Part shown: one piece after another, positions 1 to 64,000 of the stretch
How the letters are laid out: each line of letters begins with the position of its first letter
Numbering within the stretch: position 1 is the stretch's first letter
NCBI GenBank assembly: GCA_016215315.1
Contig: JACRKG010000045.1
Span: forward strand, 19,204 to 83,203
Reading direction: 5' to 3'
Length of the DNA stretch: 64,000 bases
Origin: Candidatus Woesearchaeota archaeon
GTDB taxonomy: Archaea > Nanobdellota > Nanobdellia > Woesearchaeales > ARS49
Program-made: the position numbers and the translations under genes
Notes under the pieces: model-generated
Database searches by the model: none
Told to the model about the DNA's origin: nothing
Seen by the model: only the letters and a program-made list of their open reading frames with translations

Positions 1-1223
1 GAGGCAATTGCGTTTTATTTGGAATGACTGGCGATGACAGAAGTGCTGAAAAAATAATCAAACTTGCAAAAAAACAAAAAATCAGTCTTTACTTAATAAA
101 AGACAAAAATGTTCCAACAATAAAAAAAACAAGAGCAATAGCACAAAATCAGCATTTATTAAGATTAGATTTTGAAGAGAAATACGAACCAAACCAAGTA
201 TTTCTGGACGCACTAAAAGAATTATTGGTGCAACAAAACTTTGACGCAATACTGGTTTCTGATTACGCAAAAGGAACAATAACAAAAGAAGTAATGGAAA
301 TACTCAAACAAGCAAACAAACCAATATTTGTAGACCCCAAACCTGCAAATAAAGAATTTTACGAAGGAGTTTTTTTAATTACTCCAAACTTAAAAGAAGC
401 AAAAGAATTAGCCAAAATTAAAGAACAAGAAACTGAAAAGTCTTCTGAAGAATTTTTAGGAAAACACTTATGCGAACTTTACAGCTCTAACATTCTAATA
501 ACAAAAAGTGAAAAAGGAATGACTTTGCACGAAAAAAACAAAGAAGCATTTAACATACCAACTCAAGCGAAAGAAGTTTATGACGTAACAGGAGCAGGAG
601 ACACAGTAATATCAACACTAACACTGGCGTATTCTTGTTGCGCTGATTTGAAAACTTCAGCATTGCTATCAAACATCGCTGCAGGAATATCGGTGGGAAA
701 AATAGGAACATCACCAGTACTAAAAGAAGAATTAATTAATGAATTATTCAGAGATGAAAGCAAAATAAAATCATTAGAAGAACTAAAATTATTAATTAAT
801 GATTTGAAACTAAAAAACAAAAAAATAGTATTTACTAATGGATGTTTTGACATCTTACATACAGGACATACAAGACTTTTAAATTTTGCAAAAAAACAAG
901 GAGACATACTAATATTAGGATTAAACTCAGATGACTCAGTAAAAAGACTAAAAGGAGAAAGCAGACCAATAAATGTTCAAGAAAAAAGAGCAGAAATACT
1001 ATCAAATTTCCCACAAATAAATTACATAACAATATTCGAACAAGACACACCACTAGAATTAGTCGAATCACTAAGACCTGACATAATAGTGAAAGGCGGT
1101 GATTGGAAACCAGAAAACGTAGTAGGAAATCACGTAGCAGAAATAAGAATCTTCAACACAATCGAAGGAGAAAGTACGACAAATATAATAAAGAAAGTGC
1201 AGGAAAAATCTGCTAATAATTGA
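1..1223 (+). CDS. Bifunctional sugar kinase/nucleotidyltransferase (HldE/RfaE-like), probably 5'-truncated by window edge
   Basis: C-terminal cytidylyltransferase-like domain (FTNGCFDILHTGHTRLL...IVKGGDW) after a PfkB-type kinase region; reading frame open to position 1. Confidence 0.65.
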   Translation, partial: GNCVLFGMTGDDRSAEKIIKLAKKQKISLYLIKDKNVPTIKKTRAIAQNQHLLRLDFEEKYEPNQVFLDALKELLVQQNFDAILVSDYAKGTITKEVMEILKQANKPIFVDPKPANKEFYEGVFLITPNLKEAKELAKIKEQETEKSSEEFLGKHLCELYSSNILITKSEKGMTLHEKNKEAFNIPTQAKEVYDVTGAGDTVISTLTLAYSCCADLKTSALLSNIAAGISVGKIGTSPVLKEELINELFRDESKIKSLEELKLLINDLKLKNKKIVFTNGCFDILHTGHTRLLNFAKKQGDILILGLNSDDSVKRLKGESRPINVQEKRAEILSNFPQINYITIFEQDTPLELVESLRPDIIVKGGDWKPENVVGNHVAEIRIFNTIEGESTTNIIKKVQEKSANN

Positions 1224-1621
1224 AAGTTGTCATAACTTTAATTTCTTTTCTGAACCTTTTAGATTTTCCCCTGGTCGCCTGCAAATTAGTTCACGGTTCG
1301 CAGTTTATGGTTTACAGGACGCACTGCAAACTACGAACCATAAACTATGAACCTAAAGGCAGGCGGAACATAGACGCCGCGATAAAATACTGGGTATCTG
1401 AGGTATCATTTGATATCATAGACATTACTGGGTGTCGGGAGAATTGATAACAGAATAGTTTTAAAAGTGCACACTAAAAACTTATCTACTTTTTTATCAA
1501 CTGTTATTGTCGCCAAAACAATTAAAAAACTCAACATGCACATTCAGAAAGGCGACCTGAGCTAAGAAAATTTTCTTGAAATTTAATAAATTCTTTGAGA
1601 ATTTTAATATTATGGAGATTT

Positions 1622-2593
1622 TTAGTAGTGTTGTGTTATTTTTACTGGTGCATCTAATTCTTCTTTTAGTTTGTTTGCAAGAATTGTTGCACTTTCTAGA
1701 TATTGTTCAGACCAAACTCCTAATTCAATATAAGAAACTTTCTTAGAATTTGAAAAATTAATGTAATCGCATTCCACTGTAAGTCCATATGCAAATTTTG
1801 TTTTGAAAAATAGCTTGCACTCACTAACACTCAGAGGAATTCTCATTTCTCCATATTCATAATCGATAAACCAGGGTGAAGTATCTGACCCCCCAACACA
1901 AAAACCTTTTTCCAATTTTTGTTTTATTATTTTTTCCAATTCTTGTTTTACTTCTTCCAGGAGAGTTTCTTGTTTTTCTTCTCTTAATTTTCGCATAGCT
2001 TCATCTGACCTTACAAAAGTAACACGTAAAGTAACACGCGGTTCTTCAACCAACTCATTAATATTTGTTATTTTTTCTTCTCCTTTTTTTGCAGTTCCAA
2101 TTATTCCTTCTAGTTTTATCATTTTTTGGGCGTTTTCTTCAGTGCTAGTGTATTCTTTTGTTATTGTTGCTTCTTGTCCGCTCCATTTCTGGTATGCTTT
2201 TGCAAATGTTTTTGCGGGTTCTAGAAATCTTGAGTCATAAACTCTTATTTTTATTGGAGCAATTTCTGAGTTATCATTAATTATGTCTTGATATTTTTCA
2301 TCAGCTGTTTTTATAGTAACATAACGAGTAATACTATGTGGTATAAACATTCCGCCGTTCATTCTTCCTAAAACAAGTTGAGGTTTGTAATTAGTTTTGT
2401 CAGAGTAACAGTAAAAATAATCACAAGACGTAATACTAATATTTTTTTCAACACCTGAAAAAATATTTTTTAGCAAATAATCAAGTTCTTCCCTAAAACA
2501 ATCTGCTCCTTTATTTACTTCAACTTCTGGAAAGTCTTGTGATTCTAGTATTAATTTATCTAATTCTGTTTTATTTTGAACCATTGAAAACAA
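1622..2593 (-). CDS. Hypothetical protein (323 aa), first gene of minus-strand cluster with TA pair and NurA-like gene
   Basis: Long ORF, compact spacing with downstream genes; no motif recognised. Confidence 0.5.
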   Translation of the reverse strand: MFSMVQNKTELDKLILESQDFPEVEVNKGADCFREELDYLLKNIFSGVEKNISITSCDYFYCYSDKTNYKPQLVLGRMNGGMFIPHSITRYVTIKTADEKYQDIINDNSEIAPIKIRVYDSRFLEPAKTFAKAYQKWSGQEATITKEYTSTEENAQKMIKLEGIIGTAKKGEEKITNINELVEEPRVTLRVTFVRSDEAMRKLREEKQETLLEEVKQELEKIIKQKLEKGFCVGGSDTSPWFIDYEYGEMRIPLSVSECKLFFKTKFAYGLTVECDYINFSNSKKVSYIELGVWSEQYLESATILANKLKEELDAPVKITQHY

Positions 2594-2644
2594 TTAATTT
2601 GTTTTTGTTTAAAAACTTTTAAAACAGTTTAAAAAATGAGAATA

Positions 2645-3010
2645 TTACAATCGTATAAGACCTAAACTTATCTTTATCGCTTCGTCAATTCCGCTTTTTG
2701 TTTCAACGTCTAGTTCCCCTAGTTTTTTAATAAGTCTTCTTTTATCTACTGCTCTTATTTGATTAAGCAACGCTTTAGAATCTTTCTGCAGTCCTTTTCT
2801 TTTCTTTATAAAAACCTCAAAGGGATAGATTTTATCGACTTTTTGAGAAGTTACTGGCGCAATGATAGTTATTGGACTGTAAGTGTTTCCATAATCATTT
2901 TGAATAATTACTGCAGGTCTTGACTTTTTAATTTCATGACCAATAGTGGGATCTAAATTAACAAGCCAAATATCTCCTCGTTTAACTTCAAAAATTCTTA
3001 TTTCTACCAT
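2645..3010 (-). CDS. mazF: MazF/PemK-family type II toxin endoribonuclease
   Basis: GDIWLVNLDPTIGHEIKKSRPAVIIQND...SPITIIAPVTS signature of PemK/MazF. Confidence 0.8.
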   Translation of the reverse strand: MVEIRIFEVKRGDIWLVNLDPTIGHEIKKSRPAVIIQNDYGNTYSPITIIAPVTSQKVDKIYPFEVFIKKRKGLQKDSKALLNQIRAVDKRRLIKKLGELDVETKSGIDEAIKISLGLIRL

Positions 3011-3225
3011 TCTACTTCTTTAGAAGCAGTCTCCCACTCGTTTAAATTTGCCAAATCTTCTTTACCTAAACTAGAATAACCTGCAATTAATTTTTTTTTT
3101 AAATTCTCATGTCTTACTTGAAAAATTAATTTCTGAATTGCAACATCATAACTATCTCTTTTTAATCTTAATTTGTCTAAACTGTGTTTTGTTCTTTTGT
3201 GAAGTTTAATGGTTGTTATGTCCAT
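3004..3225 (-). CDS. Putative antitoxin partner of MazF-like toxin
   Basis: 73-aa ORF immediately upstream, 7-nt overlap with toxin start; typical TA arrangement. Confidence 0.5.
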   Translation of the reverse strand: MDITTIKLHKRTKHSLDKLRLKRDSYDVAIQKLIFQVRHENLKKKLIAGYSSLGKEDLANLNEWETASKEVEW

Positions 3226-3273
3226 AGTATACCAAAAGTATACCTATTATTTAAATTTTTCTATACTTCGGAA

Positions 3274-4221
3274 CTATTTCACCAAATTCAACTTATCATG
3301 CATATCCACGCTGGCCATGTGTTGATCAAAGTCTTTTTCATATTTTGTCAGCAAGTATAATTTCATTCTTTCTAATTCATCTTTATTTACTCTTGCCATT
3401 TTGTCTACGTCTATTAATGCATATGGATAGCCTGGAAAAATTAAATCAACACTGTTTTTTGCCAACAATTCTATTAATTCTTCACTGAACTCGCTAATAT
3501 CTAATCTAAAAACATATCTTGATTTCTTGTGCATTCGAACAAAAAATCTGTTGTCATCACATTTATAATACCATTTACTTAATTTTGCTAACTTACTAAG
3601 AACAACACTTGCGCTTTGGCTGTTATCACATAATATTGTAGATGTTTTACTTAATCCTGCAAGAACTACTTTCTTTTCTTTGCAAGTTTCTAACAATTCC
3701 TCATAATGAACTTTATCAAAATCATCAAATTCCAAATCGCCATCTCTAACAATAAAATCACAGTCCAACAATTTATTACATGCTTTAATTTCAAAGATTT
3801 TTCGAATCTTCTCAGCAATAACACTTGGCTTAATCAAGTGCTTGTTTTCGAACGCTTCGAAAACAAATGCATCTTTTTTATCGAAAAAAGTAACTTCATA
3901 AAAAATTCCTTCAGAATTTTTGAGATTAACCAGTATTAAAAATTCGTCGAGATTTTTTTTAATTCTTTTATTATCTTGGTAAACACTCCAATAAATTTTT
4001 ATTAATTGAACACTAAAATTAACTCCGCCAATTATTTCCCCATTACCCCCATCTACAAAACCAATCTTTTTAGTGGAAACTGTCTCGTTGATAGGAAAAA
4101 AAGAAGTTTTTTCTATAGGCACTTTTTTATTTGGAAGAATGATTTCTGAGGCAGCCACGGTAAAACTCTTTTTAAGGCTTTCAGCCACCTTGTCTAATTT
4201 TTCAAAATGCATAATTTTCAA
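3274..4221 (-). CDS. NurA-like (RNase H-fold) nuclease, tentative
   Basis: IGFVDGGNGEI motif resembling NurA vDGS active-site motif, acidic motifs DGDLEFDD, LIDVDK; size consistent with NurA; no herA neighbour. Confidence 0.35.
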   Translation of the reverse strand: MKIMHFEKLDKVAESLKKSFTVAASEIILPNKKVPIEKTSFFPINETVSTKKIGFVDGGNGEIIGGVNFSVQLIKIYWSVYQDNKRIKKNLDEFLILVNLKNSEGIFYEVTFFDKKDAFVFEAFENKHLIKPSVIAEKIRKIFEIKACNKLLDCDFIVRDGDLEFDDFDKVHYEELLETCKEKKVVLAGLSKTSTILCDNSQSASVVLSKLAKLSKWYYKCDDNRFFVRMHKKSRYVFRLDISEFSEELIELLAKNSVDLIFPGYPYALIDVDKMARVNKDELERMKLYLLTKYEKDFDQHMASVDMHDKLNLVK

Positions 4222-4375
4222 AAAATAAGCAGATTATTAAGTTTTATCTAGCTTTGCGAGTTTAAAAAAGTAAGATTTATAAATAAACACGTTTTCCCAC
4301 TGCAAGATGAGGGCCACGTTAGATTTACTTCTAGACATTAACAATATGTCTTAGGTAGATCTATAAAAAAATAGC

Positions 4376-4477
4376 GCTCTGGTAGTCTAGTGGCCTAGGA
4401 TGGAGCCCTGTCGAGGCTCCGACCCGGGTTCGAAATGGTTTAATGAGCTACAAACCAGGAATGTCCCGGCCAGAGCG
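4376..4477 (+). tRNA. tRNA-Asp(GTC) with about 29-nt intervening sequence in the T-loop (position 59/60-like)
   Basis: Acceptor GCTCTGG/CCAGAGC, anticodon stem GAGCC/GGCTC, loop CTGTCGA, T-stem CCGGG/CCCGG with TTCGAA-[29 nt]-T. Confidence 0.5.
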
Positions 4478-4492
4478 TAAGAAATATGTTGT

Positions 4493-4614
4493 GGGCCGGT
4501 AGCTCAGCCTGGTAGAGCACCTCACTTTTATCCTTCGGGAGGAAATGAGGTGGTCGCGAGTTCAAAACTTCATAACGCAAAAGTGCGTTTTGAGTGAACG
4601 TCTCGTCCGGCCCG
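4493..4614 (+). tRNA. tRNA-Lys(TTT) with two introns (14 nt at 37/38, about 34 nt in T-loop)
   Basis: Acceptor GGGCCGG/CCGGCCC, D-stem GCTC/GAGC, anticodon stem CCTCA/TGAGG enclosing CTTTTA+14 nt+A, T-stem GCGAG/CTCGT with TTCAAA-[34 nt]-T. Confidence 0.45.
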
Positions 4615-4635
4615 TCAACACTTAACAATCATAAA

Positions 4636-4878
4636 ATGACAGAAAAAAAGTTTGAAATCACCCAACATAGGTTAGTACCGAAACACTCAGTACTTTCCGA
4701 AAAAGAAGTAACTACTTTGTTAAAGAATTATTCTCTAAAAGATTTACCTAAAATGCATCTTACAGACCCAATAATAGAAACATTAAAAGCAAAAGAAGGG
4801 GATATAATAAGAATTGAAAGAAACAGTTTAACTGCAGGAAAAAGCGTTTTTTACAGGAGGGTTATTGCAAATGCTTGA
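4636..4878 (+). CDS. rpoH: DNA-directed RNA polymerase subunit H (Rpb5 homologue)
   Basis: HRLVPKHSVLSEKEV..LPKM..DPI....GDIIRIERNS.TAG...YRRVI; start moved to ATG 4636 because the 4594 ORF start overlaps the tRNA. Confidence 0.85.
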   Translation: MTEKKFEITQHRLVPKHSVLSEKEVTTLLKNYSLKDLPKMHLTDPIIETLKAKEGDIIRIERNSLTAGKSVFYRRVIANA

Positions 4879-6352
4879 TTATTCATACTTATTAATAAAA
4901 AAATATTTTGACGAAAACAGTTTAGTACAATCAGATATAGAATCATTCAATGCGTTCATAGATGTTGAAATGCAAAAAATCATCGAAGAAAGCAAAGATG
5001 TAGAACCAACAATCATTCCTCCAGATGTTGAAAGTTTCAAAATAAGACTTGATAAAGTGTGGGTTACAAAACCACAAATTACAGAAGCAGACGGAAGTAA
5101 AAGAGCAATTTTCCCAGTAGAAGCAAGACTTAGAAAAATAACATACTCAGCACCAATATATTTGGAAGTAAGCTCTCACATTAATGATGTTCAAAGAGAA
5201 AGTTTCACAACACAAATCGGAAGCTTACCAATAATGCTTCACAGTAAATACTGCCACCTACACGGCATGAACAAAGATCAATTAATAGAAAAAGGAGAAG
5301 ACCCTGACGAACAAGGAGGATATTTCATAATTAACGGAACAGAAAGAGTTCTAGTAACGATGGAAGACTTAGCATCAAACAATTTCATAGTAGAAAAATC
5401 AAATTCGGGAGTTAGCAAGTACTTAGGAAAATTATTCTCAGAAAGAGGACCATTCAAAATACCACATACAATTGAAAGATTAAAAAACGGAATTTATTAT
5501 GCATCATTTACGAGAGTAAAAAGAGCTCCATTAATAGTTCTATTAAAAGCATTAGGATTGCTAAAAGATGAAGAAATAATGAATTTAATCTCAAGAAAAA
5601 AACAATACGATGAAGTACTAATCAATTTATTTGAATACGTAGCAATAAAAACAGACGAAGATGCAATGGACTACTTAGCAAAACTTATTGGAATAACACA
5701 AACAAGAGAAATAAGATTACAAAGAATGCAAGAAATAGTTGACAAGTACTTACTACCTCACGTTGGAACTAATAAAGAAGACAGACTAGTCAAAGCACAT
5801 AATTTATGCAAACTATTAAGCAAATACATTACAGTATCAAGAGGAGAAGCACCACTAGACAACAAAGACCACTACATGAACAAAAGACTGAAAATGAGCG
5901 GAGACCTACTAGCAGACTTATTCAGAATGAACTTAAAAGTACTAATTGATGACATATTATACAACTTCCAAAGAATAGTTAAAAGAGGAAAATTCCCGTC
6001 AATAAAAGTAATTATTCGTGACAAATTATTAACATCAAGAATTTACAGTTCAATGGCTACAGGAAACTGGGTTGGAGGAAGAAAGGGAGTATCACAAAGA
6101 ATCCAAAGACATAATTACTTAGACACATTAAGCCACTTACAAAGAGTTTCATCACCATTATCAAACACACAAGAAAATTTTGCAGCAAGAGAACTACACC
6201 CAACACACATAGGAAGACTTTGTCCTAGCGAAACACCAGAAGGAGTAAACATCGGACTAAAGAAAAACCTAGCACTATTAACTAGTGTTACATCACAAAC
6301 ACACGATCCAATGAATATTTTGTTAAACGCAGGACTAAAACCAATAAAATAA
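4865..6352 (+). CDS. rpoB2: RNA polymerase subunit B'' (N-terminal part of split RpoB)
   Basis: Rpb2 N-terminal-domain-like sequence, position directly after rpoH. Confidence 0.9.
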   Translation: MQMLDYSYLLIKKYFDENSLVQSDIESFNAFIDVEMQKIIEESKDVEPTIIPPDVESFKIRLDKVWVTKPQITEADGSKRAIFPVEARLRKITYSAPIYLEVSSHINDVQRESFTTQIGSLPIMLHSKYCHLHGMNKDQLIEKGEDPDEQGGYFIINGTERVLVTMEDLASNNFIVEKSNSGVSKYLGKLFSERGPFKIPHTIERLKNGIYYASFTRVKRAPLIVLLKALGLLKDEEIMNLISRKKQYDEVLINLFEYVAIKTDEDAMDYLAKLIGITQTREIRLQRMQEIVDKYLLPHVGTNKEDRLVKAHNLCKLLSKYITVSRGEAPLDNKDHYMNKRLKMSGDLLADLFRMNLKVLIDDILYNFQRIVKRGKFPSIKVIIRDKLLTSRIYSSMATGNWVGGRKGVSQRIQRHNYLDTLSHLQRVSSPLSNTQENFAARELHPTHIGRLCPSETPEGVNIGLKKNLALLTSVTSQTHDPMNILLNAGLKPIK

Positions 6353-6356
6353 AAAA

Positions 6357-8159
6357 ATGACAGAAGTATACTTAGACGGAAGATATGTAGGCGATGTAGA
6401 CAATAAAGAAGACTTTGTTGAACACATAAAAGCAGAAAGAAGAAAAGGCGGAGCAGCAGAAGGAATTAATGTTCAATTAGACAAAATTTTAGACAGAGTA
6501 AACGTTTGCGCATCAAAAGGAAGAGCAAGAAGACCAGTAATTGTAGTAAAAAACGGCATTCCATTACTAACAGAAAAACACATAAAACAATTACACAAAA
6601 ACGAAATTTCCTGGCAAGACTTAGTAAACCAAGGAATAATAGAATACTTGGATGCAGCAGAAGAAGAAAATTCATTACTCGCATTCTATGAACAAGAATT
6701 AACACCAGAACACACACACTTAGAAGTAAGCCCACTAGTAATGTTAGGACTAATCGCATCACTAGTACCTTACGGAAACTTCACACAATCTGCAAGATTA
6801 AGCATTGGATCAAAAAACCAAAAACAAAGCATAGGAGTCTACGCTTCAAACTACTTAGTAAGAATGGACATGGACGTAAACTTACTACACACACCACACA
6901 AACCAATAATTAAAACAATAATTCACGATTTATCAAATTACGAAAGACATCCAGCAGGACAAAACGTAGTTGTAGCAGTAATGAGCTACAAAGGATACAA
7001 CATGGAAGACGCAATCCTAGTAAATAAAGGAAGCATAGAAAGAGGATTCGCAAGATCAAGCTATTACAGACCAGCAATCGCAGAAGAACTACGTTATTCA
7101 GGAGGACTAATGGATCAAGTATGCCCTCCAGACAAAGACGTTAAAGGATACAAAAGCGAAAAAGATTACAGATTCTTAGAAGATGACGGAATAATTTATC
7201 CAGAAGCACAAGTAAAAGAAGACGATGTAGTAATCGGAAAAACAAGCCCTCCAAGATTCTTAAGCTCACTAGACGAATACAGCTTAGCAAGCAACATAAG
7301 AAGAGAAAGCAGCGTAGCACTAAAACACGGAGAAGAAGGAGCAATAGACTTTGTAATGCTAACAGAAAACGAAGAAGGAAACAAACTAGTCCAAGTAAGA
7401 ATAAGAGACCAAAGAATTCCAGAAATAGGAGACAAATTCACATCAAGACACGGACAAAAAGGAGTAATAGGATTAATAGTTCCAGAAAGCGACATGCCAT
7501 TCACATCAAGAGGAATAATCCCAGATATAATGTTCAGCCCTCACGGAATCCCGAGCAGAATGACCGTTTCACAATTAATGGAATTATTAGGAGCAAAAAC
7601 AGGAGCACTAAGCGGACGTTACGTTGACTCAACAACATTCAACGCAGAACCAATGGAAAAAGTAAAACAAGAATTACTAAGCTTAGGATTCCGAGATGAC
7701 GGAGAAGAAATAATGTACAACGGAATCACAGGAGAAAGACTAACAGTAAGAATATTCATAGGAAGCATGTACTACCTAAAACTAAGACACATGGTCGCAA
7801 ACAAAATCCACGCAAGAGCAAGAGGACCAATACAATTACTAACAAGACAACCAACAGAAGGAAGAGCAAAAGAAGGAGGATTAAGATTAGGAGAAATGGA
7901 AAAAGACACCTTCGTAGCTCACGGAACATCATTATTACTAAAAGAAAGATTTGACAGCGACAAAACAATCGTTCCAATCTGCGAAAGCTGCGGAATGGTA
8001 GTAATCCACGACTATGTAAAAGACAAAAGATACTGCCCAGTTTGTGGAGAAAACGTAGACATCAACGACATCGAAATAAGCTACGCATTCAAACTAATGC
8101 TTGACGAATTCAAAACACTAGGATTATATCCAAAACTAACATTAGAAAACAAATATTAA
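6357..8159 (+). CDS. rpoB1: RNA polymerase subunit B' (C-terminal part of split RpoB)
   Basis: GDKF.SRHGQKGV, zinc-ribbon CxxC...CxxC at C-terminus. Confidence 0.9.
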   Translation: MTEVYLDGRYVGDVDNKEDFVEHIKAERRKGGAAEGINVQLDKILDRVNVCASKGRARRPVIVVKNGIPLLTEKHIKQLHKNEISWQDLVNQGIIEYLDAAEEENSLLAFYEQELTPEHTHLEVSPLVMLGLIASLVPYGNFTQSARLSIGSKNQKQSIGVYASNYLVRMDMDVNLLHTPHKPIIKTIIHDLSNYERHPAGQNVVVAVMSYKGYNMEDAILVNKGSIERGFARSSYYRPAIAEELRYSGGLMDQVCPPDKDVKGYKSEKDYRFLEDDGIIYPEAQVKEDDVVIGKTSPPRFLSSLDEYSLASNIRRESSVALKHGEEGAIDFVMLTENEEGNKLVQVRIRDQRIPEIGDKFTSRHGQKGVIGLIVPESDMPFTSRGIIPDIMFSPHGIPSRMTVSQLMELLGAKTGALSGRYVDSTTFNAEPMEKVKQELLSLGFRDDGEEIMYNGITGERLTVRIFIGSMYYLKLRHMVANKIHARARGPIQLLTRQPTEGRAKEGGLRLGEMEKDTFVAHGTSLLLKERFDSDKTIVPICESCGMVVIHDYVKDKRYCPVCGENVDINDIEISYAFKLMLDEFKTLGLYPKLTLENKY

Positions 8160-8192
8160 ACAAAATAATAAATAAAATACTAAAAAAATAAA

Positions 8193-10892
8193 ATGGCAAA
8201 AAAAGAAGAAATCACGGAAGAAGTAAAAGAAAAAACTGAAGAACTAAAAGAAAAAGAAGACGAAGTTCTAACTCCTGAAGAAAAAAACATACTTAAAGAA
8301 GCATTAAGCAGAGAAACAATAGAATCAACACAACAATACATAACTAAAAAAGTAAAAGGAGTAGTATTCGGAGTTCTATCACCAAAAATGATTAAGAAAA
8401 TGTCGACTGCTAAAATAGTAACTCCAGAATTATATGACAAAGAAGGATACCCAGTTGACGGCGGATTAATGGATATACGATTAGGAGTAATCGACCCAGG
8501 ACTAAAATGCAAAACTTGCGGATCAAAACTAAAAGAATGTATAGGACACTTCGGATACATAGAATTAGCAAGACCGGTATTCCACATCAAATTTGTAAGA
8601 CACATTTATGACGGCTTAAGATGCACTTGCAGAGAATGCGGCAGAATCTTAATGGCTGAAGACAAAATAAAAAAAACAATAAAAGAATACAAAAGAATAA
8701 AAGAAAAAGAAGGACTAGAAGCACTAAGACGCTTAACAAGATCAACAATCAGTCCACTAAAATCAGTGAGCAAATGTCCTCACTGTAAAGCAAAACAAGA
8801 AAAAATATTTTTAGTAAAACCATTAATGTTCAAAGAAGACGAGAAAAAACTAACATCAATACAAGTAAGAGCAAGACTTGAAAGAATACCTGACGAAGAC
8901 TCAGAAGTTTTAGGACTAAACCCAAAAGTAGTCAGACCAGAATGGACTGTGTTAACAGTACTACCAATACCACCAGTAACAGTAAGACCATCAATAACAC
9001 TAGAAAGCGGAGAAAGAAGCGAAGACGACCTAACACACAAATTAGGCGACATAGTAAGAATCAACCAAAGACTATTCGAAAACATCAACGCAGGAGCACC
9101 AGAAACAATCATAGAAGACCTATGGGACTTATTACAATACCACGTAACAACATTCTTTGACAACAACATACCACAACTACCTCCAGCAAGACACAGAGGA
9201 GGACAACCACTAAAAACAATCACGGAAAGAATCTCAAGCAAAGAAGGAAGAATAAGACACAACCTAGCAGGAAAAAGAACAAACTTCTGCGCAAGAACAG
9301 TAATCAGCCCAGACCCAATGTTAGGAATCAATTACGTAGGAGTGCCATTCATAGTAGCAATGAAAGTTACAGTTCCAGAAGTAGTAAACGAATGGAACAT
9401 GAATTACTTAAAAAAATTCGTCCAAACAGGACCAAAAGAATACCCTGGAGCAAACTACATAGTAAGACCTGACGGAAAAAAGAAAAAAGTAACAGAAGAA
9501 ACAAAAGAAGCAATGTTAGAAGAATTACAACCCGGATACAAAGTAGAAAGACACTTAATGGACGGAGACATAACAATCTTCAACAGACAACCAAGCTTAC
9601 ACAGAATGAGCATGATGTGCCACAAAGTAAAAGTATTACCATACAAAACACTAAGACTAAACCCGGTTGTTTGTGCTCCTTACAACGCAGACTTTGATGG
9701 AGACGAAATGAACTTACACGTCCCACAAACAGAAGAATCAAGAGCAGAAGCAGAAATATTAATGCAAGTACAAACACAAATAGTAAGCCCAGGATACGGA
9801 CTAAGTGTAATAGGATGCTTACAAGATGCAATATCAGGAAACTTTATACTAACAAGAGACTTAACATTAGAAAGAGAAAAAGCAGTAGAACTATTATGCG
9901 CAGTAGGAATAACAGACTTCAAAAAATTACCAAACAAAAAAACAATCACGGGAAAAGAAATATTCAGCATGCTATTACCAGACGACTTAGATTTCCAAGG
10001 AGCAAGCAAAGCAGGAGAACCAGTATTAATCGAAAAAGGAATACTAAAAGAAGGAGTAATGGACCAAAAAACAATCGGCGGAGAAGGAGAAGGACTCTTA
10101 CTAAGATCACTACACAAACAATACGGTCCAGACGCAACAATCGAAATCTTACAAAGAATACTAAGACTAGGAATAGAAGTATTACTACAAAGAGGATTCA
10201 CAGTAAGCTATTCAGAAACAGAATTACCACCAGAAACAGTTGAAGAAATAAACAAAACACTAAACGTAGCAGAAGAAGATGTACAAAAAGTAATCCAATC
10301 ATTCCACGACGGCTCACTAGAAACATTCCCAGGAAGAACACTAAAAGAAACACTAGAAATGAAAATAGTAGAAGTACTAAACAAAGCAAGAAACTTATGC
10401 GGAAGCATAATAAAGAAAACAATAAACAAAAAAACACACATCTCAATGATGGCAGAAAGCGGAGCAAGAGGAAACATACTAAACGTAGTACAAATGAGTG
10501 CCTGTGTAGGACAACAAGTACTTAGCGGTAGAAGAATAGAAAAAGGATTCAGCAAAAGAACACTAGCATGCTTCAAACAAGGAGACTTATCACCTGAAGC
10601 AAGAGGATTCGTAAGAAGCTCATTCAAAAAAGGACTAAACCCAAGAGAATTCTTCTTCCACTCAATCACTGGTAGAGACGGATTAATGGACACAGCACTA
10701 AGAACACCAAAATCAGGATACTTATACAGACGTCTCGCAAACGCAATGCAAGACCTAAAAGTAGAATACGACGGAAGCGTAAGAGATGCAGCTAACAGAA
10801 TAATACAGTTTTCATACGGAGAAGATGGACTAGACGTTTCAAAAACAGAAAGCGGAAAAATAAATATTAAAAAAATAATACAAATGGCTTAA
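8193..10892 (+). CDS. rpoA1: RNA polymerase subunit A'
   Basis: [10 protein letters not shown] catalytic motif, zinc-binding Cys clusters. Confidence 0.95.
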
Positions 10893-10893
10893 A

Positions 10894-12015
10894 ATGGTAC
10901 ACGCAGACTTAAAAGAATACATTGGAAAATTACCTAGTTCAATAATTCAAGAACTAGAAGAAACTTGCCCAGCATCAAAAATGAAGAAAGTAGCAAAACT
11001 AGTTCATGAAGAATTTGAAAACTCAAGAATATCACCTGGAGAAGCAGTAGGACTAATCAGTGCAGAAAGTATTGGAGAACCAGGAACACAAATGACGTTA
11101 AACACATTCCACTTTGCCGGAGTAGCTGAAATGAGCGTCACAAAAGGATTGCCTAGAATAATAGAAATCCTAGACGCAAGAAAAACCATTTCAACACCAA
11201 CAATGGAAATTTACTTACACGCTCCATACAACAAAGGAAAAGACATAAGAGAAATAGCAATGAGAATAAAAGAAACAAACATGGAATCAGTGGCAAAAGA
11301 TTTTGCCATCAATGTTGTCGACTTAAAAATGGAAACAACACTCGACGCAGAAAAACTAGAAAAACTAGAATTAAACTCCAAAAAAGTACAAAAAATATTA
11401 GAAAAAGCACTAGCAAAAGAAGCAAACGTAGAACTAAACGGAGACAAACTAGAAATTTCATTAAAAGGAAAAGAAAAAGACCTAAACCAATTATACAAAT
11501 TAAAAGAAGCAATCAAAGACGTATACGTTTGCGGAATAAAAGGAATAAAACAAGTACTACCCGTAAGAAGAAAAGAAGACTACATAATCATAACAGCAGG
11601 ATCAAACTTAAAAAAAGTATTCGAACTAGACTTTGTTGACTCATCAAGATCAACATCAAACGATATTCACGAAATAAAAAAAATATTAGGAATAGAAGCA
11701 GCAAGACAAGCAATAATTGACGAATTATTACAAGTTGTAGAAACACAAGGATTAAATGTAGACGTAAGACACTTAATGCTTGTCGCAGACACAATGTGCA
11801 TATCGGGAGACATAAAAGGAATAACAAGATACGGAGTAGTCAGTGAAAAAGCAAGTGTTCTAGCAAGAGCAAGCTTTGAAACACCAATAAAACACTTAAT
11901 AGAAGCATCAGTAATAGGGGAAATAGATTACTTAAACTCAGTAGTAGAAAACGTAATGCTAAACCAACCAGTACCATTAGGAACAGGAATGGTAAAATTA
12001 GTATCAAAAAAATAA
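10894..12015 (+). CDS. rpoA2: RNA polymerase subunit A''
   Basis: Rpb1 C-terminal region homologue, follows rpoA' with 1-nt gap. Confidence 0.9.
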
Positions 12016-12033
12016 ATACTTAAAAAAACAAAA

Positions 12034-12306
12034 ATGGCACAAACAACAGGACCGGAACTAAAAAAATTATCAGAAACAAAAAAACTAGTATTAGGCACAG
12101 AAAGAAACTTAAAACTAATCAAAAAAGGTTCAGAACTAAAAAAAGTAATAATCGCAAAAAACTGCAATCCACAAACAGTAAAATTAATAGAAAAATATTC
12201 TAAAATTCGCGGCCTAGAATTAGAAGTTTCGACGCTAACAAACGAAAAATTAGGAACTTTATGTAAAAAGCCATTCTTAGTCTCAGTTATTGGCATTACC
12301 CAGTGA
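12034..12306 (+). CDS. rpl30e: Ribosomal protein L30e
   Basis: Sequence and operon position typical of L30e. Confidence 0.85.
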   Translation: MAQTTGPELKKLSETKKLVLGTERNLKLIKKGSELKKVIIAKNCNPQTVKLIEKYSKIRGLELEVSTLTNEKLGTLCKKPFLVSVIGITQ

Positions 12307-12749
12307 ATTCTATGGTCAAGTATGATACTGAAGCAATTCAATTTATGAACTTCTTTGAGACATCAACTAAAGCTAAACTAAAAGACTGTTTCGAGTGGAA
12401 CACATTCCAAGTTTTTGTAGTAGAACAAGGAGAAATAGGAAAAGCAATAGGCAAAGGAGGACAAACAGTACTCCAACTACAAAAAAAACTAAAAAAGAAA
12501 ATAAAAATAGTAGAATACAGCCCAGAATTGAAAACATTTATAAATAATCTCGTATCCCCTTTGAAGTTAAAGAGCATAGAAGAGACAGAAAGCATCGTCA
12601 CATTAATACCCCAAGACAATCAAACAAGAGGTGTGTTAATCGGAAGAAACGCAATCTCTCTACGCGCGCTCGAACAAATAATTCAACGATATTTTAAAAT
12701 AAAAGAAGTAAAAATAGGAAAACCATGGGAAATAAATCAAGCGGACTAA
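12303..12749 (+). CDS. nusA: Archaeal NusA-like transcription factor (KH domains)
   Basis: Two KH motifs ([11 protein letters not shown] ; [15 protein letters not shown]), operon position. Confidence 0.8.
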
Positions 12750-13162
12750 ACGCAGGAAAAGCACTAAAAAGAAGAAGACACGTAAGCAAATTACTAAAAA
12801 AAGATTTTGTTAGAAGACTCTTCGAACTAAAAAGAAAAGCAGACCCACTAAGAGGATCATCACAAGCTAAAGGACTAGTTCTAGAAAAAATAGAATTAGA
12901 AGCAAAACAACCAAACAGCGCAAAAAGAAAATGCTGCAGAGTACAATTAATAAAAAACAACAAACAAATCACTGCATTCATGCCAGGCGATGGTGCACAA
13001 AAATTAATTGACGAACACGACGAAGTAATAGTAGAATGCATCGGCGGTCCAATGGGAAAAAGCAAAGGAGACATCCCAGGAGTAAGATGGCAAGTAATCA
13101 AAGTTAACGATCAAAGCTTACGAGACTTAAGAAGCGGAAAATTGGAGAAAGCAAGGAAATGA
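12725..13162 (+). CDS. rps12: Ribosomal protein S12 (uS12)
   Basis: [14 protein letters not shown]...TAFMPGDG motif. Confidence 0.9.
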
Positions 13163-13758
13163 GCGAAGTATTAGTATTCAACAAATGGAGTGCTCAAGGA
13201 GCAAAAGTAGTAGATCCGGGATTAATAGATTACATAAGTGTAAAACCAGTCTACGTACCAAAAACCGCAACAAGATATGCAGGCCACAGATTCAGAAAAT
13301 CAAAACTATTCATAGTAGAAAGATTAATCAACAAAGTAATGGTGCCAGGCCACAGAGCAAAAAAACACAGAAAAAGTTCAGGACACCAAACAGGAAAAGC
13401 AGTAAAGGCATACCAAATAGTAGAAAAAGCACTAATACTAATCGAACAAAGACTAAAAAAAAATCCAATAGAAGTAGTAGTTAAAGCAGTAGAAAACGGA
13501 GCACCAAGAGAAGAAATAGTAACAATAGAATACGGTGGAGCAAGATATCCAAAAGCAGTAGAATGCGCACCACAAAGAAGAATAGATATAGTACTAAAAT
13601 ACTTCATAAACAGTGCTTACGACAAATCATTCAAAAGCAAAAAAAGCATAGAAGAAAGCTTAGCAGAAGAAATAATTGCAGCATACAGGCTTGATCCAAA
13701 AAGTTTGGCAATTTCTAAAAAAAACGAAATGGAAAGACAAGCAGACGCAAGCAGATAA
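13159..13758 (+). CDS. rps7: Ribosomal protein S7 (uS7)
   Basis: S7 family sequence, operon position. Confidence 0.9.
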
Positions 13759-13800
13759 AACTAGTTCACAGTTTGTGGTCTACAGTTTACAGTAAAAAAG

Positions 13801-14007
13801 GTGATAAAAATTAAAAAAATATTCAATTGGATATCATTGGTGCTTTCTGCATATACAACTCTTGCTTTTTTAACATCCTTCTTTGTTCCAAGCATAAAAC
13901 TAACACCAATACCAGCACAATACTCAGCAGTACTACCAATATATCTAGGATTTGTATTAACATTTGCAGTATTGTTTAATGGAATTGCTGCAGTATTAAA
14001 AGAATAA
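13801..14007 (+). CDS. Small hydrophobic protein (2 predicted TM helices)
   Basis: 68-aa hydrophobic ORF; weak support. Confidence 0.3.
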   Translation: MIKIKKIFNWISLVLSAYTTLAFLTSFFVPSIKLTPIPAQYSAVLPIYLGFVLTFAVLFNGIAAVLKE

Positions 14008-14064
14008 TTCTTTCTTGAATTTGTTAAAAACTCTATTTTGTTTCTTATCTTACTTAAATTTTCT

Positions 14065-14183
14065 CAGTTTCAGTCGCCACGAAGAGTGTGCCAGTAGAGT
14101 TTCTTAATTATTCTAGCGACAAAGACAGTTGATAAAAAAGTAGAAAGAATTTTTTGAGTGCACGTGAATTACTTTTCAGTTAT
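14065..14183. repeat. Copy A of a repeated non-coding element (agtagagtttcttaat...gcgaca...ataaaaa...ttttgagtgcac...acttttcagttat)
   Basis: Aligns along about 120 nt with 37347-37470; ends in the 37-bp direct repeat 14147-14183. Confidence 0.6.
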
Positions 14184-14185
14184 AC

Positions 14186-14638
14186 TTAATCCTTGAACAA
14201 ATCTCTATATTTATCATCGAATTGGATGTAAATATTCTTTGCGTAGTTTATTTTAAGGTATGATTCCGCACTTGATTTTAATGCGTTGTCTAGTCTTTTA
14301 AAATAACCTTTCATTGTACTAAAAACGCTTAAAGCTTCAGCATAATTTTGACTTTGATTATTTACTTTAAAATCCAAGTTTAATGCAAGCTCTACGTGAT
14401 CTCTTAAACTATGAACTTTTTTGTTCATCGGAATACCTTCTTTTTTAATGACTTCATCAATCGAGTTCATTATCAAACAAAGTTCGCTTATTTCTTTACT
14501 TCCAGTTCCAACTTCTCTAACAATGCGTTTTGTTTCCGCTTTTTCTTTGACCTTTCTAATAGTGGTTTCAGCTTTACTTTTATTCAAAGCATCCATTTTA
14601 GAATTATCCCTTGGCGGAGTAGGACTAGACCATGGCAT
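14186..14638 (-). CDS. Hypothetical protein (150 aa) carried in a cassette flanked by 37-bp direct repeats
   Basis: ORF preceded by conserved leader with GAGGTG Shine-Dalgarno. Confidence 0.55.
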   Translation of the reverse strand: MPWSSPTPPRDNSKMDALNKSKAETTIRKVKEKAETKRIVREVGTGSKEISELCLIMNSIDEVIKKEGIPMNKKVHSLRDHVELALNLDFKVNNQSQNYAEALSVFSTMKGYFKRLDNALKSSAESYLKINYAKNIYIQFDDKYRDLFKD

Positions 14639-14641
14639 TAA

Positions 14642-14687
14642 ACCACCTCAACTCTCTTTAAGGGATTACAGTTAATAAATATTACTG
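14642..14687 (-). promoter_or_regulatory. Conserved promoter/5' leader (TATA-like ATATTTATTAA plus GAGGTG SD), copy 1
   Basis: About 44-nt near-identical copy at 25052-25094 in front of another minus-strand gene. Confidence 0.5.
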
Positions 14688-14790
14688 AATTTTTTGAGTG
14701 CACGTGAATTATTTTTCAGTTATCAATTTCTGCGCAGCAGAGTTAATGTTCCGGTTGAGAATGCAGAACAAAACTCAATAAGCACACAAA
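14687..14790. repeat. Copy C (3' part) of repeated element: T-run, GAGTGCAC box, TTTCTGCGCAGCAGAGTTAATGTTCCG
   Basis: Second copy of 37-bp direct repeat (14687-14723) followed by 28-nt block identical to 20798-20825. Confidence 0.6.
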
Positions 14791-14899
14791 TCAAGTAACC
14801 GGCTAAGAGAAAATTCAACTAAAATTGGCTTTATTTTTTAGAAATATTTATATACTTATAACTTTTTATTACTAATTAATAACTATTGAGGTGGTTTAA

Positions 14900-15187
14900 A
14901 TGCCTGAATTAATGTTTAGAAAAAAAATGATAAAAGCGCAGCATAGTCCTACTTTGAATACTGTTATGATGGTTGAAGAAGTCATAAGAACTGCTAAAGA
15001 AATTATTAGTGTTGCTGAATTAAAGAGAAAACTTCCTAAAAAAGTAAATCATTACACTTTAAAACTCATTCTTTCCTATTTACAACTTAGTGGAAAGATA
15101 GAATTTACTCCTAATGGCGTTCTCTGGATTTTCATGCCAAGAGAAGATCTTAAATTAATTATGAAAAAAGGCAGAACATGGACTTAA
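14900..15187 (+). CDS. Hypothetical small protein (95 aa)
   Basis: ORF with GAGGTG SD 8 nt upstream. Confidence 0.5.
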   Translation: MPELMFRKKMIKAQHSPTLNTVMMVEEVIRTAKEIISVAELKRKLPKKVNHYTLKLILSYLQLSGKIEFTPNGVLWIFMPREDLKLIMKKGRTWT

Positions 15188-15353
15188 AAGATAAGCAAAA
15201 AATTGTTCAACTAATTGGACATGCTGATGAAGCCCTGCAAAAATTAGAACACAACATAAATTCTTACGAAGCTCAAGTTAAAGTAATTTCTGTTGTTTTT
15301 GAAATATGCGATCATGATGCGTATAATAAAATATTTGGTTATAAAAAGAAATA
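15180..15353 (+). CDS. Possible small ORF (57 aa) overlapping previous stop (ATGGACTTAA)
   Basis: ATG/TAA overlap typical of coupled genes; not in ORF track because under 60 aa. Confidence 0.25.
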
Positions 15354-15377
15354 AAAAACAGTTTATTTCATTTAAGA

Positions 15378-15827
15378 TTAACTTAACAACATCTCTAATT
15401 CAAATTTTTCGCCACCTAGCATAACATGAGGAACACTTTTTCTTGACTTTGCTGGAATGTATAATTGTTGAGTTCCTGCTCCTTCATAGAATGAAAAATC
15501 CAAAATTGTTGTTCCGCCATCTCTCTGTACTTCAACGTTAAGAATGCTTGCTTCTACTAATTTGTTTTGTTGTCCTACATGCAATCTCAAACCTTTATGA
15601 TCTGCACTGCTTCTTTCTCCTGCTTTAGGTTCATGAATGACATAATAAATAGTGCCATATTCTCTTGTGATTCGTGCAATGTGTGTTAGTTCATCTTGTT
15701 CGGGAAGTCCTGTTACAGTTAATTCTCCATATATTAAGTTCAATTGTACACAGGATAAATTTTCTTTACTTTCTACTTTAAATCGGTTGGCCAAATTTAT
15801 TGTCACATTTTTTACCATTTTATTCAC
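15378..15827 (-). CDS. Hypothetical protein (149 aa)
   Basis: ORF; 3' gene of minus-strand trio. Confidence 0.5.
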   Translation of the reverse strand: MNKMVKNVTINLANRFKVESKENLSCVQLNLIYGELTVTGLPEQDELTHIARITREYGTIYYVIHEPKAGERSSADHKGLRLHVGQQNKLVEASILNVEVQRDGGTTILDFSFYEGAGTQQLYIPAKSRKSVPHVMLGGEKFELEMLLS

Positions 15828-15861
15828 CTTTAAAAATATAAATTATAAACTGCAAATTATT

Positions 15862-17349
15862 TCAAAAACCACTACCGCTGGAGAAACTTCCTCCACCGAA
15901 TCCTCCGCCGCTTGAATGAGATCCGCCTCCGAATCCTCCGAAAGAAGAACTGCTACTTGAACTGTGATGACTGCTACTTCCTCCAAATCCACTGCTAAAT
16001 CCTCCAAATGAAGAACTGTCGCTATCATAAGAGTATGAAGGTCTTGGTTTTGGTTTAAATCTTTGATTTGCTTCAATTTGAGACCAAACACTGGTGTTTG
16101 TTATTCTTCCTAACAAGTATCCTGCAATCAATGAATCCATATCAAAACCACTTTCAAAATAAGATCTGCTTCCTTCATAATCCTTACTTCTATAATTATT
16201 TAAAATACTGTTCAGTCCATCTAATTTGTTGCTCACAGCATCTCTGGCTGCAATTGTTTCTTTTGCGTTATCTTTAAAATTTCTAACTTCAGTATCAATC
16301 TGTTCCATTCTATTAACTAAAGCATCATCCCTTGAGTCTGGAGTTTCTTTTGCCATTCTTTTTAAGTCTGCAATTGAATCTCCTTTCAAAAAATCTTTAA
16401 TTCTTTTAACTGCTTTCTCGTAATATTCTCCTTTAGTTGTATCTAATTCTTTTCTGTCTTGAGTGCATCTTTGGTATGCTTCTTCTTTTTGTTTTATTCT
16501 TTGAAGAATTTTTTCCCTTTCGTCACCTAAACTTGCTCCTTCCTTCATTACTTTAGGCAAGCCATAACTTTCTTGAACTTCTTTAACCATTGCTTCAACT
16601 TTAGAAGCAACTTCCTTGTAAGCACTTTGTCTTCTTTCTAATTCTGCGTCCATTAATTCTGGCATCATCATTAAAAAATCATAATTCTTTTTATTTTCTT
16701 CAAAATTAACTAACCTTGCAACTGCTCGGTCCCAATTTCTAACTAATCTTCCATGATTGTATAATGGTGCAGGTTTTCCAAATTGTCTGTTTACTAGATA
16801 CATAAATAATTCGTTACTTTTGTATGCTTCAAGTTTCTTTTTTGCATCAGCTTTGAATTGTTCTAATGTTGTTTTGTTTTCAGCCAATTCTTTTCCTTTT
16901 ACTTCAGCTGTAGCATTTAATTGAGGATATTCATCTCTTCCAGCCAATTCAGCGTTAACTTTTTCAACTATTGCATCCCTCTCTTCTGCTTTTTGGTTTA
17001 ATTGATCTGTTACAACTGCTAATCTTGATTCTAGAAGTCCTTTATCGTTAAGTGCAGACTGCATTTGACCTTCTAAGCTTTCTCTGAGTGCTTGTTTTTG
17101 TCTAAATACATCTTTTACTTGCGCTTGAACTTGTTTTAAAGTTGTTTCAACTGATTTAGCGTCAAGTTCTGGTAAGTAAATGAGTGCTAAATTACTTAAA
17201 CACCTTTCTCTTTCATTCATTAAAGAATCAATTTTGTTCTCATAATTAGTTAGTTGAGTGCTTAAACTATTTTGTTTTGATTGCAACTCATTCACTTTTC
17301 CTCTAATTTTACTCTCTCCGTCGCTTCCGCTTATACTCATTTTTACCAA
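15862..17349 (-). CDS. Coiled-coil protein with C-terminal Gly/Ser/Phe-rich low-complexity tail
   Basis: Heptad-rich helical segments; tail SYSYDSDSSSFGGFSSGFGGSSSHHSSSSSSSFGGFGGGSHSSGGGFGGGSFSSGSGF. Confidence 0.6.
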   Translation of the reverse strand: MVKMSISGSDGESKIRGKVNELQSKQNSLSTQLTNYENKIDSLMNERERCLSNLALIYLPELDAKSVETTLKQVQAQVKDVFRQKQALRESLEGQMQSALNDKGLLESRLAVVTDQLNQKAEERDAIVEKVNAELAGRDEYPQLNATAEVKGKELAENKTTLEQFKADAKKKLEAYKSNELFMYLVNRQFGKPAPLYNHGRLVRNWDRAVARLVNFEENKKNYDFLMMMPELMDAELERRQSAYKEVASKVEAMVKEVQESYGLPKVMKEGASLGDEREKILQRIKQKEEAYQRCTQDRKELDTTKGEYYEKAVKRIKDFLKGDSIADLKRMAKETPDSRDDALVNRMEQIDTEVRNFKDNAKETIAARDAVSNKLDGLNSILNNYRSKDYEGSRSYFESGFDMDSLIAGYLLGRITNTSVWSQIEANQRFKPKPRPSYSYDSDSSSFGGFSSGFGGSSSHHSSSSSSSFGGFGGGSHSSGGGFGGGSFSSGSGF

Positions 17350-18833
17350 CTCGTAATTTGACCCGTTCTTTGTGATACTCCTGGAAATTTAACTACTTCT
17401 TTTAAGTATCCTGCTTTCTTTTCTGAAAATAAAGTTTTATCAACACGACCATTATCCATTTTATCCGCTTTTACTGCTTCGTACACTTCAGAAGGAACTC
17501 TCTCTCCCCACATTCTAACTGAATGAATTTGCCCACTTTGTTCGTCAGTATTTTCTATTTGTCTGGCAATTGTGTTCCCATTTTGATCTACTGCTTCAAC
17601 TATCAAATAAAATCCTGCCAGTCTTTTTCCTGCGTTGTCGGTGTAATATCTATCAATTCCGCTTTTAACGCCAGATTTGTTAACAATTCTTACAGTATAC
17701 TCTTGTTTCAAAACAGCATCCAAACTTTCTAATGATGCAATTGTTGTTTTCAAAGAAGCAATATCAACACTGCTAACGTAATTTCTTCCTTTAGTATGTA
17801 AGTCTTCTGCTTGAGAATTTGCTTCTGGATCTTGTGATACAATTCTTACCGAACTATAAACTTGCTCTAATCTTGCAGGCAATGTTTCAAATTCTTTAAC
17901 GCCTAATTTTATTTCAACTAATTGTTGTTTGTAATTTATTCCTTCTTGTAATTGTCTATTTGTTATGCTTGCAATACCACTGTCATAAGCACTTTGTGCT
18001 TTTGTTCTTAATACTGCTGGTGGATTGCTGCTTTTTATTTCTTGAATTAAAGAATCTAAACTCTGTCTTGTTGCTACTAAATCTTGTTCTGTTCTAATCA
18101 ATCCTTGGCCAGTATTCACTTTGCCTTTAACGGTTGCAAGAACTCCATTGATAGAATCTAATTTTTGTTCTGCTTCTTTATAATTACTTTGATTAATATC
18201 ATCACTTGCTGTGCCATCATCACAATATGTTTCAAAAAAATCATCAGTGCTTCTTAAGTTGTCCCCTGCATTTCTAATTAATTCAGTTAATTCAGTAGAA
18301 TCAGGTAATGAATTTTTTTGAGAATTTAAGTCCTTGATTTGGTTTGCTAAATTTAATCTTGCTTTGTAACTGTCTTCAACAGCACTTTCAACACCGCTTT
18401 CTGCAGCTCTTAATGTTATTGCATTTACAGCAATTGAACCAACATAAACTATTGTTGATAATGCTAAAACAGCCAAAGTAGGAATTCCATATTTTCTTCC
18501 TATTCTTGCTCTGTTAACGTAAGCTCTTGCTAGTTTTGTTGAGAATGTATTTTCAGGTCCTTGAAAAACATAGAACTCATCAAAATATCTTTGAACTGCT
18601 AAATCGGTAGCTTCTTCACTACGATCTGATCCAGTGAATTTGTTTGAAGAGAGAAGTTTTTGTTTATATTTTTCTTTTAATTGATTGACGTTAAATTGTT
18701 CTGCAGCACTATCCATTAATTTTTGGATATCATCAGCATCTGCATTAATCTTCAATGTTTTTACCATTTCAGGATTAACAGGAATGTCTCCAACCATACC
18801 ATCTTTTGCTATTTCTTGATCTTGTTGAGTCAT
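17343..18833 (-). CDS. Membrane-anchored coiled-coil protein (single TM around residue 118-140)
   Basis: Hydrophobic helix IPTLAVLALSTIVYVGSIAVNAITL; 7-nt overlap with downstream gene. Confidence 0.6.
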   Translation of the reverse strand: MTQQDQEIAKDGMVGDIPVNPEMVKTLKINADADDIQKLMDSAAEQFNVNQLKEKYKQKLLSSNKFTGSDRSEEATDLAVQRYFDEFYVFQGPENTFSTKLARAYVNRARIGRKYGIPTLAVLALSTIVYVGSIAVNAITLRAAESGVESAVEDSYKARLNLANQIKDLNSQKNSLPDSTELTELIRNAGDNLRSTDDFFETYCDDGTASDDINQSNYKEAEQKLDSINGVLATVKGKVNTGQGLIRTEQDLVATRQSLDSLIQEIKSSNPPAVLRTKAQSAYDSGIASITNRQLQEGINYKQQLVEIKLGVKEFETLPARLEQVYSSVRIVSQDPEANSQAEDLHTKGRNYVSSVDIASLKTTIASLESLDAVLKQEYTVRIVNKSGVKSGIDRYYTDNAGKRLAGFYLIVEAVDQNGNTIARQIENTDEQSGQIHSVRMWGERVPSEVYEAVKADKMDNGRVDKTLFSEKKAGYLKEVVKFPGVSQRTGQITSW

Positions 18834-19012
18834 GAGACAACCGAGAAGAAGTTCTATTTATAAATCTTTCTGATTTTTGACTACTGCGTAATAGTAATAA
18901 AAGAAAAGTTTTATATCTTGATGTTTTGTTCTATGTTACAAAGGAAAATTTCAAAGAAATTTTCTAAAATCAATTTTTTTCCGAAGGAAAAAAATTTGGG
19001 GGAAAAAATAAA

Positions 19013-20278
19013 ATGGAACAAACATTATCGACTTATTTAAGAAAAGGAAAAGATATTCTAGAAAAGTACGGAGTTAAATCAACAAGAGATTCAAGATTAA
19101 TAACTCTTTTATCAAAAGCTCAAGACGTTGACGAAGGAAGAGTTCTTGCAATTTGTCAAACAATACAATACATGGACGATTTCAACGAATTAGCAAGAAG
19201 TAAAACTGGCGAAATGCATTTTGCAGACAGATACAATGATATTACTAAAACATTCGAGTCAATAAGAACAGATTCAGCAAAATTATTACAACAAGCTGAA
19301 AACGGTATAGGATTCTTTGAAAAATGGGCAAACAAAATAAAATTCTTTTTTAAAGGAACACCAAACGACAGATTCCTTGATGGAATGGAAACAGTATACA
19401 AAGTTTGTGACGATTTAGAAACACAATTAAAGAGAGAAACAGAAATAAAAGAAGCTTACAAAGACTTCAGAACAGCTTTCAAACAAGCAGAAGTACTAAC
19501 GTTTGAAGTTTTAGAACAACAAGCAAAAATACTAACTGCTGCAGAAGTAGCATTTAAAACAGCATCAGATGCAGTAACTAATTACAAAGGCGAAAACAGA
19601 TCAGAAAAATCAAATTTAGAATTAGCAAGAGATGAAGCAGAAAGAGCTTACGAAGCACAAAAAGAAAAAAGAGATATGTTAGAATTTATAGCTAACGATA
19701 TGGTTCAAAGCTATAACACAACAGAAGGAATAGTTGCAAGTGTAAACGAAACACACAAAACAAAAAACGCAGTTTACATGAGATCAGTATCCTTCATAGG
19801 AAACAACGAAACTATGTTCACTATGATGAGCGTAGCTTACACACAAATCTTAGGATTAAATGAAGGAACCAGAACATTGAAATCAATTAAAGAAGCAGCT
19901 ACAAAAGGAATCCAACAAATGGGCGACTTATCAACAAAAGTAAACAAAGAAGGAGTAACTCAAGCATACGGAATCGGAGTAGAAGCTGAAGTAATAAGAG
20001 ATTTCAACAGAAAATTAACTGATCAAATCGTTGAATCAAGAAAACTAGAAGAAGAACAAAGAACAGCAAACCGAGAAAACACAGTTAAAATAGAACAATA
20101 CTGTCAAGAAGAATTTGAAAGAAGAAGAAAAGGAGCTTACAAATTCTTAAGCGACGAAGATAAAGCAGCACTAGAAGTTAAAGTTGAAGAACCAAAACTA
20201 TTAGCAGAAGGAAGTAGAGATAACATTAACGAACTAGTTACTGATGTAGAATACAAAGTCAAAGTAGAAAAACAATAA
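19013..20278 (+). CDS. All-helical 421-aa protein, possibly TelA-like (unverified)
   Basis: Size and K/E-rich helical composition; divergently transcribed from the coiled-coil pair. Confidence 0.5.
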   Translation: MEQTLSTYLRKGKDILEKYGVKSTRDSRLITLLSKAQDVDEGRVLAICQTIQYMDDFNELARSKTGEMHFADRYNDITKTFESIRTDSAKLLQQAENGIGFFEKWANKIKFFFKGTPNDRFLDGMETVYKVCDDLETQLKRETEIKEAYKDFRTAFKQAEVLTFEVLEQQAKILTAAEVAFKTASDAVTNYKGENRSEKSNLELARDEAERAYEAQKEKRDMLEFIANDMVQSYNTTEGIVASVNETHKTKNAVYMRSVSFIGNNETMFTMMSVAYTQILGLNEGTRTLKSIKEAATKGIQQMGDLSTKVNKEGVTQAYGIGVEAEVIRDFNRKLTDQIVESRKLEEEQRTANRENTVKIEQYCQEEFERRRKGAYKFLSDEDKAALEVKVEEPKLLAEGSRDNINELVTDVEYKVKVEKQ

Positions 20279-20339
20279 AAAGAAAAACTTCGTTTTTCTT
20301 CTTTTTTTATTAATTTTTTTTATCGGAGGTAAATAAAAT

Positions 20340-20696
20340 ATGGCAACAAACGCAACAGCACATGTTTTTTATGGAGTACAATTAAGTGAAGAAAGAGCTT
20401 TAGAATTATTTGGAGAATACGCGAAAGAAGATATGCGAACACTAGATGATTTAGAAGGTTCTGAAAAAGTTCAAGCAACAGGATTAGACTTACATGTTTT
20501 CAGTGATGATGAATACAGTGATTTTTTAGGCGCTTACTTGGGAAGAGAACTAGGAAGCACTGGAGAAATTGCTGATGGCTCTGATTTTACTGCGATGGAA
20601 TTTAATGCAGATCTTGCAGCAGAAGTTAAAAATAAATTAGCAAAACTAGAAATAATAGAACCAGCAAAATTATACTTGTTCACGCATGCAGATTAG
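20340..20696 (+). CDS. Small acidic protein (118 aa)
   Basis: ORF with GGAGGT SD; D/E-rich. Confidence 0.45.
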   Translation: MATNATAHVFYGVQLSEERALELFGEYAKEDMRTLDDLEGSEKVQATGLDLHVFSDDEYSDFLGAYLGRELGSTGEIADGSDFTAMEFNADLAAEVKNKLAKLEIIEPAKLYLFTHAD

Positions 20697-20760
20697 GCGG
20701 ATTACCTGTTGAAACAAATTATATTGGCGGAAAATAAAATAATTTGAAAGATTTATTCTT

Positions 20761-20850
20761 TTTTTTAGTGTGCACTAATTAAATTTAATAATTATAAATT
20801 TCTGCGCAGCAGAGTTAATGTTCCGAACGCTTAGAGCAATAAAACTAAAG
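20761..20850. repeat. Copy D of repeated element (T-run, AGTGTGCAC box, TTTCTGCGCAGCAGAGTTAATGTTCCGAACGC)
   Basis: Same module architecture as 14687-14790 and 37440-37525. Confidence 0.6.
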
Positions 20851-20942
20851 CTGCACAATTAGTATGAGTTCTGTAAGGAGAAAATAAAAAAAGATGACAA
20901 GATTTAAATACTAGTAATTACTTATAATTACTGGTTATAACT

Positions 20943-21143
20943 ATGAATATCCAGATAAGCATTCACGCCAAAGAAAAAATGGATAAAGAAGGGATTGACG
21001 AAGAACAGATTAAAACTGCAATAACTAGAGGGTCTGTTTCGAGGCAAACTGATGGTTATCTTGCTTCATACACATATTTTAGTGTAGCTTATCAAAAGAA
21101 AGGAGAAATTTACAGAATAAAAACAGTATATTTGAATAAATAA
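20943..21143 (+). CDS. DUF4258-like toxin-family small protein
   Basis: IHAKEKMDKEGIDEEQIKTAI motif resembles DUF4258 (HAxxRMxERGI). Confidence 0.45.
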   Translation: MNIQISIHAKEKMDKEGIDEEQIKTAITRGSVSRQTDGYLASYTYFSVAYQKKGEIYRIKTVYLNK

Positions 21144-21144
21144 G

Positions 21145-21489
21145 GTGGAAAATATGGAAAATGAAAGTACTTGTTGGGATTGTGGGAAGAAAATGATTAA
21201 GAAAAATGTAGAGTACTCTTTGTATGGTATATTAATTGGCAAATTTCCTGCCTTGGTTTGTGATAATTGCAAAGAAACTTTATTTAGTGAAGAAACATCC
21301 AAGAAAATCACTCAACTAGTTAAAGAAAAAGGCTTGTGGGGTTTGCAGGCTAAAACAAAGGTAGGTCAGGCTGGCAAAACTTTAGATATAAGACTGCCTA
21401 AGAAAATAATAGATTTTGTAAAATTCAAAAAAGGCACAGAAGTGACTATCACTCCTGAAAGCCAAAATAAAATAGTAATAACTGTTTAG
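21145..21489 (+). CDS. Zinc-ribbon (YgiT/MqsA-type) plus SpoVT/AbrB-like antitoxin-type DNA-binding protein
   Basis: CWDCG...CDNC zinc ribbon; C-terminal LDIRLPKKIIDFVKFKKGTEVTI swapped-hairpin-like motif; 1-nt spacing to upstream gene. Confidence 0.5.
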   Translation: MENMENESTCWDCGKKMIKKNVEYSLYGILIGKFPALVCDNCKETLFSEETSKKITQLVKEKGLWGLQAKTKVGQAGKTLDIRLPKKIIDFVKFKKGTEVTITPESQNKIVITV

Positions 21490-21752
21490 TTTCTTTTTTC
21501 TTGTTGGTGTATTTGGTATGCGCCGTGGAAGTTCCATGCTGCAAAAGCAAAATCAATTACTGCCCAGCCTAATCTTCCTTGAGCTAAGTTTCCTAATCCG
21601 AAATAAGCCATTAATCCTCCTAATCCTATTAATACTCCTTTCTTGCTTATTTCTCCTCGATCATCATTCATGAAATCGCTTATATCTTTTCCTGTTTGTG
21701 CAAAATCTTTCTTCCAAGCTTCTTGTGTTAAATAATTTTTTAATGGTTCCAT
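21486..21752 (-). CDS. Small membrane protein
   Basis: Hydrophobic segments. Confidence 0.4.
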   Translation of the reverse strand: MEPLKNYLTQEAWKKDFAQTGKDISDFMNDDRGEISKKGVLIGLGGLMAYFGLGNLAQGRLGWAVIDFAFAAWNFHGAYQIHQQEKRN

Positions 21753-21758
21753 TTTAAT

Positions 21759-22163
21759 TTATTCCTCCAATTTGTTAATATCATTTCTCGTAATTCGCTC
21801 ATCTTTTTTTTCTGGAAAATCTTGACTTTCAATTCTTTGATCTAAACTGCTCTCTTCTTGTTTAGGTTTTGGTTTTGCTTCTAAATCTTTTAACTTGTCA
21901 AATACTTTAATTGTTTTTTCTGTTTCTTCTTTTCTATATAATTGTCCTTTTGCAAGAAGATACCAACCCGCTGCTGATACTCCCCACAATGCTGCTGAAC
22001 CAGTGTTGCCGTTGTAAAGATTAAGACCTGCGTTTAGTGAAGATAAAGCCATGTTAAAATAGCTTAAATTTTTAAGAAAATTTTGTCGACTGCTTAATTT
22101 AACAAGATCGTCTTTCAAAGATAGATATCCCCTTCTTGTGTTTTTGTTATAATCATGTTCCAT
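21759..22163 (-). CDS. Small membrane protein
   Basis: Hydrophobic segments AALWGVSAAGWYLLA. Confidence 0.4.
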   Translation of the reverse strand: MEHDYNKNTRRGYLSLKDDLVKLSSRQNFLKNLSYFNMALSSLNAGLNLYNGNTGSAALWGVSAAGWYLLAKGQLYRKEETEKTIKVFDKLKDLEAKPKPKQEESSLDQRIESQDFPEKKDERITRNDINKLEE

Positions 22164-22164
22164 T

Positions 22165-23040
22165 TTATTTACCTCTAGAATCTTTTTTCATGAGCTTGTT
22201 TAAGTCTTTTGCTATTCTTGATCTCAATATTTTTTTATCTTCCTCTGTTAATGGCGGCCATATTTTCGCACATATTTTTGGATCTTTTCTCACATTATCA
22301 ATCTTCTTTTTAAGTTCAGCATATCCTTCATGACTATTTTCAACGTAATTTTTTCCTAAAGTCATTCCTTGTCTTAATACTGCGCAAATTAATGTATCAA
22401 AAGGAGTTCTTCCTTGTTCAGTATCACCATAAAATACATTAGGCTCACTCAAGGTTTCTATGAAAGGAGGATGACCTGCAACTAAAGATTCATGTGTGTT
22501 CACTCCTTTAAACTCTGCATGTTCGGATAAGTTTCTTTCAAGCGTGCTTTCACTTTTTTTGTATGCTCTGTAACCTTTAGGTTGAGCAGAAATACTAAAA
22601 TATGATTTTAAAAATATTCTTAATGCGTCAGAGTCCTTTTCAAAATATTTTTCAAAACCTTCGCAATTTGGAGCTTTTCTTCCTTGAAGTAGAATTAATT
22701 TTTCTTCAAGCACACCTGCTGCATTTATGTCTTTTGCATTCCCATTGAGATAAATCAACTGGTCTTTCATATCTTCATATCCTAGGACTATTCCTCTATT
22801 AATTCCTTGGACTAAAACTGACTCTATTACAACATCAATTGGATCACGACTTCTTCCGTGTGCAAGTATGACTGTTTCTGGTATTGGTGAGAATATTTCT
22901 GTTAAGTCTTCACACAATGGCGATCCTTCAAACTTTCTTGTTTGAATTTTTGTTTTCTTGCTAACTCTGAAATTCCAATAAGCATCTAAAAATTCTTTTA
23001 TTGCTTGCTTTTCTTGCTTGAATTCCTTATATAAATCCAT
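22165..23040 (-). CDS. Hypothetical protein (291 aa)
   Basis: ORF, 1-nt spacing to downstream gene. Confidence 0.5.
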   Translation of the reverse strand: MDLYKEFKQEKQAIKEFLDAYWNFRVSKKTKIQTRKFEGSPLCEDLTEIFSPIPETVILAHGRSRDPIDVVIESVLVQGINRGIVLGYEDMKDQLIYLNGNAKDINAAGVLEEKLILLQGRKAPNCEGFEKYFEKDSDALRIFLKSYFSISAQPKGYRAYKKSESTLERNLSEHAEFKGVNTHESLVAGHPPFIETLSEPNVFYGDTEQGRTPFDTLICAVLRQGMTLGKNYVENSHEGYAELKKKIDNVRKDPKICAKIWPPLTEEDKKILRSRIAKDLNKLMKKDSRGK

Positions 23041-23146
23041 TTTAGTTAGTTTAAAACAAGTTTTTTTATAAAACTTTCTTATTTTTCACCACTTATGAAG
23101 AGTCATTTTAGAAAGCTTTATAAGCGGTTGCCTCTATCTTTCAACA

Positions 23147-23818
23147 ATGGCGTACACATTGTCTCCTGCCAGCTTGTCTGCGTTTATGGAGTGTCCTAGG
23201 TGTTTTTGGCGTTACCAAAATGAAGGATTTAGAAAACCGCAGTCATCATTTAATCCTTCTTTGCCTTCTGGAATGGATCGAGTAATTAAACTATATTTTG
23301 ATTCTTACCGAGGAAAAAGAAAAGTTCCTCCAGAATTGGCTTCGCTTAAAGGGGTTAAACTTTTTAATGATGTAACTTTGCTAGAAGAATGGAGAAGTAA
23401 TGGTAAAAATAAAGGAATAAGATGGACAAATGAAGATGGCAACACTTTAATGGGAATTGTCGATGATGTTTTAGCAAAAAAAGATAAATTAATAGTTTTA
23501 GATTACAAAACAAAAGGTTTTTCATTAGGAGAAGATTGTCATGAAAGATACCAACACCAATTAGACATTTACACTTTCTTATTGCAACAAAATGGTTATG
23601 GAATTGATGATGCTGCTTACTTGTTATTTTACAGACCTAAAGAAGTTAAAGAAAATGGAGTTGTTTTGTTTTATACTGATTTAGTTGAAGTGAAAGTGTC
23701 AGTTGATAATGCAAAAAGATTATTTGAAGACGCAATTGAAACTTTAGACGCAAAAATCATTCCAGAAGCTTCAAAAAAATGCGGGTTTTGTAAAAAGGCA
23801 GATTCAAAGAAAAAATAA
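23147..23818 (+). CDS. PD-(D/E)xK nuclease with Cas4-like Cys cluster
   Basis: N-terminal CPRC, core GIVDDV...VLDYKTK (D...D/ExK), C-terminal CGFC. Confidence 0.55.
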   Translation: MAYTLSPASLSAFMECPRCFWRYQNEGFRKPQSSFNPSLPSGMDRVIKLYFDSYRGKRKVPPELASLKGVKLFNDVTLLEEWRSNGKNKGIRWTNEDGNTLMGIVDDVLAKKDKLIVLDYKTKGFSLGEDCHERYQHQLDIYTFLLQQNGYGIDDAAYLLFYRPKEVKENGVVLFYTDLVEVKVSVDNAKRLFEDAIETLDAKIIPEASKKCGFCKKADSKKK

Positions 23819-23822
23819 TTTT

Positions 23823-24884
23823 TCACTTATTTTCTTTCACAGGTTCTTGTTTTACTGGTTGTTGAATTGTTTGTTCAGCATGTGCTTCATGCGTCTCAAA
23901 TATCTCATCATATTCATCTATTATCTCTCCTACTATTTCTTCAAGAACATCTTCTAAAGTTATTATTCCTGTGGCCTTTCCAAAGCTATCCAGTACAATA
24001 AATATGTGTGTTTTTTTTTGTCTAAATAAGTTTAAAATTTCATCGAGTTTGTTTGAGTCTTTTACAAAAATTGCATTTTTTCTCATTAATTTCCACACGG
24101 GCATTTTTCTTTCTGGTAAAACTGAGATTAAGTCTTTTGAATATAGTATTCCTACTACTTTGTCATTTATTTTGTCATAAACTGGAATTCTCGAGTGCGC
24201 TTGAGATCTTATTTCTTTGAGTAGATTGCTTTCTAGTACTGCATGTTTTTCTACAAAAAAAGTTTTTTTAATTGGCGTCATTGCTTCTTTAACGATTTTG
24301 TCTGAAAAAAGTAATCCTCTTTTCAGTATTTCGTATTCGTCTTGATCTATTTCTGGTTTTGGTAGTTTGTGATATTGTTCGTGAAATTTGTACTGTTGTT
24401 CAATAAATAGTCTTATTTCTTTTTTAGAATAAACCGAAGGTAATTCTCCGCCCAAAACTTTATCTAACACTAATGCAATGGGATAATTTAAAGGAAACAG
24501 AATCCAAATAAATATTTTGACTAACCAGATTAGTTTTGCACTGACTTTTAATGCATACTTAGCAAAAACTGCTTGAGGACCTATCTCACCAACTACAACT
24601 ATTAACAAAGTTGAGATAGCAACTGCAACAGGGCCTATGATTAACGAGCCTAAAAATATGGCAAGTGTTGAGTTGACAAGAACGTTGCCTAATAATAGCG
24701 TGCTTAACAATTGGTTTCCTTTTTTTCTTATAGGGTAAACTTTTATTGCTGCGGGATCACCCAAATCAACTTTTCTCTTCAAAATGAATGGGTTTAGGCT
24801 CATTATTCCTAGATTTAATCCAGAAAATAACGCAGAAAGAACTAATAAAAACAGAATAATTACATAAGAAAGTATTTGTTGCAT
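23823..24884 (-). CDS. corC: CNNM/CorC/HlyC-family transporter (DUF21 TM domain plus CBS pair)
   Basis: N-terminal 4 TM helices, CBS-like repeats, C-terminal acidic tail. Confidence 0.75.
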   Translation of the reverse strand: MQQILSYVIILFLLVLSALFSGLNLGIMSLNPFILKRKVDLGDPAAIKVYPIRKKGNQLLSTLLLGNVLVNSTLAIFLGSLIIGPVAVAISTLLIVVVGEIGPQAVFAKYALKVSAKLIWLVKIFIWILFPLNYPIALVLDKVLGGELPSVYSKKEIRLFIEQQYKFHEQYHKLPKPEIDQDEYEILKRGLLFSDKIVKEAMTPIKKTFFVEKHAVLESNLLKEIRSQAHSRIPVYDKINDKVVGILYSKDLISVLPERKMPVWKLMRKNAIFVKDSNKLDEILNLFRQKKTHIFIVLDSFGKATGIITLEDVLEEIVGEIIDEYDEIFETHEAHAEQTIQQPVKQEPVKENK

Positions 24885-24961
24885 TTATTGGTCACGTAAT
24901 TACACTAAAGAAACTCTTGCTTAAATACTTTGCTCTATTGATTTAAAAAGAAGGAAAAATC

Positions 24962-25045
24962 TTATTTCTTCTTCTTACATTTGCAATTTGACATTTCTTT
25001 GCCGCACTTTTCGCAAGCATTGCTACCACAACATGATCCGCACAT
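24962..25045 (-). CDS. Cys-rich micropeptide (27 aa: MCGSCCGSNACEKCGKEMSNCKCKKKK)
   Basis: GAGGTG SD 7 nt upstream; shares conserved promoter/leader with gene 14186-14638. Confidence 0.4.
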   Translation of the reverse strand: MCGSCCGSNACEKCGKEMSNCKCKKKK

Positions 25046-25051
25046 AATATT

Positions 25052-25094
25052 TCACCTCAATCTCCTTAAGAAATTCCAGTTAATAAATATTACT
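25052..25094 (-). promoter_or_regulatory. Conserved promoter/5' leader, copy 2
   Basis: Near-identical to 14642-14687. Confidence 0.5.
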
Positions 25095-25191
25095 AAAAAA
25101 GTTTGCAGTTTGTAGTTTACAACCTGCAGTAGGGGAAATTCATTTAGAACCATTGCACTGTAAACTGTGAACTGTAAACTGCCAACCAGTG

Positions 25192-26370
25192 CTAGAACTT
25201 TATATCAACACCTAAAACCGCATTCCAACCATCTTTTTCTCCTTTTACAACATTCTCTAATAGATCTTTTTTATTATGCTCCACTTTAAGTCTTAAGTCA
25301 ACATTTTTTCTCAATGGTTTGTTTATTTGTAGGCCTGCGTTATATCCTGTGTGGTTGAATGAAAGATCTGTATCGACATAATAAAATGGGCTTAGCTTAA
25401 AATTTCCCAATTTTAAATTATTAACTTGCCCTCCTCCACGGTAAGTTTCAACTTTTCCATCACCAATAAAATTAACTGGAGTTGCAAAACTTAACTCAAC
25501 GGGATTTTTTCCCAAAGCATCAACAATTGAGCTCATATTGTAAAAAGTTCCCTCAGGTGTCAAGTAAGCATTAACTATGGGGGGAGTTACTATAATATTT
25601 TTTAAATACATTCTTGTGGGTCTTTTAACTGTACTATGGCCATCAATCAAATAACCAAGAACTACTTCAATACTATCATAAGTTTGCATAGTTAAAGCAT
25701 CAGCAAGGAATGCTTGAGCAAAATAATCTCCCTCAGTTAAATTAATATTTTTTTCATTAAGAAAAAAAATATAGCTATCAGGGTCTCCACCTTCTTCTTC
25801 GCTTGGACCAGTTAAAATGTAAAAATCATCATACCATTTATTCATTAAGAAAGACAACCCATCATGCACGCTTAGTTGATCTAAATTGTTTCTAAAAGTC
25901 AAATAAGAACTATACTCATCTTGATTTAGGCCTGCAGTAGATGCGTCAAGAGATTGCTCTAGGTCTGGTTCATAACGGAATAGTTTTATAAAATTTTTAT
26001 TAAGATCAAAAGGAGAGTTCCAATGGTACGCAACAGTCATATCACCGTATCTTTTTGCCGCTCGAACATGCCCGAATTCATGACTTGCAAATTTTAAAAG
26101 ATGAGTTAATTCATTATCAGCAAGTAATGCTAAAGTTCTAGTGCCAAAATTATTCTTCCAATTTTTATACAAATAATCACTTCCTTTACCAACTACTTGG
26201 TCTGAAGAATACCAATCATTACTGTTTGCTTCGAAATTAGTTATGGGATTGTTAAAGTCTATTTTTAATTCTCTTTGAGGTGAATTGATAGTTTGAGCTT
26301 CAACACTTGAAGGAATAAAAAAAGAGGTAGCTAAAACTAAAGATCCGACTAGATTTTTTAATACCCCCAT
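25192..26370 (-). CDS. Secreted HExxH zinc-metallopeptidase-like protein
   Basis: N-terminal signal peptide; HEFGH motif. Confidence 0.5.
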   Translation of the reverse strand: MGVLKNLVGSLVLATSFFIPSSVEAQTINSPQRELKIDFNNPITNFEANSNDWYSSDQVVGKGSDYLYKNWKNNFGTRTLALLADNELTHLLKFASHEFGHVRAAKRYGDMTVAYHWNSPFDLNKNFIKLFRYEPDLEQSLDASTAGLNQDEYSSYLTFRNNLDQLSVHDGLSFLMNKWYDDFYILTGPSEEEGGDPDSYIFFLNEKNINLTEGDYFAQAFLADALTMQTYDSIEVVLGYLIDGHSTVKRPTRMYLKNIIVTPPIVNAYLTPEGTFYNMSSIVDALGKNPVELSFATPVNFIGDGKVETYRGGGQVNNLKLGNFKLSPFYYVDTDLSFNHTGYNAGLQINKPLRKNVDLRLKVEHNKKDLLENVVKGEKDGWNAVLGVDIKF

Positions 26371-26407
26371 TTTCAGTTATTGATTTGGTAGGGTTTTTAT
26401 AAATTTA

Positions 26408-27778
26408 TTGACCAAAGAAATTATTGAAATATTGAAGATAATTTTCATAAATAATTTAAATGTTCAGTTAATTCTCAGTTTAATGATTCAAATAGCTTCA
26501 GAGCAGCCAAAAACTTGCGGTAGCGAAGGTTCTGGACAATTATCTGCTTCAGCTCAAGAAGAATTAGAAAAACAAGCATACAGAATTGTTGGAAGACATA
26601 GTGCAGTAAAGACTTGCGGCTGGACTAAAAACATGATTCGCGGTGAAGGCGGCTGCTACAAATTAAAGTTCTACGGCATAATGAGTCATCAATGCATGCA
26701 AATGACAACAAGTATTAGTTGTGCTAATAGGTGTACTTTTTGTTGGAGGGGCTACAAAGCACCAGTAGCAAAAGAATGGAAGTGGGGTGTTGATGATCCA
26801 GAATTTATTCTAGAAAATAGCTTAGAAGCACATCACGACTTAATTGTTGGCTTTAAAGGAGGTAAAAAAACAAACGAAAAATTATTTGAAGGTTCTCAAG
26901 AAGTAAAACATGTAGCTCTTTCACTGACTGGAGAACCTATAACTTACCCAAGAATAAATGAATTACTAGATTTATTTAATCAAAAAGGAATTTCTACTTT
27001 TTTAGTAACAAATGCGCAATATCCTGAACAAATAAAAAATCTTAAACCAGTAACTCAGCTTTATGAAAGCCTAGATGCACCAAACAAGGAATTACTTAAA
27101 GAAATTGATAAACCATTATTTATTGATTTCTGGGAAAGAGCAAATCAAAGTCTTGATTATTTGAAAGAAAAAAAACAAAGAACTTGTATTCGATTGACGA
27201 TAATTAAAGGAGTTAATGATGTTGAGCCAGAAAATTATGCAAAACTAATACTGAAAGGAATGCCTGATTTCATTGAAGTAAAAGCATACATGTGGGTCGG
27301 AGCATCAAGAGAAAGACTAAACAAAGCAAACATGCCATTACACGAAGAAGTAATTGACTTCACGAAAAAATTAATTCAATACTTGCCAGATTATGACATA
27401 GTTTCAGAACACATTCCTTCAAGAGTAATAATGTGCGCTAAAAAGAAATTCTTCAAAAATGGAAGATGGCACACGTGGATTGATTTCCCAAAATATCACG
27501 AACTAGTAAATTCCGGAAAAGAATTTGTGACAGCTGATTATTTGAAACCCACACCAAGTACAGGACTTTCAGGCAAAGGAACTATCGATAGAAGAAAAGA
27601 ATGGGAAGAAATAAAGTTAGAAAAAAAAGAAAAACAAAATGAGGAAAAACAAAACAAAGAAAAAGAATCTCAAGAAGTTTACGTTAACGAAACAATGCCC
27701 GAACTAGATTTCTGGCAAAAAAAAGAAGAACAAACAACAGAACAAAATACAGAACAAAAACCGCCAGGTGGATGCTAA
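26408..27778 (+). CDS. taw1: tRNA 4-demethylwyosine synthase (Taw1/TYW1, radical SAM); true start possibly 26483
   Basis: KTCGWTKNMIRGEGGCYKLKFYGI.SHQCMQM....CANRCTFCWR; CxxxCxxC; K/E-rich C-terminal extension. Confidence 0.75.
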   Translation: MTKEIIEILKIIFINNLNVQLILSLMIQIASEQPKTCGSEGSGQLSASAQEELEKQAYRIVGRHSAVKTCGWTKNMIRGEGGCYKLKFYGIMSHQCMQMTTSISCANRCTFCWRGYKAPVAKEWKWGVDDPEFILENSLEAHHDLIVGFKGGKKTNEKLFEGSQEVKHVALSLTGEPITYPRINELLDLFNQKGISTFLVTNAQYPEQIKNLKPVTQLYESLDAPNKELLKEIDKPLFIDFWERANQSLDYLKEKKQRTCIRLTIIKGVNDVEPENYAKLILKGMPDFIEVKAYMWVGASRERLNKANMPLHEEVIDFTKKLIQYLPDYDIVSEHIPSRVIMCAKKKFFKNGRWHTWIDFPKYHELVNSGKEFVTADYLKPTPSTGLSGKGTIDRRKEWEEIKLEKKEKQNEEKQNKEKESQEVYVNETMPELDFWQKKEEQTTEQNTEQKPPGGC

Positions 27779-27813
27779 AAAGTTTGTAGTTTGGTGTTTA
27801 TGGTTTACGGGAA

Positions 27814-28245
27814 TTATTCTCCTTTTTTCTTCACAACGCTAACAAAACAACTAGGTACTTTTCCCATTTTGTCTTCTGAAAAAAGATCACACATTCTTGC
27901 TCCTGAACCATTAGGTATATTTGTGGGAAATTTAACTATGTCACCTACTTCAATTTGGTCTTCTAAAGCTAGTAACGGTTTCGCAATTCGAGTATCTTCT
28001 ATCATTTCTTCATATATGCTGAAAGTATAAATTCCTTGTTCTGTTTCAACTTTTAATGCATAACTCATCTCGCTGATACTTATTGGTTCTTTTCTAAAAA
28101 TTGAGTTAGGATCATGATTCAAAAGAGGCACAGAGCCTAGTTCTTTAACAACTTTTCCTTGCAAATAATTTGTTGGTCTAGAATAACATCCTCCAAATAA
28201 AATGGTTAATGCAGCGATACTTAGCACTTTGTTTAAAGTTCTCAT
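27814..28245 (-). CDS. Lipoprotein, paralog 1
   Basis: Signal peptide plus Cys (LFGGCYS); conserved LQGKVVKELGSVPLL ... VPSCFVSVVKKKGE. Confidence 0.5.
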   Translation of the reverse strand: MRTLNKVLSIAALTILFGGCYSRPTNYLQGKVVKELGSVPLLNHDPNSIFRKEPISISEMSYALKVETEQGIYTFSIYEEMIEDTRIAKPLLALEDQIEVGDIVKFPTNIPNGSGARMCDLFSEDKMGKVPSCFVSVVKKKGE

Positions 28246-28248
28246 TTT

Positions 28249-28692
28249 TTATTCTCCTTTCTTCTTCACAACGCTGACATAACTGCTAGGAACGTTGCCT
28301 GTTTTATCGTCTTGAAAATATATGGTTGTATCCCCATTCATCACAGATACATCTCCCAGAGCAAATCTAACAGTATCTCCTTCTTCAATTTGTTCTTCCA
28401 AAACAAGTAGAGATTTAGGAGTTATTATATTTCCTGCAATATCACGAAATTTTTTATCTTCATAAACCGCAAAAGAATAAACGCCTTGATCTGTTTCAAC
28501 TTTCAGACCATAACTTAATTCTCCTATGTTTGTTCCTCCATCTTTAAAAATTGATCTTACTTTTAACAGAGGGGCAGAACCTAATTCTTTAACAACGCGT
28601 CCTTCTAAATATTCTGTAGGTCCTAGTTTTTGGGGGCAACCACTCAATGAAATTGCCAAACTAACAATGCCTAACAATTTTTTAACATTCAT
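28249..28692 (-). CDS. Lipoprotein, paralog 2
   Basis: LSGCPQK lipobox-like; LEGRVVKELGSAPLL ... VPSSYVSVVKKKGE. Confidence 0.5.
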   Translation of the reverse strand: MNVKKLLGIVSLAISLSGCPQKLGPTEYLEGRVVKELGSAPLLKVRSIFKDGGTNIGELSYGLKVETDQGVYSFAVYEDKKFRDIAGNIITPKSLLVLEEQIEEGDTVRFALGDVSVMNGDTTIYFQDDKTGNVPSSYVSVVKKKGE

Positions 28693-28793
28693 AGAATGAA
28701 TAAATGAAACAAGTTTTATAAGTCTTTAATCTTATTATTGTTCTTAAACCCGTAAGGGCAGTGACGACAACCACTTTTGCAACAAAAACCTTT

Positions 28794-29675
28794 CTAAAAT
28801 CTTTTGCGTTTTGGAGCACATCTTGATTCTAAAATTCTGCGAACTTCAGCATGTTTTTGATCATTCCAATCATGACTTTTCAAACAATCTTGTATGAATT
28901 TGTCTTCTCGTTCATATTTCTCTTTCGCCTCTCTGATTTTTTCTGCTAAATAGTTATCATTTTTGATTTGTTCTGCTGTAAAATCAAAATATAAATGCGC
29001 TGTTCCTTGTCCTTCCTCTTTAGTATATTCTAAATCTAGTGCAAATTGTTCGTAAATTCTTAATACTTTTATTTCATGCCAAGTTGAGTCAGGAGCTAAA
29101 CTTTTAAGTTTGTCTTCTAATTCTTCTTCAGGCAAGTGTAATTCAACAACAGGTTCATCACTTCTTTGTATTGTTGCAAAGATTGTTGGTTCTCCACTCT
29201 GTGCATGGATTTCACAGAACGGATAAAAGTCTTCTTGATTAAATGAACAAAAATGACTTAAAACATATCTTCCAGGCATAACATCAACAACTGATATCCC
29301 TCTTCCAACATTTCCTCCTCTTGCTAAAAACAAATCTTGATCTGCAGCACAATAAGTGTATGCATCAGTTACTACTCCTCCCACTATTTGTCCTTGTATT
29401 GTTGGTATTCTGTTATAATCTTTATCACGAGGATCGTTTCCTATTATGAGTGAATCTCCTTGTCGGTAAATGCCAGGACATGAATTTCCTACGAATCCTC
29501 TTAATAATCCTTGTTTTGCGTATTCTTTTATTAGTTCTTTTTCTTCTGCACTTGTATCGCACCATTTTCTTTTTGGAGTTGGCTCATCAAAAAGATCTGT
29601 GAATGAATTGCCAAAAACAAGTTTTCCCGAAGGAACTTCAATTGCAACTTGTACTGCATGCTGATTTGGTTTCAT
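28794..29675 (-). CDS. Hypothetical protein (293 aa), translationally coupled to DAHP synthase gene
   Basis: 4-nt overlap (ATGA) with upstream gene. Confidence 0.5.
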   Translation of the reverse strand: MKPNQHAVQVAIEVPSGKLVFGNSFTDLFDEPTPKRKWCDTSAEEKELIKEYAKQGLLRGFVGNSCPGIYRQGDSLIIGNDPRDKDYNRIPTIQGQIVGGVVTDAYTYCAADQDLFLARGGNVGRGISVVDVMPGRYVLSHFCSFNQEDFYPFCEIHAQSGEPTIFATIQRSDEPVVELHLPEEELEDKLKSLAPDSTWHEIKVLRIYEQFALDLEYTKEEGQGTAHLYFDFTAEQIKNDNYLAEKIREAKEKYEREDKFIQDCLKSHDWNDQKHAEVRRILESRCAPKRKRF

Positions 29676-30694
29676 TTTATTCTCCTAACTTCTTTCTCGA
29701 TATTTCTAGCAAACTGTACTAGCTCTCCTAAATCTTTTGGCAGGATCATTTGTGCTCCATCGCATAGTGCTTCTGAAGGACAGTAATGTGTTTCTATAAT
29801 TAATCCGTCAACTCCTCCAGCTATTGCCATTCTTGCAAGGCTTGGAACGTAATCTCTTCTTCCTGCTGCATGGCTTGGATCAAAAATTATTGGTAAATGA
29901 CTTTTTCTTTTCAAATCAGGAATTGCGTACAAATCTGCAGTGTATCTTTGCGATCTATCAAAAGTTGTTATTCCTCTCAAACAAAGCAATACATTTTTGT
30001 TTCCTCCGTCAATTATTCTGTCTGCTGCGCCTAAAAAAACATCTATATCGGCATCAGTTCCTCTCTTTAACAAAACTGGCTTGCTTGCTTTTCCTAATTC
30101 ATCAAGTAAATCATAATTTTGCATATTTCTAGCACCAACTTGGAAAATATCTGTGTATCTGCCTATTAATTCTACTTCGCGAGAACTCATGACTTCTGTT
30201 ATTATTGGCAATCCCGTTTCTCTTTTTGCTTTTGCCAAGTATACTAATCCTTCTTCTTTTAATCCTTCAAAGTGTCCCGGATAAGTTCTTGGCTTCCAAG
30301 CTCCTCCTCTTAAAATAACTGCTCCTTGATCTTTAACTTCTTTAGCAATTCTCATTATTTGTTCTTCGCTTTCAACAGCGCAAGGACCTGCCATGAAAAC
30401 GGTTGGATGGCCTTCTCCAATTTTAACTCCGCCAACTTCTACTACTGTGCTTACTTGGTGATATTGTCTGCCGGATAATTTGAATTTTGAACTAACTCTT
30501 TGAACGTCTTCAACTCCGGGCAACTTAGAAAATTCTTGAGTGCTTAATTTAGTGCAATCTCCTCTAACTCCTAGCCAAATGCTGATTCCTTCAAGTCTGC
30601 TTAATTTATCTACCTTTAAGCCATGCTTTTCTACTTCTTGAATCAATCTGGCATAGTTTTCATCGTTTATTCCTTCTTCACATTTAATTAACAT
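29672..30694 (-). CDS. aroA: 3-deoxy-7-phosphoheptulonate (DAHP) synthase, class I-beta with N-terminal regulatory domain
   Basis: ILRGGAWKPRTYPGHFEGL, IIFDPSHAAGRRD motifs. Confidence 0.75.
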   Translation of the reverse strand: MLIKCEEGINDENYARLIQEVEKHGLKVDKLSRLEGISIWLGVRGDCTKLSTQEFSKLPGVEDVQRVSSKFKLSGRQYHQVSTVVEVGGVKIGEGHPTVFMAGPCAVESEEQIMRIAKEVKDQGAVILRGGAWKPRTYPGHFEGLKEEGLVYLAKAKRETGLPIITEVMSSREVELIGRYTDIFQVGARNMQNYDLLDELGKASKPVLLKRGTDADIDVFLGAADRIIDGGNKNVLLCLRGITTFDRSQRYTADLYAIPDLKRKSHLPIIFDPSHAAGRRDYVPSLARMAIAGGVDGLIIETHYCPSEALCDGAQMILPKDLGELVQFARNIEKEVRRIK

Positions 30695-30697
30695 TAT

Positions 30698-31000
30698 TTA
30701 CCACCTAAATTTTGTTTGAAATGTTTTTTTGCTAACAACTCCTAACGAATATAGGCCATCGCTTGCTAGTTCATAATTTGCTTTTTCAAAATTTGCAAAA
30801 AAAGGGGCGTTTTCTTTGACTGTTTCTTTGCCTGAAGCAAATAAATTTTGTTCATTCCATTTTACTGCTGGTGAGTTAACTAAGTTCTTTACCGCTCCCC
30901 AATCTCTTGCTGCAAAATAATGTGTTGCATCATTTGTTTCGACTTTGAAATATAGCACTGTTGTTTGTGGGTCCATTTCCATTTTCATCATCATTCTCAT
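30698..31000 (-). CDS. Hypothetical small protein
   Basis: ORF. Confidence 0.4.
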   Translation of the reverse strand: MRMMMKMEMDPQTTVLYFKVETNDATHYFAARDWGAVKNLVNSPAVKWNEQNLFASGKETVKENAPFFANFEKANYELASDGLYSLGVVSKKTFQTKFRW

Positions 31001-31001
31001 T

Positions 31002-31337
31002 TTAAACCTCTTGTGAAAGTTCTGTTACTCTTTGATCTATTTTTTTTATTAATTCTTCTGGGCTGATTTTTGCTCCGTAATGTATGCAAAAAAGTTCTCT
31101 GTCTTCCCAATCAACATCTTCAATTCCGCCGATTTCATTTAAGCAATCGCCGAGTTCTTCTGCAACTTCTTCTGAAGCAAAATCTGCTAAATATCCATCT
31201 CGGAAAGTGATATACATCATTCTATGTTCTAAATCGTCTTGGTCGGCCCAAGCAGAGTTTACAAAATCAAAACCGTCTGCTGCAGCCACCCCTTCTGGAC
31301 TTACAAAATAATGTTTTCCATCTTCATCGAATTTCAT
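31002..31337 (-). CDS. Hypothetical small acidic protein
   Basis: ORF. Confidence 0.4.
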   Translation of the reverse strand: MKFDEDGKHYFVSPEGVAAADGFDFVNSAWADQDDLEHRMMYITFRDGYLADFASEEVAEELGDCLNEIGGIEDVDWEDRELFCIHYGAKISPEELIKKIDQRVTELSQEV

Positions 31338-31437
31338 GATATACCTCCCAAAATACCTGAGAATAAGCTAGCCTCTTTATAAACTTTTCCATTGTAACCA
31401 CTGTTGAGAGGTGAAATTTAGAAAGGTTTAAAAACCA

Positions 31438-33021
31438 GTGAAATTTCTAGGTCTGATGGAAAAAGAATTTTTCGTTAAAACAATAAGTTCATTAGAACAA
31501 GCATTGCAAGATAATCCCAATACTTTATTCTTAAGACCTAGAAAATCTCTACAAAAAACCGGAGGAATGACTTTACAACTACAAGAAGCAGAGTGGAAAC
31601 CAGATAATTTAAGAAAAACAGTTAGAGATATGATTGCTGATTACGTGAATTATTCTGATGATCCTCAACACAGAACTGCGCACTTAAAAAATACAAATCA
31701 ACCCGGAACAATGTTGCTTGATGGCCTAAAAAGTCGTCTTGAAGATTTTTTCTTCTTAGAATGCATGCTTGTAGATAAAAACAATTTGATTTATCATTTT
31801 AAAGATCCTTTAGATGTTCAAGCAATAGAAACTTTAGCAAACAATTCTTTACTTGGCAGAGTAAACGTAGAGCACAAAAAAACCAGGAGTGGAAGGGATG
31901 TTTCAGAATTATTCATTGATGGTGTTTTAGTTCTGTCAATAGATCTTTACAATGTAAAAATGAATTACGCAAACTTAGTTAATCAAGATAAATTTTCATT
32001 AGGCTTTCAAGCATCAACAGAATTAGTAACAAGAATACACCAAGACAGATTGCTTGATGGAAACAGAAGAAAGATTTATTTATCAAATTACCAACCAGTA
32101 TTCAAATTAGTTTCTCCGGAAGCATTTGAAGACAAAATAAGCCAAGCATTAAAAGAAATAAGACAATTATCTTTGAGTGGAGATCTTCCTAAACATCCCG
32201 ATTTTGTAGAAACTCGGATGTCAAAAAGAGTAAGCTCAAATAAAGTGTACAGACCCAATGCGGGGAAGATAGTTGATCATTTAGAATATTTGGCAATCTG
32301 TCCTGACAAAAAAGAAATGTATGTAAAATTCGGATGCAATTTTGATTATGATGCAATAAAAGACATGCTTAAAAGAGAAGGATTCAGATTAGACGATGCA
32401 AAAGAAATAAGTGCATTCAAATCAATAACAATAAAAAAAGGCGGCGGCTCACGAAAAAGAACTTGGAGCAGCACAAAAACAAAAAGAGATATATTGGATG
32501 AAGAAGGAAATTTATTGCTTTCATTATCTGATAAAGATTCCTTAAAAATCTCATTCGATGGATCGGAAGAATCATTCAACAAAGCAGCAAAAATTTTCGG
32601 CAACATTTACTATGAAAGATTATTCTATACTGGCTGGGTCAATACTTCAGAACTAAAGTCAGATCTTACTAAAGAAGAAAGAATAGTTATTAGCTCGTTA
32701 GAACCATTAGTACAATTTTACACTCTATTTTTAGAAGTGGAAGAAGCGCAAACAGCTATGGCTCAAGGGAAAAAATTCTTATTCGGTCCTCAAGGATGGG
32801 TGAATCACAGATTAATAGAAGCAGGAAACGTAAGTTTTGAAGAAAGAGTGTTACACGTACTAAACTATATGGATAGCAAAGTTGATCCTGACACATTTTA
32901 CAAACACGGAAAAGAACAAAGCACTCAAGAAAGATTAAGAACTTATTACTCTGCATTGCAAAACTTAAAAGGAAGATTTGAAGCTTTGACAATCGCAAGA
33001 AAAGCAGGTCAATTAAAATGA
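31438..33021 (+). CDS. Hypothetical protein (527 aa)
   Basis: ORF; 4-nt overlap with exonuclease gene. Confidence 0.5.
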   Translation: MKFLGLMEKEFFVKTISSLEQALQDNPNTLFLRPRKSLQKTGGMTLQLQEAEWKPDNLRKTVRDMIADYVNYSDDPQHRTAHLKNTNQPGTMLLDGLKSRLEDFFFLECMLVDKNNLIYHFKDPLDVQAIETLANNSLLGRVNVEHKKTRSGRDVSELFIDGVLVLSIDLYNVKMNYANLVNQDKFSLGFQASTELVTRIHQDRLLDGNRRKIYLSNYQPVFKLVSPEAFEDKISQALKEIRQLSLSGDLPKHPDFVETRMSKRVSSNKVYRPNAGKIVDHLEYLAICPDKKEMYVKFGCNFDYDAIKDMLKREGFRLDDAKEISAFKSITIKKGGGSRKRTWSSTKTKRDILDEEGNLLLSLSDKDSLKISFDGSEESFNKAAKIFGNIYYERLFYTGWVNTSELKSDLTKEERIVISSLEPLVQFYTLFLEVEEAQTAMAQGKKFLFGPQGWVNHRLIEAGNVSFEERVLHVLNYMDSKVDPDTFYKHGKEQSTQERLRTYYSALQNLKGRFEALTIARKAGQLK

Positions 33022-33632
33022 AAAAATACATCTCTGTTGATGTAGAAGCTTCAGGAACAATTCCCGGAAAATATTCTATGTTATCTGTGGGTGCATGCTT
33101 AGTTGACGATCCTAGCAAACAATTCTATGCCGAACTTAAACCAATCAGTTTTGAATTTGATCCAGAAGCAATGAAAATAGGAAGCTTAGGATTGAAATGC
33201 TTAGAAGAGTACAGACGAGCAATTCCTGCACAAAAAGACAAATTAGATCCTAAGCATGAAAAATTTGATCCCAGATTAGTTCTTAATGTTTTAGAAAAAG
33301 AAGGACTGTTTCCAATTCACGCAATGCAAAACTTTGAAGAATGGATTAAAGAAAACACTACAAAAAAAAGCAAACCTATAATTGCTGCAGCACCAATACT
33401 ATTTGACGGAATGTATATTTCTTGGTATTTCAACACATTCTTAGGACATAATCCTTTCGGTTTCAGCGGAGAAGACATAAATTCAGTGTACAGAGGATTC
33501 AGAAAAAACGTGCACGCAAGCATTAAAGACTTAAAAATGAGACAAGGTGAACTACCTCATAATGCTTTAGAGGATGCAATACAGCAAGCCAAAGAATTTA
33601 AATACTTCTTAGATCAAATAAGACAAAAATAG
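33018..33632 (+). CDS. DEDDh-type 3'-5' exonuclease (DnaQ/oligoribonuclease-like)
   Basis: SVDVEASG (D-x-E), HNALEDA (H...D). Confidence 0.6.
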   Translation: MKKYISVDVEASGTIPGKYSMLSVGACLVDDPSKQFYAELKPISFEFDPEAMKIGSLGLKCLEEYRRAIPAQKDKLDPKHEKFDPRLVLNVLEKEGLFPIHAMQNFEEWIKENTTKKSKPIIAAAPILFDGMYISWYFNTFLGHNPFGFSGEDINSVYRGFRKNVHASIKDLKMRQGELPHNALEDAIQQAKEFKYFLDQIRQK

Positions 33633-33710
33633 ATCAAAACGAGGTGAAGATAAATAGTAGATTATTTAGGAATTGTATTAGCAACATTAGCAAGTTATGC
33701 GTTAGGAGCA

Positions 33711-34049
33711 TTGTGGCATTCTCCATTAATGTTTGGTAATGCTTGGGCAAGATTATCTGGAATGGATAAAAAAATAAAAAAAGTAAGCAAGAGTAGTATG
33801 AATTTAGCTTACGGCGGAACTTTGGTAACAACCTTATTGACTGCTTTTGTGCTCTCTTTGTTTTTAGAAAAAATAACCTTGTTCGGTGAAGGTCTTTTCC
33901 TTGCATTCGCAATTTGGTTTGGTTTTTATGCAACTTCTCAATTAGGAATGGTTTTATGGGAACAAAAATCCTTCAAACTGTTTTTAATAAACAGCGGGCA
34001 TAGCTTAGTTGCGTTATTAGTTATGGCTGCAGTAATAATTGCAGTATAA
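33711..34049 (+). CDS. Small membrane protein
   Basis: 3 hydrophobic helices. Confidence 0.4.
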   Translation: MWHSPLMFGNAWARLSGMDKKIKKVSKSSMNLAYGGTLVTTLLTAFVLSLFLEKITLFGEGLFLAFAIWFGFYATSQLGMVLWEQKSFKLFLINSGHSLVALLVMAAVIIAV

Positions 34050-34118
34050 ACTATAAACTCCAAACTATAAACCAAGAACATAAATTTATTTAAACTCTTA
34101 TTTTAGAAGTAATTCTAA

Positions 34119-34862
34119 ATGAATGTGAAAGGGGGAGTTTACAGCACTGGAAGATTGTTAACTAACACAATAGATCCGGGCTTACTAGTTGGTTCAGGCA
34201 TGTTTTTCTCTGACACTTTAAAAATTCTTTCCCATGCTAATACTTCAAGTGATTTTATCGCTGCAGGTGTAACTGGATTTGCAGCATACTATCTTGCAAG
34301 TAGAGGTTTATTGTATTTTAAAGGAAGATTGGGTGTTTATTGCACAAAAAAAACAACAGAAGATGAAAAAGAATTTCCTTTTGAACATTCAGAAAAAATA
34401 GTTTTTGATGATGTTGAGGGATTAGAAATGCTTTTAGAAAATACGAGAAGTGATCACAAAATTGAATGGGGAACATTTTTTAATGCTCATGATGACAAAA
34501 CAAATGCAGTAATTAGTAACATTCTATCTCAGGAAGAAGTAAATCAAAGCGGGCTAATACTAGGTCAAGGTTTTGGGTACATAATGTATGATATTGCCGA
34601 AGCCAGAAAAAAATATCAAGGATTCCAACATTTTCATCCAACAGTTTTCACGAAAAAACTAGGATACCTCAATTATGCAATATCAAATGTTGACAGATTC
34701 GCACCACAAAACTGGCTAAACTTTATAACATTTAACCTACCAAACGGCCCAGAAATAATTGGATTTAATTCGAGATACAATTACATTCCTAAAGATAAAA
34801 CAAAAAGAGAATTAGTGAAGGCTACGCCAAGAGATGTTAAGAAATATCTTAAAGCATTCTAA
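34119..34862 (+). CDS. Hypothetical protein (247 aa)
   Basis: ORF. Confidence 0.45.
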   Translation: MNVKGGVYSTGRLLTNTIDPGLLVGSGMFFSDTLKILSHANTSSDFIAAGVTGFAAYYLASRGLLYFKGRLGVYCTKKTTEDEKEFPFEHSEKIVFDDVEGLEMLLENTRSDHKIEWGTFFNAHDDKTNAVISNILSQEEVNQSGLILGQGFGYIMYDIAEARKKYQGFQHFHPTVFTKKLGYLNYAISNVDRFAPQNWLNFITFNLPNGPEIIGFNSRYNYIPKDKTKRELVKATPRDVKKYLKAF

Positions 34863-34971
34863 AAACAAAAAGACTTAAATATCTCATTTCTAATAAAAAT
34901 CAAAAAAAAGCAGCGAAAATTCGTTTTTGAATTTTCTGGTCTTTTTTTGAGAATCAAAAAAAGGTGATAAC

Positions 34972-35532
34972 TTGAACGGCAATAATGGCGATAAAAAAAA
35001 TTTAAAAGATGTAATTCTGGGAGGCCAAGATGGTTTGGTTAATGTTTTAGGAATAATTCTGGGAGTTGCTGTTGCAACAAATAATTATATCATTGTTCTA
35101 ATTGCAGGCTTAAGCGCTACTTTTGCAGAATCAATAAGCATGGGCGCAGTAGCGTATACTTCTTCAAAAGCAGAAATAGACTATTTTCATAGTATCAATA
35201 AACAAAAATTCTTGAAAGAACACAGAACTCCTTTGAATAGTGGATTTATTGTTTTCGTTAGCGCAATGATTGGAAGTATTATTCCTTTAATCCCTTTTGC
35301 ACTGATTCATACTGGCATTAAAATGAGTGTAAACTATGCTTCAATCGTTGCAGTAATAATTTCTCTAATAACTTTGTTCATTACTGGAGCGCTAAAAGCA
35401 AGATGGAGTATTGGCAGTTGGAAAAGAGAAGGTTTAGAAATGGCACTAATAGGCCTAGGAGCAGTAATCGCAGGATACGCAGTGGGAATAATTCTAGAAT
35501 ACTATTTTGGAGTGCAAGTGCCTAAAGCGTAG
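34972..35532 (+). CDS. VIT1/CCC1-family (DUF125) iron/manganese transporter homologue
   Basis: ILGGQDGLVNVLGIILGVA motif. Confidence 0.7.
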   Translation: MNGNNGDKKNLKDVILGGQDGLVNVLGIILGVAVATNNYIIVLIAGLSATFAESISMGAVAYTSSKAEIDYFHSINKQKFLKEHRTPLNSGFIVFVSAMIGSIIPLIPFALIHTGIKMSVNYASIVAVIISLITLFITGALKARWSIGSWKREGLEMALIGLGAVIAGYAVGIILEYYFGVQVPKA

Positions 35533-35576
35533 TTGTGCATACAAGGAATTCTAAAAATCAAAAACCAAGTTTACTT

Positions 35577-35939
35577 TCAAACTTTCTCGTAATTCTTCGT
35601 TCTAGAAGTATCATTATGTAATGAATGATGTATTTGATTTTCTAATGCTTCAAAACCTGCGCGTATTGCTTGTGCTAAATCCCAGCCGTGAGATTTTTTA
35701 TCACTTTCATAAATTTTCCCAGGAGCAGTACACTTAATATGTACGGTGTATTTTTTTCTCTTTTCTGGATTGTCTTTTTCTCCAGACTTATAACACTTAA
35801 CGTGAACTACTAAAGAAAGCATTTTATCTAAACATCGTTTTATTTTCTCAAAGTACTCTGTTGACAATTTACTAACTAATTCTTGTTCTTCTTCAGTTAA
35901 ATCCTTAACGCCAACGAACTGTATTACCTCTTCTTTCAT
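35577..35939 (-). CDS. Ribosome hibernation factor-like protein (RaiA/HPF/YfiA fold), tentative
   Basis: beta-alpha-beta-beta-beta-alpha pattern with VHVK...TVHIKCTAPGKIYESD...DLAQAIRAGFEALENQ resembling HPF. Confidence 0.4.
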   Translation of the reverse strand: MKEEVIQFVGVKDLTEEEQELVSKLSTEYFEKIKRCLDKMLSLVVHVKCYKSGEKDNPEKRKKYTVHIKCTAPGKIYESDKKSHGWDLAQAIRAGFEALENQIHHSLHNDTSRTKNYEKV

Positions 35940-36012
35940 GTTATTCCAAGTATAAAATTCAGGTTTTATAAACTTTACTAAAAACCTTTATAAATTATCA
36001 GAAAACCTTTTT

Positions 36013-36321
36013 TTGAGCATGGATAAAACAAGTTCTCAATCACAAAAACACCCAATTCCAGGAAGAAAGTATAGGGTTGTTTATGATAAAGCAGGCTGCA
36101 TAGGTGTAGGAGCATGCGAAGCGGCAGCACCATTATTCTGGAAATTACAAGAAGACGGCAAAGCAACTTTTGTCCCTAAAGAAGCAAAAAAGAGTGAAAC
36201 AGCAGAAGAACTAATCATTGACGGCAAAGATTTCAAGGTAAACTTAGAAGCAGCAGAAGTCTGTCCGGTACAAGTAATAAAGATTTTTGACGAAGAAACT
36301 GGAGAACAAATCTTCCCATAA
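36013..36321 (+). CDS. Single-cluster ferredoxin
   Basis: CIGVGAC...CP motif. Confidence 0.55.
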   Translation: MSMDKTSSQSQKHPIPGRKYRVVYDKAGCIGVGACEAAAPLFWKLQEDGKATFVPKEAKKSETAEELIIDGKDFKVNLEAAEVCPVQVIKIFDEETGEQIFP

Positions 36322-36386
36322 AAATTGCTGCGCAATTTTTGTCAATACTTTTTTAAATGCCTAATTCTGTGTTTTAATAAAAAAGA

Positions 36387-36884
36387 GTGATTATTATGAA
36401 ATACTTTATTCATCAGCCAGACCATTATTGGATTCTTTTTGTAGGAACAGAAAAAGAACAAATAATTAATACTGTGAAATACTATAGAGACCAAAGAGGA
36501 GTGTCCAACTTAAGCATTCCTGATGATTCTAAAATAAAAGAAATTTCTAAACTAGAAATAATGTGCACTTTTCCAATGCTAAAAGTTGATCAATTCATTG
36601 AAGCAGAAGTTAGAGAAAAAGTAAAACTTAATGTGAATGCTAACGCTTTTGATCATGTGAGATATATCGCTCAATTTTATGAAGATTTAAAACGAGGAGA
36701 TTTGTACAAATTCAATCCAGGAATGCCTAATATTGATGGAATGTATCTATTGCCTGAATACATAATGAAAGGAATAAATGAATACAATTGGGATCAACAT
36801 TCTAAACAAATCGATGCATGGCTTTCAGAAAGAGAAAGAATAATTAGAGTGATGGAAAAAGATAAAAGATTTTATAGACCTTAA
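36387..36884 (+). CDS. Hypothetical protein (165 aa)
   Basis: ORF. Confidence 0.45.
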   Translation: MIIMKYFIHQPDHYWILFVGTEKEQIINTVKYYRDQRGVSNLSIPDDSKIKEISKLEIMCTFPMLKVDQFIEAEVREKVKLNVNANAFDHVRYIAQFYEDLKRGDLYKFNPGMPNIDGMYLLPEYIMKGINEYNWDQHSKQIDAWLSERERIIRVMEKDKRFYRP

Positions 36885-36886
36885 AT

Positions 36887-37249
36887 TTAATTCTTAATCC
36901 CTTCAATCGGATTTGTATGCTTACCTTTTATTTTATCAACAGAATAACGCTTTTCATTCTTAACTAGCTTTTCTTCAATTATTTTTGAAAGATCGACATT
37001 CATTTTGTAACCTAGAATGATTAAGTAAATAAAAATATCAGCCAACTCTTCTTCGATCTTTTTCCTCTTTTCAGGATCAGCATGAACTTTCTCAACTTCA
37101 GCATTGCTTAACCATCTATAACACTCGCTTAATTCACCAACTTCGCTAACTAGAGCTAACAAAACATCTTTAGGATTATGATATTTATCCCAATCACGCT
37201 CTAGATTGAAATTCTTGATGCGCGTTTTTAATCTTTCAAAGTCAGTCAT
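36887..37249 (-). CDS. MazG-like nucleoside triphosphate pyrophosphohydrolase
   Basis: RDWDKYHNPKDVLLALVSEVGELSE...EEELADIFIYLIIL. Confidence 0.7.
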   Translation of the reverse strand: MTDFERLKTRIKNFNLERDWDKYHNPKDVLLALVSEVGELSECYRWLSNAEVEKVHADPEKRKKIEEELADIFIYLIILGYKMNVDLSKIIEEKLVKNEKRYSVDKIKGKHTNPIEGIKN

Positions 37250-37346
37250 GAAAAATACAAATAATTGATGGTTTATAAGTTTTGTTCAAGAAAAGATTTG
37301 TAGAAGAGAATGTGTTAATTCTCTTGATTCTAGTTTACAAAAAGTT

Positions 37347-37525
37347 CAGTTTACGATTTGAAGTTTGTGTGTGAGTAGAGTTTCTTAATGGGCATGGCGA
37401 CAGCATCATGAGTCTATAAAAAGGTTGAAGAGTTTTGAGAGTGCACTCAAATAACTTTTCGTTTATTATTTTTCAACGCGCTAGCGTTGACAAAGTGTTC
37501 CGACCGCCTAAAAGTATAATTAAAC
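37347..37525. repeat. Copy B (apparently intact) of repeated non-coding element
   Basis: Contains agtagagtttcttaat, gcgaca, ataaaaa, ttttgagagtgcac, hairpin caacgcgctagcgttg, tgttccgaccgcctaaaagtataattaaac. Confidence 0.6.
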
Positions 37526-37619
37526 TTTACAAGCACAAGAAGCGAGCGTGTCGGCTAGGGGAAAATTAAAATCCAGATTAAAATTGAGCAAAGTTATTAA
37601 CAAAATAAAAATAGTAATT

Positions 37620-37913
37620 TTACTCCTCATATTTCTTAACTAGCTTTTCCAATTGATCTAAACTTAAATCTTCTTTTGGAAATTTTTCTAAGCCTATTTT
37701 TTTCAAAGCGTAAGCTCTTTCTATAATATCTACTTTTTTGTCAAAATTAATATCTGCATAACCACCAGGACCAAAAACTTTTTCAGTTAATTCTAGATAT
37801 TTTTCTTCTTTTTGTTTTTTTTCTATTTCTTTCTGTTTGTAAAAACTATGCTGACTGAAAGGATTAAGAGTTTTAGTCTCGGGATAAGAAATTAATGTGT
37901 TGGTTATTATCAT
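37620..37913 (-). CDS. Hypothetical small protein
   Basis: ORF. Confidence 0.4.
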   Translation of the reverse strand: MIITNTLISYPETKTLNPFSQHSFYKQKEIEKKQKEEKYLELTEKVFGPGGYADINFDKKVDIIERAYALKKIGLEKFPKEDLSLDQLEKLVKKYEE

Positions 37914-38155
37914 TAGTGTGTAAGCTGATCCACCTATGGCATAAATGATGTGTGACTAACCATGAACAAATTCTCTTGTTGATGAAAAATGATAACTCGA
38001 AAAATTTTCTGAAAAGTACTTAAAACTTCCAACTGGCAAAAAACTCCACAAAGGACGACCAAATACAGGCATAAAATTTAGTAAGTTCTCTTGTTTAAAT
38101 ATTTTTATCCTAATCGACAATTATTTTTATAAAGCTTATTGTATTAACACTGCTA

Positions 38156-38740
38156 ATGGTATACATAATTCAAGGAAAAATAGCTTTTGAAAAACCTGCA
38201 TTTGATATGACTCTTGCTGACGGAAAAAGCACAATTGATCAAAAAGCAAAAGACTTAAGTGAACAAAATCAATTAGCTCAAAAAGTAATTTCTGAATCTT
38301 TAGAGAACCAATTCAAAAAATCAGGTCTTAGCACAGTTAATGCAACATTTAATCTCTCAGAGCAAAGAGGCTTAGAAATTGCTGAACAGAAATTATTTTT
38401 GCCTAAAGAAGGTTGGGAAGAATACTTAACACAAATGTACTGTTTACACAAAGAATATTCCGATCAAGGCTGGAAAGCAGCTCACGGAGAAATATTGCTT
38501 TACCAAGAAACAAGAATTCCTTCACCATGGATCTATTTGTATGCTAGCGGCAACTTAATAGAACAATTATATGTAGAAGACGGAAGAGTACATAGAAAAC
38601 AGAACAGAAATAAAAAAGAAAATGCCAAAATTGCTGGATTATTCTTTGATTTTGGTTCACATGACTTCAGAAATCCTAAAGGACTGAAAGTTTACGAACA
38701 AAGAAGCACTAAAACAGCAAGAGGATTCTCATTCAAATAA
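38156..38740 (+). CDS. Hypothetical protein, tandem paralog 1
   Basis: Shares LFLPKEGWEEYLTQMY / RIPSPWIYLYASG blocks with next gene. Confidence 0.5.
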   Translation: MVYIIQGKIAFEKPAFDMTLADGKSTIDQKAKDLSEQNQLAQKVISESLENQFKKSGLSTVNATFNLSEQRGLEIAEQKLFLPKEGWEEYLTQMYCLHKEYSDQGWKAAHGEILLYQETRIPSPWIYLYASGNLIEQLYVEDGRVHRKQNRNKKENAKIAGLFFDFGSHDFRNPKGLKVYEQRSTKTARGFSFK

Positions 38741-38741
38741 A

Positions 38742-39212
38742 ATGACTTACTTAATAAAAGGCGAACTTTCTCTTGAAAGCACTTTAGATTCTTGTGATAC
38801 TGAAGAATTAATAATTGAAGAGAAAAAATTATTCATGCCTAAGGAAGGTTGGGAATCATATTTAACAAGAAAATACAGCAACTGGAATAATGAATATACT
38901 GCTATTGGTGGTGAAATAATTATTTGGAAACAAAAAAGAATTCCTCTGCCTTGGCTTTACTGTTACGCGCAGGGAGAAGCAGTAGGATATTTTGTTGCAA
39001 GCGATGGAGTTATTTATCAACCAAGAACAGTTAAATTTGATGGAAAAATAACTACTTTAGGTTTAGCTATTGAGTTAGGTTTTGTTAATTTTCGAAAAAT
39101 CCATTCTGAAAAGAACACCAGAAAACAAACATTTAAAATTGGTTCACAAGAAGTAAATGTGGTGGAATCTAAAGAAGATACAAAAGACAGAAATTTTACA
39201 TTTAAAATTTAA
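38742..39212 (+). CDS. Hypothetical protein, tandem paralog 2
   Basis: LFMPKEGWESYLTRKY / RIPLPWLYCYAQG. Confidence 0.5.
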   Translation: MTYLIKGELSLESTLDSCDTEELIIEEKKLFMPKEGWESYLTRKYSNWNNEYTAIGGEIIIWKQKRIPLPWLYCYAQGEAVGYFVASDGVIYQPRTVKFDGKITTLGLAIELGFVNFRKIHSEKNTRKQTFKIGSQEVNVVESKEDTKDRNFTFKI

Positions 39213-39640
39213 CTAAAAGTAAGCACTCCTTTAGCTTTCTGAGTAAACTTGAGCATGTTTTGTTCAGAACTGAAAGTTCCATGAACATCAAGGTAAGGAA
39301 CAACTTCTTTGAGCACTTTATTGAATACTTTCTGGCCTTTCTTACTTAAAACTAAAGACTTGTTAATATAAGAAACATATTTTTGTTTTTCCAAAGCTTC
39401 AAAATTCTTGTACAAAGCTCGCTCTTTAATCTTAGCAATGTTAGAATTCATTGCCATCTCAACAAAAGCACTCTTAGAAATAACTGCACTATAAGGCTTA
39501 TCTTTAAACCTGCCATAAATACTGGAATGTAATAATCCTAAAGAATAAACCAATAATTTTTGTTGACGGTTTAGAGAGCTTATACCGTTATGATATAACG
39601 CAGATCTAAGTTTAAAAACCTTGCGAAAGTTTTTCCTCAC
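39209..39640 (-). CDS. Hypothetical protein
   Basis: ORF. Confidence 0.4.
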   Translation of the reverse strand: MRKNFRKVFKLRSALYHNGISSLNRQQKLLVYSLGLLHSSIYGRFKDKPYSAVISKSAFVEMAMNSNIAKIKERALYKNFEALEKQKYVSYINKSLVLSKKGQKVFNKVLKEVVPYLDVHGTFSSEQNMLKFTQKAKGVLTFS

Positions 39641-39710
39641 GGAAAAACTTAGCGGAGGAAATAAATAACTTGATTGAACGTCAAAAACCGCAAATCAATC
39701 CGCGAATGGT

Positions 39711-39941
39711 TCATTTCTTATCATGCCACTTTTTAATTGATAGATAAACATATCCAACCAAAGAAGAAACCAAAAAGAATATCACAAAACTTGCAATAAA
39801 TCTTCCACCTAAGTAACCTAGTAATTCACTAAAAATCATATTGTTTTCTGGAGGATGTGTTGCTAAACTTAATACTGCCCAAATTAAAGAAACTATTGAA
39901 ATCTTTTTCCAGTACTTTTCATAAAAGTTTTTTATTTTCAT
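39711..39941 (-). CDS. Small membrane protein
   Basis: Two hydrophobic helices; 4-nt overlap with upstream gene. Confidence 0.4.
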   Translation of the reverse strand: MKIKNFYEKYWKKISIVSLIWAVLSLATHPPENNMIFSELLGYLGGRFIASFVIFFLVSSLVGYVYLSIKKWHDKK

Positions 39942-40777
39942 TTCTTTCTTTTTGATGTATTTGCTATCATTTGTTCACCTTTCTTGACTTCAATTTCCAA
40001 CTTTTTAATGTCTTCTTCGGGCGGAAGTTCTTCAGGTTTTATTCCTCTTTTATTTAATAATTTTCTAACATCTGCATTATTTCTCATGTGCTCTTTTGAT
40101 ATGCTTTTTTCTCCTTTCAGATCGTCTTTTTTAATACTAAAATTGGTAATTTCAGTAGCAAGATTTTTAGCAGTGATAGTTATTGTAGGAAGAAAATCTG
40201 CAAGCGGTCTGCTTTGAGGCACGCCAAACTTGTTCTTCATTTGTGCTGTAGTTTTACCTCCAAAAAGAACTTGATCGCCTTTACTTCTTATTCTCGCAAA
40301 ACCATCATCATCAACTCCCCGCTCATAAATTAATTTTGATAATTCAGTTTCTGAGGCGACAAGCTTCTGTCTAGCATTAAGTCTTTCAACAAGTGCGATT
40401 CTTTGTTCTATTAATTCTTGCTTTCTTGTTTGAACTGCAAAATAGCTTTGAGCAAATGCAATTTCTTCTTTTCTCGGATCCCCATTTTGAGCTATAAGAT
40501 AACAAGCGTATCTGGTGAGCATAATATCTTCAATTTCTCTTTTAGCTCCAGATCCGATATCTACCATTTTCTTAACGTCAGGAAAATGGTCATTTGTGCT
40601 GTGTCCTGACTTCTTGCAAGCTATTTTTGCTTTTTCAATAACATGAACAAAGTTCTCCCATTTATCATAACCTAATAGAACCTGTAAATCTCTGGCAAAC
40701 CAAAATTCAACTCCTTCTGCTTCTTGAGCATAGTCTTCAAATGTTTTTTTCAGTTTTTTTATTATCTCTTTTTCCAT
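39938..40777 (-). CDS. DNA-damage-inducible protein D (DinD)-family protein
   Basis: EFWFARDLQVLLGYDKWENF...KKMVDIGSGAKREIEDIMLTRYACYLIAQNGDP matches DinD N-terminal signature. Confidence 0.65.
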   Translation of the reverse strand: MEKEIIKKLKKTFEDYAQEAEGVEFWFARDLQVLLGYDKWENFVHVIEKAKIACKKSGHSTNDHFPDVKKMVDIGSGAKREIEDIMLTRYACYLIAQNGDPRKEEIAFAQSYFAVQTRKQELIEQRIALVERLNARQKLVASETELSKLIYERGVDDDGFARIRSKGDQVLFGGKTTAQMKNKFGVPQSRPLADFLPTITITAKNLATEITNFSIKKDDLKGEKSISKEHMRNNADVRKLLNKRGIKPEELPPEEDIKKLEIEVKKGEQMIANTSKRKK

Positions 40778-40786
40778 TTTTGACTC

Positions 40787-41356
40787 TTATTTTCTTGAAA
40801 CAAATTCTGAACCTTTAATATAAAATCTTAATAATTTCTCTTTTGCTTGGCTTATTCCTATTCTTTGTGTTGATACTATTTTAAAGTTTTCCTTTTTCCC
40901 TTGCATCAATTTTAAATCAGAATTCTTGCTTAACAAATCTGCTCCATCTTCATTTCTAGTTATTTCTAAAGCAATAGTTAATTTTGCAGGACCGCTACAT
41001 AAATTTTTCAGGTCATTTGTTTTGCGATTTTTCTTCATGACTTCAACACCTTCAACAGGTTCTAAAGCTCTAATTAGTATTGCTTCGCCAAAACCTTTGT
41101 TCGTAACAACATTAAAACAATAATGCATACCATAAGTAAAGTAAACATAAGAGATTCCGGGCTTGCCAAAAACAGACTTATTTCTTTCAGTTTTCCCTTT
41201 GAAAGCATGTGATGCGGGATCATTTTTCAAGTACGCTTCGGTTTCAACTATTTTACCAACTAAATTTTTGTGAACCAAATACTTACCTAACAGATTTCTG
41301 GCTATTTCAATGGTCGATTTGTTAAAAAAGGATTTTGGCAAAGTTTTAAGATGCAT
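40787..41356 (-). CDS. mpg: DNA-3-methyladenine glycosylase (Mpg/AAG family)
   Basis: GKIVETEAY...DPASHAF..KTERN..VFG.PG..YVYFTYGMHYCFNVV. Confidence 0.8.
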   Translation of the reverse strand: MHLKTLPKSFFNKSTIEIARNLLGKYLVHKNLVGKIVETEAYLKNDPASHAFKGKTERNKSVFGKPGISYVYFTYGMHYCFNVVTNKGFGEAILIRALEPVEGVEVMKKNRKTNDLKNLCSGPAKLTIALEITRNEDGADLLSKNSDLKLMQGKKENFKIVSTQRIGISQAKEKLLRFYIKGSEFVSRK

Positions 41357-41830
41357 GAATTCTATCTTTCTTAATCAGTATAAAAATCTAATTGTGCAAA
41401 AAACTTTGTTAGTTACAGGCTTTACTATGAACTCCAAACCACAAACTCCAAACCTTTTCACTGGACACCCTTTTTTTGGGAAATCTTGCAAAAAAATTGA
41501 AAATTTTCCCAAACTTTTGCTAAGAAATTCACTAAGAAAAACTGAATTCATCGTCTAATTTATCAAAAAACCAATACACTGCAAACTACAAGCTGCAAAC
41601 TATAAACTAGAGTTCACTGGACACTGGACATTTACCCGTAGGCTATTTAAACAAACCCTAGAATTAATATTTACTGGCAAGGCAAGAGAGAGTGAATATT
41701 TAAGTGCCCACGCATTTGAATATTCATTCCTTGAAACCTTGTCAGCTACCTTATATAAAAAGGTTTTGGTGAATAATTCAAAAAAGCAAATTTTACTAGC
41801 GTTAGCTCTAAAACACTTGGAGGTGAGAAA

Positions 41831-42187
41831 ATGAGCGAAAGTCAAAGTAGGTATAGTATCGTGGAAAGGTTAACTAAAACGAGACTTGAAATAATGGACT
41901 CAAAGGCAAGTCTTGAAGAAGACTTGAAGAAGAAAAAATATGAGATAGATGACTTGAAAAAACAGTTAACTGACTGGAATGAAGATATTAAAGAAATAGT
42001 GAGCAGAGAAAAAAGAAGTAAAGAAAGAGAAGTGGATGATGCTGAAAGAAGTTATGAGAATTCAAAACAGCATTTGGAAACTAAAAGAAAGGCATTTGAT
42101 GAGAAACTAAAAGCAATAGACTCGGCTCTTGAAAGCATAGAAGAAATTTCAAGAAGTGCTGCAGTTCAAGAAACGTCTCAGTCCTGA
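41831..42187 (+). CDS. Coiled-coil small protein
   Basis: GGAGGTGAG SD; K/E-rich heptads. Confidence 0.45.
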   Translation: MSESQSRYSIVERLTKTRLEIMDSKASLEEDLKKKKYEIDDLKKQLTDWNEDIKEIVSREKRSKEREVDDAERSYENSKQHLETKRKAFDEKLKAIDSALESIEEISRSAAVQETSQS

Positions 42188-42285
42188 AAAATAAAGCACT
42201 GCCATGCGCTGAGGACTCAATACGGTAGAAAATGTGCAATGCCATGTGCTGCAACCTCCGCAGTCCGCCGACTATGGAACTGCAG

Positions 42286-42324
42286 GCGAGAATTCTTAAC
42301 AGAGTTCTCGCTATGAGGTTTTTT
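42286..42324 (+). terminator. Terminator-like hairpin (10-bp stem GCGAGAATTC/AGTTCTCGC) followed by T6, within a GC-rich structured region 42196-42324
   Basis: Hairpin plus oligo-T immediately downstream of gene 41831-42187. Confidence 0.35.
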
Positions 42325-42444
42325 AATTTTTGAAAGGAAAAAATAAGGTGGCACTAAAATAGTATTTTGTTATACATAACATAAAGTATGTTATTCATAA
42401 CAGAAAAATTTCAGAGTGCCTTGCAAAATTCGTAAAATATCTGC

Positions 42445-42879
42445 TTAACTTTTCAGGATGGATTTAATATTCTCAACACAAATCCAAGCACTCATCAAAC
42501 CGTAACCTGTTTTGTCTATGCTGAAAGGTTTGATTTTTTGAACATTTTTCAAAAAGATCAAAATGCAGTAATTTTTATCATCAAAATATTTCCAAAATTC
42601 TTTATCTTTATTTTCGGACAAACAAATAGCTTTGCTATATTTTTCTACTAATTCTTTTATTTTCTCAAGATTTAAGTTTTCAAACTGCAATACTTGTTCA
42701 ACTTCTGCTTTGAATGTTACAGGATCCCCAGAATCTTTAAAATAAATTATTTCTCCTTTTTTTATTTTATTCCAAGGGTATCTTTTGAATTTGTACCATC
42801 TGGATTCTATTGTTTTCTCTCCTGACAAAATTTTCTTAGCTAGTTTTCTGCTTTTTTTAAGAATTGCCAAATGATCCAT
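42445..42879 (-). CDS. ASCH-domain protein
   Basis: ILSGEKTIESRW motif. Confidence 0.6.
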   Translation of the reverse strand: MDHLAILKKSRKLAKKILSGEKTIESRWYKFKRYPWNKIKKGEIIYFKDSGDPVTFKAEVEQVLQFENLNLEKIKELVEKYSKAICLSENKDKEFWKYFDDKNYCILIFLKNVQKIKPFSIDKTGYGLMSAWICVENIKSILKS

Positions 42880-43586
42880 TAAATCGCACCAGTCAAGTAT
42901 TTTTTTCTTTTTTCTTCACCAAATTTTTCAATTGCATATCTCAACATAGTTCTAGGCATTTGTTTGTAATGTTTTTTTAAGAAATCTTTCAGCACGTCTT
43001 GATTTTTCTTCCCAACTTCTCTAAGCATCCAGCCAACTGCTTTATGAATTAAGTCATGTTCATCTTTGATAAGAATTTCTGAAATTTTTAGTGTGTCTTC
43101 AAATTTATTGTTCTTAATAAATTGAAATGTTGCAATTATTGCAATTCTTTTGTCCCATAATTTTTTGGATTTAGCAAGGGAGTAAAGAAGCCATTTATCT
43201 TTCAATCCATCAAGTATTGCTTGACCTAAAATTTTATCTGCACTAGAATCAACTAAATCCCAATTATTAACTCTGTTTCTGTGGGATAAATAAAAATTAA
43301 CTAATTTTTTATCTTTATTTTTCTGAAACTGCTTTATTAATATAAATAAAGCAACAAGTCTTTCTTCATGAATTTTGCTTCTAATTAACGCTTCAATATA
43401 TTTTATTGGAAGATCTTTGTGTGTTTCAGCAATTTTTCTCTGTTCTGGAACTGTCGACCCTAAAAAAACATCCCCTTCGCCGTATTCTCCTTTTTTTGTT
43501 TTAAAAAATTTTTGGCCGATTTCTGCCCGGGATTTATTAGAATGTTGTTTGAATTCTTTCCTGATTTCTTTGAGTTCATTAAACAT
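42879..43586 (-). CDS. DNA alkylation repair enzyme (AlkD/AlkC-like HEAT-repeat glycosylase family)
   Basis: Helical repeat protein with WDLVDSSADKILGQ block typical of DNA_alkylation family. Confidence 0.6.
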   Translation of the reverse strand: MFNELKEIRKEFKQHSNKSRAEIGQKFFKTKKGEYGEGDVFLGSTVPEQRKIAETHKDLPIKYIEALIRSKIHEERLVALFILIKQFQKNKDKKLVNFYLSHRNRVNNWDLVDSSADKILGQAILDGLKDKWLLYSLAKSKKLWDKRIAIIATFQFIKNNKFEDTLKISEILIKDEHDLIHKAVGWMLREVGKKNQDVLKDFLKKHYKQMPRTMLRYAIEKFGEEKRKKYLTGAI

Positions 43587-43618
43587 AGTTTGCTAATTCT
43601 TGAGAAGTATTTAAATTT

Positions 43619-44323
43619 TTATTTTAAATAAGCTCTTACTTCCTTATAGACTTCTTCTGGATGAAAATTTGGCCAAGAATGATTTTTGGGAAGGATTTTA
43701 TGAGTTATGTTTTTGTGCTCAAATAATTTCTTTGATTTCTCATTTGGAGGAAAAAATTCATCATATTTTGCTTCAATAACTAAACTAGGATGTTCTGGAG
43801 TGAAAGCATAAGTGCAACTATTCAAGTTGTTAACAAAAGCAATTATGTTAGAAAGATTTCTTGTTATTTTCCATGTAATATTTTTTGCCAAACGTGAACC
43901 TTTTGAAGGGCAAAAAATGCTTCCTTTAACTCCTTGATAAACTGCTCTAGCCAAGAAAGTTTGAATACCATAATCAACAGGAACAATAGGACTAATGGCA
44001 ATATTTTTTTCTGCGGAAACAGGTTCTTTAAGAGTTAAATGTCCTCCTAAACTATGGCCGAAAACATAGCGAGGCTCTATTTTGTGTGTTAAACATAATT
44101 CTTGTAATCTTTCAATGTATTCATCAATACTTCTAGGCTGTGGATGGTGTTTTTTCATTTTAGAAGTGGTAGGAACAACAACTTCATAATTTTGAGATAA
44201 TAATTCTAAAAGATCTTGATAATCTTCAGTAACAGTTCCTAAACCTCTAAGAAACAACAAAACATTACTTTTACCTCTACCAAAATAAGTGATAGCGCCG
44301 TTATCAATAACACAACCCGCCAT
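43619..44323 (-). CDS. Alpha/beta-fold hydrolase
   Basis: GHSLGG nucleophile elbow. Confidence 0.6.
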   Translation of the reverse strand: MAGCVIDNGAITYFGRGKSNVLLFLRGLGTVTEDYQDLLELLSQNYEVVVPTTSKMKKHHPQPRSIDEYIERLQELCLTHKIEPRYVFGHSLGGHLTLKEPVSAEKNIAISPIVPVDYGIQTFLARAVYQGVKGSIFCPSKGSRLAKNITWKITRNLSNIIAFVNNLNSCTYAFTPEHPSLVIEAKYDEFFPPNEKSKKLFEHKNITHKILPKNHSWPNFHPEEVYKEVRAYLK

Positions 44324-44372
44324 AAATGTTCATAACATAATAGAATTTAAAACACTTTCTGCCGATTATTAT

Positions 44373-44984
44373 CTATTTTTTAAGGATTCTTTTTATTTCT
44401 TTCAAATAATTCTTTCTATTACCCACGCTTACTACTGGCAATTTATGCTTTTTTGCTTCCTTTTTAATAAAATCATTAAATGCAGCAACCCACTCAACTT
44501 CTTTCTCCTTAACACTATCAGGGTATTTGCTTGCTTCGTCCCATAAGCCTCTAGTAAAAATAGTTTTTCTAACTCTATCTAAATCTTCATCCACTAAGAA
44601 GACTGCTTTAACATTTTTATTCTTCTTAACTAACTTAGCAACCAAATGAGGCAAAATTGCTACGCCTTCAACAATAAATGATTTCCAAACATAATCTGTT
44701 TCTATTAATGCCTTTACTCCTTTCCAAACTTCTTTATTTTCTTTATTGTGCAGGTTAACAATTTCTTCGGCAGTATTGCTTGTTAGAAATTTTACTGCAA
44801 GCTTAGGCGTAGATTCAGAATGCAAAAACAATGCAGGATAATCTGTTTTTCTAACTAATTCTCTCATTTGTTCTCTTATAGTATCTGTAGAAATCCAAGG
44901 CAATTTAAGTTCTTCAGCTATTTTTCTTGCAGTATAACTTTTGCCTGCGGTAGGAGAACCTCCAATTAAGATGATTTTGTTCAT
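44373..44984 (-). CDS. P-loop kinase-like ATP-binding protein
   Basis: ILIGGSPTAGKSY Walker A. Confidence 0.55.
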   Translation of the reverse strand: MNKIILIGGSPTAGKSYTARKIAEELKLPWISTDTIREQMRELVRKTDYPALFLHSESTPKLAVKFLTSNTAEEIVNLHNKENKEVWKGVKALIETDYVWKSFIVEGVAILPHLVAKLVKKNKNVKAVFLVDEDLDRVRKTIFTRGLWDEASKYPDSVKEKEVEWVAAFNDFIKKEAKKHKLPVVSVGNRKNYLKEIKRILKK

Positions 44985-45095
44985 AAAAAATACTGCGTAT
45001 TTTTTAGTTTATAAAACTTTTTAGGAAAACAAGCAACTCAAGCGTGATGCGCACTACTGTGCTTACCCGCAAATACTTTTTTTCAGGTTCATGAT

Positions 45096-45168
45096 TAGCT
45101 CCGCTCGGATTTGAACCGAGGTCTAGAGGGCCAGAACCTCTTATGCTTGACCACTACACCACGGAGCT
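45096..45168 (-). tRNA. tRNA-Gln(CTG)
   Basis: Reverse complement folds: acceptor AGCTCCG/CGGAGCT, anticodon stem AGAGG/CCTCT loop TTCTGGC, T-arm CTCGG-TTCAAAT-CCGAG. Confidence 0.7.
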
Positions 45169-45204
45169 ATTTGATAACAGAAACTAGATTAGTATTATAA
45201 ATTT

Positions 45205-46113
45205 TTATTGCTGTGCTGGCGGTTTGTTTTCTGTTGGTGGAGGAGGATTGTTTTTATTTAGTTCGTCTTTAATTCTGTGAAAAACATCGCTTTTTCTTGC
45301 GTTTAAATCGTTGATTTTTTCTTTTCTTAATTTTATAGAAGAACTAAGAACATCAAATAAGTTTTGTGTTGAGGATAGACAAGTTTCGATCATATTTGTT
45401 ATTGTTTCGCTTTTCCAGGTTAATTTCGCTTCGTTCATTGAACTTAATAATTCATAGATTTTCTCAAAAGAACTTATTATGCTGTTAAATATTAGTTCTG
45501 TATTAACTGAGTCTATGTTTTTCACAAAAATGGAGTCATCTGATTTATTTATCAAAGCAAAAGTTTCTCTGAGAGAATCTTCTAATGGAGAAATAAAATT
45601 GTACATACTGATTATTTCTCTTCTTCTTATACTGCCATCTTCAACTTTAGTTATCATTCTATCTAAGTTTTGTCTGAACAATAAAAGAGAAGATCTTAAT
45701 TTGTTTATTCTCTCAGTAAACGAAAGGTCGTACAATTCATTGAGTATTGCGTCTTGTTTTATCGAAACTAATTTTGAAGTTACTAACGCTAAAAGCAATA
45801 GTCCTGAAATAACTTCCAATATGGCAATCAGTTTAAACGAACCTGTAGGGATGATATCTCCAAAACCAGTAGTTGTTGCAGAAACAAAACTAAAATAGAG
45901 TGAATCAGTAACACTATTTACGGGTGTTTCTTTTGCAACATAAAGAAGAAAAGAATTACTTCCGCTGAAAAAATAGTAAATAAATCCAAAAAGAATAATT
46001 GCGAAAATCCAGAAAATAAGAATATTGGCAAAACTGACTTTATCAAGGAAGCTAGTTAGTTTTTTCTGTTTTAAGCTTCTAAAAAATGCATCAATATCCA
46101 GAAAATCTTTCAC
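45205..46113 (-). CDS. Two-TM potassium channel with cytoplasmic C-terminal domain
   Basis: Selectivity-filter-like ATTTGFGDI between two TM helices. Confidence 0.6.
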   Translation of the reverse strand: MKDFLDIDAFFRSLKQKKLTSFLDKVSFANILIFWIFAIILFGFIYYFFSGSNSFLLYVAKETPVNSVTDSLYFSFVSATTTGFGDIIPTGSFKLIAILEVISGLLLLALVTSKLVSIKQDAILNELYDLSFTERINKLRSSLLLFRQNLDRMITKVEDGSIRRREIISMYNFISPLEDSLRETFALINKSDDSIFVKNIDSVNTELIFNSIISSFEKIYELLSSMNEAKLTWKSETITNMIETCLSSTQNLFDVLSSSIKLRKEKINDLNARKSDVFHRIKDELNKNNPPPPTENKPPAQQ

Positions 46114-46213
46114 GAGCCCACCTCAATAAATTGGAAATTGTGGTTGTTTATAAAGTTTGTTTTTATTACCCTTAAAATACTAAAAAATTATATACTTTTC
46201 TCTGTTTCTATTC

Positions 46214-47164
46214 TTGATGGGGATAAATCCTGAACTAAAATCGCACTTGGCACACTTGGGTAATTTAGGAATCTTTACTGCGTATAGATCAATGCCTTTT
46301 TTTCATTTACTAAAATACACCGGTTTTACTAATTTTACAGAACAGAGAGGTTGTATGTCAGTTAAGAATAAATCTTCAAAAACAGATGATTTAATTGACT
46401 GGCTAGAAATAGTCTTGAATGATAATGTTTTGAGATTTGATGAATGGGGGCAAATTCTTGAGTGTAAATTAACAGATGAAGATCAGAAAGAATTGATTGT
46501 TGTACTAAAAGGTTTTGAAGAATACTTAGTGCATTCTTTATTCAGAACGTATTTTTTTAAGAGTACTGTTGGAGTTGATGCTCCTTTAGAGGATTACTTG
46601 AACATGAACGTTTGTCCTATTGTAGTTGAGTTTTACAATTTTATCGAGTCTGATTTTAAAAAAATAGAACCATTGCTCAAAGAAGCAAAAATAACTGTTG
46701 AAAAACTTAAATTTTTCAAAAGCGAATATAATATTGAGGTTGAACTTGGAAAGGATTTTTTGAAACTGAGCGCAAAAAATTCTTTCATAAAGATTCCTTT
46801 AGTTAAATTTGAAAGGCATTACTTCACTCAGACTTACAAAGCAAGAGGGGATATCTTATATTCTTATGTAAAATTCAGAGACCAATGGATGAATGTTCCC
46901 GAACCATCAAAATTCACTTTAGATCCTCTCAATACTGGTATTTCAGCAATATATTTCTCGGAGTATTATGATAAAAAAGTGAGAGAAACAGAATCGGGAA
47001 AAGAATCAATGGAAGAAATAGACAAATCTTTTCCGCTAAAACAAAAAATCTCTTTGGTAGAATATCAAGGAGACCAGAAAATATGTGCTCGTCTCGCAGG
47101 AAGATTACTTTGTTCTTTGGGAAGTTATATGGCTAAAAATGGAAAAAACTTATTAGTGTTATGA
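46214..47164 (+). CDS. Hypothetical protein (316 aa)
   Basis: ORF. Confidence 0.45.
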   Translation: MMGINPELKSHLAHLGNLGIFTAYRSMPFFHLLKYTGFTNFTEQRGCMSVKNKSSKTDDLIDWLEIVLNDNVLRFDEWGQILECKLTDEDQKELIVVLKGFEEYLVHSLFRTYFFKSTVGVDAPLEDYLNMNVCPIVVEFYNFIESDFKKIEPLLKEAKITVEKLKFFKSEYNIEVELGKDFLKLSAKNSFIKIPLVKFERHYFTQTYKARGDILYSYVKFRDQWMNVPEPSKFTLDPLNTGISAIYFSEYYDKKVRETESGKESMEEIDKSFPLKQKISLVEYQGDQKICARLAGRLLCSLGSYMAKNGKNLLVL

Positions 47165-47706
47165 TTATAATTAGCCCATGTTTGAGCTTGACCTTTGAAT
47201 TTTTCACTCGCTTCTATTCTGTGTATTACACTTTCATTACAAGGCTTATATTTTTTCTTTACTTCTTAATAAGCGGTGAAAACATGGTCAAACAAACTAA
47301 TGTATTTGAAAAGATTGAACAATTTAAAAATGTTTTGAAGCCTTTAACGGTTGGAAAAACAGATCAAGACATAAAATTAATGCTTTGTCATTGTAAGCAT
47401 TACAATCTCAGTCTAAGAAAAAGCTTAACTACAGAAGAATATGCTTTAAATGATTTTCTTATGAAAAAAGGTTTGAATGCTAAAACTATTTATGAAAATT
47501 TTGTATTCATAGATTATCCTCAAAGCATAAAGAACTTGTTAGCAGAGAGGAAGATTTCCATAAAAGAAGCGCAATCGCGTTTTATGGCAATTAAAAAATT
47601 GGTAAACGTGAGGGATGGTAAAGATTTAATGACTGAAATAAAATCAGTCATAAGGAGGTTAGAATGGTCTGGGCTCAACAAAACTATCACAACACAGGAA
47701 ATTTAA
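47161..47706 (+). CDS. Hypothetical protein (181 aa)
   Basis: ORF overlapping by 4 nt. Confidence 0.45.
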   Translation: MIIISPCLSLTFEFFTRFYSVYYTFITRLIFFLYFLISGENMVKQTNVFEKIEQFKNVLKPLTVGKTDQDIKLMLCHCKHYNLSLRKSLTTEEYALNDFLMKKGLNAKTIYENFVFIDYPQSIKNLLAERKISIKEAQSRFMAIKKLVNVRDGKDLMTEIKSVIRRLEWSGLNKTITTQEI

Positions 47707-48497
47707 GCAAAACTCAAGAAAAAAAGAGAAAAAGAAAAAGATTTCCTAATGTATTTTTCAAGAACGAAATAACTGAATTATTTGACAATATTGAAGATCT
47801 TAAAACGATGATGGCTAGTTTTTTGGCTTTCTTTTGCGCATTAAGAAATAGTGAAGTATGCAAACTAAAATGGCAAGATATAGACTTAGAAAACAAAAGA
47901 TTAAAGGTTGTGGACGGTAAAAACCACAAAGACGGATTTATACCAATAAGTTCTGTATGCATACCAATACTCAGAAAATGGCGGCAAATAAACTCTGAGT
48001 CAGAATATTTTTTGTCGGGGGAAGCAAAAGGGCTGCCGTTCTTAAGCTCGCATGCATTACTGGAGCGCTTTAAAGTTGCATTATCCAGAGCAAATCTTGA
48101 CATTCCAACAGAGAAAAATGCGGGAGGAAATCAACAGCATCAATACAAATTTCATACTTTGAGGCACTCTAGATGCACCCACTTATTGAACAATGGTGTG
48201 CCAATACAAAAAGTTCAGCACTTCATGAGGCACGACAAAATAGAAACAACAATGCATTACACGTGGATCTTAGACACAGAATTAAACAAAATGGTAGAAA
48301 AAGTTGATACTTCGCCAATGAAAATGTATCAAGAAATAATGCCGGAAAACAATCAATTTACTCAAACACAAACAATAGTGCAGCAAGAACACAGCAATCC
48401 AATAGAAATCGCCAAAAGACGCTTAGCATTTGGAGAAATCAGCCCCAGAGAATTTAAAAGAATAGTTGGAGTGCTTCAAACACCGCTAAGTGTCTGA
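47664..48497 (+). CDS. Tyrosine recombinase/integrase (XerC/XerD/phage integrase family)
   Basis: ALRNSE (R), HTLRHS (HxxR), RHDKIETTMHY (R/H...Y) catalytic signature. Confidence 0.75.
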   Translation: MVWAQQNYHNTGNLSKTQEKKRKRKRFPNVFFKNEITELFDNIEDLKTMMASFLAFFCALRNSEVCKLKWQDIDLENKRLKVVDGKNHKDGFIPISSVCIPILRKWRQINSESEYFLSGEAKGLPFLSSHALLERFKVALSRANLDIPTEKNAGGNQQHQYKFHTLRHSRCTHLLNNGVPIQKVQHFMRHDKIETTMHYTWILDTELNKMVEKVDTSPMKMYQEIMPENNQFTQTQTIVQQEHSNPIEIAKRRLAFGEISPREFKRIVGVLQTPLSV

Positions 48498-48524
48498 AAA
48501 GTTACTTCTTTTTTTCAGTCCATT

Positions 48525-48800
48525 TTGGACTGCTTTTTTTCTTCAACCCAATATTTATTCTCACTTATCTTTCATAAGAATATGAAAAATAAAAAAATAA
48601 AAAAGCAAAAAAACAGATATAGGTTCAACTTTATTGAAGAAGAACCGGCAGTTTCTTTTTGTGAAATTTGCGGCGTCCCTTCAAAAGACGCTAAAGTAAT
48701 GTTTTCTAGAAAATTCAAGTGCGAAATTTGTACAACCTGCTACGAGGAAAGACTAAATGAAAACACAGGGGATGTTATAGATCCAAAATGGTGGAAATAA
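48525..48800 (+). CDS. Zinc-ribbon small protein
   Basis: CEICG...CEICTTC. Confidence 0.4.
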   Translation: MDCFFSSTQYLFSLIFHKNMKNKKIKKQKNRYRFNFIEEEPAVSFCEICGVPSKDAKVMFSRKFKCEICTTCYEERLNENTGDVIDPKWWK

Positions 48801-48831
48801 AAGTTCAAAAATATCAAGGAGGAAAAACAAA

Positions 48832-49251
48832 ATGACAAATGAAATACAAAAATATGATCCGCAGGCTTTTGCGGCGCAGAGAGTTTATGACAGGCTCACA
48901 GAGCCTTTAGAAGATTTAACGTCAGTTCAACAGATTAACACTATTGCTGTAGGTGTTGGAAACTTGAAAAGAACTCTTGAAGAAGTAGTTGAAAAGTTAA
49001 AAGACAAAGCTGTTGACGAACAAAAGAAAGTCGTTGGAGAAAAAGACGATAAAGTGCAAAATGTTTATTCTGGACTTGATAAAGCCAGAAGAACTAACGA
49101 CTTTGAAATGTACGACAAAGTGAGCATGGATGTAATCAGAGCAATCATGCAGGCTAAAGGCTCAGTTTCTGATTTGAGATTGTTACAAGCTGGAGATTTT
49201 GATGGTTACGTGAAAAGTCAAAAACTTCTTACAGAAGGTGATGCGAAATGA
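48832..49251 (+). CDS. Hypothetical protein
   Basis: AGGAGG SD. Confidence 0.45.
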   Translation: MTNEIQKYDPQAFAAQRVYDRLTEPLEDLTSVQQINTIAVGVGNLKRTLEEVVEKLKDKAVDEQKKVVGEKDDKVQNVYSGLDKARRTNDFEMYDKVSMDVIRAIMQAKGSVSDLRLLQAGDFDGYVKSQKLLTEGDAK

Positions 49252-49778
49252 ATGATTTAGACCAAAAACTCAAACAGTATGAGACTACTGCTGTTGATGT
49301 TACTAACAAAATGTATGATCCTAATCTCAGAACTGAGAGCAGCAAAGAGGTTTTAGAGAATTTTCCGAATGTCAGGCTGGCTTCGGAAAAACAAGAAAAC
49401 AAAGCAGTTATTGGGCGGAAAGGAATTAATTTCCTTTCTGCCTTATTTTTATCAGCAGGAATAGGCATCGGAGGATACTTTGTTGGCAACTATCAAGGAA
49501 AACATCATGGATTCGAGAAAGGACAAGAAATATTACTGAGAGAAATTACAAGAAATTATTTCGACAGCAAAACAAGAAGTTATCTAGGGCATGAAAGGTT
49601 TTACACAAAAATAATGAGTCCTGCAATTCTTGGAAGGGAACCGACAAGCAAAGAGTTTGATATAATTCTTGATGAAGTACTAAACACTATTGTTCCAGAA
49701 AGCGGCTTGCCTCTAAGAGAACACATAACTGAAAGTTCAAAACATGGCTACTTTTATTTTGGAGGTGTAAAAAAATGA
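49248..49778 (+). CDS. Hypothetical membrane-associated protein
   Basis: One TM (INFLSALFLSAGIGIGGYFVG). Confidence 0.45.
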   Translation: MNDLDQKLKQYETTAVDVTNKMYDPNLRTESSKEVLENFPNVRLASEKQENKAVIGRKGINFLSALFLSAGIGIGGYFVGNYQGKHHGFEKGQEILLREITRNYFDSKTRSYLGHERFYTKIMSPAILGREPTSKEFDIILDEVLNTIVPESGLPLREHITESSKHGYFYFGGVKK

Positions 49779-50170
49779 AAGCAATACAAATTTTCTTTTT
49801 TTCTTTACTTTATTTTTTAGTTTATTTAACAATAAGTTTGGCTATTGATTTGTATTTCGGCTTAGAAACGAGTATTCCTGAACTTGTAACTATTGGTTTG
49901 ATGTTTAACCTTTTACTGATTGTTTTGCTTGTTTTTGAAGTTCCAGACAAGATTGCTGAAAAGTTTGCCAGAAAAAAGGAAAGTGTTTTGTTCTACATAA
50001 CTGAAGACGTAAAAGATGATAAAAATACTTCTGAATTGTTGGAAACTCTTGAAGGAAACGCAACAAAAATAGAATCCCCTAAGAAGTCTGAAGAAAAATC
50101 CAATGAGAAAATCATAGAAGCTGAATTTGTGAAACAAGTTCAAGATCAAAAAGAAGAAAACATATACTGA
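49775..50170 (+). CDS. Membrane protein
   Basis: Two N-terminal TM helices. Confidence 0.45.
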   Translation: MKAIQIFFFSLLYFLVYLTISLAIDLYFGLETSIPELVTIGLMFNLLLIVLLVFEVPDKIAEKFARKKESVLFYITEDVKDDKNTSELLETLEGNATKIESPKKSEEKSNEKIIEAEFVKQVQDQKEENIY

Positions 50171-50182
50171 GGAGGTAAAAAA

Positions 50183-50533
50183 ATGGAAACAATTAACATT
50201 TTGCTTAAAATTTTGATGTACATTTTAATAATTACAACCCCATTAATACTTGGGTCAAAATTAGTTAACGCTTACCCTTACAATACTATCAGCAGTCAGG
50301 ATCAGCAAAAGATTGACGAAATCATGGCTCCATTCAACAAAGTATTCAATTTCGTTAGAATCGCAGCTGGTTCTGTAGCAGTTTTTGTTCTTATTTTAGC
50401 TGGAGTGGTTTACATGACTGCTGGAAGTGATGTTGGAAAGAAAGAGAAAGCCAAAAACATGGCCACCGGAGTTATTGTTGGACTAATGATTTTTGTTGTA
50501 GCACCAACAGCAGTACAATACCTAATAACTTGA
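50183..50533 (+). CDS. TrbC/VirB2-like pilin candidate
   Basis: 116 aa, long signal/TM, second hydrophobic helix near C-terminus, GGAGG SD. Confidence 0.4.
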   Translation: METINILLKILMYILIITTPLILGSKLVNAYPYNTISSQDQQKIDEIMAPFNKVFNFVRIAAGSVAVFVLILAGVVYMTAGSDVGKKEKAKNMATGVIVGLMIFVVAPTAVQYLIT

Positions 50534-50543
50534 GGAAAAAATA

Positions 50544-51491
50544 ATGAAAAAACAATCTAGATACTTACAAGTATCAATAATTTTAATTGCATTATTGCTC
50601 ACTTTTAATTCAGTTAGTGCGAGCCACAATGATGATGAAGAACCTCCAGATAAAGGCTTTTTTGGCAACATCTTTGATGACTTAACTGATGCAATAACTG
50701 CAATACCTGAGATGTTATTAGATTTGTTTCTCGACATAATTAACGCTCCAATTAGACCTTTATTGAGTTTTATTAAAACTCTTCTAGGTGAGCCACCGAG
50801 CACAAGTATTTTTAAAAGTATTTGGAGTATAGTTGTCTACATTTTCAGTTTTTGTTTTAGTTTGATTCTTGTTTTTTGCGGTTTCAGTTTTATTCTTTCA
50901 GGGCATGATGTTGAGAAAAGAGAAAAAGCTAAAGATTGGCTAAAAAACACATTAATATTGATTATTTTGTTGCCTGCAAGTTACTTTATTTATGAATTAA
51001 TTCTTCAATTTAGTGCAGGACTTACAAATTTTGTCTTAAACATAATACGTCCAGAATTTTTTTTAATAACTTCAAATAATCTTGGAGATATTTTCTTAAG
51101 CCTCGCGTTATCAATACCTTACTTAATTGTCTTGTTATTAACTGGCATTGTTTTAGTTATTCGTTATGCACTCATTAGTGCAGGAGTGATATTTTTTCCT
51201 ATAGGAATCTTTTTTTATTTCATCAGTCCACTTAAAAGTTATGGTAGTTTTATAATTAATTTTTTGATGATAAATATATTTATAGGTTTCATTAACGCAT
51301 TGTTTTTGCTTGCATTTTCTAAGCTTGTTGAACTACCTGTATTTAGTACTTTGAAAATTCTAGTCATGATCTCAGCTTTTTTGATTATTGATTTAATAAC
51401 AATTTTTGCGATGGTTTTCGCACTCATCAAAGCAGCAGTAAACTTCGGAAAGACCGTTGTTAATCCAGTAGTTAAAATTGTAAAACCATAA
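50544..51491 (+). CDS. Polytopic membrane protein (VirB6/TrbL-like candidate)
   Basis: Signal peptide plus at least 6 TM helices. Confidence 0.4.
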   Translation: MKKQSRYLQVSIILIALLLTFNSVSASHNDDEEPPDKGFFGNIFDDLTDAITAIPEMLLDLFLDIINAPIRPLLSFIKTLLGEPPSTSIFKSIWSIVVYIFSFCFSLILVFCGFSFILSGHDVEKREKAKDWLKNTLILIILLPASYFIYELILQFSAGLTNFVLNIIRPEFFLITSNNLGDIFLSLALSIPYLIVLLLTGIVLVIRYALISAGVIFFPIGIFFYFISPLKSYGSFIINFLMINIFIGFINALFLLAFSKLVELPVFSTLKILVMISAFLIIDLITIFAMVFALIKAAVNFGKTVVNPVVKIVKP

Positions 51492-51495
51492 AAAA

Positions 51496-52449
51496 ATGAA
51501 TGATACTCAAACTTTTCGGAAATTGAATGTTGTTGACTTCTTTTGCGGAGCTGGAGGATTCAGCAAAGGTTTCGAGCAAGCAGGCTTCAACATATTGGCA
51601 GGAATAGATTTTAATGAGAATGCAATAGCCACGTTCAAACAAAATCATTCTGGTAAAGGGGTTGTCAGGGACATAAAAAAGTTGTCTCTAAAAGAGTTTA
51701 ATGAGCTCACAGGATGTTCTGGCGTCGATGTTTTGATCGGTGGCTTTCCGTGTCAAGGATTTAGTCTTCTTGGGAAGCGTAACAAAAAAGATCCTAGAAA
51801 TCTTTTATACAGAGAATTATTACGTTTCATTGAAGGATTAAAGCCTGAGTTTGTTATTCTTGAAAATGTGAGGGGTTTGGCTTCAATGAAGGATTCTAAA
51901 AATAATTCTGTTTTATCCTCTATACTGCAAGAAATTATTTCACTAGGTTACTGTGTTAGTTACAAAGTTTTGCTGGCAAGCGATTATGGAGTTCCACAAA
52001 ACCGTGAGCGATTAATCATTTTTGCACAGAAAATAAACTTTTTTGACATTCCAAAAATTGAAAATAAAACAACAGTGATTGAAGCTTTGCAAAACATTCC
52101 TGAAGGATTAAATGCTCACATTGTTGTAAATCATAAGCCAGAATATTCTGAGCGTTTAGCACAAGTTGCACAGGGTAAAAGTCTTGGAAAATTCAGATCT
52201 TGCATGAGACTTCAGGCAGATAAGCCAAGCAACACAATAACGAGCGGAGACTTAATACATCCAACACTCAATCGTTTCTTAACTCCTAGAGAAAGCGCGC
52301 GATTACAAGGTTTTAGCGACGATTTTGTTTTTTGCGGTGGAAGAGAAAGTATCAAGTTGCAAATTGGTAATGCAGTTCCTCCACTACTTGCTAAAGTTCT
52401 TGCAAATCAGCTATTAGCTGAGATTAATCGAGGTGTTTCAAATGTATGA
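51496..52449 (+). CDS. dcm: DNA (cytosine-5)-methyltransferase, no adjacent restriction enzyme recognised
   Basis: Motifs I FFCGAGGFS, IV GFPCQGFS, VI ENVRGL, VIII QNRERL, X GNAVPP. Confidence 0.9.
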   Translation: MNDTQTFRKLNVVDFFCGAGGFSKGFEQAGFNILAGIDFNENAIATFKQNHSGKGVVRDIKKLSLKEFNELTGCSGVDVLIGGFPCQGFSLLGKRNKKDPRNLLYRELLRFIEGLKPEFVILENVRGLASMKDSKNNSVLSSILQEIISLGYCVSYKVLLASDYGVPQNRERLIIFAQKINFFDIPKIENKTTVIEALQNIPEGLNAHIVVNHKPEYSERLAQVAQGKSLGKFRSCMRLQADKPSNTITSGDLIHPTLNRFLTPRESARLQGFSDDFVFCGGRESIKLQIGNAVPPLLAKVLANQLLAEINRGVSNV

Positions 52450-55195
52450 AATACCTCAAGAATTGCAATATTCTGAAAAGATTGTTTTTGGTTTAACATT
52501 GAAACAAACTTTTGTTGTATTAAGTACAGGAGTACTGGTCTATTTTACAATTTTCAAATGGCTCATCAGTCCTTGGATAAAATATTCTTTAGCTTTGTTG
52601 ATTGTTGTTCTTGGTGTTTTGTTTACTTTTTTCAAACTAGACCAGTTAATCTCGAACTTTTTGTTGTGGATTTGGAGCAAAAGAATTAAGTTTTTTCAAA
52701 GCCAATCATTGTTCGGAGTTCAAAAATTTGAGAATGATTTCATGTTTGTTAAGGGCGTTAGGACTGTTGTTCTTGAAGTTTTTCCAATGAATTATGGAAT
52801 AAAAAACAATACAGAACAAGAAAGTATTGTTAAAATTTTTAGAAAATTGTTGCAAAGCATTGATTATCCTACACAGTATTTTATGAGGACAGAACCTTTA
52901 GAAATAAAGAAATACCTTGAAGTTTTAGGAAATAAAGTTTCTGAAGTCTCTGCAAAAACTCAAAACAAAATTTATGAGGAACAATTTGCAGGTCTTGAAA
53001 AGCACTTAAATCAAACAATAAGTGAAAATAATCTTTGTAATAGAAAATTCTACATAATAATCCCAGAACTCGCTGGATTAGAAATTCAAGTCAAAATAGT
53101 AGAAGACAAAATCAAAAATCTCGGATTAAAAAGCAAAAGACTTATTGGTAAAGAACTTGAAAAACTCATCAAAGAATTTATTAATCAAGAAAACAAAGAG
53201 TTAAAGAATTGCAAGAATCATTTAGAAATTGGCAAGACTTTTCACAGAGTAATAACTGCTGTAGGCTATCCGAGAATAGTTGAAGCAGGATTTCTCGACA
53301 AAATAATCACTTTACAAGGAAATTTCGACTTAAGCATACATATACAACCAAAACAGATTAGCAAAACTATTGTTGATTTGAACAGAGACTTGCAAAAACA
53401 AAGAAGCGACTTGTACTCAGAACAACTAAAAAATATAATCAATCCAAGTTTAGAGATAAAATATGAAGATACTCGAAGAATTCTTGAAGAATTGCAAAAA
53501 GGAAAAGATAAACTCTTTGACGTCAGTTTATACATTAATTGCCGAGCTAATAAGTTAGATGAATTAAATCTCTTAACCCGTAAAGTCGAAGCAGAACTTA
53601 ACAGCACATTAATCATTCCAGAAGTTCAAAATTTCAAGCAATTACAAGGCTTGAAGAGTGTTGCTCCAACAAGCAAAAATATTTTGAAAGTTAATAGAAA
53701 CATTACAACAACGGCATTATCAGCATTTTTTCCTTTTACAAGCAAATTCTTAGAAATAGATAATTCTGGAGTGTGGTTTGGCTTGAACAAAAACAACATT
53801 CCAATAATCATTGATCCGTTCAAGTTGAGCAATCCTAATGGAGTTATATTGGCAACTTCTGGAGCAGGAAAAAGCTATTTAGCTAAATTGTTGATTTCTA
53901 GACAATTATTGACTGGAAGTCAAGTTATTATTATTGATCCTCAAGGAGAATACACTGATTTAGTGCAAAAATTTAATGGTCAAATTATTGATTTACACAC
54001 GAAAAGCAAAACAATAATTAATCCTTTGGATTTAATGAATAAAACTTACGAGGATAAACGTTTGTTCTTAATGGATTTAATAAAAGTAATTTTTGGAGAA
54101 ATAAGCCCCCATCAGAAAAGCATTATTGACAAAGCAATAAGCTTAGCTTACACAAAAAAAGGAATTACTGATGATCCGAATACTTGGAATAAGGAGCCTC
54201 CGAAACTAGAAGATGTTCTTCAAGAAATAGTAAAAATGAAGGCAAAGGCCAGTGAAGTTACTGAGTACGGCATTGCAGCTCTAGAAAACAAATTAGAACT
54301 TTACGTCAATGGTGTTTTCAAATTCTTAAATCAGCACACTCAATTAAAACTTAATAATCAATTGATTTGCTTTAATATCCAGAAATTACCTAATCAAGTT
54401 CAGCCGGTAATGATGTTCTTAATTTTGGATTTTGTTTATACAACAATGCAAAAAGAACTCAATAGAAAGATTTTACTTATTGATGAGTCATGGAAGTTAT
54501 TGTCAAGAACGGAAGATGCAGGCTACGTTTTTGCTATTGTAAAAACTTGTCGTAAGTTCAATATGGGACTTTTGCTTATCAATCAAGAAGTTGAAGGATT
54601 GCTAGAAAGCAGTGCAGGAAAAAGTGTTTTGGCAAACAGTTCATACACAATATTGCTTAAGCAGAAACCTTCAGTAATCAAGCAATTAAAAACAACTTTT
54701 GACCTTTCAGATTATGAAAGAGATTACTTGTTAACTGCTAATGTTGGTGAAGGAATACTTATTACGGATCAAGAGCATAATGAGCTAAAAATTATTGCTT
54801 CTAAAGCTGAGCACGATTTGATTACTACTAATGCTGACGAGAAATTACAACAAAAGAATAATAAGGTTGAAAAAAATGAAGACAACAAGCCAAAAGAAGA
54901 AAAACCTGTTAAGAAAACAGAACTTGATTTTACAAAAATAGCTTACGACAAAGAAATTCTTAGTAAAGAACAAATTGAGCTGTTGAAAAATAAAGGTTAT
55001 CAAGAATTTTCAGAAAAAATCTTCAGTACAACAAAAGCATACTTTGTAAAAAGCCAAAATAGTGAAGAAATTACTTGTTTATTCAATCTTTGCACAATAA
55101 CTGACTATTTGAGAAGTAAAAGTTTTAGCGCAAAAATAGTCAAGAAAAACAAGAAATTCTTTTTAGAGGTAGAAAAATGCCAGAAAACTCATTAA
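52433..55195 (+). CDS. VirB4/TrbE/CagE-family conjugative ATPase with N-terminal VirB3-like TM segment
   Basis: N-terminal 2 TM helices; Walker A ATSGAGKSY; Walker B LLIDESWKLL. Confidence 0.7.
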   Translation: MFQMYEIPQELQYSEKIVFGLTLKQTFVVLSTGVLVYFTIFKWLISPWIKYSLALLIVVLGVLFTFFKLDQLISNFLLWIWSKRIKFFQSQSLFGVQKFENDFMFVKGVRTVVLEVFPMNYGIKNNTEQESIVKIFRKLLQSIDYPTQYFMRTEPLEIKKYLEVLGNKVSEVSAKTQNKIYEEQFAGLEKHLNQTISENNLCNRKFYIIIPELAGLEIQVKIVEDKIKNLGLKSKRLIGKELEKLIKEFINQENKELKNCKNHLEIGKTFHRVITAVGYPRIVEAGFLDKIITLQGNFDLSIHIQPKQISKTIVDLNRDLQKQRSDLYSEQLKNIINPSLEIKYEDTRRILEELQKGKDKLFDVSLYINCRANKLDELNLLTRKVEAELNSTLIIPEVQNFKQLQGLKSVAPTSKNILKVNRNITTTALSAFFPFTSKFLEIDNSGVWFGLNKNNIPIIIDPFKLSNPNGVILATSGAGKSYLAKLLISRQLLTGSQVIIIDPQGEYTDLVQKFNGQIIDLHTKSKTIINPLDLMNKTYEDKRLFLMDLIKVIFGEISPHQKSIIDKAISLAYTKKGITDDPNTWNKEPPKLEDVLQEIVKMKAKASEVTEYGIAALENKLELYVNGVFKFLNQHTQLKLNNQLICFNIQKLPNQVQPVMMFLILDFVYTTMQKELNRKILLIDESWKLLSRTEDAGYVFAIVKTCRKFNMGLLLINQEVEGLLESSAGKSVLANSSYTILLKQKPSVIKQLKTTFDLSDYERDYLLTANVGEGILITDQEHNELKIIASKAEHDLITTNADEKLQQKNNKVEKNEDNKPKEEKPVKKTELDFTKIAYDKEILSKEQIELLKNKGYQEFSEKIFSTTKAYFVKSQNSEEITCLFNLCTITDYLRSKSFSAKIVKKNKKFFLEVEKCQKTH

Positions 55196-56232
55196 TAGAT
55201 AACGAATTATTTATTATTTCACTGTTTCTTATAGGAACTCCTTTAATTATTATAGGTTTCGTAAACACTAATTATTACATCATTCCAAATTTTTCAATGT
55301 ACAATTTATTTCTTGCCTTGCCGGGATTTGTTGGCATAATTGTATTCATTTGCGTTTTAACATACCTAATTCTAAAGATTTTTCACTTAGTACAGTATTT
55401 GTTTGTCCGGCGTAAAATAATTAGTTTAAAACAAAAAGAACAAACAATAAAAACACATCAAGAAAATCACATTGCTAAATTAAGCGAAGAGTTAGATAAA
55501 ATATTTCTTGAAGCAAAACCATTACTAAAAGCAGAAAACACCTTTGAAAACAAGCAAAAACTTGAAGAAATACAAAAAGAATTATTACAATCAAAATTCA
55601 AAGACTTAGAATTACACAAGAAAAGAATTCAATACGTTCAACAAATCGGAGAAAAAGTAAGAGAAATAGAAATCTACTTGAAAAGTAAAGAAAAAGAAAT
55701 ATTAGGTAAAGAAGAACAAAGATTAAAAGAATTAAAAGCAGAATGTGGGTACGTCAAAGGCGCAAAATTATCTGATTGGGATAAAGAATTGTTATTAAAA
55801 AGAGGTTTTGCCAAATTACAATGTAATGAGTTTTGTGGACGTGGAAATCCAGTATATTTCTTAAAACCGAGAGATAAAGAAACTCCAGAGCACTTCTTTT
55901 TAGTTAGGCATACTCAAGAATATCTTGAAAATAAAGGGATAACTGCAACAACACCTGAAAAAAGAGATGCAGATGTTATCTTTGAAATAAATGGAGTAAC
56001 TTATGCAATAGAAGTTGAAACTGGAACTTATCCTGAGAAGAAACCTGAAGAATTTGAAAATAAAATAAAACAATGCAATGACAAATACGGCAACAATTGG
56101 ATGTTTTTAGTGGTTCATAGAGATCTTATTTCATTCTATAAAAAGTACAATGCAAAAACATATCATCGTGAACAGATGGTGGAGGTGCTGGATGTAATAA
56201 CATCAACAAATCACATCAACAAAAATAATTGA
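55177..56232 (+). CDS. Membrane-anchored coiled-coil protein with C-terminal possible nuclease-like domain
   Basis: 2 N-terminal TM, K/E coiled coil, C-terminal DADVIFEINGVTYAIEVETG block. Confidence 0.45.
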   Translation: MPENSLIDNELFIISLFLIGTPLIIIGFVNTNYYIIPNFSMYNLFLALPGFVGIIVFICVLTYLILKIFHLVQYLFVRRKIISLKQKEQTIKTHQENHIAKLSEELDKIFLEAKPLLKAENTFENKQKLEEIQKELLQSKFKDLELHKKRIQYVQQIGEKVREIEIYLKSKEKEILGKEEQRLKELKAECGYVKGAKLSDWDKELLLKRGFAKLQCNEFCGRGNPVYFLKPRDKETPEHFFLVRHTQEYLENKGITATTPEKRDADVIFEINGVTYAIEVETGTYPEKKPEEFENKIKQCNDKYGNNWMFLVVHRDLISFYKKYNAKTYHREQMVEVLDVITSTNHINKNN

Positions 56233-56330
56233 AAAATTGATGTGGGATTTATAAAAAAATCACATCAATAAATTTGACAAAAACACAGAAAACTCTGAAA
56301 GAAAATCAGAAAACACATCAACAAAATTTC
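56200..56330. repeat. Iteron-like repeats CACATCAA(C/T)AAA (4 direct and 1 inverted copy)
   Basis: Copies at about 56201, 56212, 56261, 56314 and inverted TTGATGTG at 56237. Confidence 0.55.
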
Positions 56331-56375
56331 CACTTATATACATATAATTTTACTTAATATGGGGAGGGCAATAAA

Positions 56376-56651
56376 ATGGAAAATGAAACACAACAAAACA
56401 CAACACAAAGTGTGACACCAAGTGTGCCGCAAAGTACAACGCCAGTTTTCAAACCTAATGTAAATCAGGACGATAGCGTTGGTTCTTTTATCAGAAAACA
56501 AAACATCAAAACCAAAATTAATCAACTAGGCTGTCAAGTCGGAGTAGATTTTTATCCTCGCTTTAACGAATTTCTAGAAAGCACGATAGTAAAAGCAATC
56601 TTTAGAACTAAATGCAACAGAAGAAAAACTGTTCGTGGGATGGATATCTAA
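56376..56651 (+). CDS. Hypothetical protein
   Basis: GGGGAGGG SD. Confidence 0.4.
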   Translation: MENETQQNTTQSVTPSVPQSTTPVFKPNVNQDDSVGSFIRKQNIKTKINQLGCQVGVDFYPRFNEFLESTIVKAIFRTKCNRRKTVRGMDI

Positions 56652-56652
56652 A

Positions 56653-57186
56653 ATGACTTACGCAGTATATGTGAGAGTCAGCACGGAAGAGCAGAATTTG
56701 GATATGCAAAAACTTGAGATAAGCAATTATTGTCAGAGAATGGGCTGGAATTATGTGATTTACGAGGAGAAAGAAAGTACTAGAAAAACACGTCCAGTAA
56801 AACAATGGTTATTGCAGCAATTGCGTCTGAAAAAATTTGGTGGTGTGATCGTTTGGCGTTTGGACAGATGGGCTAGAAGTTTGCAAGAGTTAGTCATGGA
56901 TCTCGAGGAAATGACAAACAAAAACATAAAATTCATTTCACTTCGTGATAATGTTGACTACACTAGTGCAAGTGGTCGAGCGTTTACACAAATTTTGTGT
57001 GTCTTTGCAGAGTTCGAAAGACAATTAATAAGAGAAAGAACTCTAGCAGGATTAGCCAGGGCAAAAGCCGCAGGCATTAAACTCGGTCGTCCAAAAGGCA
57101 GCAAAGATGGAAAAGTCCGTCGGAAAAGCGGATACTACATGCGCTACATTCTGGAAAACAATAAGCACAAAGAATTCGCTCTTTGA
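56653..57186 (+). CDS. Serine recombinase (resolvase/invertase family)
   Basis: YVRVSTEEQ catalytic Ser motif; start taken at MTYAVY. Confidence 0.8.
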   Translation: MTYAVYVRVSTEEQNLDMQKLEISNYCQRMGWNYVIYEEKESTRKTRPVKQWLLQQLRLKKFGGVIVWRLDRWARSLQELVMDLEEMTNKNIKFISLRDNVDYTSASGRAFTQILCVFAEFERQLIRERTLAGLARAKAAGIKLGRPKGSKDGKVRRKSGYYMRYILENNKHKEFAL

Positions 57187-57326
57187 AAATATTTTTTTAT
57201 TTTTTTCTATTTTTAATACGAGCGAATAAGCGCCGTCCGTCGGTTTTGGTCATTTAGAGGCTGATTTTGCTTAACAGTCTGAATTTGTTTGGTTTGTATA
57301 TTTGAGGGGTTTTATCTTCTCACAAA

Positions 57327-57707
57327 TCACCAACTTCCTTCATTAATATCATTCCTTCTTCTTTCTTCATATCTTTCAAGTTCCCTTCTAGCATCGACAT
57401 CAGAACTCCAACCTCCGCCGTAATTAATTCTATTTATCAATCTTTCTTTGTAATTATCTGAAGAAACACTATTAAGAGCAATTCTTGTTAGTTCTCCAGA
57501 CATGTATGTTGCTTGTGCTTCTTCTGCATCAGCTTCATTAAAAATTCCGTTCTTTAATCCATATAAATATGCTTCTCTTATTTCCAGATTGCATATTCTA
57601 TTAGCAGGATCAACAATAGCAATACCTGCACTTCTAATTCTATCTAAAACCTTTTTCACTCTTACTTCTAAATCTTGATTGTTTGTTTTACATTCCATTT
57701 TAATCAC
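57327..57707 (-). CDS. Hypothetical protein
   Basis: ORF. Confidence 0.4.
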   Translation of the reverse strand: MIKMECKTNNQDLEVRVKKVLDRIRSAGIAIVDPANRICNLEIREAYLYGLKNGIFNEADAEEAQATYMSGELTRIALNSVSSDNYKERLINRINYGGGWSSDVDARRELERYEERRRNDINEGSW

Positions 57708-57802
57708 CTTGCAATAGTATCTCTGCGGATAAATATAAAACTATTTCTCTATATCTTTGACAAATAACAATATTTATATACTTAAATAGATAATAATCCT
57801 AT

Positions 57803-58780
57803 ATGGATAAAACAGACCAGAAATTGTTATATGAACTAGAATTAAAATCGAATGAAAAAGATTCGATTCTAGCGAAAAAACTCAAAACTAGCAAACAAGT
57901 TATAGGGTACAGAATAAAACGTCTAACTTCTGAAAATATAATCAAACAATTTCAAACCGTTCTCAACATATCTAATTTAGGCGTACCTATTTGGGCACAC
58001 ATATATTTCAAATTATTGGAAGTTACAAAAGAAAAAGAAGAAGAAATAACAAAATATCTTGCCGAGAATAAGAAAATAGGATACCTTGCCATTTTAGGAG
58101 GCAGATTTGATTTATCTATTGTATTGGTTGCAAAAAATATACAAGAATTAGAGTTTGATTTAGAAGAAATTACGAGTAAATTCCCAGAACAATTAAAGAG
58201 TTATGATATTATATTGAGAACTTTTGGATGGAAATTCCCAAAAAAATATCTTCTTCAAGAAAAGAATATCGCTCATCATAAAGTTATACTCTCAAAAGAA
58301 ACAGACCTTGTGCAAATTGATTCAATTGATATTTCTATACTAAAGGAAATAACTAAAAATTCAAGAATATCTATAATGGATTTAAGAAAAAAATTAGATA
58401 TCCCATTCTCCACAGTTAGATCAAGGATTAAATCTCTAGAAAAGAAAAAAGTAATTGCAGGATATTCAATATTATTAGATTTACAGAAAATAGGATATAA
58501 TAATTATAAAGTATTTATGAAAACAAAAGACAATTCAAAAGATGCTTTTAATACACTCCGTGAATTTGCTTCTTCTCATCCTAATGTAACTTACTTTATG
58601 AAGACTTTCGGAGAACACAATTATGAACTAAGATTTGAGGTAGAAAGCCAAGAGAAATTCCAAGATGTAATCAAAGAAATAAGATCAAAATTCTCTGAAA
58701 TTATAGACGGATTAGAAACTGTTATTATTTTTAAAGAATTGAAAGAAGACTTTTCAGCAGTGCTGGAACACCTAGATTGA
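57803..58780 (+). CDS. Lrp/AsnC-family regulator with two tandem HTH plus ligand-binding modules
   Basis: Two repeats of DxxDxkLLxEL..n.R.S...lakkl..S...v..RIkrL....VI.gY. Confidence 0.55.
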   Translation: MDKTDQKLLYELELKSNEKDSILAKKLKTSKQVIGYRIKRLTSENIIKQFQTVLNISNLGVPIWAHIYFKLLEVTKEKEEEITKYLAENKKIGYLAILGGRFDLSIVLVAKNIQELEFDLEEITSKFPEQLKSYDIILRTFGWKFPKKYLLQEKNIAHHKVILSKETDLVQIDSIDISILKEITKNSRISIMDLRKKLDIPFSTVRSRIKSLEKKKVIAGYSILLDLQKIGYNNYKVFMKTKDNSKDAFNTLREFASSHPNVTYFMKTFGEHNYELRFEVESQEKFQDVIKEIRSKFSEIIDGLETVIIFKELKEDFSAVLEHLD

Positions 58781-58924
58781 TATTCTAAACAAAGGTCTTC
58801 AAATAATGATTTCTCATCCGAATCTACAACAATTCATCATTCAAGCAGGTAAATCTAAGAACCTAAACTATCGGTCAATTTACAAATTTTATTTCTGAGT
58901 AAGATTTAAATAAAATGCAGTTAT

Positions 58925-59293
58925 TTGACTGTTTTAATGAAAGATATTGCACCCAACATAACTAGACAAAGATTAGTAGTTGAAGGATTCTTTGAAGTTG
59001 ATGTTGATGAGACTAAAATCTTAGAGTTTTATGACAAAATACTCAAAGAACTCGAATTAAGAGCTTATGGAAAACCAGTCATTCATTCAACCGGTTCCCA
59101 AGGTAAAAAGATAAATCAAGGATTTGATTGCTTTATTCCTTTGATTGATTCTGGAATTGCTTTGTATGTTTGGGGCAATGCTAAATTCTTCTCAACAGTA
59201 ATTTACACTTGCAAAGAATTCGATGTCAAAAAAGCAGTCAAATTCTGCAAAGGCTTCTTTAAATCCAAAAAAATGACACATCAATCTTTCTGA
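58925..59293 (+). CDS. AdoMetDC (SpeH)-like small protein, possibly non-catalytic
   Basis: Pattern resembling ...ESHISIHTWPE...FTCG but no processing Ser. Confidence 0.3.
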   Translation: MTVLMKDIAPNITRQRLVVEGFFEVDVDETKILEFYDKILKELELRAYGKPVIHSTGSQGKKINQGFDCFIPLIDSGIALYVWGNAKFFSTVIYTCKEFDVKKAVKFCKGFFKSKKMTHQSF

Positions 59294-59360
59294 AGGAAGC
59301 TAAAACTCACGAGATTTTTTCTAAGAAAAGTTTAAAAGTAAGTGATTTATTATTTAATGT

Positions 59361-60164
59361 ATGATGTTACCTGAAAAAGTTGTTGATTTATTTGGGATAA
59401 AAGGCAGAGTAAGACGATTTAACGGAGGGAGAGGTACAACGTATCTTGTTGGTAAAACTGTATTAAAACCGGTTGATAACGAAGAAGAATCTAGATGGAT
59501 TGCAGAAACTTTTAGAGAAATAAAAATCAGTCGAATTCGCTTGCCGGAATATAAAAAATCAGAGAATAATAAATGGATTGAACAGGGATGGATTGCTTAT
59601 CAATTTATTAGTGGTAAACATTACAAAAAGAGGTGGAATGATAAAATAGCTGTTTGCGAAAAATTTCATAATAGTTTAGAGGAAGTTCCTTGCCCGAGAT
59701 TTATGAAAACTCGAAAAGATCCTTGGTCAAGAGCAGATAGAATTGTGTGGGGTGAAGAACTTCTTAAATGTCATAAAAAGATTGAACCATATGCTATAAA
59801 AATAATACAACATATAAAACCAATTTCTCTAAAGAATCAGATAATTCACGGAGATATAGGAGGTAATATACTTTTTTCTAAAGGTCAATCTCCTGCAATT
59901 ATTGATTTCTCCCCATATTATAGACCAAGAGATTTTGCATTGGCAATCCTCGCTGTTGACGCATTAGTTTGGGGCGGAGCATCAGCTAAAATACTCCATC
60001 TTTTCAAGGACAAAAAGGAATTTAACCAACTTCTTCTAAGAGCAGAATTGCGAAGAATATTAGAAATAGGCTTTTGTATTGAACACTTTGAAAAAGGAAA
60101 CATTGCTGACATAAATCAACACAAAAACACAATAGAGTTACTATGCAATCTTTCTAATATTTGA
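59361..60164 (+). CDS. Aminoglycoside phosphotransferase/kinase-like protein
   Basis: IIHGDIGGNILF....AIIDFS (HGD catalytic loop plus DFS). Confidence 0.55.
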   Translation: MMLPEKVVDLFGIKGRVRRFNGGRGTTYLVGKTVLKPVDNEEESRWIAETFREIKISRIRLPEYKKSENNKWIEQGWIAYQFISGKHYKKRWNDKIAVCEKFHNSLEEVPCPRFMKTRKDPWSRADRIVWGEELLKCHKKIEPYAIKIIQHIKPISLKNQIIHGDIGGNILFSKGQSPAIIDFSPYYRPRDFALAILAVDALVWGGASAKILHLFKDKKEFNQLLLRAELRRILEIGFCIEHFEKGNIADINQHKNTIELLCNLSNI

Positions 60165-60289
60165 CCGATATTCTGCAAATAAATTTGGATCTTTAAAACT
60201 CACTTTTTCTTAAGTAAAGTGTGTGTTTTATTAACAATCGTTGACTTATTTTAGAAAGTTTTATCAATCAGATATTATTAAATTCTAAT

Positions 60290-61477
60290 ATGTCTGATTA
60301 CAAAAAGAGGTTAGAAAGTAATATTTGGAAGTTTTATCTTTTTGATATATTTGCCGCCATGCTCTTTTCTATTCCAATCATGGTTTTGTTTTGGCAAGAA
60401 AATGGTTTAAGTTTAACTCAAGTAATGTTCTTGCAGTCTTTATTCTCAATAGCGATGGTCATTTTAGAGATTCCTACAGGTTATCTTGCTGATTTATTTG
60501 GGAGGAAAAAGATTCTCTTTTTATCAGGAATGAACTTTTTGATTGGGGTATCGGTTTACAGTATAGGGTTTAATTTCATTTCTTTTTTAATGGCCGAGTT
60601 ATTTTTTGCTTTGGCAGTATCTTTTTACTCAGGTACTGGTTCAGCATTTATCTACGAGACGCTAATAGATTTAAAGCAAAAGAATAATTACAGCAAGATA
60701 TGGGGAAATGCTAAATTCTATGGTTTACTCGCAATTGCATTTGCGAATGTTGTTGGAGGTCTTGTAGGAGAATTAAACCTTAGATGGACTCTTTACTTAT
60801 CTATTCCATTTATGGCGTTACTAATACCAATCACACTATCATTACACGAACCCAAAAAAAATAAATTTATTGCGGAGCGAGGGCATCTTCATAACTTATC
60901 AAAAATACTTAAATTTTCATTAATTAAAAATATAAAACTAAGATGGATAATTATTTTTTCAGCAGTCATCTACTCATTGAATTCTGCAGGTTTGTGGCTA
61001 TATCAACCATATTTCAAATTAACGGGAATTGATATTGCTTACTTTGGTGTAATATTCGCATCATTTCAAATAGTTGCAGCAATATCATCAAAATATGCAC
61101 ACAGAATAGAAAACAAATTAGGCTCAAAACTTTCACTAATTCTCTTAATACCCATAATTTTTGTGGGTTATCTTCTTATGAGTAAAATACTCTTTTTGTT
61201 TAGCTTTATTTTTATCTTTCTATTTCAATTTGTTAGAGGTTTTTCAGAACCAATATTCTCAGATTACGTGAATAAACTAGCAAAACCAGATTTGAGAGCC
61301 ACTGTCTTATCAGTAAGTAGCTTAGTCCAAAAACTTTTATATTCAATATTAATGCCTTTTGTTGGCTGGATAGCAGATGTTTACAGTTTGTTACAAGCAT
61401 TAACAATATCAGGAATAGTCACTTTAATCAGCGGCATAATAATTTTGTTAATTTTGCGAAAGAATAAACTTATTTAA
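60290..61477 (+). CDS. MFS transporter
   Basis: 12 TM; motif A GYLADLFGRKK. Confidence 0.75.
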   Translation: MSDYKKRLESNIWKFYLFDIFAAMLFSIPIMVLFWQENGLSLTQVMFLQSLFSIAMVILEIPTGYLADLFGRKKILFLSGMNFLIGVSVYSIGFNFISFLMAELFFALAVSFYSGTGSAFIYETLIDLKQKNNYSKIWGNAKFYGLLAIAFANVVGGLVGELNLRWTLYLSIPFMALLIPITLSLHEPKKNKFIAERGHLHNLSKILKFSLIKNIKLRWIIIFSAVIYSLNSAGLWLYQPYFKLTGIDIAYFGVIFASFQIVAAISSKYAHRIENKLGSKLSLILLIPIIFVGYLLMSKILFLFSFIFIFLFQFVRGFSEPIFSDYVNKLAKPDLRATVLSVSSLVQKLLYSILMPFVGWIADVYSLLQALTISGIVTLISGIIILLILRKNKLI

Positions 61478-61564
61478 ACAATATTCCCTCAAATATAGGA
61501 TATTTCAAAAGTTTGCGTAAATTGCTAATTTGCTTAAAGAATTTGAAAATCTCATAGGCAGTGT

Positions 61565-61837
61565 TTATTTCGTTTGTGTGATACTCTCAAGCAGTTTTCG
61601 TATCTCCTCTTTTGTTGTCTTTCTATAATTCTCTAATATCTCTTCTATTTCTTTTGCTTTTCTCATAATTACTTCTTCAGTAAAGTACCGTCCTAACTTC
61701 TTTCTGAATGTTTTTTGTGCACCTTTTTCTTTAAAGATATGAATCAAATAATATCTTCCATCTGGTTTCTTCTCTATGTACATAGGTTTATCAGGAAGTT
61801 TGTATCGCTTTATCATTTTTCTTTCTTTTTCAACCAT
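61565..61837 (-). CDS. Hypothetical small basic protein
   Basis: ORF. Confidence 0.4.
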   Translation of the reverse strand: MVEKERKMIKRYKLPDKPMYIEKKPDGRYYLIHIFKEKGAQKTFRKKLGRYFTEEVIMRKAKEIEEILENYRKTTKEEIRKLLESITQTK

Positions 61838-61859
61838 TTCCTTGAGAGTTTCTAAAAGT

Positions 61860-62498
61860 TTATTTGCCGACTAATTTATTCCTGAACTCTCTTAAATCTC
61901 TAAAATCTGCAGGTTTGTCTCCTTTTCTGCATAAGAGAAATGCTTGAATTCCTATACTTTTTGGTACTTTTACGTCGTATTCTTCATCATCTCCTATATG
62001 TATCATTTCTTCTGGTTTTATTTTAAAGTCTGAAAGAACTTTGTTAAAAACTTCTGCATCTTTTTTTTTCTTATTGAAGTCTGAAGCTGCGGAGTATATT
62101 TTCTTGAATAATTTGCCTAAATTGCCGCATTTTATTTTTGCTTCAATAAATTTTTTTTCTGCGTTTGAAACTATTACTAAAGTGAATCTTTTAGATAATT
62201 CTGTGAGAACAGCATCAACGTCTTCGAAATGCTTAATTTCTTTGTGTACTGCATTTACTAGGTCTTCCCAAGTGGTTTTAAGTCCAAAATGAGTTAGCCA
62301 AAAGCTTGCATCCCTCCAATTTCCCTGTGCTTTCCCCCATAAATTTTTGTATTCTGTGGTTACTGCTTTGTATGCTTCTTCAAAGCTTAAATTCTTTTCT
62401 TTAGCGAATGCTTTTGGTATTTCTGTTCTCCATATTAATTCGTCAAATTGTGAATCACTTAACGTGTCGTCTAAATCAAAGCTTATTACTTTTATCAT
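61860..62498 (-). CDS. HAD-superfamily hydrolase
   Basis: ISFDLDDTL motif I. Confidence 0.65.
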   Translation of the reverse strand: MIKVISFDLDDTLSDSQFDELIWRTEIPKAFAKEKNLSFEEAYKAVTTEYKNLWGKAQGNWRDASFWLTHFGLKTTWEDLVNAVHKEIKHFEDVDAVLTELSKRFTLVIVSNAEKKFIEAKIKCGNLGKLFKKIYSAASDFNKKKKDAEVFNKVLSDFKIKPEEMIHIGDDEEYDVKVPKSIGIQAFLLCRKGDKPADFRDLREFRNKLVGK

Positions 62499-63562
62499 AT
62501 GAATTCCTTCTCCATTTCTTTTAGTTTTTCTTCAAATCTGTATAAGTCTCTTACTACAAAATGTTCTTTGCTGTGGCCTATTCGGTCTATTAGGAATGCA
62601 TTGATTCCTATGCTTGTTGGTATTTTGTAATCTATTGTAAGATCGTTTCCTACGTGAACCATTTCTTCTGGCTGAATTTTTAGCATTTCGCAGATTTCAC
62701 GATAAATATCTGCGTCTTTGGTCATTTTGTTAAAGTTGCTCCCTGTTGAAAATATTCTTGTAAAGTATTTGTCAAAACCAGCTAGCTTTATTTTTGTTTT
62801 CATTATGTTTTCCTCAGCGTGACTGATTATGACTAAATGATATTCTTTTGAAAGTTTCTTCAATATTGGTTCTACATCTAAGTAGGCGAATATTTCGCCT
62901 TTTATTCCTTTAATTATGTTTTTGAAGTTTTTATTCAGGCTGAAGTGTTTTAGCCAAAATTCTGGATTTCTCCATCCCGTAACTTTGCCCCATAAGCGCG
63001 AATATTCTGAAGTAACTTCTTCAAATGCTTTTTCTCGAGAAAGTCCATATTGTTCTGCATAAGCTTTAGGAATCTCTCTCCTCCATAACAATTCATCAAA
63101 CTGATTATTGAATAAAGCACCTCCTAAGTCAAAAGAAATAACTTTGATGAGCTTTTGATTCGCACTAAAATTCTTTTTATTGAGTTGAGTTACTAGCAAT
63201 CGGTTTCTTTTTCTTAATCTTTCTCTGACAGAAGTGCTGAATTCCTCAATTTTATCAAGCCACACTTGATTTATGGAATATTCCAATCCGTTTTTCTTCA
63301 AAATTTGTTCTCTTAGCATCAATAGCAATTTTTTATGAATCGCTTGATAAGTTATTGATATACCATCTCTTCCTAGTTTAAAATATATTTGCTTAGCAGT
63401 TAATGGCTGGCAAGCGAGAAGAATATCTACAATTATTTTTGTAAGATTTCTGATTTCTCCAAAAGATTCTGTAAGTTGTAAACCCCCCATAAAACTACAA
63501 TATCTAGTTTGCAGTATATAAACCTGCTGGTGAAAATCAACTAAAAAGTTGATTTTTATCAA
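62495..63562 (-). CDS. HAD-like paralog with N-terminal winged-helix-like domain and degenerate motif I (DLGGAL)
   Basis: C-terminal half alignable with previous gene; nucleophile Asp replaced. Confidence 0.55.
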   Translation of the reverse strand: MIKINFLVDFHQQVYILQTRYCSFMGGLQLTESFGEIRNLTKIIVDILLACQPLTAKQIYFKLGRDGISITYQAIHKKLLLMLREQILKKNGLEYSINQVWLDKIEEFSTSVRERLRKRNRLLVTQLNKKNFSANQKLIKVISFDLGGALFNNQFDELLWRREIPKAYAEQYGLSREKAFEEVTSEYSRLWGKVTGWRNPEFWLKHFSLNKNFKNIIKGIKGEIFAYLDVEPILKKLSKEYHLVIISHAEENIMKTKIKLAGFDKYFTRIFSTGSNFNKMTKDADIYREICEMLKIQPEEMVHVGNDLTIDYKIPTSIGINAFLIDRIGHSKEHFVVRDLYRFEEKLKEMEKEFI

Positions 63563-63626
63563 CCAAACATTAATAACAACTTAAAGAAACAAAAATAAAC
63601 AATATCGAGGTGATGGAGCAAAATAA

Positions 63627-63878
63627 GTGTCAGAACTTTCATTTCAAGGCATATCATGGAATGCTAGAATTAGAAAAAGCAAAGGATCTTGCTACATCTG
63701 TATTCCTAAACCTTTAGTAAAAGGCAATTTCTTAGATAAAGGAGATTCTTTACAACAATTCGTTGCAAAACTAAACGATAAAGTAGCTTTAATCACGATA
63801 CTCGATAAAGAGGAATTGGAAGAAATAAAAACAGTAAAAGTCGAAAGAAACACATCTATAATACAATCTATGGCTTAA
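63627..63878 (+). CDS. Hypothetical small protein
   Basis: GAGGTG SD. Confidence 0.4.
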   Translation: MSELSFQGISWNARIRKSKGSCYICIPKPLVKGNFLDKGDSLQQFVAKLNDKVALITILDKEELEEIKTVKVERNTSIIQSMA

Positions 63879-64000
63879 TTCTAATAACTTAATTAAACTG
63901 CTTCTTCTCAAGCTCAGTATTCTTCCGTACGGAACAGCGTACTGCATAGCGTACGGGTTAGCTTTAACTGTTTCTCTAATTCTACAGGTACTCTATGATT

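What the first reader, a model, noticed from the sequence alone, without database searches (positions are those of the whole stretch)
14642..14687. Conserved promoter/leader driving two unrelated minus-strand genes, one a Cys-rich 27-aa micropeptide
A roughly 44-nt block (agtaatatttattaactg(t/g)aat(c/t)(c/t)cttaa(a/g)gag(a)(g/t)ttgaggtg on the minus strand) precedes both gene 14186-14638 and an unannotated 27-codon ORF at 24962-25045. The ORF encodes MCGSCCGSNACEKCGKEMSNCKCKKKK, which has 8 Cys and 6 Lys and looks like a metal-binding peptide. The block contains a TATA-like box and a GAGGTG Shine-Dalgarno at the proper spacing. Co-regulation by one promoter suggests a shared, possibly metal- or stress-related regulon.
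Basis: seen in the sequence. Interest (0 to 1): 0.5.

Follow-up and report, generated by a model that had tools for sequence, protein, structure and literature searches.

The report
Duplicated archaeal promoter before two small genes
A 46-base archaeal promoter plus ribosome-binding site that belongs to one small orphan gene was recently copied in front of a real 27-residue cysteine-rich peptide gene in this DPANN archaeon, which looks like promoter re-use and not a conserved metal regulon.

Summary
The repeat is real. Bases 14644-14689(-) and 25053-25097(-) match at 40 of 46 positions with one gap. That is the best of 3655 upstream-region pairs in the window and well above shuffled controls. 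The window comes from a Candidatus Woesearchaeota (DPANN archaeon) genome assembled from a metagenome. The block reads as a complete archaeal core promoter (BRE AGTAAT, TATA TTTATTAA, an A/T-rich stretch near -10, T/G at the predicted start) running straight into GAGGTG and the start codon. Orthologues of the 150-aa gene in related genomes keep the block, so it is native to that gene.

The 27-codon ORF is a real gene. A sister genome has it at the same position with all 7 Cys kept, 5 synonymous against 3 non-synonymous changes, its own ribosome-binding site and T-run terminators. There, however, a different promoter drives it. No third copy of the block occurs in the window or in about 80 kb of related DNA.

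The shared sequence is therefore best explained as a recent, lineage-specific promoter duplication, not a conserved regulon. It is probably metal-binding but matches no known family. The 150-aa gene with its promoter is bracketed by a 37-nt direct repeat inside a multi-copy structured intergenic element.

The parts
14644..14689 (-). Copy W1 of the block. It is a core promoter plus SD leader of the 150-aa gene: BRE AGTAAT 14681-14686, TATA TTTATTAA 14672-14679, A/T-rich CTTAAAG 14656-14662 (about -10), predicted TSS G at 14649 (T at -1), SD GAGGTG 14644-14649, ATG at 14636-14638.
   Evidence: Sequence; repeat statistics; conserved in orthologues L001, L002, L003 and L013, and partly in L004. 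Element positions fit the archaeal promoter geometry given in PMC5316973. The TSS is inferred, not measured.
25053..25097 (-). Copy W2 of the block, in front of the micropeptide ORF: BRE AGTAAT 25089-25094, TATA 25080-25087, CTTAAGG 25064-25070, SD GAGGTG 25053-25058, ATG 25043-25045. The spacer is 1 nt shorter than in W1.
   Evidence: It shares the derived 'aacTG' with W1, against 'aacCA' and 'aacTA' in L001 and L013. It is absent upstream of the orthologous ORF in L007.
14186..14638 (-). 150-aa orphan gene (NCBI locus tag HZA97_07670, hypothetical protein), predicted to be a helical bundle.
   Evidence: Only 5 homologues among 5.8 billion proteins. A profile search of 1.84 billion representatives adds nothing credible. 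No Pfam, NCBIfam, PHROG or PADLOC family. AF2 pLDDT 72.7 with five helices; only generic helical-bundle matches by fold.
24962..25045 (-). 27-codon ORF MCGSCCGSNACEKCGKEMSNCKCKKKK (7 Cys, 7 Lys). It is a real small gene, probably a metal-binding peptide.
   Evidence: Orthologue at L007 3840-3923 (GTG start): all Cys kept, same stop, 5 synonymous against 3 non-synonymous changes. No Pfam, NCBIfam or PDB family.
24945..24959 (-). Two T5 runs directly after the micropeptide stop codon, a likely archaeal terminator.
   Evidence: Sequence; the same feature is in L007. The function is inferred.
24920..24931 (-). Own promoter of the downstream CNNM/CorC-type transporter gene (aaagtatttaag; gene at 23823-24884).
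   Evidence: Conserved in L007, and present upstream of CNNM in L008 and L009, which lack the micropeptide.
14687..14723 (-). Direct repeat DR1 (37 nt), directly abutting the BRE of W1.
   Evidence: 36/37 identical to DR2, with 0 expected by chance.
14147..14183 (-). Direct repeat DR2 (37 nt), starting 2 nt after the stop codon of the 150-aa gene.
   Evidence: DR1 and DR2 bracket exactly promoter plus gene (503 nt).
14724..14835 (-). 5' half (A: hairpins 1 and 2) of a repeated structured intergenic element, interrupted by the cassette.
   Evidence: Collinear with the uninterrupted elements in L001 and at window 37329-37572.
14030..14146 (-). 3' half (B) of the same interrupted element.

Best explanation
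The block is a complete archaeal core promoter fused to a minimal Shine-Dalgarno leader. TFB and TBP would bind AGTAAT and TTTATTAA. RNA polymerase would start about 23 nt downstream of the TATA box, at the G of ttGAGGTG. The mRNA would then begin almost at the ribosome-binding site, giving a 5' UTR of about 11-13 nt. The module is native to the orphan 150-aa gene. In this genome's lineage one copy (promoter through SD, nothing more) was placed in front of a pre-existing micropeptide gene and replaced its older promoter. Both genes now probably share the same basal transcription and translation-initiation strength. This is recent promoter re-use, not an ancient co-regulated set. The micropeptide is an independent, terminated transcription unit, and it probably encodes a Cys-thiolate metal-binding (zinc-type) peptide. 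What is shown: the repeat, its conservation pattern, the conservation of the ORF and the promoter-like geometry. What is inferred: the TSS, the promoter activity, the direction and timing of the copy, and metal binding.
For: The repeat is far above chance and is the top upstream pair. The window is a Woesearchaeota MAG with an archaeal rpoH-rpoB2-rpoB1-rpoA1-rpoA2-L30e-nusA-S12-S7 cluster. The geometry fits published archaeal promoters: TATA centred near -27, BRE just upstream, an A/T-rich element at -10, pyrimidine at -1 and purine at +1 (PMC5316973). Other genes in the window use TATA plus 22-25 nt to the ATG (leaderless), or TATA plus about 22 nt to GAGGTG. Orthologues of the 150-aa gene keep the whole block at 91% protein identity (L001, L002, L003, L013). 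At 81% (L004) they keep BRE/TATA, the exact 23-nt spacer length and AGGTG, and at 53% (L012) only the SD. The micropeptide orthologue in L007 lies on the same contig as L001, about 11 kb from the 150-aa gene as in the window. It has TATA aaatttatatac plus 21 nt plus AGGTG, which cannot be aligned with the block. W2 scores 33 against W1 but only 29 against L001 and L013, and it shares W1's derived TG. ORF conservation: 7/7 Cys, 5 synonymous against 3 non-synonymous changes (one-sided binomial p about 0.03 at a neutral expectation of 1:3, my calculation). The CNNM gene keeps its own promoter with or without the micropeptide. There is no RNA structure (z between -0.4 and +0.8) and no shared dyad in the block.
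Against: No transcript data exist, so the TSS and promoter activity are inferred from geometry only. Only one sister genome carries the micropeptide, so loss of the block in that lineage cannot be formally excluded as an alternative to gain here. The rest of this genome could not be searched, so further copies may exist. At 46 nt the block is shorter than the 50-nt criterion used to define putative mobile promoters. A 5' UTR that begins at the SD is unusual and untested.
Confidence: 0.62

Rival explanations
1. The block holds an operator for a transcription factor, in the 22-nt stretch between TATA and the start site. The 150-aa gene and the micropeptide would then be co-regulated members of a metal or stress regulon.
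For: The spacer is more alike between W1 and W2 (17/22) than between W1 and its own orthologue in L004 (12/23). Archaeal repressors commonly bind between TATA and the TSS (general knowledge). The micropeptide sits next to a CNNM/CorC-type divalent-cation transporter gene.
Against: There are only two copies in 64 kb and none before other genes in about 80 kb of relatives. The orthologous micropeptide lacks the block. No dyad or direct-repeat operator is shared by both copies. The higher spacer identity is what a recent copy would show anyway. The 150-aa protein has no metal-related features.
Confidence: 0.12
2. The block is the outward-facing promoter end of a small mobile gene cassette. The cassette would recombine at a multi-copy structured intergenic element, and W2 would be a footprint or partial copy left by such an event.
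For: Promoter plus 150-aa gene (503 nt) is bracketed exactly by a 36/37-identical 37-nt direct repeat, which is a segment of an element that is uninterrupted in L001 and at 37329-37572. The gene sits in three different contexts in three relatives. L013 has a 16-nt repeat (AATAACAGAAAAATTC) abutting the BRE and again in the element downstream, and L004 has a 12-nt flanking repeat. W2 is preceded by an element-like 5' start, aatttcccctactgcagg. The element's TTTTATCAACTGT resembles the block's ATTTATTAACTGT at 11/13 positions.
Against: No recombinase or transposase lies nearby, and there are no PHROG or PADLOC hits. W2 carries only the promoter, has no flanking repeat and is not followed by the 150-aa gene. 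The 11/13 match is of borderline significance (my estimate, about 0.03). There are only two block copies.
Confidence: 0.15
3. The micropeptide ORF is a regulatory upstream ORF or leader peptide that controls the downstream CNNM transporter by attenuation at the T-runs.
For: A short Cys-rich ORF is followed by T-runs, 77 nt upstream of and on the same strand as a cation-transporter gene. The arrangement is conserved in L007.
Against: The CNNM gene has its own conserved BRE/TATA between the T-runs and its start. It keeps that promoter in L008 and L009, where no micropeptide exists. More distant CNNM loci also lack it. Amino-acid conservation, with synonymous changes, points to a functional peptide.
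Confidence: 0.06
4. The resemblance is chance or convergence of two strong consensus promoters and consensus ribosome-binding sites.
For: An exact 18-mer alone is not very rare in a 32% GC window, where 8 of 100 shuffles gave two or more approximate matches. GAGGTG and TTGAGGTG recur before several genes.
Against: The full 46-nt alignment exceeds all shuffles and all 3654 other upstream pairs. The genome's usual promoter is aaaGTTTTATAAA, not AGTAATATTTATTAA. The non-consensus spacer is shared.
Confidence: 0.03

Closest known systems
Putative mobile promoters / promoter propagation in prokaryotes (Matus-Garcia, Nijveen and van Passel 2012, PMC3488235)
   Same: Highly similar non-coding sequence lies immediately upstream of non-homologous genes within one genome. 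Neither the downstream nor the upstream genes are homologous. The similarity ends a few bases before the start codon.
   Different: The block is 46 nt, below that study's 50-nt alignment criterion. This is a family of two only. The promoter is of the archaeal BRE/TATA type in an uncultivated DPANN genome. One copy lies inside a repeated structured element and is flanked by a 37-nt direct repeat.
Canonical archaeal core promoter (BRE-TATA-PPE-Inr), as mapped in Thermococcus and Methanocaldococcus (PMC5316973, PMC2699501)
   Same: An 8-bp A/T TATA box, a purine/A-rich BRE directly upstream, an A/T-rich stretch near -10, and a pyrimidine-purine step at the predicted start. The spacing from TATA to the predicted start equals the spacing from TATA to ATG in this genome's leaderless genes.
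   Different: The TATA variant is TTTATTAA, against the genome's usual TTTATAAA. The predicted transcript starts at the SD itself. Nothing has been mapped experimentally.
Metallothioneins and small zinc-knuckle (CxxC) microproteins
   Same: The peptide is very small, 26% Cys, has no aromatic residues, and carries CxxC, CC and CxC motifs, including a CEKCGK knuckle like those of zinc fingers.
   Different: It matches no metallothionein or zinc-finger family. It is only 27 residues long, has a poly-Lys tail, and is known from two closely related genomes. Metal binding is untested.
Bacterial repeated intergenic elements that carry promoters (Correia/CREE, ERIC), cited in PMC3488235
   Same: A multi-copy, hairpin-forming intergenic element is associated with a promoter at its edge.
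   Different: The copies here are only 60-75% alike, with compensatory stem changes, which is unlike recent transposition bursts. The organism is an archaeon. No terminal target duplication typical of those elements was shown.

Membership tests
Archaeal core promoter (BRE/TATA) | 8-bp A/T-rich TATA box centred about 26-27 nt upstream of the transcription start | tested here: inconclusive
   TTTATTAA is present in both copies. Its distance to the T/G step before GAGGTG equals the TATA-to-ATG distance of leaderless genes in the window. The TSS itself has not been measured.
Archaeal core promoter (BRE/TATA) | Purine/A-rich BRE immediately upstream of TATA | tested here: met
   AGTAAT directly abuts the TATA box in W1, W2, L001 and L013, and L004 has GTAAC. 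The similarity between copies starts exactly here.
Archaeal core promoter (BRE/TATA) | Conservation of the element upstream of orthologous genes | tested here: met
   Kept in four contigs at 91% protein identity; the core is kept at 81%.
Archaeal core promoter (BRE/TATA) | Demonstrated TBP/TFB-dependent initiation | not testable with these tools
   This needs in vitro transcription or 5'-end RNA mapping.
Putative mobile promoter (PMP, PMC3488235) | Alignment of at least 50 nt at 80% identity or more between upstream regions | tested here: not met
   Identity is 87% (40/46), but the alignment is only 46 nt long; the criterion was read.
Putative mobile promoter (PMP, PMC3488235) | Downstream and upstream coding sequences not homologous | tested here: met
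   The downstream genes are a 150-aa helical protein and a 27-aa Cys peptide. The upstream neighbours are a 95-aa gene and a 392-aa gene.
Regulon / shared operator | The same site upstream of several genes and conserved at orthologous genes in related genomes | tested here: not met
   Two copies only, and the orthologous micropeptide lacks the site. A genome-wide count was not possible.
Regulon / shared operator | Recognisable dyad or repeat symmetry typical of a transcription-factor site | tested here: not met
   Only trivial AATATT and CTTAAG palindromes occur, and they are not shared at the same place in both copies.
Riboswitch / structured RNA leader | Conserved secondary structure, or a match to an Rfam family | tested here: not met
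   No Rfam hit. Folding z-scores lie between -0.4 and +0.8.
Metallothionein | Sequence membership in a described metallothionein family | tested here: not met
   No Pfam or NCBIfam hit at E up to 10, and no PDB relative.
Metallothionein | Small size, high Cys content, CxC/CxxC/CC motifs, no aromatic residues | tested here: met
   27 aa with 7 Cys (26%) in C2xxC5C6, C11xxC14 and C21xC23, and no F, W, Y or H.
Metallothionein | Formation of metal-thiolate clusters | not testable with these tools
   This needs metal titration or mass spectrometry of the peptide.
Leader peptide / transcription attenuator | The downstream gene depends on the leader's promoter and has none of its own | tested here: not met
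   A conserved BRE/TATA for CNNM lies between the T-runs and the ATG, and it is also present where the micropeptide is absent.

The most novel reading that the evidence does not exclude
Promoter-plus-ORF units such as the 150-aa gene may be cargo of an undescribed recombination process. That process would target one defined 37-nt segment of a multi-copy, covarying, about 250-nt structured intergenic element in these DPANN archaea, duplicating the segment on insertion. It would also spread a portable BRE/TATA/SD module to other genes, here to a previously unannotated metallothionein-like 27-aa peptide.
Probability: 0.1. Interest if true: 0.6.

Novelty: new member of a known kind. Interest (0 to 1): 0.3.

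Why it matters
Nothing is known experimentally about promoters in Woesearchaeota, which are uncultivated. This pair, together with its orthologues, gives a cleanly delimited and apparently self-sufficient promoter plus ribosome-binding module (BRE to SD, 46 nt). It also gives a dated example of promoter re-use in an archaeon. The work rescues a conserved 27-residue Cys-rich gene that gene callers miss. Finally, it warns that identical upstream sequences in one genome need a comparative check before they are read as a regulon. The practical importance is modest unless the cassette and element association proves general.

Tried and rejected
1. I scanned the GTDB species genomes for GTAAYATTTATTAASNNNAAYNNCTYAA. 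The only hit was one chance match in a Brumimicrobium MAG, so this genome and its relatives are not in that collection. The same pattern found nothing in IMG/VR.

2. I scanned metagenomes for the back-translated CGxCCGx3CxxCG motif. None of the 134 matches is a short M-C-G...K-tail ORF, so the result is inconclusive. A stricter peptide pattern found nothing in IMG/VR.

Exact look-up found none of the three peptide variants.

4. I tried to extend beyond the window through end genes. Two look-ups found no record, and one returned only a 4.9-kb Logan contig.

6. Rfam at permissive thresholds found nothing credible on the leader region or on the repeated element.

7. RNAalifold on a three-sequence MAFFT alignment of the element gave a poor alignment. 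I therefore relied on per-copy folds.

8. More distant CNNM loci (P0010, P0011) have no micropeptide.

9. A literature search found no described archaeal or DPANN metallothionein or matching micropeptide.

Full report
**Source of the window**

The window has 32% GC and carries an archaeal rpoH-rpoB2-rpoB1-rpoA1-rpoA2-L30e-nusA-S12-S7 cluster at 4594-13758(+). The 150-aa product of ORF 14186-14638(-) is identical to NCBI 'hypothetical protein HZA97_07670 [Candidatus Woesearchaeota archaeon]' on an 88.9-kb contig. The organism is therefore a DPANN archaeon, and promoters should be of the BRE/TATA type.

**The observation**

The 18-mer AGTAATATTTATTAACTG occurs exactly twice, at 14669-14686(-) and 25077-25094(-). 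A local alignment extends this to 40 identities in 46 columns with one gap, from TT(C/T)AGTAAT to TTGAGGTG. Four checks put the match above chance.
- Its score of 33 exceeds the maximum in 20 Markov-shuffled windows, which was 17-20.
- It is the best of 3655 pairwise comparisons of 60-nt upstream regions in the window. The runner-up scores 25, the mean is 9.05 and the sd is 2.35.
- Both copies end 5 or 7 nt before a start codon.
- The similarity starts sharply at the BRE-like hexamer and stops at the SD, and the flanks and coding sequences are unrelated.

The peptide has 7 Cys and 7 Lys.

**Anatomy of the block**

Putative genes in the window mostly carry (g)aaaGTTTTATAAA 22-25 nt before the ATG, which makes them leaderless. 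A subset instead has GAGGTG or GGAGGT 5-9 nt before the start. The block has these parts:
- AGTAAT (BRE-like)
- TTTATTAA (TATA)
- a 22-23-nt spacer with CTTAAAG centred about 10 nt before a T/G step
- GAGGTG

Published archaeal transcriptome maps place the TATA box near -27, the BRE just upstream, an A/T-rich proximal element at -10, and a pyrimidine at -1 followed by a purine at +1 (PMC5316973, read). Applied here, this predicts starts at about 14649 and 25058, the first G of GAGGTG. The 5' UTRs would be 11 and 13 nt.

The same 'TATA plus about 22 nt plus SD' layout occurs in two other places. One is before gene 45205-46113. The other is in the different promoter that drives the micropeptide orthologue in L007. 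The leader has no predicted RNA structure (z between -0.4 and +0.8), no Rfam match and no shared dyad. The whole block is therefore accounted for as a core promoter plus a minimal SD leader. This reading rests on geometry, not on transcript data.

**Comparative evidence for the 150-aa gene**

Only five homologues exist among 5.8 billion proteins. A profile search of 1.84 billion cluster representatives adds nothing credible. Conservation of the block falls off with protein distance.
- At 91% protein identity the whole block is kept (L001, L002, L003, L013).
- At 81% (L004) only GTAACATTTATTAA, an identically long 23-nt spacer and AGGTG remain.
- At 53% (L012) only the SD remains.

This is the decay expected of a functional promoter that belongs to this gene.

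The gene's neighbourhood differs among relatives. In the window and in L001 it lies next to S7, but in different arrangements. In L004 it lies between ArgRS and a radical-SAM gene. The protein is predicted to be a helical bundle with only generic fold matches and no family assignment.

**Comparative evidence for the micropeptide**

The ORF lies 77 nt upstream of a CNNM/CBS (HlyC/CorC-type) transporter gene. In the closest relative, contig JAIYRY010000001.1, the same position holds GTG-TGT-GGA-...-TAA, which encodes MCGSCCGSSTCEKCGKEMPNCKCKKKK (L007 3840-3923). That contig also carries the 150-aa gene with its block about 11 kb away, as in the window. Several features point to a real coding gene:
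- All seven Cys and the stop position are conserved.
- Of eight internal codon differences, five are synonymous. By my binomial estimate this gives p of about 0.03 against a neutral 1:3 expectation.
- Both versions have an SD at proper spacing.
- Both are followed by two T-runs.

Upstream of the L007 orthologue, however, the sequence is aaaatttatatacgagtaaggcgtaacttacttAGGTGatatttGTG, which cannot be aligned with the block.

Two other relatives, with CNNM at 73-77% identity, have no micropeptide but keep a CNNM promoter. More distant CNNM loci also lack the micropeptide. The micropeptide is therefore a real but narrowly distributed gene, it is transcribed independently of CNNM, and its association with the block is specific to this genome.

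**Direction and age of the copy**

W2 is closer to W1 (score 33) than to the L001 or L013 versions (score 29). W2 also shares W1's 'aacTG', where L013 and L004 have 'TA' and L001 has 'CA'. Together with the absence of the block before the L007 micropeptide, the most economical reading is a copy from W1 to W2 within the window's lineage. After the copy, W2 acquired three substitutions of its own and a 1-nt deletion. Loss in the L007 lineage cannot be formally excluded with one sister genome.

**The regulon idea**

The first does not apply, because the ORF is conserved. The second holds as far as it could be tested, since no third copy occurs in the window or in about 80 kb of related loci. The comparative result is stronger still, because the shared promoter is not conserved at the micropeptide. 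A genome-wide count was impossible, as the genome is absent from the searchable collections.

**Context that may explain how the promoter moves**

Promoter plus 150-aa gene (503 nt, from the first base of the BRE to 2 nt past the stop) is bracketed by a 37-nt direct repeat at 14687-14723 and 14147-14183. The two copies are 36/37 identical, with 0 expected by chance. The sequence upstream of DR1 and the sequence downstream of DR2 are together collinear with a single uninterrupted stretch in L001 and with window 37329-37572.

nhmmer finds at least four loci of this 250-320-nt element in the window (c1 split, c2, c3, c4) and copies in the relatives. Copies are only about 60-75% alike but keep three hairpins. 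The stems of those hairpins differ in sequence while remaining complementary. No Rfam family matches.

DR1 and DR2 are nearly identical, but they are only 76% identical to copy c2, so the duplication is recent. Three smaller observations fit the same picture.
- L013 shows a 16-nt repeat that abuts the BRE and recurs in the element downstream, and L004 has a 12-nt flanking repeat.
- W2 is preceded by an element-like 5' start and a heptamer-repeat hairpin.
- The element's TTTTATCAACTGT resembles the block's ATTTATTAACTGT at 11/13 positions, which is of borderline significance.

These observations suggest that rearrangements at these repeated elements move promoter-gene units. No recombinase is evident, and I rate this as a secondary hypothesis.

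**What the micropeptide may do**

It matches no Pfam, NCBIfam or PDB family. The only weak similarity is the CExCGK zinc-knuckle of C2H2 fingers. Its composition is 26% Cys in CxxC, CC and CxC motifs, with no aromatic residues and a KCKKKK tail. Its position beside a divalent-cation transporter gene adds to this, and together they make a metal-thiolate (zinc-type) peptide the most likely function. That is inference only. A leader-peptide role is unlikely, because CNNM has its own promoter.

**Comparison with what is known**

Functionally this is promoter propagation, or a 'putative mobile promoter' (PMC3488235): homologous promoter sequence before non-homologous genes. It fails that study's formal 50-nt length criterion and is a family of two. 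The promoter itself is a canonical archaeal type. Novelty is therefore low to moderate: a new example of known kinds. Three side results are worth keeping. The first is an unannotated but conserved micropeptide gene. The second is a compact TATA-to-SD design. The third is a multi-copy structured intergenic element that hosts the cassette.

Noticed in passing
window 37329-37572(-), 1257-1573(+), 20717-20890(-), 14030-14183 + 14687-14835(-); L001 10568-10836; L013 1816-1968: A repeated 250-320-nt intergenic element family. It has a conserved 5' (a)ttttcccct, three hairpins whose stems covary between copies, the motifs GGAACA, GAAATTGATAAC(A/T)GAAAA..GTGCAC and CTACTTTTTTATCAACTGT, and a terminal ..CTGA. 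At least 4 loci occur in 64 kb. It matches no Rfam family. It could be an ncRNA family or a MITE-like element.
   Followed up: partly
window 14147-14183 and 14687-14723; L013 1201-1216 and about 1923-1938; L004 about 9935-9946 and about 10476-10487: Short direct repeats bracket the promoter plus 150-aa gene unit in three genomes. They are 37 nt (36/37 identical) in the window, 16 nt in L013 and 12 nt in L004, and the gene sits in three different contexts. This suggests cassette-like relocation.
   Followed up: partly
window 1280-1352, 13755-13794, 25099-25188, 27773-27812, 34049-34079, 41577-41609 and others: Arrays of GTTTACA/GTTCACA-like heptamers lie just downstream of stop codons, often as sense plus antisense arrays that form long imperfect hairpins followed by T-runs. 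There are 9 loci against about 0.75 expected in shuffles. In element copy c4 such a hairpin is nested in the loop of hairpin 1. They may be terminator-associated.
   Followed up: partly
window 14886-14899(+) versus 14639-14652(-): The divergent 95-aa gene (14900-15187) has TTGAGGTGGTTTAA before its ATG. This is identical over 14 nt to the SD-to-start stretch of W1, so the two form an inverted repeat 233 nt apart around element half A, DR1 and the promoter. TTGAGGTG is partly generic in this genome, so the significance is uncertain.
   Followed up: no
window upstream regions, e.g. 45205-46113(-), 14186-14638(-), 24962-25045(-); L007 3790-3840: SD-led genes repeatedly show TATA plus 21-23 nt plus (G)AGGTG. 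This is the same distance that separates TATA from ATG in the leaderless genes, and it implies mRNAs that begin at the Shine-Dalgarno sequence.
   Followed up: partly
L004 9688-9819; L012 785-937: A 44-51-aa zinc-ribbon gene (CxRCG...WCxxCR, 64% identical between the two loci) lies next to the 150-aa gene in two relatives. It is absent from the window.
   Followed up: partly
L001 12826-15480(-) versus window 10894-12015(+): rpoA2 in the sister genome is 884 aa and carries an intein with a LAGLIDADG endonuclease. The window's rpoA2 is 373 aa and has no intein.
   Followed up: no
window 13801-14007(+): A 68-aa ORF with two hydrophobic segments lies between S7 and the element. It may be a small membrane protein.
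   Followed up: no
window 27814-28245 / 28249-28692(-) and 38156-38740 / 38742-39212(+): Two pairs of adjacent paralogous genes are 70-77% identical at the DNA level over stretches of 60-100 nt (repeat finder families D5, D6, D11, D14).
   Followed up: no
window 25192-26370(-): A 392-aa protein that looks secreted and has no family match lies between the wyosine radical-SAM gene and the micropeptide. It is absent at this position in the sister genome, so its arrival may coincide with the promoter replacement.
   Followed up: no

Follow-up and report, generated by a model that had tools for sequence, protein, structure and literature searches.

Palindromic intergenic elements with covarying arm helices in a Woesearchaeota archaeon

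Introduction

Foldback-type MITEs are found in both archaea and bacteria, examples being the SM elements of Sulfolobus and the Correia/NEMIS elements of Neisseria. The QUAD and LDR repeats of Escherichia coli were first seen as DNA repeats and were later recognized as the Sib/Ibs and Ldr/Rdl type I toxin–antitoxin loci. DPANN archaea have tiny genomes and very few described noncoding RNAs or mobile elements, and therefore a family that holds a noticeable share of the intergenic DNA in one of them stands out.

Here we consider such a family in a stretch of 64,000 nt from a Candidatus Woesearchaeota archaeon (contig JACRKG010000045.1 of assembly GCA_016215315.1, forward strand), which we refer to as the window. 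An original prediction made from the letters of the window had described noncoding elements with a GTGCAC box and had offered three candidates for them: a small noncoding RNA family, a regulatory module bound by a dimeric factor, or MITE-like elements. The elements prove to be intergenic palindromes of about 250–400 bp that share features with each of the systems named above.

Results

The window is AT-rich (GC ~32%) and archaeal, with an rpoH-rpoB''-rpoB'-rpoA'-rpoA''-L30e-NusA-S12-S7 array that spans positions 4594–13758. Its S7, PfkB/HldE, and small membrane proteins carry the name Candidatus Woesearchaeota archaeon at NCBI. The lineage is rare, with 76% identity to the closest other S7, and the 65-aa small membrane ORF that follows S7 falls in only three clusters among 5.8e9 proteins. 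Noncoding DNA amounts to 6.6 kb, about 1.2 kb of which is taken up by the element family. Two related genomes recur below: L065 (GCA_016213425.1), with an S7 of 76% identity, and L072 (GCA_053530895.1), with a PfkB that is 90% identical.

Two candidate intron-containing tRNA genes were observed at 4375–4480 and 4493–4615. The first is Asp-GUC-like with an insert of ~29 nt in the T-loop; the second is Lys-UUU-like, has both an anticodon-loop intron and a T-loop insert, and overlaps the called GTG start of the rpoH ORF at 4594. Both were missed by ARAGORN and by the Rfam gathering scan, and a relaxed Rfam search returned sub-threshold tRNA matches (E about 0.25). Two tandem paralogous gene pairs (27795–28245 with 28230–28692, and 38156–38740 with 38742–39212) show about 70–77% DNA identity across stretches of 60–100 nt. 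Accessory small genes encoding a PemK-type toxin, a DUF4258 toxin, a MazG-like pyrophosphohydrolase, and a Bro-N protein are grouped near the elements (2645–3010 (-), 20943–21489, 36887–37249 (-), and 39938–40777 (-)). The DUF4258 toxin gene, with a YgiT/MazE-like partner, is directly downstream of copy c2, and the MazG-like gene adjoins copy c3.

Searches with nhmmer placed four element loci in the window (c1–c4, Table 1), with pairwise E values of 1.7e-14 to 3e-5, and found no further copy within it. A fifth full copy, c5 (L071:6770-7005), is located 3.8 kb outside the window, on L071, a Logan contig from the same sample that extends 3.8 kb past the window start; this makes 5 copies in about 68 kb. 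Identity between copies is 55–88%, and the element termini read ATAATATTAAAATT... All the modules that had been described are present, and the exact long matches among them are far above chance: the 16-mer AGTAGAGTTTCTTAAT has exact matches at 14093 and 37374 and a variant with 3 mismatches at 1521–1536 (-), and the 27-mer TTTCTGCGCAGCAGAGTTAATGTTCCG is exact at 14727 and 20799, with 0 expected in shuffles. The motif RTGTTCCG occurs at 14746, 20818, 37495, and 1364–1371 (-), and the window has nine GTGCAC sites, five of them within element loci.

The extents of the copies differ from those first given. The copy placed at 37347–37525 is there but extends beyond both limits, and the pieces at 14065–14183 and 14687–14790 are real but are held apart by a segment that carries an ORF. 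What had been listed as a further GTGCAC box at about 1470 is indeed such a box, but it is part of a full minus-strand copy, the fourth in the window. The suggested bias toward sites upstream of genes did not hold up; the gene pairs that flank the copies are variously convergent, co-directional, or divergent, no consistent position relative to gene starts emerges, and most copies are at gene ends.

Table 1. Positions of the element copies in the window and of their parts
Feature	Position	Strand	Details
c4, whole palindromic element	1210..1620 (core 1240-1590)	-	nhmmer E 6e-64; alignment with L072
c4 right arm	1260..1472	-	P4 CCGCCUGC/GCAGGCG; R1 match, E 5e-4
c4 left arm	1467..1590	+ (strand homologous to right arms)	P2 GUCGCC/GGCGAC; alignment A7; R1 match 1467-1570 (+), E 6.6e-3
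c1 left arm and first center module	14040..14183	+	AGTAGAGTTTCTTAAT, GCGACA, TTGATAAAAAA, T-run, GTGCAC 14158-14163; R1 match 14055-14163 (-), E 9.5e-4
Segment within c1	14184..14668	-	485 nt; carries ORF150, 14186-14638
c1 second center module and right arm	14669..14817	+	GTGCAC 14698-14703; R1 E 9e-13
c1 right-arm P3	14728-14742		
c1 right-arm AUGUUCCG	14746-14753		
c1 right-arm P4	14751-14757 with 14796-14802		
c1 right-arm AAGCACAC	14780-14787		
c1 right-arm tail	14807-14815		GAGAAAAUU
c2, solo right arm	20761..20888	+	T-run; GTGCAC 20770-20775; R1 E 5e-9
c2 P3	20800-20814		
c2 AUGUUCCG	20818-20825		
c2 P4	20823-20828 with 20868-20873		two mismatches
c2 UGCACAA	20852-20858		
c3, the copy first noted	about 37316..37570	+	GTGCAC 37441-37446; R1 E 2e-29
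c3 left arm	about 37340-37446		P2 5' strand mutated
c3 P3	37473-37490		
c3 GUGUUCCG	37495-37502		
c3 P4	37500-37507 with 37546-37554		bulged U included
c3 AAGCACAA	37531-37538		
c3 tail	37558-37567		

Independent Logan contigs stop inside elements. Contig SRR12113407_379145 (L064) stops at window position ~37490, the 3' end of c3 P3, with its other end within a unique gene, and L073, from a 91% relative, terminates in the c5 and c4 copies, one at each end. Contig ends inside elements fit assembly breaks induced by repeats or palindromes.

The GTGCAC box is the symmetry center of a large imperfect palindrome formed by two homologous, mutually inverted arms of ~115 nt. Covariance model R1, constructed from the 3' domains (right arms) of c3, c5, and the c5 ortholog only, recovers every 3' domain and, on the opposite strand, also finds the left arms of c1, of c4, and of the copy in L072 (E values among the three of 9.5e-4, 2.3e-3, and 6.6e-3). 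In alignment A7, which holds 7 right and 5 left arms, the GCACA and A-rich loop columns are invariant, and inverted repeats of 16–19 nt connect both arms. These three observations identify the 5' module of the original prediction as the reverse-complement homologue of its 3' module: reverse complementing AGTAGAGTTTCTTAAT gives the loop motif AAGAAACUCUACU, and GCGACA supplies the 3' strand of the helix in the left arm.

Each arm has a helix, called P4 in the right arm and P2 in the left arm, that closes a loop of ~38 nt with AAUAAAACUC and GCACA. Both arms terminate in (G)AGAAAAU(U), and an extra hairpin, P3, is found in the right arm only. The AT-rich center runs in the order TTGATAA, about 23 nt, GTGCAC, about 19 nt, TTATCAA, such that the TTGATAA and TTATCAA boxes are symmetric at about 20–25 nt from GTGCAC. 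The extension of the center palindrome varies by copy, as seen with GAGTGCACTC in c3 and TCAAGTGCACTTGA in L072. For the right arm, a TATA-like ATAAAAA lies 24–26 nt upstream of GTGCAC and is noncanonical compared with the tRNA-Gln promoter TTTATAAT.

The right arm conserves the single-stranded motifs UGUUCCG, AAUAAAACU, AAGCACA, and GAGAAAAU, and its P3 and P4 helices are backed by compensatory changes. P3 occurs as UUCUGC/GCAGAG, UCAACGC/GCGUUGA, CCCGC/GCGGG, and CAGCUC/GAGCUG. The palindromic box CTGCGCAG that had been proposed as a feature of the elements is present, but it is one version of this covarying hairpin. P4 occurs in six sequence versions in the pair table: CCGGUU(G)/(U)AACCGG, CCGCCCGC/GCGGGCGG, CCGACCGC/GCG-U-GUCGG, CCGCCUGC/GCAGGCGG, CCGAAC/GUUCUG, and CCGCUUGC/GCAAGCGG. 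Among 8 distinct right arms from 4 related genomes, in an alignment fitted to the model, 96.2% of the cells that should pair do so, compared with 80.7% in shuffles (0/500 shuffles reach the observed value), and double changes affect 6 pairs (17 cells). Controls in which the strands were slid pair at only 25–44%. RNAalifold, the structure analysis proposed along with the original prediction, recovered P3 and P4 unprompted.

Folds of single arms are no more stable than those of shuffles (z of −0.5 to +0.5). Whole-element folds have z values of −3.7 and −3.2 because the arms are able to pair with each other. A whole-element foldback is thermodynamically possible, but we reject it as the conserved structure, given that the arms have not stayed complementary to each other in c1, in the L065 copy, or across the c5 orthologs of the window genome and L072. 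The helices within the arms are kept, and these are therefore the conserved ones. A pseudoknot of 5' GUGUGC with 3' GCACAC was also rejected: its register is not conserved, and the inverted-repeat homology of the arms accounts for the complementarity. The counts of G·U and A·C pairs are too few for strand assignment, and it is possible that the helices act as single-stranded DNA or as a cruciform.

Copy c4 documents gain or loss of a whole unit. In a global alignment it forms a clean block of 411 nt against an empty site in L072; the site is occupied in L073 as well as in the window. The PfkB gene and a convergent 323-aa gene overlap by 7 nt in L072, whereas in the window c4 parts them and provides the last codons, and thus a new C terminus and stop, of the PfkB/HldE gene. 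Comparison of the c4 junctions, AATCTCC and ATTTTTCC, with ACTTCTCC at the empty site gives an imperfect direct repeat of ~8 bp at this sole mapped junction pair. The c4 termini are inverted-repeat-like, a similarity that 38 of 2000 shuffles score as high. Because the only mapped direct repeat is imperfect, it is possible that c4 was instead deleted from L072 via microhomology.

Two secondary insertions are present in the right arm of the window's c4: an enlarged P3 and a hairpin of GTTYRYR heptads (1287–1353) that stands in place of the AAGCACA loop. Since P3 is of normal short length and the AAGCACAC loop is present in the L073 ortholog, both insertions were acquired by the window's c4.

The heptads make up a second repeat family in the window, in which arrays of about four GTTYRYR units (for example, GTTCACA GTTTGTG GTCTACA GTTTACA) directly follow gene ends. 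The arrays lie at 1289–1352, 13764–13791, 25101–25186, 27783–27810, 34049–34079, and 41577–41607. In two instances the arrays are paired in inverted orientation and form a long hairpin, and one of these hairpins is nested within c4. They could be terminators or protein-binding arrays.

The split copy, c1, is flanked at its interruption by directly repeated center modules (37 nt at 97% identity), and the ends of the intervening segment, ACTTAATCCTT and AAGGGATTACAGT, are inverted repeats. The 150-aa ORF150 that it carries is an orphan: among 1.84e9 representative proteins it has just one homolog, which is 91% identical. ORF150 has no match in Pfam, NCBIfam, or PHROGs, and no HUH motif was found in it. 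This arrangement suggests that the segment was captured through recombination at the element center. A Pfam scan of about 40 window ORFs turned up no transposase or other mobilizing gene; the only recombinase among these ORFs is a 277-aa XerA-like protein (47664–48497), 10 kb from the nearest copy.

Orthologous copies reveal where the element is constrained. The corresponding locus of L065, which follows S7 and the homologous 65-aa membrane ORF, contains a diverged copy in which both right-arm helices are fully compensated and the 12-mer AAGCACAAGAAG of the loop is identical to that of c3. Between c5 and its L072 ortholog, the right arm from P3 to P4 is identical at 72/81 positions (0.89, P 1e-5) and the left arm at 0.82 (P 0.007), compared with 0.58–0.74 (about 68%) for four-fold sites of flanking genes between the window genome and L072; the center flanks and the downstream spacer are at 0.57–0.62. 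The arms are thus more conserved than four-fold sites and are therefore selected at the level of the host locus. GTGCAC is invariant between the orthologs, and outside it and CCATAAAAA the center shows neutral-like drift. Constraint is strongest in the arm cores, 60–110 nt from the center, where GC is 0.39–0.46 versus 0.29 in other noncoding DNA. The element is absent from S7-based relatives at about 72% identity (L066 and L067), from the JGI contig L068, and from L074, a relative at 69% PfkB identity.

No known RNA could be assigned to the family. At gathering thresholds, Rfam 15 found only tRNA-Gln in the whole window, with no HEARO match, and searches by E value at the c1, c3, c5, and L065 loci produced chance-level matches only. 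Exact-pattern scans, which diverged relatives would escape, returned 9 chance matches for TTTTKWGWGTGCACN{35,65}RTGTTCCG in GTDB representative genomes (a collection that does not include the window genome), 49 loci for GAGTTTYTTAATNNNNNNRGCGACA in JGI metagenomes, 0 of them homologous by nhmmer, and chance matches only for two patterns in IMG/VR. Literature searches found no related reports. Near the tRNA-Gln gene we observed a separate resemblance: the 19 nt directly upstream of it (CTAGTTTCTGTTATCAAAT; 45170–45190, -) are very similar to a segment of the c4 right arm (CTATTCTGTTATCAATT; 1440–1460, -), and the exact 9-mer TGTTATCAA is found in the window only at these two places.

Several specific identities were tried and rejected. 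A small ORF starting at RTGTTCCG (M-F-R...) gives unconserved frames of 5 to 24 codons, with no start codon in L065. Most copies lack the boxes of an H/ACA RNA (suggested by ACA after the L065 hairpins) and of a C/D RNA (suggested by AUGAUGC...CUGA on either side of P2 in some left arms). The defining features of archaeal origin ORB boxes are absent. An integron attC site would call for RYYYAAC...GTTRRRY cores, of which there are none; the sole recombinase is the distant 277-aa protein, and neighboring genes are in mixed orientation. Finally, an IS200/IS605-derived PATE or a TnpB/IscB guide RNA does not match arms that are inverted, not direct, or neighboring ORFs that have no Y1_Tnp or TnpB domains.

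Discussion

The reading that we favor, with a confidence that is about evenly balanced, is that of a lineage-restricted, MITE-like family of palindromic elements in which the arms are structured modules under selection, probably small RNAs. The family, found in a rare DPANN archaeon, appears to be previously undescribed, with no Rfam match and no copies in the exact-pattern scans. As in MITEs, inverted repeats are present and the units are short, noncoding, and multi-copy, with presence/absence polymorphism and no conserved ORF. As in structured RNAs, secondary structure is conserved with covariation (96% paired, 6 double-change pairs). An identity of 55–88% between copies does not fit a recent transposition burst, and conservation at orthologous loci is not expected of a purely selfish, decaying MITE. 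The MITE-like candidate of the original prediction thus gains from the palindromic two-arm build, the partial and interrupted copies, and the presence/absence with an imperfect direct repeat, and its noncoding RNA candidate gains from the covarying helices, conserved loops, GC above the intergenic background, and above-neutral conservation. These two candidates appear to be two aspects of one thing.

In such a family, the unit would spread as DNA, perhaps through a transposase acting in trans, as the imperfect direct repeat of ~8 bp at one junction suggests, and the arms would be retained for acting as folded single strands. The likeliest form of the arms would be small RNAs of ~100–120 nt, transcribed outward from the center. 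The ATAAAAA box could serve as a putative promoter, along with the symmetric TTGATAA/TTATCAA boxes. This promoter assignment is weakened, however, because the box is noncanonical and most of the center drifts in a neutral-like manner.

The reading that comes closest, though we regard it as unlikely, is that the elements are nonmobile chromosomal small RNA genes: head-to-head paralogs of ~115 nt around a bidirectional GTGCAC promoter, spread by ordinary duplication, with c4 deleted in L072. Helix covariation, conserved loops, raised GC, and purifying selection are all in keeping with an RNA gene, as is the retention of a copy at the same locus across the divergence represented by an S7 of 76% identity. 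The solo arm c2 and the second unit of c1 each retain the TATA-like stretch and GTGCAC upstream. However, ordinary duplication hardly puts whole palindromic units at unrelated gene ends. In addition, c4 breaks the overlap of two convergent genes and swaps the PfkB C terminus, as an insertion would, and the symmetry of the element reaches the insertion termini, past the arms.

A role at the DNA level would make the element either a platform for a dimeric protein at GTGCAC and the GTGC/GCAC motifs that flank it or a bidirectional terminator or insulator between genes, and we hold this to be quite improbable. The palindromic center is extended differently by copy (GAGTGCACTC in c3 and TCAAGTGCACTTGA in L072), T6 runs are found on both strands next to it, most copies are at gene ends, and GTGCAC is invariant between orthologs, all of which such a role would explain. 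A protein site whose bases are read should not, however, tolerate wholesale compensatory replacement of P3 and P4, and the top constraint is in the arm cores, 60–110 nt away from a center that is for the most part neutral-like. Archaeal termination, for its part, requires oligo-T only, not loops of ~38 nt with conserved motifs. The dimeric-factor candidate of the original prediction accordingly leaves the compensatory changes unexplained, although the GTGCAC center could still be bound.

It is very improbable that the center is an att-like or dif-like site of a tyrosine recombinase that captures cassettes such as ORF150, with accessory arms that are loosely attC-like: the ORF150 segment between direct center repeats with a near-identical 37-nt core is a pattern of integrative recombination, the c3 center TTTGAG-AGTGCA-CTCAAA has inverted arms around a 6-bp spacer, and the window holds both a XerA-like recombinase and toxin–antitoxin-like small genes after c2, but there is one split copy only, with no RYYYAAC/GTTRRRY core, adjacent IntI-type integrase, or array of co-oriented cassettes, the recombinase is as large as a housekeeping XerA and is encoded 10 kb away from the closest copy, and the reading leaves unexplained how whole units come to be inserted at new sites.

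Returning to MITE-like elements with selected arms, a bolder form of this reading, which we offer tentatively and think unlikely, is that the arms encode a new class of structured small RNA in DPANN archaea and that the head-to-head pair is mobile as a unit, that is, a mobile noncoding RNA gene. If so, the conserved loops (AAUAAAACU and AAGCACA) could have a trans-acting role, and the RNA might be a guide or partner for a recombinase or nuclease, or a regulator of nearby toxin–antitoxin-like genes. The family has reshaped gene ends, as in the new PfkB/HldE C terminus and stop supplied by c4, and this reshaping, together with purifying selection with compensation, suggests either that a mobile element has been domesticated or that the family is a mobile RNA gene. 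In practical terms, the family offers a marker of strain-level variation and may add to assembly breaks in these MAGs.

Overall, the family combines features of several known systems. It is like foldback MITEs in having short, noncoding, multi-copy, intergenic long inverted repeats, with gain and loss of units between close relatives, a possible short direct repeat at a junction, and partial and nested copies. It is unlike them in that it is not known to share sequence similarity with any described element and no autonomous partner was found; its copies are old and divergent (55–88%), with helix compensation and purifying selection at orthologous loci; and its solo arms persist with helices largely intact. 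Like REP/REPIN (mobilized by RAYT), BOX, and ERIC sequences, the elements are structured extragenic palindromes arranged as inverted doublets, modular or mosaic in build, located at gene ends, and conserved in structure rather than sequence. Unlike REP/REPIN, they have arms of ~115 nt with large conserved loops, not hairpins of 20–40 nt, and an archaeal (DPANN) host; no Y1/RAYT gene was found among the scanned ORFs, and a possible target duplication does not fit HUH-type transposition. In contrast to QUAD/LDR, there is no conserved small ORF, the MFR... frame ranging from 5 to 24 codons and being absent in L065. The family is nonetheless like QUAD/LDR in being an intergenic family of DNA repeats, and QUAD/LDR proved to encode small structured RNAs.

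What the first reader, a model, noticed from the sequence alone, without database searches (positions are those of the whole stretch)
45096..57320. About 12-kb integrated conjugative/plasmid-like island beside tRNA-Gln in an AT-rich archaeon
Downstream of tRNA-Gln(CTG) lies a block of mobile-element genes:
- a tyrosine integrase;
- a VirB2/TrbC-like two-helix small membrane protein;
- a polytopic VirB6-like protein;
- an orphan C5-cytosine methyltransferase;
- a 920-aa VirB4/TrbE-type ATPase with a fused VirB3-like TM N-terminus (Walker A GAGKS, Walker B DESW);
- a membrane/coiled-coil protein;
- iteron-like repeats and a serine recombinase.
This is the gene set of a minimal type-IV-secretion-like conjugative apparatus or an integrated plasmid. 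It would be unusual and of interest in a small-genome, DPANN-like archaeon. No relaxase or coupling protein is recognised, so the element may be non-autonomous or use a novel DNA-processing enzyme among the hypotheticals (46214-47706, 48832-50170, 55177-56232).
Basis: partly seen in the sequence, partly recalled or inferred. Interest (0 to 1): 0.75.

Follow-up and report, generated by a model that had tools for sequence, protein, structure and literature searches.

The report
Mobile DNA-transfer gene island in Woesearchaeota
An ultra-small (DPANN) archaeon carries an ~11-kb horizontally mobile gene block encoding a stripped-down conjugation-type (type IV secretion) machine whose motor is paired with a membrane-anchored DNA-cutting-type domain; the machine is common but apparently undescribed in these archaea.

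Summary
The gene list is largely real. The host is a Woesearchaeota archaeon. Confirmed parts are a T4SS pilin, a VirB3(PrgI)-VirB4 fusion ATPase of the Firmicutes-type CD1110/MPF-FATA clade, an orphan C5 methyltransferase, a tyrosine integrase, a serine resolvase and iteron-like repeats.

Corrections:
- The ORF beside tRNA-Gln is a K+ channel, not the integrase.
- The integrase lies at 47161-48497 and is split into two ORFs.
- No att repeat or tRNA fragment exists, and composition is not distinctive.
- The 'VirB6-like' protein shows no VirB6 homology, only a pilin-like hairpin plus four more TM helices.

New results:
- The 351-aa membrane/coiled-coil protein ends in a PD-(D/E)xK nuclease-fold domain. 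The same domain is fused to the C-terminus of VirB4 in 99 of 119 relatives.
- The block 48.8-57.2 kb recurs at 75-78% nucleotide identity in other Woesearchaeota MAGs with unrelated flanks. This is more similar than RNA polymerase predicts, so it looks mobile.
- About 700 homologues exist, typically among integrases, DNA methylases, R-M genes and reverse transcriptases. No relaxase or coupling ATPase was found near any.

Best reading: a relaxase-less, coupling-protein-less integrative DNA-transfer element. It is a new variant of a known kind. A domesticated DNA-uptake or host-interaction system remains a serious rival.

The parts
45095..45169 (-). tRNA-Gln(CTG). A neighbour, not shown to be an attachment site. 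Its 3' end points away from the island.
   Evidence: ARAGORN and Rfam, 60.8 bits. No repeat of any part of it occurs in the window.
45205..46113 (-). K+ channel gene (TTGFGD filter). A host-type gene, not part of the element and not an integrase.
   Evidence: Pfam Ion_trans_2, E 3.7e-13. Homologues at 45-55% identity lie in other Woesearchaeota without any T4SS context.
46214..47164 (+). 316-aa hypothetical protein. It heads the same-strand gene run and overlaps the next ORF by 4 nt. Membership of the element is uncertain.
   Evidence: No hit in Pfam, PHROGs, NCBIfam or PDB. No homologue in the 92 related loci then fetched.
47161..47706 (+). 181-aa ORF read as the N-terminal (core-binding-type) part of the split tyrosine recombinase. 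The core-binding assignment is inferred from position and from reading the sequence. It has no family hit.
   Evidence: Homologous to the 140-aa ORF directly upstream of the integrase in L004 (32% identity, E 4e-23). The same -1 overlap arrangement occurs in both loci. No Pfam hit.
47664..48497 (+). Tyrosine recombinase/integrase, catalytic domain only, with its own GGAGGT ribosome-binding site.
   Evidence: PF00589, E 3.2e-28. Closest NCBIfam model is XerA_Arch, 1e-29, below its cut-off. 59% identical to the integrase at the same position in L004. The R, HxxR and Y motifs are visible in the sequence.
48525..48800 (+). Small CxxC...CxxC zinc-ribbon protein. It is the positional counterpart of the ~58-aa zinc-ribbon gene that precedes the pilin gene in 30 related loci.
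   Evidence: Sequence. Cluster c3.
48832..49251 (+). 139-aa conserved soluble protein, first gene of the horizontally shared block. Function unknown.
   Evidence: 74% and 45% identical in L002 and L001; also present in L004 and L028.
49248..49778 (+). 176-aa single-pass membrane protein, conserved in L001 and L002. Candidate accessory subunit of the T4SS.
   Evidence: tblastn. TM at aa 62-80.
49775..50170 (+). 131-aa two-TM protein with an acidic tail. Candidate accessory subunit.
   Evidence: TM prediction. Weak conservation in L002.
50183..50533 (+). VirB2/TrbC-type T4SS pilin: signal peptide plus two hydrophobic helices.
   Evidence: PF18895, E 4.3e-11; TrbC 6.9e-6. Weak hit to the mycoplasma ICE pilin Mbov_0395. 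Present in 67 of 86 related loci.
50544..51491 (+). Polytopic membrane protein (at least 6 TM) with a pilin-like hairpin at aa 89-155. It occupies the VirB6 position directly upstream of VirB4, so it is the presumed channel subunit. Homology to VirB6 is not shown.
   Evidence: TM prediction. Of 65 homologues, 29 hit T4SS_pilin and 27 hit Mbov_0395; none hits VirB6/TrbL. hhalign against Firmicutes CD1112 VirB6 is negative. Present in 77 of 86 loci.
51496..52449 (+). Orphan C5-cytosine DNA methyltransferase inserted inside the T4SS operon.
   Evidence: PF00145, E 2.6e-66. 82-83% identical in L001-L003. L004 has an N4/N6 methylase between the pilin and polytopic-protein genes instead. A DNA methylase lies within 8 kb in 24 of 44 related loci.
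52433..55195 (+). VirB3(PrgI)-VirB4 fusion ATPase, 920 aa. Its C-terminal tail (aa 828-916) is a truncated copy of the nuclease-fold domain.
   Evidence: NF045971, 327.6 bits against a cut-off of 325; PF19044, PF01935, PF12846 and PF12666. PDB 4ag5, E 3.5e-32. Walker A at aa 477 and Walker B at aa 684. Tail against the domain profile: hhalign probability 95.8%, E 8e-9, with the PD segment missing.
55177..56232 (+). 351-aa protein: 2 N-terminal TM segments, a coiled coil, and a C-terminal PD-(D/E)xK (restriction-endonuclease-like) fold domain at aa ~198-351. Candidate DNA-processing subunit.
   Evidence: - TM prediction.
- Invariant E, H, D, ExE, G and K across 21 homologues.
- AF2 pLDDT 92.3.
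- The same domain is fused to VirB4 in 99 of 119 homologues.
- 790 library representatives match the domain profile.
56196..56330 (.). Iteron-like array. Four direct copies of ACATCAAYAAA, three of them about 50 bp apart, plus one inverted copy at 56236-56244. Presumed binding sites for the downstream histone-fold protein and/or the resolvase (res- or centromere-like).
   Evidence: Four matches against 0.33 expected (sequence). L001 and L002 have different repeats with ~50-bp spacing at the same position.
56376..56651 (+). 91-aa histone-fold (DUF1931-like) small protein, apparently in an operon with the resolvase. The evidence is weak.
   Evidence: Profile against PDB: DUF1931 protein 9qt0, E 0.013; histone H4, E ~0.03 over the ...RKTVxAMDI helix. 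Conserved in L001-L003.
56635..57186 (+). Small serine recombinase (resolvase/invertase type) with catalytic Ser in YVRVSTEEQ.
   Evidence: PF00239, E 1.3e-36. 75% identical in L001-L003. A resolvase lies near VirB4 in 8 related loci.
57228..57240 (+). GC-rich motif AAGCGCCGTCCGT marking the right end of the shared block. Homology to L001-L003 stops immediately after it. Candidate element end or recombination site.
   Evidence: Present once per element in the window, L001, L002 and L003 and nowhere else in 99 loci.

Best explanation
**What it is**
An ~11-kb horizontally mobile, chromosomally inserted element of a Woesearchaeota (DPANN) archaeon. It spans about 46.15-57.24 kb, with a shared core at 48818-57240. 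It encodes a minimal conjugation-type DNA-transfer machine derived from the monoderm (MPF-FATA/CD1110) branch of type IV secretion systems.

**Proposed working**
- Shown by homology: the pilin (50183-50533) builds a VirB2-type tube or pilus.
- Inferred from topology and gene position: the polytopic pilin-hairpin protein (50544-51491) forms the membrane channel in the place of VirB6.
- Shown by homology: the membrane-anchored VirB3-VirB4 fusion ATPase (52433-55195) powers assembly and translocation.
- Inferred: there is no relaxase and no coupling ATPase. DNA is instead prepared at the channel by the membrane-anchored PD-(D/E)xK-fold protein (55177-56232). This domain is physically fused to VirB4 in most relatives.
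- Inferred: the C5 methyltransferase embedded in the operon methylates the element, or protects self DNA from restriction or from the system's own nuclease.
- Enzyme classes shown, roles inferred: the split tyrosine recombinase (47161-48497) inserts and excises the element. The serine resolvase, with the iteron array and the histone-fold protein (56196-57186), resolves or stabilises the circular form.
For: **Homology of the core parts passes curated thresholds**
- VirB4 scores 327.6 bits against the CD1110 cut-off of 325; PrgI and T4SS_pilin also pass.
- PDB VirB4 4ag5, E 3.5e-32.
- The closest plasmid relatives are conjugative Firmicutes plasmids, where VirB6-like, PrgI and VirB4 genes follow in that order, with a small ORF interposed in two of the three.

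**Mobility**
- The block 48818-57240 is 75-78% identical at nucleotide level in three other assemblies. Flanks are unrelated on both sides.
- VirB4 is 80% and 78% identical to copies in GCA_053533315.1 and GCA_053530895.1.
- No RpoA' above 85% identity exists in the database. The three best (85, 84 and 75%) come from other genomes and all others are 73% or lower. Genomes with ~70% RpoA' normally have ~48-50% VirB4.
- L004 repeats the layout split integrase - small ORFs - pilin - methylase - polytopic protein - VirB4 - nuclease protein, with 59% integrase identity.

**Family context**
- Tyrosine recombinases lie within 10 kb in 21 of 54 loci, mostly upstream on the same strand.
- Five loci have the order tRNA, integrase, T4SS.
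- L076 has a 13-nt copy of the tRNA-Glu 3' end on the far side of the T4SS.
- DNA methylases lie near 24 of 44 loci, and type I R-M, reverse transcriptase and Fic genes recur.
- This contrasts with the fixed dnaA-proximal context of the Patescibacteria T4SS (PMC12102498).

**Nuclease domain**
- Invariant acidic residues.
- Fused to VirB4 in 99 of 119 homologues.
Against: - No att direct repeats and no tRNA fragment were found in the window.
- No empty site was found in a relative, because flank synteny is absent in the species representatives available.
- GC is not distinctive and tetranucleotide composition is only mildly atypical.
- No circular or plasmid form and no IMG/VR hit were found.
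- No replication initiator, relaxase or coupling ATPase was found here, and no second ATPase recurs next to VirB4 in 86 related loci. Self-transfer of DNA is therefore unproven.
- Many relatives (e.g. L005 and L006, two copies on one 760-kb contig) have only the pilin-to-VirB4 core and no recombinase within 10 kb. That is what a domesticated cellular system would look like.
- In the closest relatives L001-L003 no integrase adjoins the module; the only one seen lies about 8 kb beyond the resolvase in L001.
- The nuclease domain has E in place of the canonical K of the ExK motif, so activity is not assured.
- The RpoA' genes of the two MAGs with the closest VirB4 were not themselves located.
Confidence: 0.55

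Rival explanations
1. **Domesticated cellular T4SS.** The pilin-channel-VirB4-nuclease core is a host-benefiting apparatus of DPANN archaea, comparable to Ced/Ted DNA import or the Patescibacteria epibiont T4SS. It would take up DNA or other macromolecules from the host or neighbouring cell. The nuclease domain would cut incoming DNA for recombination or nucleotide salvage, and the methylase would mark self DNA. Integrase and resolvase would then reflect residence in a variable genomic island, not self-transfer.
For: - No relaxase or coupling ATPase was found in the island, and no second ATPase recurs next to VirB4 in 86 loci.
- It is often found without a recombinase within 10 kb, in 33 of 54 loci.
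- Two copies lie on one chromosome-sized contig.
- A nuclease fused to the motor suits processing of imported DNA.
- Precedents exist. Ced and Ted are domesticated T4SS that import DNA (PMC9905601). The Patescibacteria T4SS lacks relaxases and is thought to be co-opted (PMC12102498). T4SS-like tubes have been proposed for macromolecule uptake in an epibiont (bioRxiv 10.64898/2026.06.21.733656).
Against: - Context is not conserved and is rich in mobile-element and defence genes. The Patescibacteria system, by contrast, sits near dnaA.
- The window's block shows horizontal-transfer-like similarity.
- It travels with its own recombinases and methylase, in the same order, in L004.
Confidence: 0.3
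2. **Decaying remnant.** The island is an inactive relic of a once-conjugative plasmid: integrated, boundaries eroded, no longer mobile and perhaps no longer functional.
For: - No att repeats.
- The integrase is split into two ORFs.
- VirB4's own nuclease tail is truncated and has lost the PD segment.
- No Rep, relaxase or T4CP was found.
Against: - All ten core ORFs are intact and tightly packed or overlapping.
- They are conserved at 45-83% amino-acid identity in L001-L003 without frameshifts.
- The integrase split is conserved in L004 and the second ORF has its own ribosome-binding site, so it is not a random frameshift.
- An intact nuclease-domain protein follows VirB4.
Confidence: 0.08
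3. **Restriction-modification or defence island.** The C5 methylase and the PD-(D/E)xK protein form an R-M-like defence pair, and the T4SS genes are unrelated neighbours.
For: - A methylase and a REase-fold protein lie two genes apart.
- Related loci are full of R-M, reverse transcriptase, Fic and AbiE genes.
Against: - The nuclease-fold domain is covalently fused to VirB4 in 99 of 119 homologues, whether or not a methylase is present.
- The methylase type varies among C5, N4/N6 and MT-A70 while the nuclease domain stays the same.
- The methylase is absent from 20 of 44 loci.
Confidence: 0.05

Closest known systems
MPF-FATA / CD1110-type conjugation modules of Firmicutes plasmids and ICEs (e.g. 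pCF10 Prg/Pcf, Clostridioides CTn, B. thuringiensis plasmids) and mycoplasma ICEs
   Same: - VirB4 passes the curated CD1110-family threshold. It also scores 298 bits against the mycoplasma ICE ATPase model, below that model's cut-off of 590.
- A PrgI/VirB3 element is present.
- The pilin weakly resembles the Mbov_0395 ICE pilin.
- Gene order is a polytopic membrane protein followed by (PrgI)-VirB4.
   Different: - No VirD4/CD1115 coupling protein, no relaxase, no VirB1-type lysozyme and no VirB8/PrgL.
- VirB3 is fused to VirB4.
- The polytopic protein has no detectable VirB6/CD1112 homology.
- A PD-(D/E)xK-fold domain is attached to, or follows, VirB4.
- The host is an archaeon.
Patescibacteria (CPR) T4SS (PMC12102498)
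   Same: - Ultra-small symbiont lineage.
- The VirB4 is related to the MPF-FATA class in both.
- PF18895/PF04956 pilins and PrgI-type VirB3.
- Relaxase absent from most clusters.
   Different: - The CPR system lies in a conserved chromosomal context near dnaA, dnaN and ribosomal genes, and no VirB3-VirB4 fusion was found there.
- Here the fusion is the rule and the context is integrases, methylases, R-M genes and reverse transcriptases.
- The paper's text has no occurrence of 'nuclease'. The direct phylogenetic relation between the two systems was not tested.
Ced (Sulfolobales) and Ted (Thermoproteales) DNA-import systems (PMC9905601)
   Same: An archaeal, minimal system of VirB2-like pilin, polytopic channel and VirB4/HerA-like ATPase. 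It has no relaxase, and no coupling protein is listed among its components.
   Different: - Ced and Ted are stable chromosomal systems of Crenarchaeota, co-regulated with DNA repair. HerA-NurA is proposed to make the ssDNA.
- Here the module travels with recombinases and a methylase, belongs to the Firmicutes-like VirB4 clade and carries its own nuclease-fold domain.
- Orthology to CedB or TedB was not tested.
Archaeal conjugative plasmids and ICEs (Sulfolobus pNOB8/pING type; Thaumarchaeota ICEs, PMC6563490)
   Same: Archaeal integrated elements with VirB4, a VirB6-position membrane protein, an integrase and no recognisable relaxase.
   Different: - Those elements carry a VirB4/TrbE plus VirD4/TraG ATPase pair. 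The thaumarchaeal ones have a median size of 64 kb and carry replication modules and TFIIB/ParB genes.
- This element is ~11 kb with a single ATPase and no replication module.
PD-(D/E)xK nucleases: Hjc, VRR-NUC, NgoMIV/Cfr10I-type restriction enzymes, Can2/Card1 nuclease domains
   Different: - No sequence-family membership: no Pfam hit and only a weak Imm48 match.
- The canonical Lys of ExK is Glu, and an invariant Lys lies 15 residues downstream.
- The domain is attached to a T4SS motor or to a membrane anchor.

Membership tests
Conjugative T4SS (CONJScan-style definition: VirB4 + T4CP + relaxase + accessory MPF genes) | VirB4-family ATPase | tested here: met
   NF045971, 327.6 bits against a cut-off of 325. 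PF19044, E 5.6e-24. PDB 4ag5, E 3.5e-32.
Conjugative T4SS (CONJScan-style definition: VirB4 + T4CP + relaxase + accessory MPF genes) | Type IV coupling protein (VirD4/TraG/TcpA) | tested here: not met
   No such hit among the island ORFs. No recurrent second ATPase occurs next to VirB4 in 86 related loci, and the sporadic ATPases are AAA, helicase or defence types. The rest of the genome was not searched.
Conjugative T4SS (CONJScan-style definition: VirB4 + T4CP + relaxase + accessory MPF genes) | Relaxase (MOB family) | tested here: not met
   No relaxase family hit in Pfam, NCBIfam or PHROGs for any island ORF. MOBscan profiles were not available.
Conjugative T4SS (CONJScan-style definition: VirB4 + T4CP + relaxase + accessory MPF genes) | VirB2-type pilin and VirB3 | tested here: met
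   PF18895, 43.2 bits against a cut-off of 26.6. PF12666 PrgI, 28.2 bits against a cut-off of 27, at the VirB4 N-terminus.
Conjugative T4SS (CONJScan-style definition: VirB4 + T4CP + relaxase + accessory MPF genes) | VirB6/TrbL/PrgH channel protein | tested here: inconclusive
   Topology (at least 6 TM) and gene position fit. No Pfam or NCBIfam VirB6 hit in 65 homologues. hhalign against CD1112 proteins gave probability below 1% with a shallow template. The AF2 model is unusable, pLDDT 58.
Integrative and conjugative element / integrated plasmid | Site-specific recombinase belonging to the element | tested here: met
   Integrase PF00589, E 3e-28. The same integrase type sits at the same position in L004. 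A resolvase is conserved in L001-L003.
Integrative and conjugative element / integrated plasmid | Flanking att direct repeats, often a tRNA 3' fragment | tested here: not met
   No repeat of 13 nt or longer links the edges, and there is no tRNA-derived repeat. Family members show tRNA-integrase adjacency and one has a 13-nt candidate.
Integrative and conjugative element / integrated plasmid | Presence/absence polymorphism (empty site) or excised circle | tested here: inconclusive
   No syntenic relative was available and no circular contigs were found. Indirect support comes from unrelated flanks in L001-L003 and from the VirB4 versus RpoA' identity discrepancy.
Ced/Ted archaeal DNA-import systems | Stable chromosomal locus without mobile-element genes; import directionality; DNA-damage induction | not testable with these tools
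   Context here is mobile-element-like. Directionality and regulation need experiments. Orthology to CedA, CedB, TedA or TedB was not tested because no reference sequences were in hand.
Patescibacteria-clade T4SS | Conserved chromosomal position near dnaA/dnaN; VirB3 separate from VirB4 | tested here: not met
   VirB3 and VirB4 are fused in the window and in most of the 86 loci. Neighbours are integrases, methylases and R-M genes.
PD-(D/E)xK nuclease superfamily (C-terminal domain of 55177-56232) | Restriction-endonuclease-like alpha/beta fold | tested here: met
PD-(D/E)xK nuclease superfamily (C-terminal domain of 55177-56232) | Catalytic motif D...(D/E)xK and nuclease activity | tested here: inconclusive
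   Invariant E38, H42, D69, E82, E84 and K99. The canonical K position is E. Activity is not testable here.
Type II restriction-modification system | Methyltransferase with an adjacent cognate endonuclease that co-varies with it | tested here: not met
   Methylase type varies or is absent while the nuclease-fold domain stays linked to VirB4.

The most novel reading that the evidence does not exclude
Woese-, Pace- and Nanoarchaeota possess their own class of type IV secretion machine. In it the VirB3-VirB4 motor is covalently or operonically coupled to a PD-(D/E)xK nuclease at the membrane. That nuclease replaces the relaxase/coupling-protein pair.

Two outcomes are possible. One is a relaxase-independent mode of conjugation, in which DNA is cut and fed into the channel by the motor-bound nuclease. 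The other is an uptake machine that pulls in and cuts host DNA, feeding nucleotide-auxotrophic DPANN cells, with the co-located methylases marking self DNA.
Probability: 0.25. Interest if true: 0.85.

Novelty: new variant of a known kind. Interest (0 to 1): 0.62.

Why it matters
- **DPANN biology.** DPANN archaea depend on other cells, yet how they exchange DNA or material with hosts is largely unknown. T4SS have been analysed in their bacterial counterparts (Patescibacteria). I found no description for Woesearchaeota or Pacearchaeota in 7.7 million PMC papers plus bioRxiv.
- **A ready target.** This window gives a compact, intact example of a family with about 700 members. That makes it a concrete target for studying gene flow, or DNA and nutrient acquisition, in DPANN.
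- **Relaxase-free transfer.** Archaeal conjugation has no known relaxase. A nuclease-fold domain wired to the VirB4 motor offers a specific, testable candidate for how DNA is processed.
- **Methylases in the operon.** The recurrent methylases inside the operon suggest a link between transfer and restriction evasion.

Tried and rejected
- **att sites.** I searched for exact and near-exact direct repeats between 44.9-48.9 kb and 55.1-60.4 kb. I also searched the whole window for the tRNA with 60 nt of flank on each side. Only chance-level AT-rich 12-13-mers turned up. The same search in L002, L004 and the tRNA-bearing family loci was negative, except for one 13-mer in L076. About 17% of shuffles give some 13-mer match there, though a GC-rich match exactly at the tRNA end is less likely than that.
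- **Empty site.** Relatives of the K+ channel gene in GTDB species representatives (L007-L011) share no flanking synteny, so no comparison was possible.
- **Composition.** GC is identical to the flanks. Tetranucleotide distance is 0.131 against 0.07-0.10 for typical windows, but the RNAP operon region is higher still, so it is not diagnostic.
- **Circular or viral forms.** No terminal overlaps in 92 contigs and no IMG/VR hit.
- **VirB6 identity.** Pfam and NCBIfam scans of 65 homologues, a PDB profile search, hhalign against Firmicutes CD1112 proteins and a single-sequence AF2 model (pLDDT 58) all failed to show homology.
- **Hypothetical proteins.** The 316-aa, 181-aa, 139-aa, 176-aa and 131-aa proteins gave no hits in Pfam, PHROGs, NCBIfam or, for the 316-aa one, PDB.
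- **Genome accessions.** The cluster-member look-up returned no accessions, so I could not find the RpoA' of the two MAGs with the closest VirB4.
- **Transposon-like ends.** I looked for terminal inverted or direct repeats at the ends of the shared block and found only A/T runs.
- **Rejected: the resolvase block as an IS607-like transposon.** The catalytic domain is N-terminal, as in resolvases, and there are no terminal repeats.
- **Rejected: the island as a provirus.** No PHROG hits and no capsid or terminase genes.

Full report
**1. What is in the sequence**

The window comes from an archaeon.
- It encodes split RpoB''/RpoB' and RpoA'/RpoA'' subunits at 4865-12015 and a wyosine-synthesis enzyme.
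- A protein 100% identical to the large ATPase is deposited as 'Candidatus Woesearchaeota archaeon' on an 88.9-kb contig.
- The only RNA gene is tRNA-Gln(CTG) at 45095-45169 on the minus strand.
- From 46214 to 57186, fifteen ORFs of 91 aa or more run on the plus strand with small gaps or overlaps. Minus-strand genes flank them on both sides.

- 50183-50533 is a T4SS pilin: PF18895 E 4e-11, TrbC 7e-6, signal peptide plus two TM helices.
- 51496-52449 is a C5 DNA methyltransferase (E 3e-66) with no neighbouring endonuclease gene.
- 52433-55195 is a VirB4 ATPase.
  - It passes the curated NCBIfam threshold of the 'VirB4-like conjugal transfer ATPase, CD1110 family' (327.6 against 325 bits).
  - It matches the solved VirB4 domain 4ag5 (E 3.5e-32).
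  - It has Walker A at aa 477 and Walker B at aa 684.
  - It starts with a two-TM PrgI/VirB3-like segment.
- 56635-57186 is a serine resolvase (E 1e-36).
- The iteron-like repeats are real. ACATCAAYAAA occurs four times between 56200 and 56325, plus one inverted copy. Only 0.33 matches are expected in the whole window and there are none elsewhere.

**2. Corrections**

- *The ORF beside the tRNA.* 45205-46113 (minus strand) is a potassium channel (Ion_trans_2, E 4e-13), not an integrase. Its relatives in other Woesearchaeota lie in unrelated contexts.
- *The integrase.* The catalytic domain is 47664-48497 (PF00589, E 3e-28).
  - It lacks an N-terminal domain. I read the overlapping upstream ORF 47161-47706 as supplying that domain, on positional grounds; it has no family hit.
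  - The same two-ORF arrangement recurs in locus L004. There is a -1 overlap, and the second ORF has its own GGAGGT/GGGGGT ribosome-binding site.
  - The L004 integrase is 59% identical. The split therefore looks native rather than a lesion.
- *The tRNA.* Its 3' end points away from the island.
- *att sites.* No repeat of 13 nt or longer from the tRNA region exists in the window, and none links the two island edges.
- *Composition.* GC is 32.3% against 32.6%. Tetranucleotide distance is only mildly raised and is lower than that of the RNA polymerase operon region.
- *The 'VirB6-like' protein.* 50544-51491 is polytopic with at least 6 TM and sits where VirB6 sits in Firmicutes modules.
  - None of 65 homologues hits a VirB6/TrbL model.
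  - Instead, 29 hit the T4SS pilin model and 27 hit the mycoplasma ICE pilin model, over a hairpin at aa 89-155.
  - Profile-profile comparison with Firmicutes CD1112 VirB6 proteins is negative.
  - A single-sequence AF2 model is unusable.

**3. New features**

*A nuclease-fold domain coupled to VirB4.* The 351-aa 'membrane/coiled-coil' protein (55177-56232) ends in a ~150-aa domain.
- The same domain forms the C-terminus of VirB4 in 99 of 119 long homologues.
- In an alignment of 21 sequences, E38, H42, D69, A80, E82, E84, G86, K99 and Y124 are invariant. The motif reads ...NES..H...PDIVF...AIEVETG...K.
- AlphaFold2 gives pLDDT 92.3.
- Pfam has no model for it.
- A profile search of 1.84 billion representatives finds 790 members, 578 of them at E 1e-10 or better.
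- Among the 148 best-scoring representatives read, 102 are stand-alone 200-450-aa proteins, and 62 of those carry one or two N-terminal TM segments.
- The window's own VirB4 retains a truncated copy at aa 828-916 (hhalign probability 95.8%). That copy has lost the PD segment, as if the function had moved to the downstream gene.

*A histone-fold protein.* The 91-aa protein upstream of the resolvase resembles histone-fold/DUF1931 proteins. The match is weak but consistent: 9qt0 at E 0.013 and histone H4 at E ~0.03 over ...RKTVxAMDI. It follows the iteron array. L001 and L002 have different repeats with the same ~50-bp spacing at the same place.

*A possible right end.* A GC-rich motif, AAGCGCCGYYCGT, lies 42 nt after the resolvase stop. 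It occurs once in each of the four related elements, and homology ends right after it.

**4. Is it mobile?**

The block 48818-57240 comprises ten genes, from the 139-aa ORF to the resolvase. It recurs at 75-78% nucleotide identity in GCA_053533315.1 (L001), GCA_053530895.1 (L002) and a Logan contig (L003). Flanks are unrelated on both sides.

The RNA polymerase comparison points the same way.
- VirB4 is 80% and 78% identical to those copies, then 65-59%, then about 50% for hundreds of others.
- For the far more conserved RpoA', the best database relatives are 85%, 84% and 75% identical. They come from other genomes: GCA_016213425.1, a CG10 MAG (by its deposited name) and GCA_016188265.1. Every other hit is 73% or lower.
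- Genomes at ~70% RpoA' identity normally show ~48-50% VirB4 identity. The module is therefore much more similar than vertical descent predicts.
- Caveat: the RpoA' genes of the two MAGs were not located.

L004 (VirB4 59% identical) repeats the whole layout. This includes the split integrase and a methylase inside the operon, although that methylase is of the N4/N6 class.

**5. The family**

Eighty further metagenome loci were fetched.
- Their recurrent core is: RHH protein, MT-A70 or N4/N6 methylase, zinc-ribbon protein, pilin, a ~450-aa secreted membrane-anchored protein, the polytopic protein, VirB4 with the nuclease domain, and a ~62-aa protein.
- Tyrosine recombinases of three types lie within 10 kb in 21 of 54 loci with enough flank. 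Most are 3.6-9 kb upstream on the same strand.
- Five loci show the order tRNA, integrase, T4SS.
- L076 has a 13-nt copy of the tRNA-Glu 3' end on the far side of the module.
- DNA methylases lie within 8 kb in 24 of 44 loci.
- Type I R-M genes, reverse transcriptases, Fic and DUF2779 genes recur.
- No second ATPase recurs, and none of the sporadic ones is a coupling protein.
- No contig is circular and none is in IMG/VR.
- Some loci (L005 and L006, two copies 40 kb apart on a 760-kb contig) have only the core.

**6. Interpretation**

The homology evidence places the motor, VirB3 and pilin in the monoderm MPF-FATA/CD1110 branch. That is also the branch to which the Patescibacteria T4SS is related (PMC12102498).

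Unlike that system, this one is not tied to a conserved chromosomal neighbourhood, and it has VirB3 fused to VirB4. Unlike Sulfolobus plasmids and thaumarchaeal ICEs, it has one ATPase rather than two and is only ~11 kb (PMC6563490). Like Ced and Ted it is minimal and lacks a relaxase (PMC9905601).

I therefore favour (0.55) a small integrative element that moves between Woesearchaeota using a minimal T4SS. In this view the membrane- or motor-bound nuclease-fold domain does the DNA processing, the embedded methylase serves anti-restriction or self-marking, and two recombinases handle integration and resolution.

The main rival (0.30) is that the core is a cellular DNA or macromolecule uptake or host-interaction machine that merely resides in variable islands. 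A decaying remnant (0.08) and an R-M island (0.05) are less likely.

Shown: homologies, fold, repeats, distribution, context, and flank and identity discordance. Inferred: channel role, nuclease activity, direction and substrate of transfer, roles of the recombinases, and the exact boundaries.

**7. Novelty**

Searches of the held literature found T4SS analyses for Patescibacteria, Nanohaloarchaeota giant proteins, Ced/Ted, Sulfolobus and Thaumarchaeota. They found none for this Woese/Pacearchaeota family or for a VirB4-nuclease fusion.

It is a new variant of a known kind of system. This particular island is one well-preserved member of it.

Noticed in passing
window 47161-47706 and 47664-48497; L004 3845-4267 and 4234-5055: The tyrosine recombinase is encoded as two overlapping ORFs: an upstream N-terminal part and a catalytic domain, with a -1 overlap of 43 nt (window) and 34 nt (L004). 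The second ORF has its own GGAGGT/GGGGGT site 5-7 nt before the ATG. The arrangement is conserved between elements whose integrases are only 59% identical. It looks like a native two-polypeptide recombinase or a programmed frameshift, not a pseudogene.
   Followed up: partly
window 56376-56651: A 91-aa protein carried by the mobile block weakly resembles histone-fold/DUF1931 proteins (9qt0 E 0.013; histone H4 E ~0.03 over NEFIEDTLVKAVYRTKCNKRKTVRAMDI). It sits between an iteron array and a resolvase gene.
   Followed up: partly
window 54914-55180 (VirB4 aa 828-916): The VirB4 tail is a truncated copy of the nuclease-fold domain (hhalign probability 95.8%). It lacks the conserved 'KPDIVF' segment and everything after 'EVE'. 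An intact copy is encoded by the next gene.
   Followed up: yes
window 57228-57240; L001 14788-14800; L002 14754-14766; L003 6979-6991: The GC-rich motif AAGCGCCGYYCGT occurs once per element, 42 nt after the resolvase stop, in a 32% GC genome. Homology between the elements stops right after it. No partner copy lies at the left end.
   Followed up: partly
L076 4884-4896 and 18060-18072 (L075 is the same element): A 13-nt copy (TATGCTCCCGCCG) of the 3' end of tRNA-Glu(CTC) lies 13.2 kb from the tRNA, on the other side of a T4SS module. Next to the tRNA is a 1018-aa ORF combining integrase, GmrSD_N, HEPN_Swt1 and DUF5655 domains. This is a candidate complete element with att sites. tRNA-Gln(CTG) is the next gene.
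   Followed up: partly
L005 and L006 (GCA_964573625.1, contig CAZNJU010000001.1, ~565-631 kb): Two copies of the pilin-to-VirB4 core (VirB4 982 and 984 aa) lie about 40 kb apart on one 760-kb contig. No recombinase was called within 10 kb of either.
   Followed up: no
L013-L092 (clusters c13, c21, c9/c14/c22, c17): Reverse transcriptases (10 loci), Fic proteins, complete type I R-M systems and DUF2779 proteins recur next to the T4SS core. AbiEii-type genes also appear, in L001 and L060. The modules sit in or next to defence-island-like regions.
   Followed up: partly
P0256 (511 aa): One representative carries the nuclease-fold domain at aa 355-511. Its N-terminal stretch, read by eye, resembles the start of the ~410-aa integrases (cluster c20) found upstream of the T4SS in related loci. 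This would be a recombinase-nuclease fusion.
   Followed up: no
window 3274-4221 (minus strand): A NurA-domain protein (E 3e-7) is encoded in the host part of the window. HerA-NurA has been proposed as the source of ssDNA for relaxase-less archaeal DNA transfer (PMC9905601).
   Followed up: no
window 57803-58780; L001 21137-22171; L002 20547-21500; L004 2371-3348; 13 loci in all: A ~320-aa regulator with two AsnC/HTH_24 domains lies within 10 kb of the T4SS in many loci, often with a ~93-aa partner gene (cluster c8). It is only ~30% identical between elements. It is unclear whether it belongs to the elements or is a common host gene.
   Followed up: partly
L002 5490-5566: The closest relative of the window's module has tRNA-Gln(TTG) about 800 bp to the left of the shared block, with its 3' end facing the module. 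No repeat of it was found within the 22.7-kb locus.
   Followed up: yes
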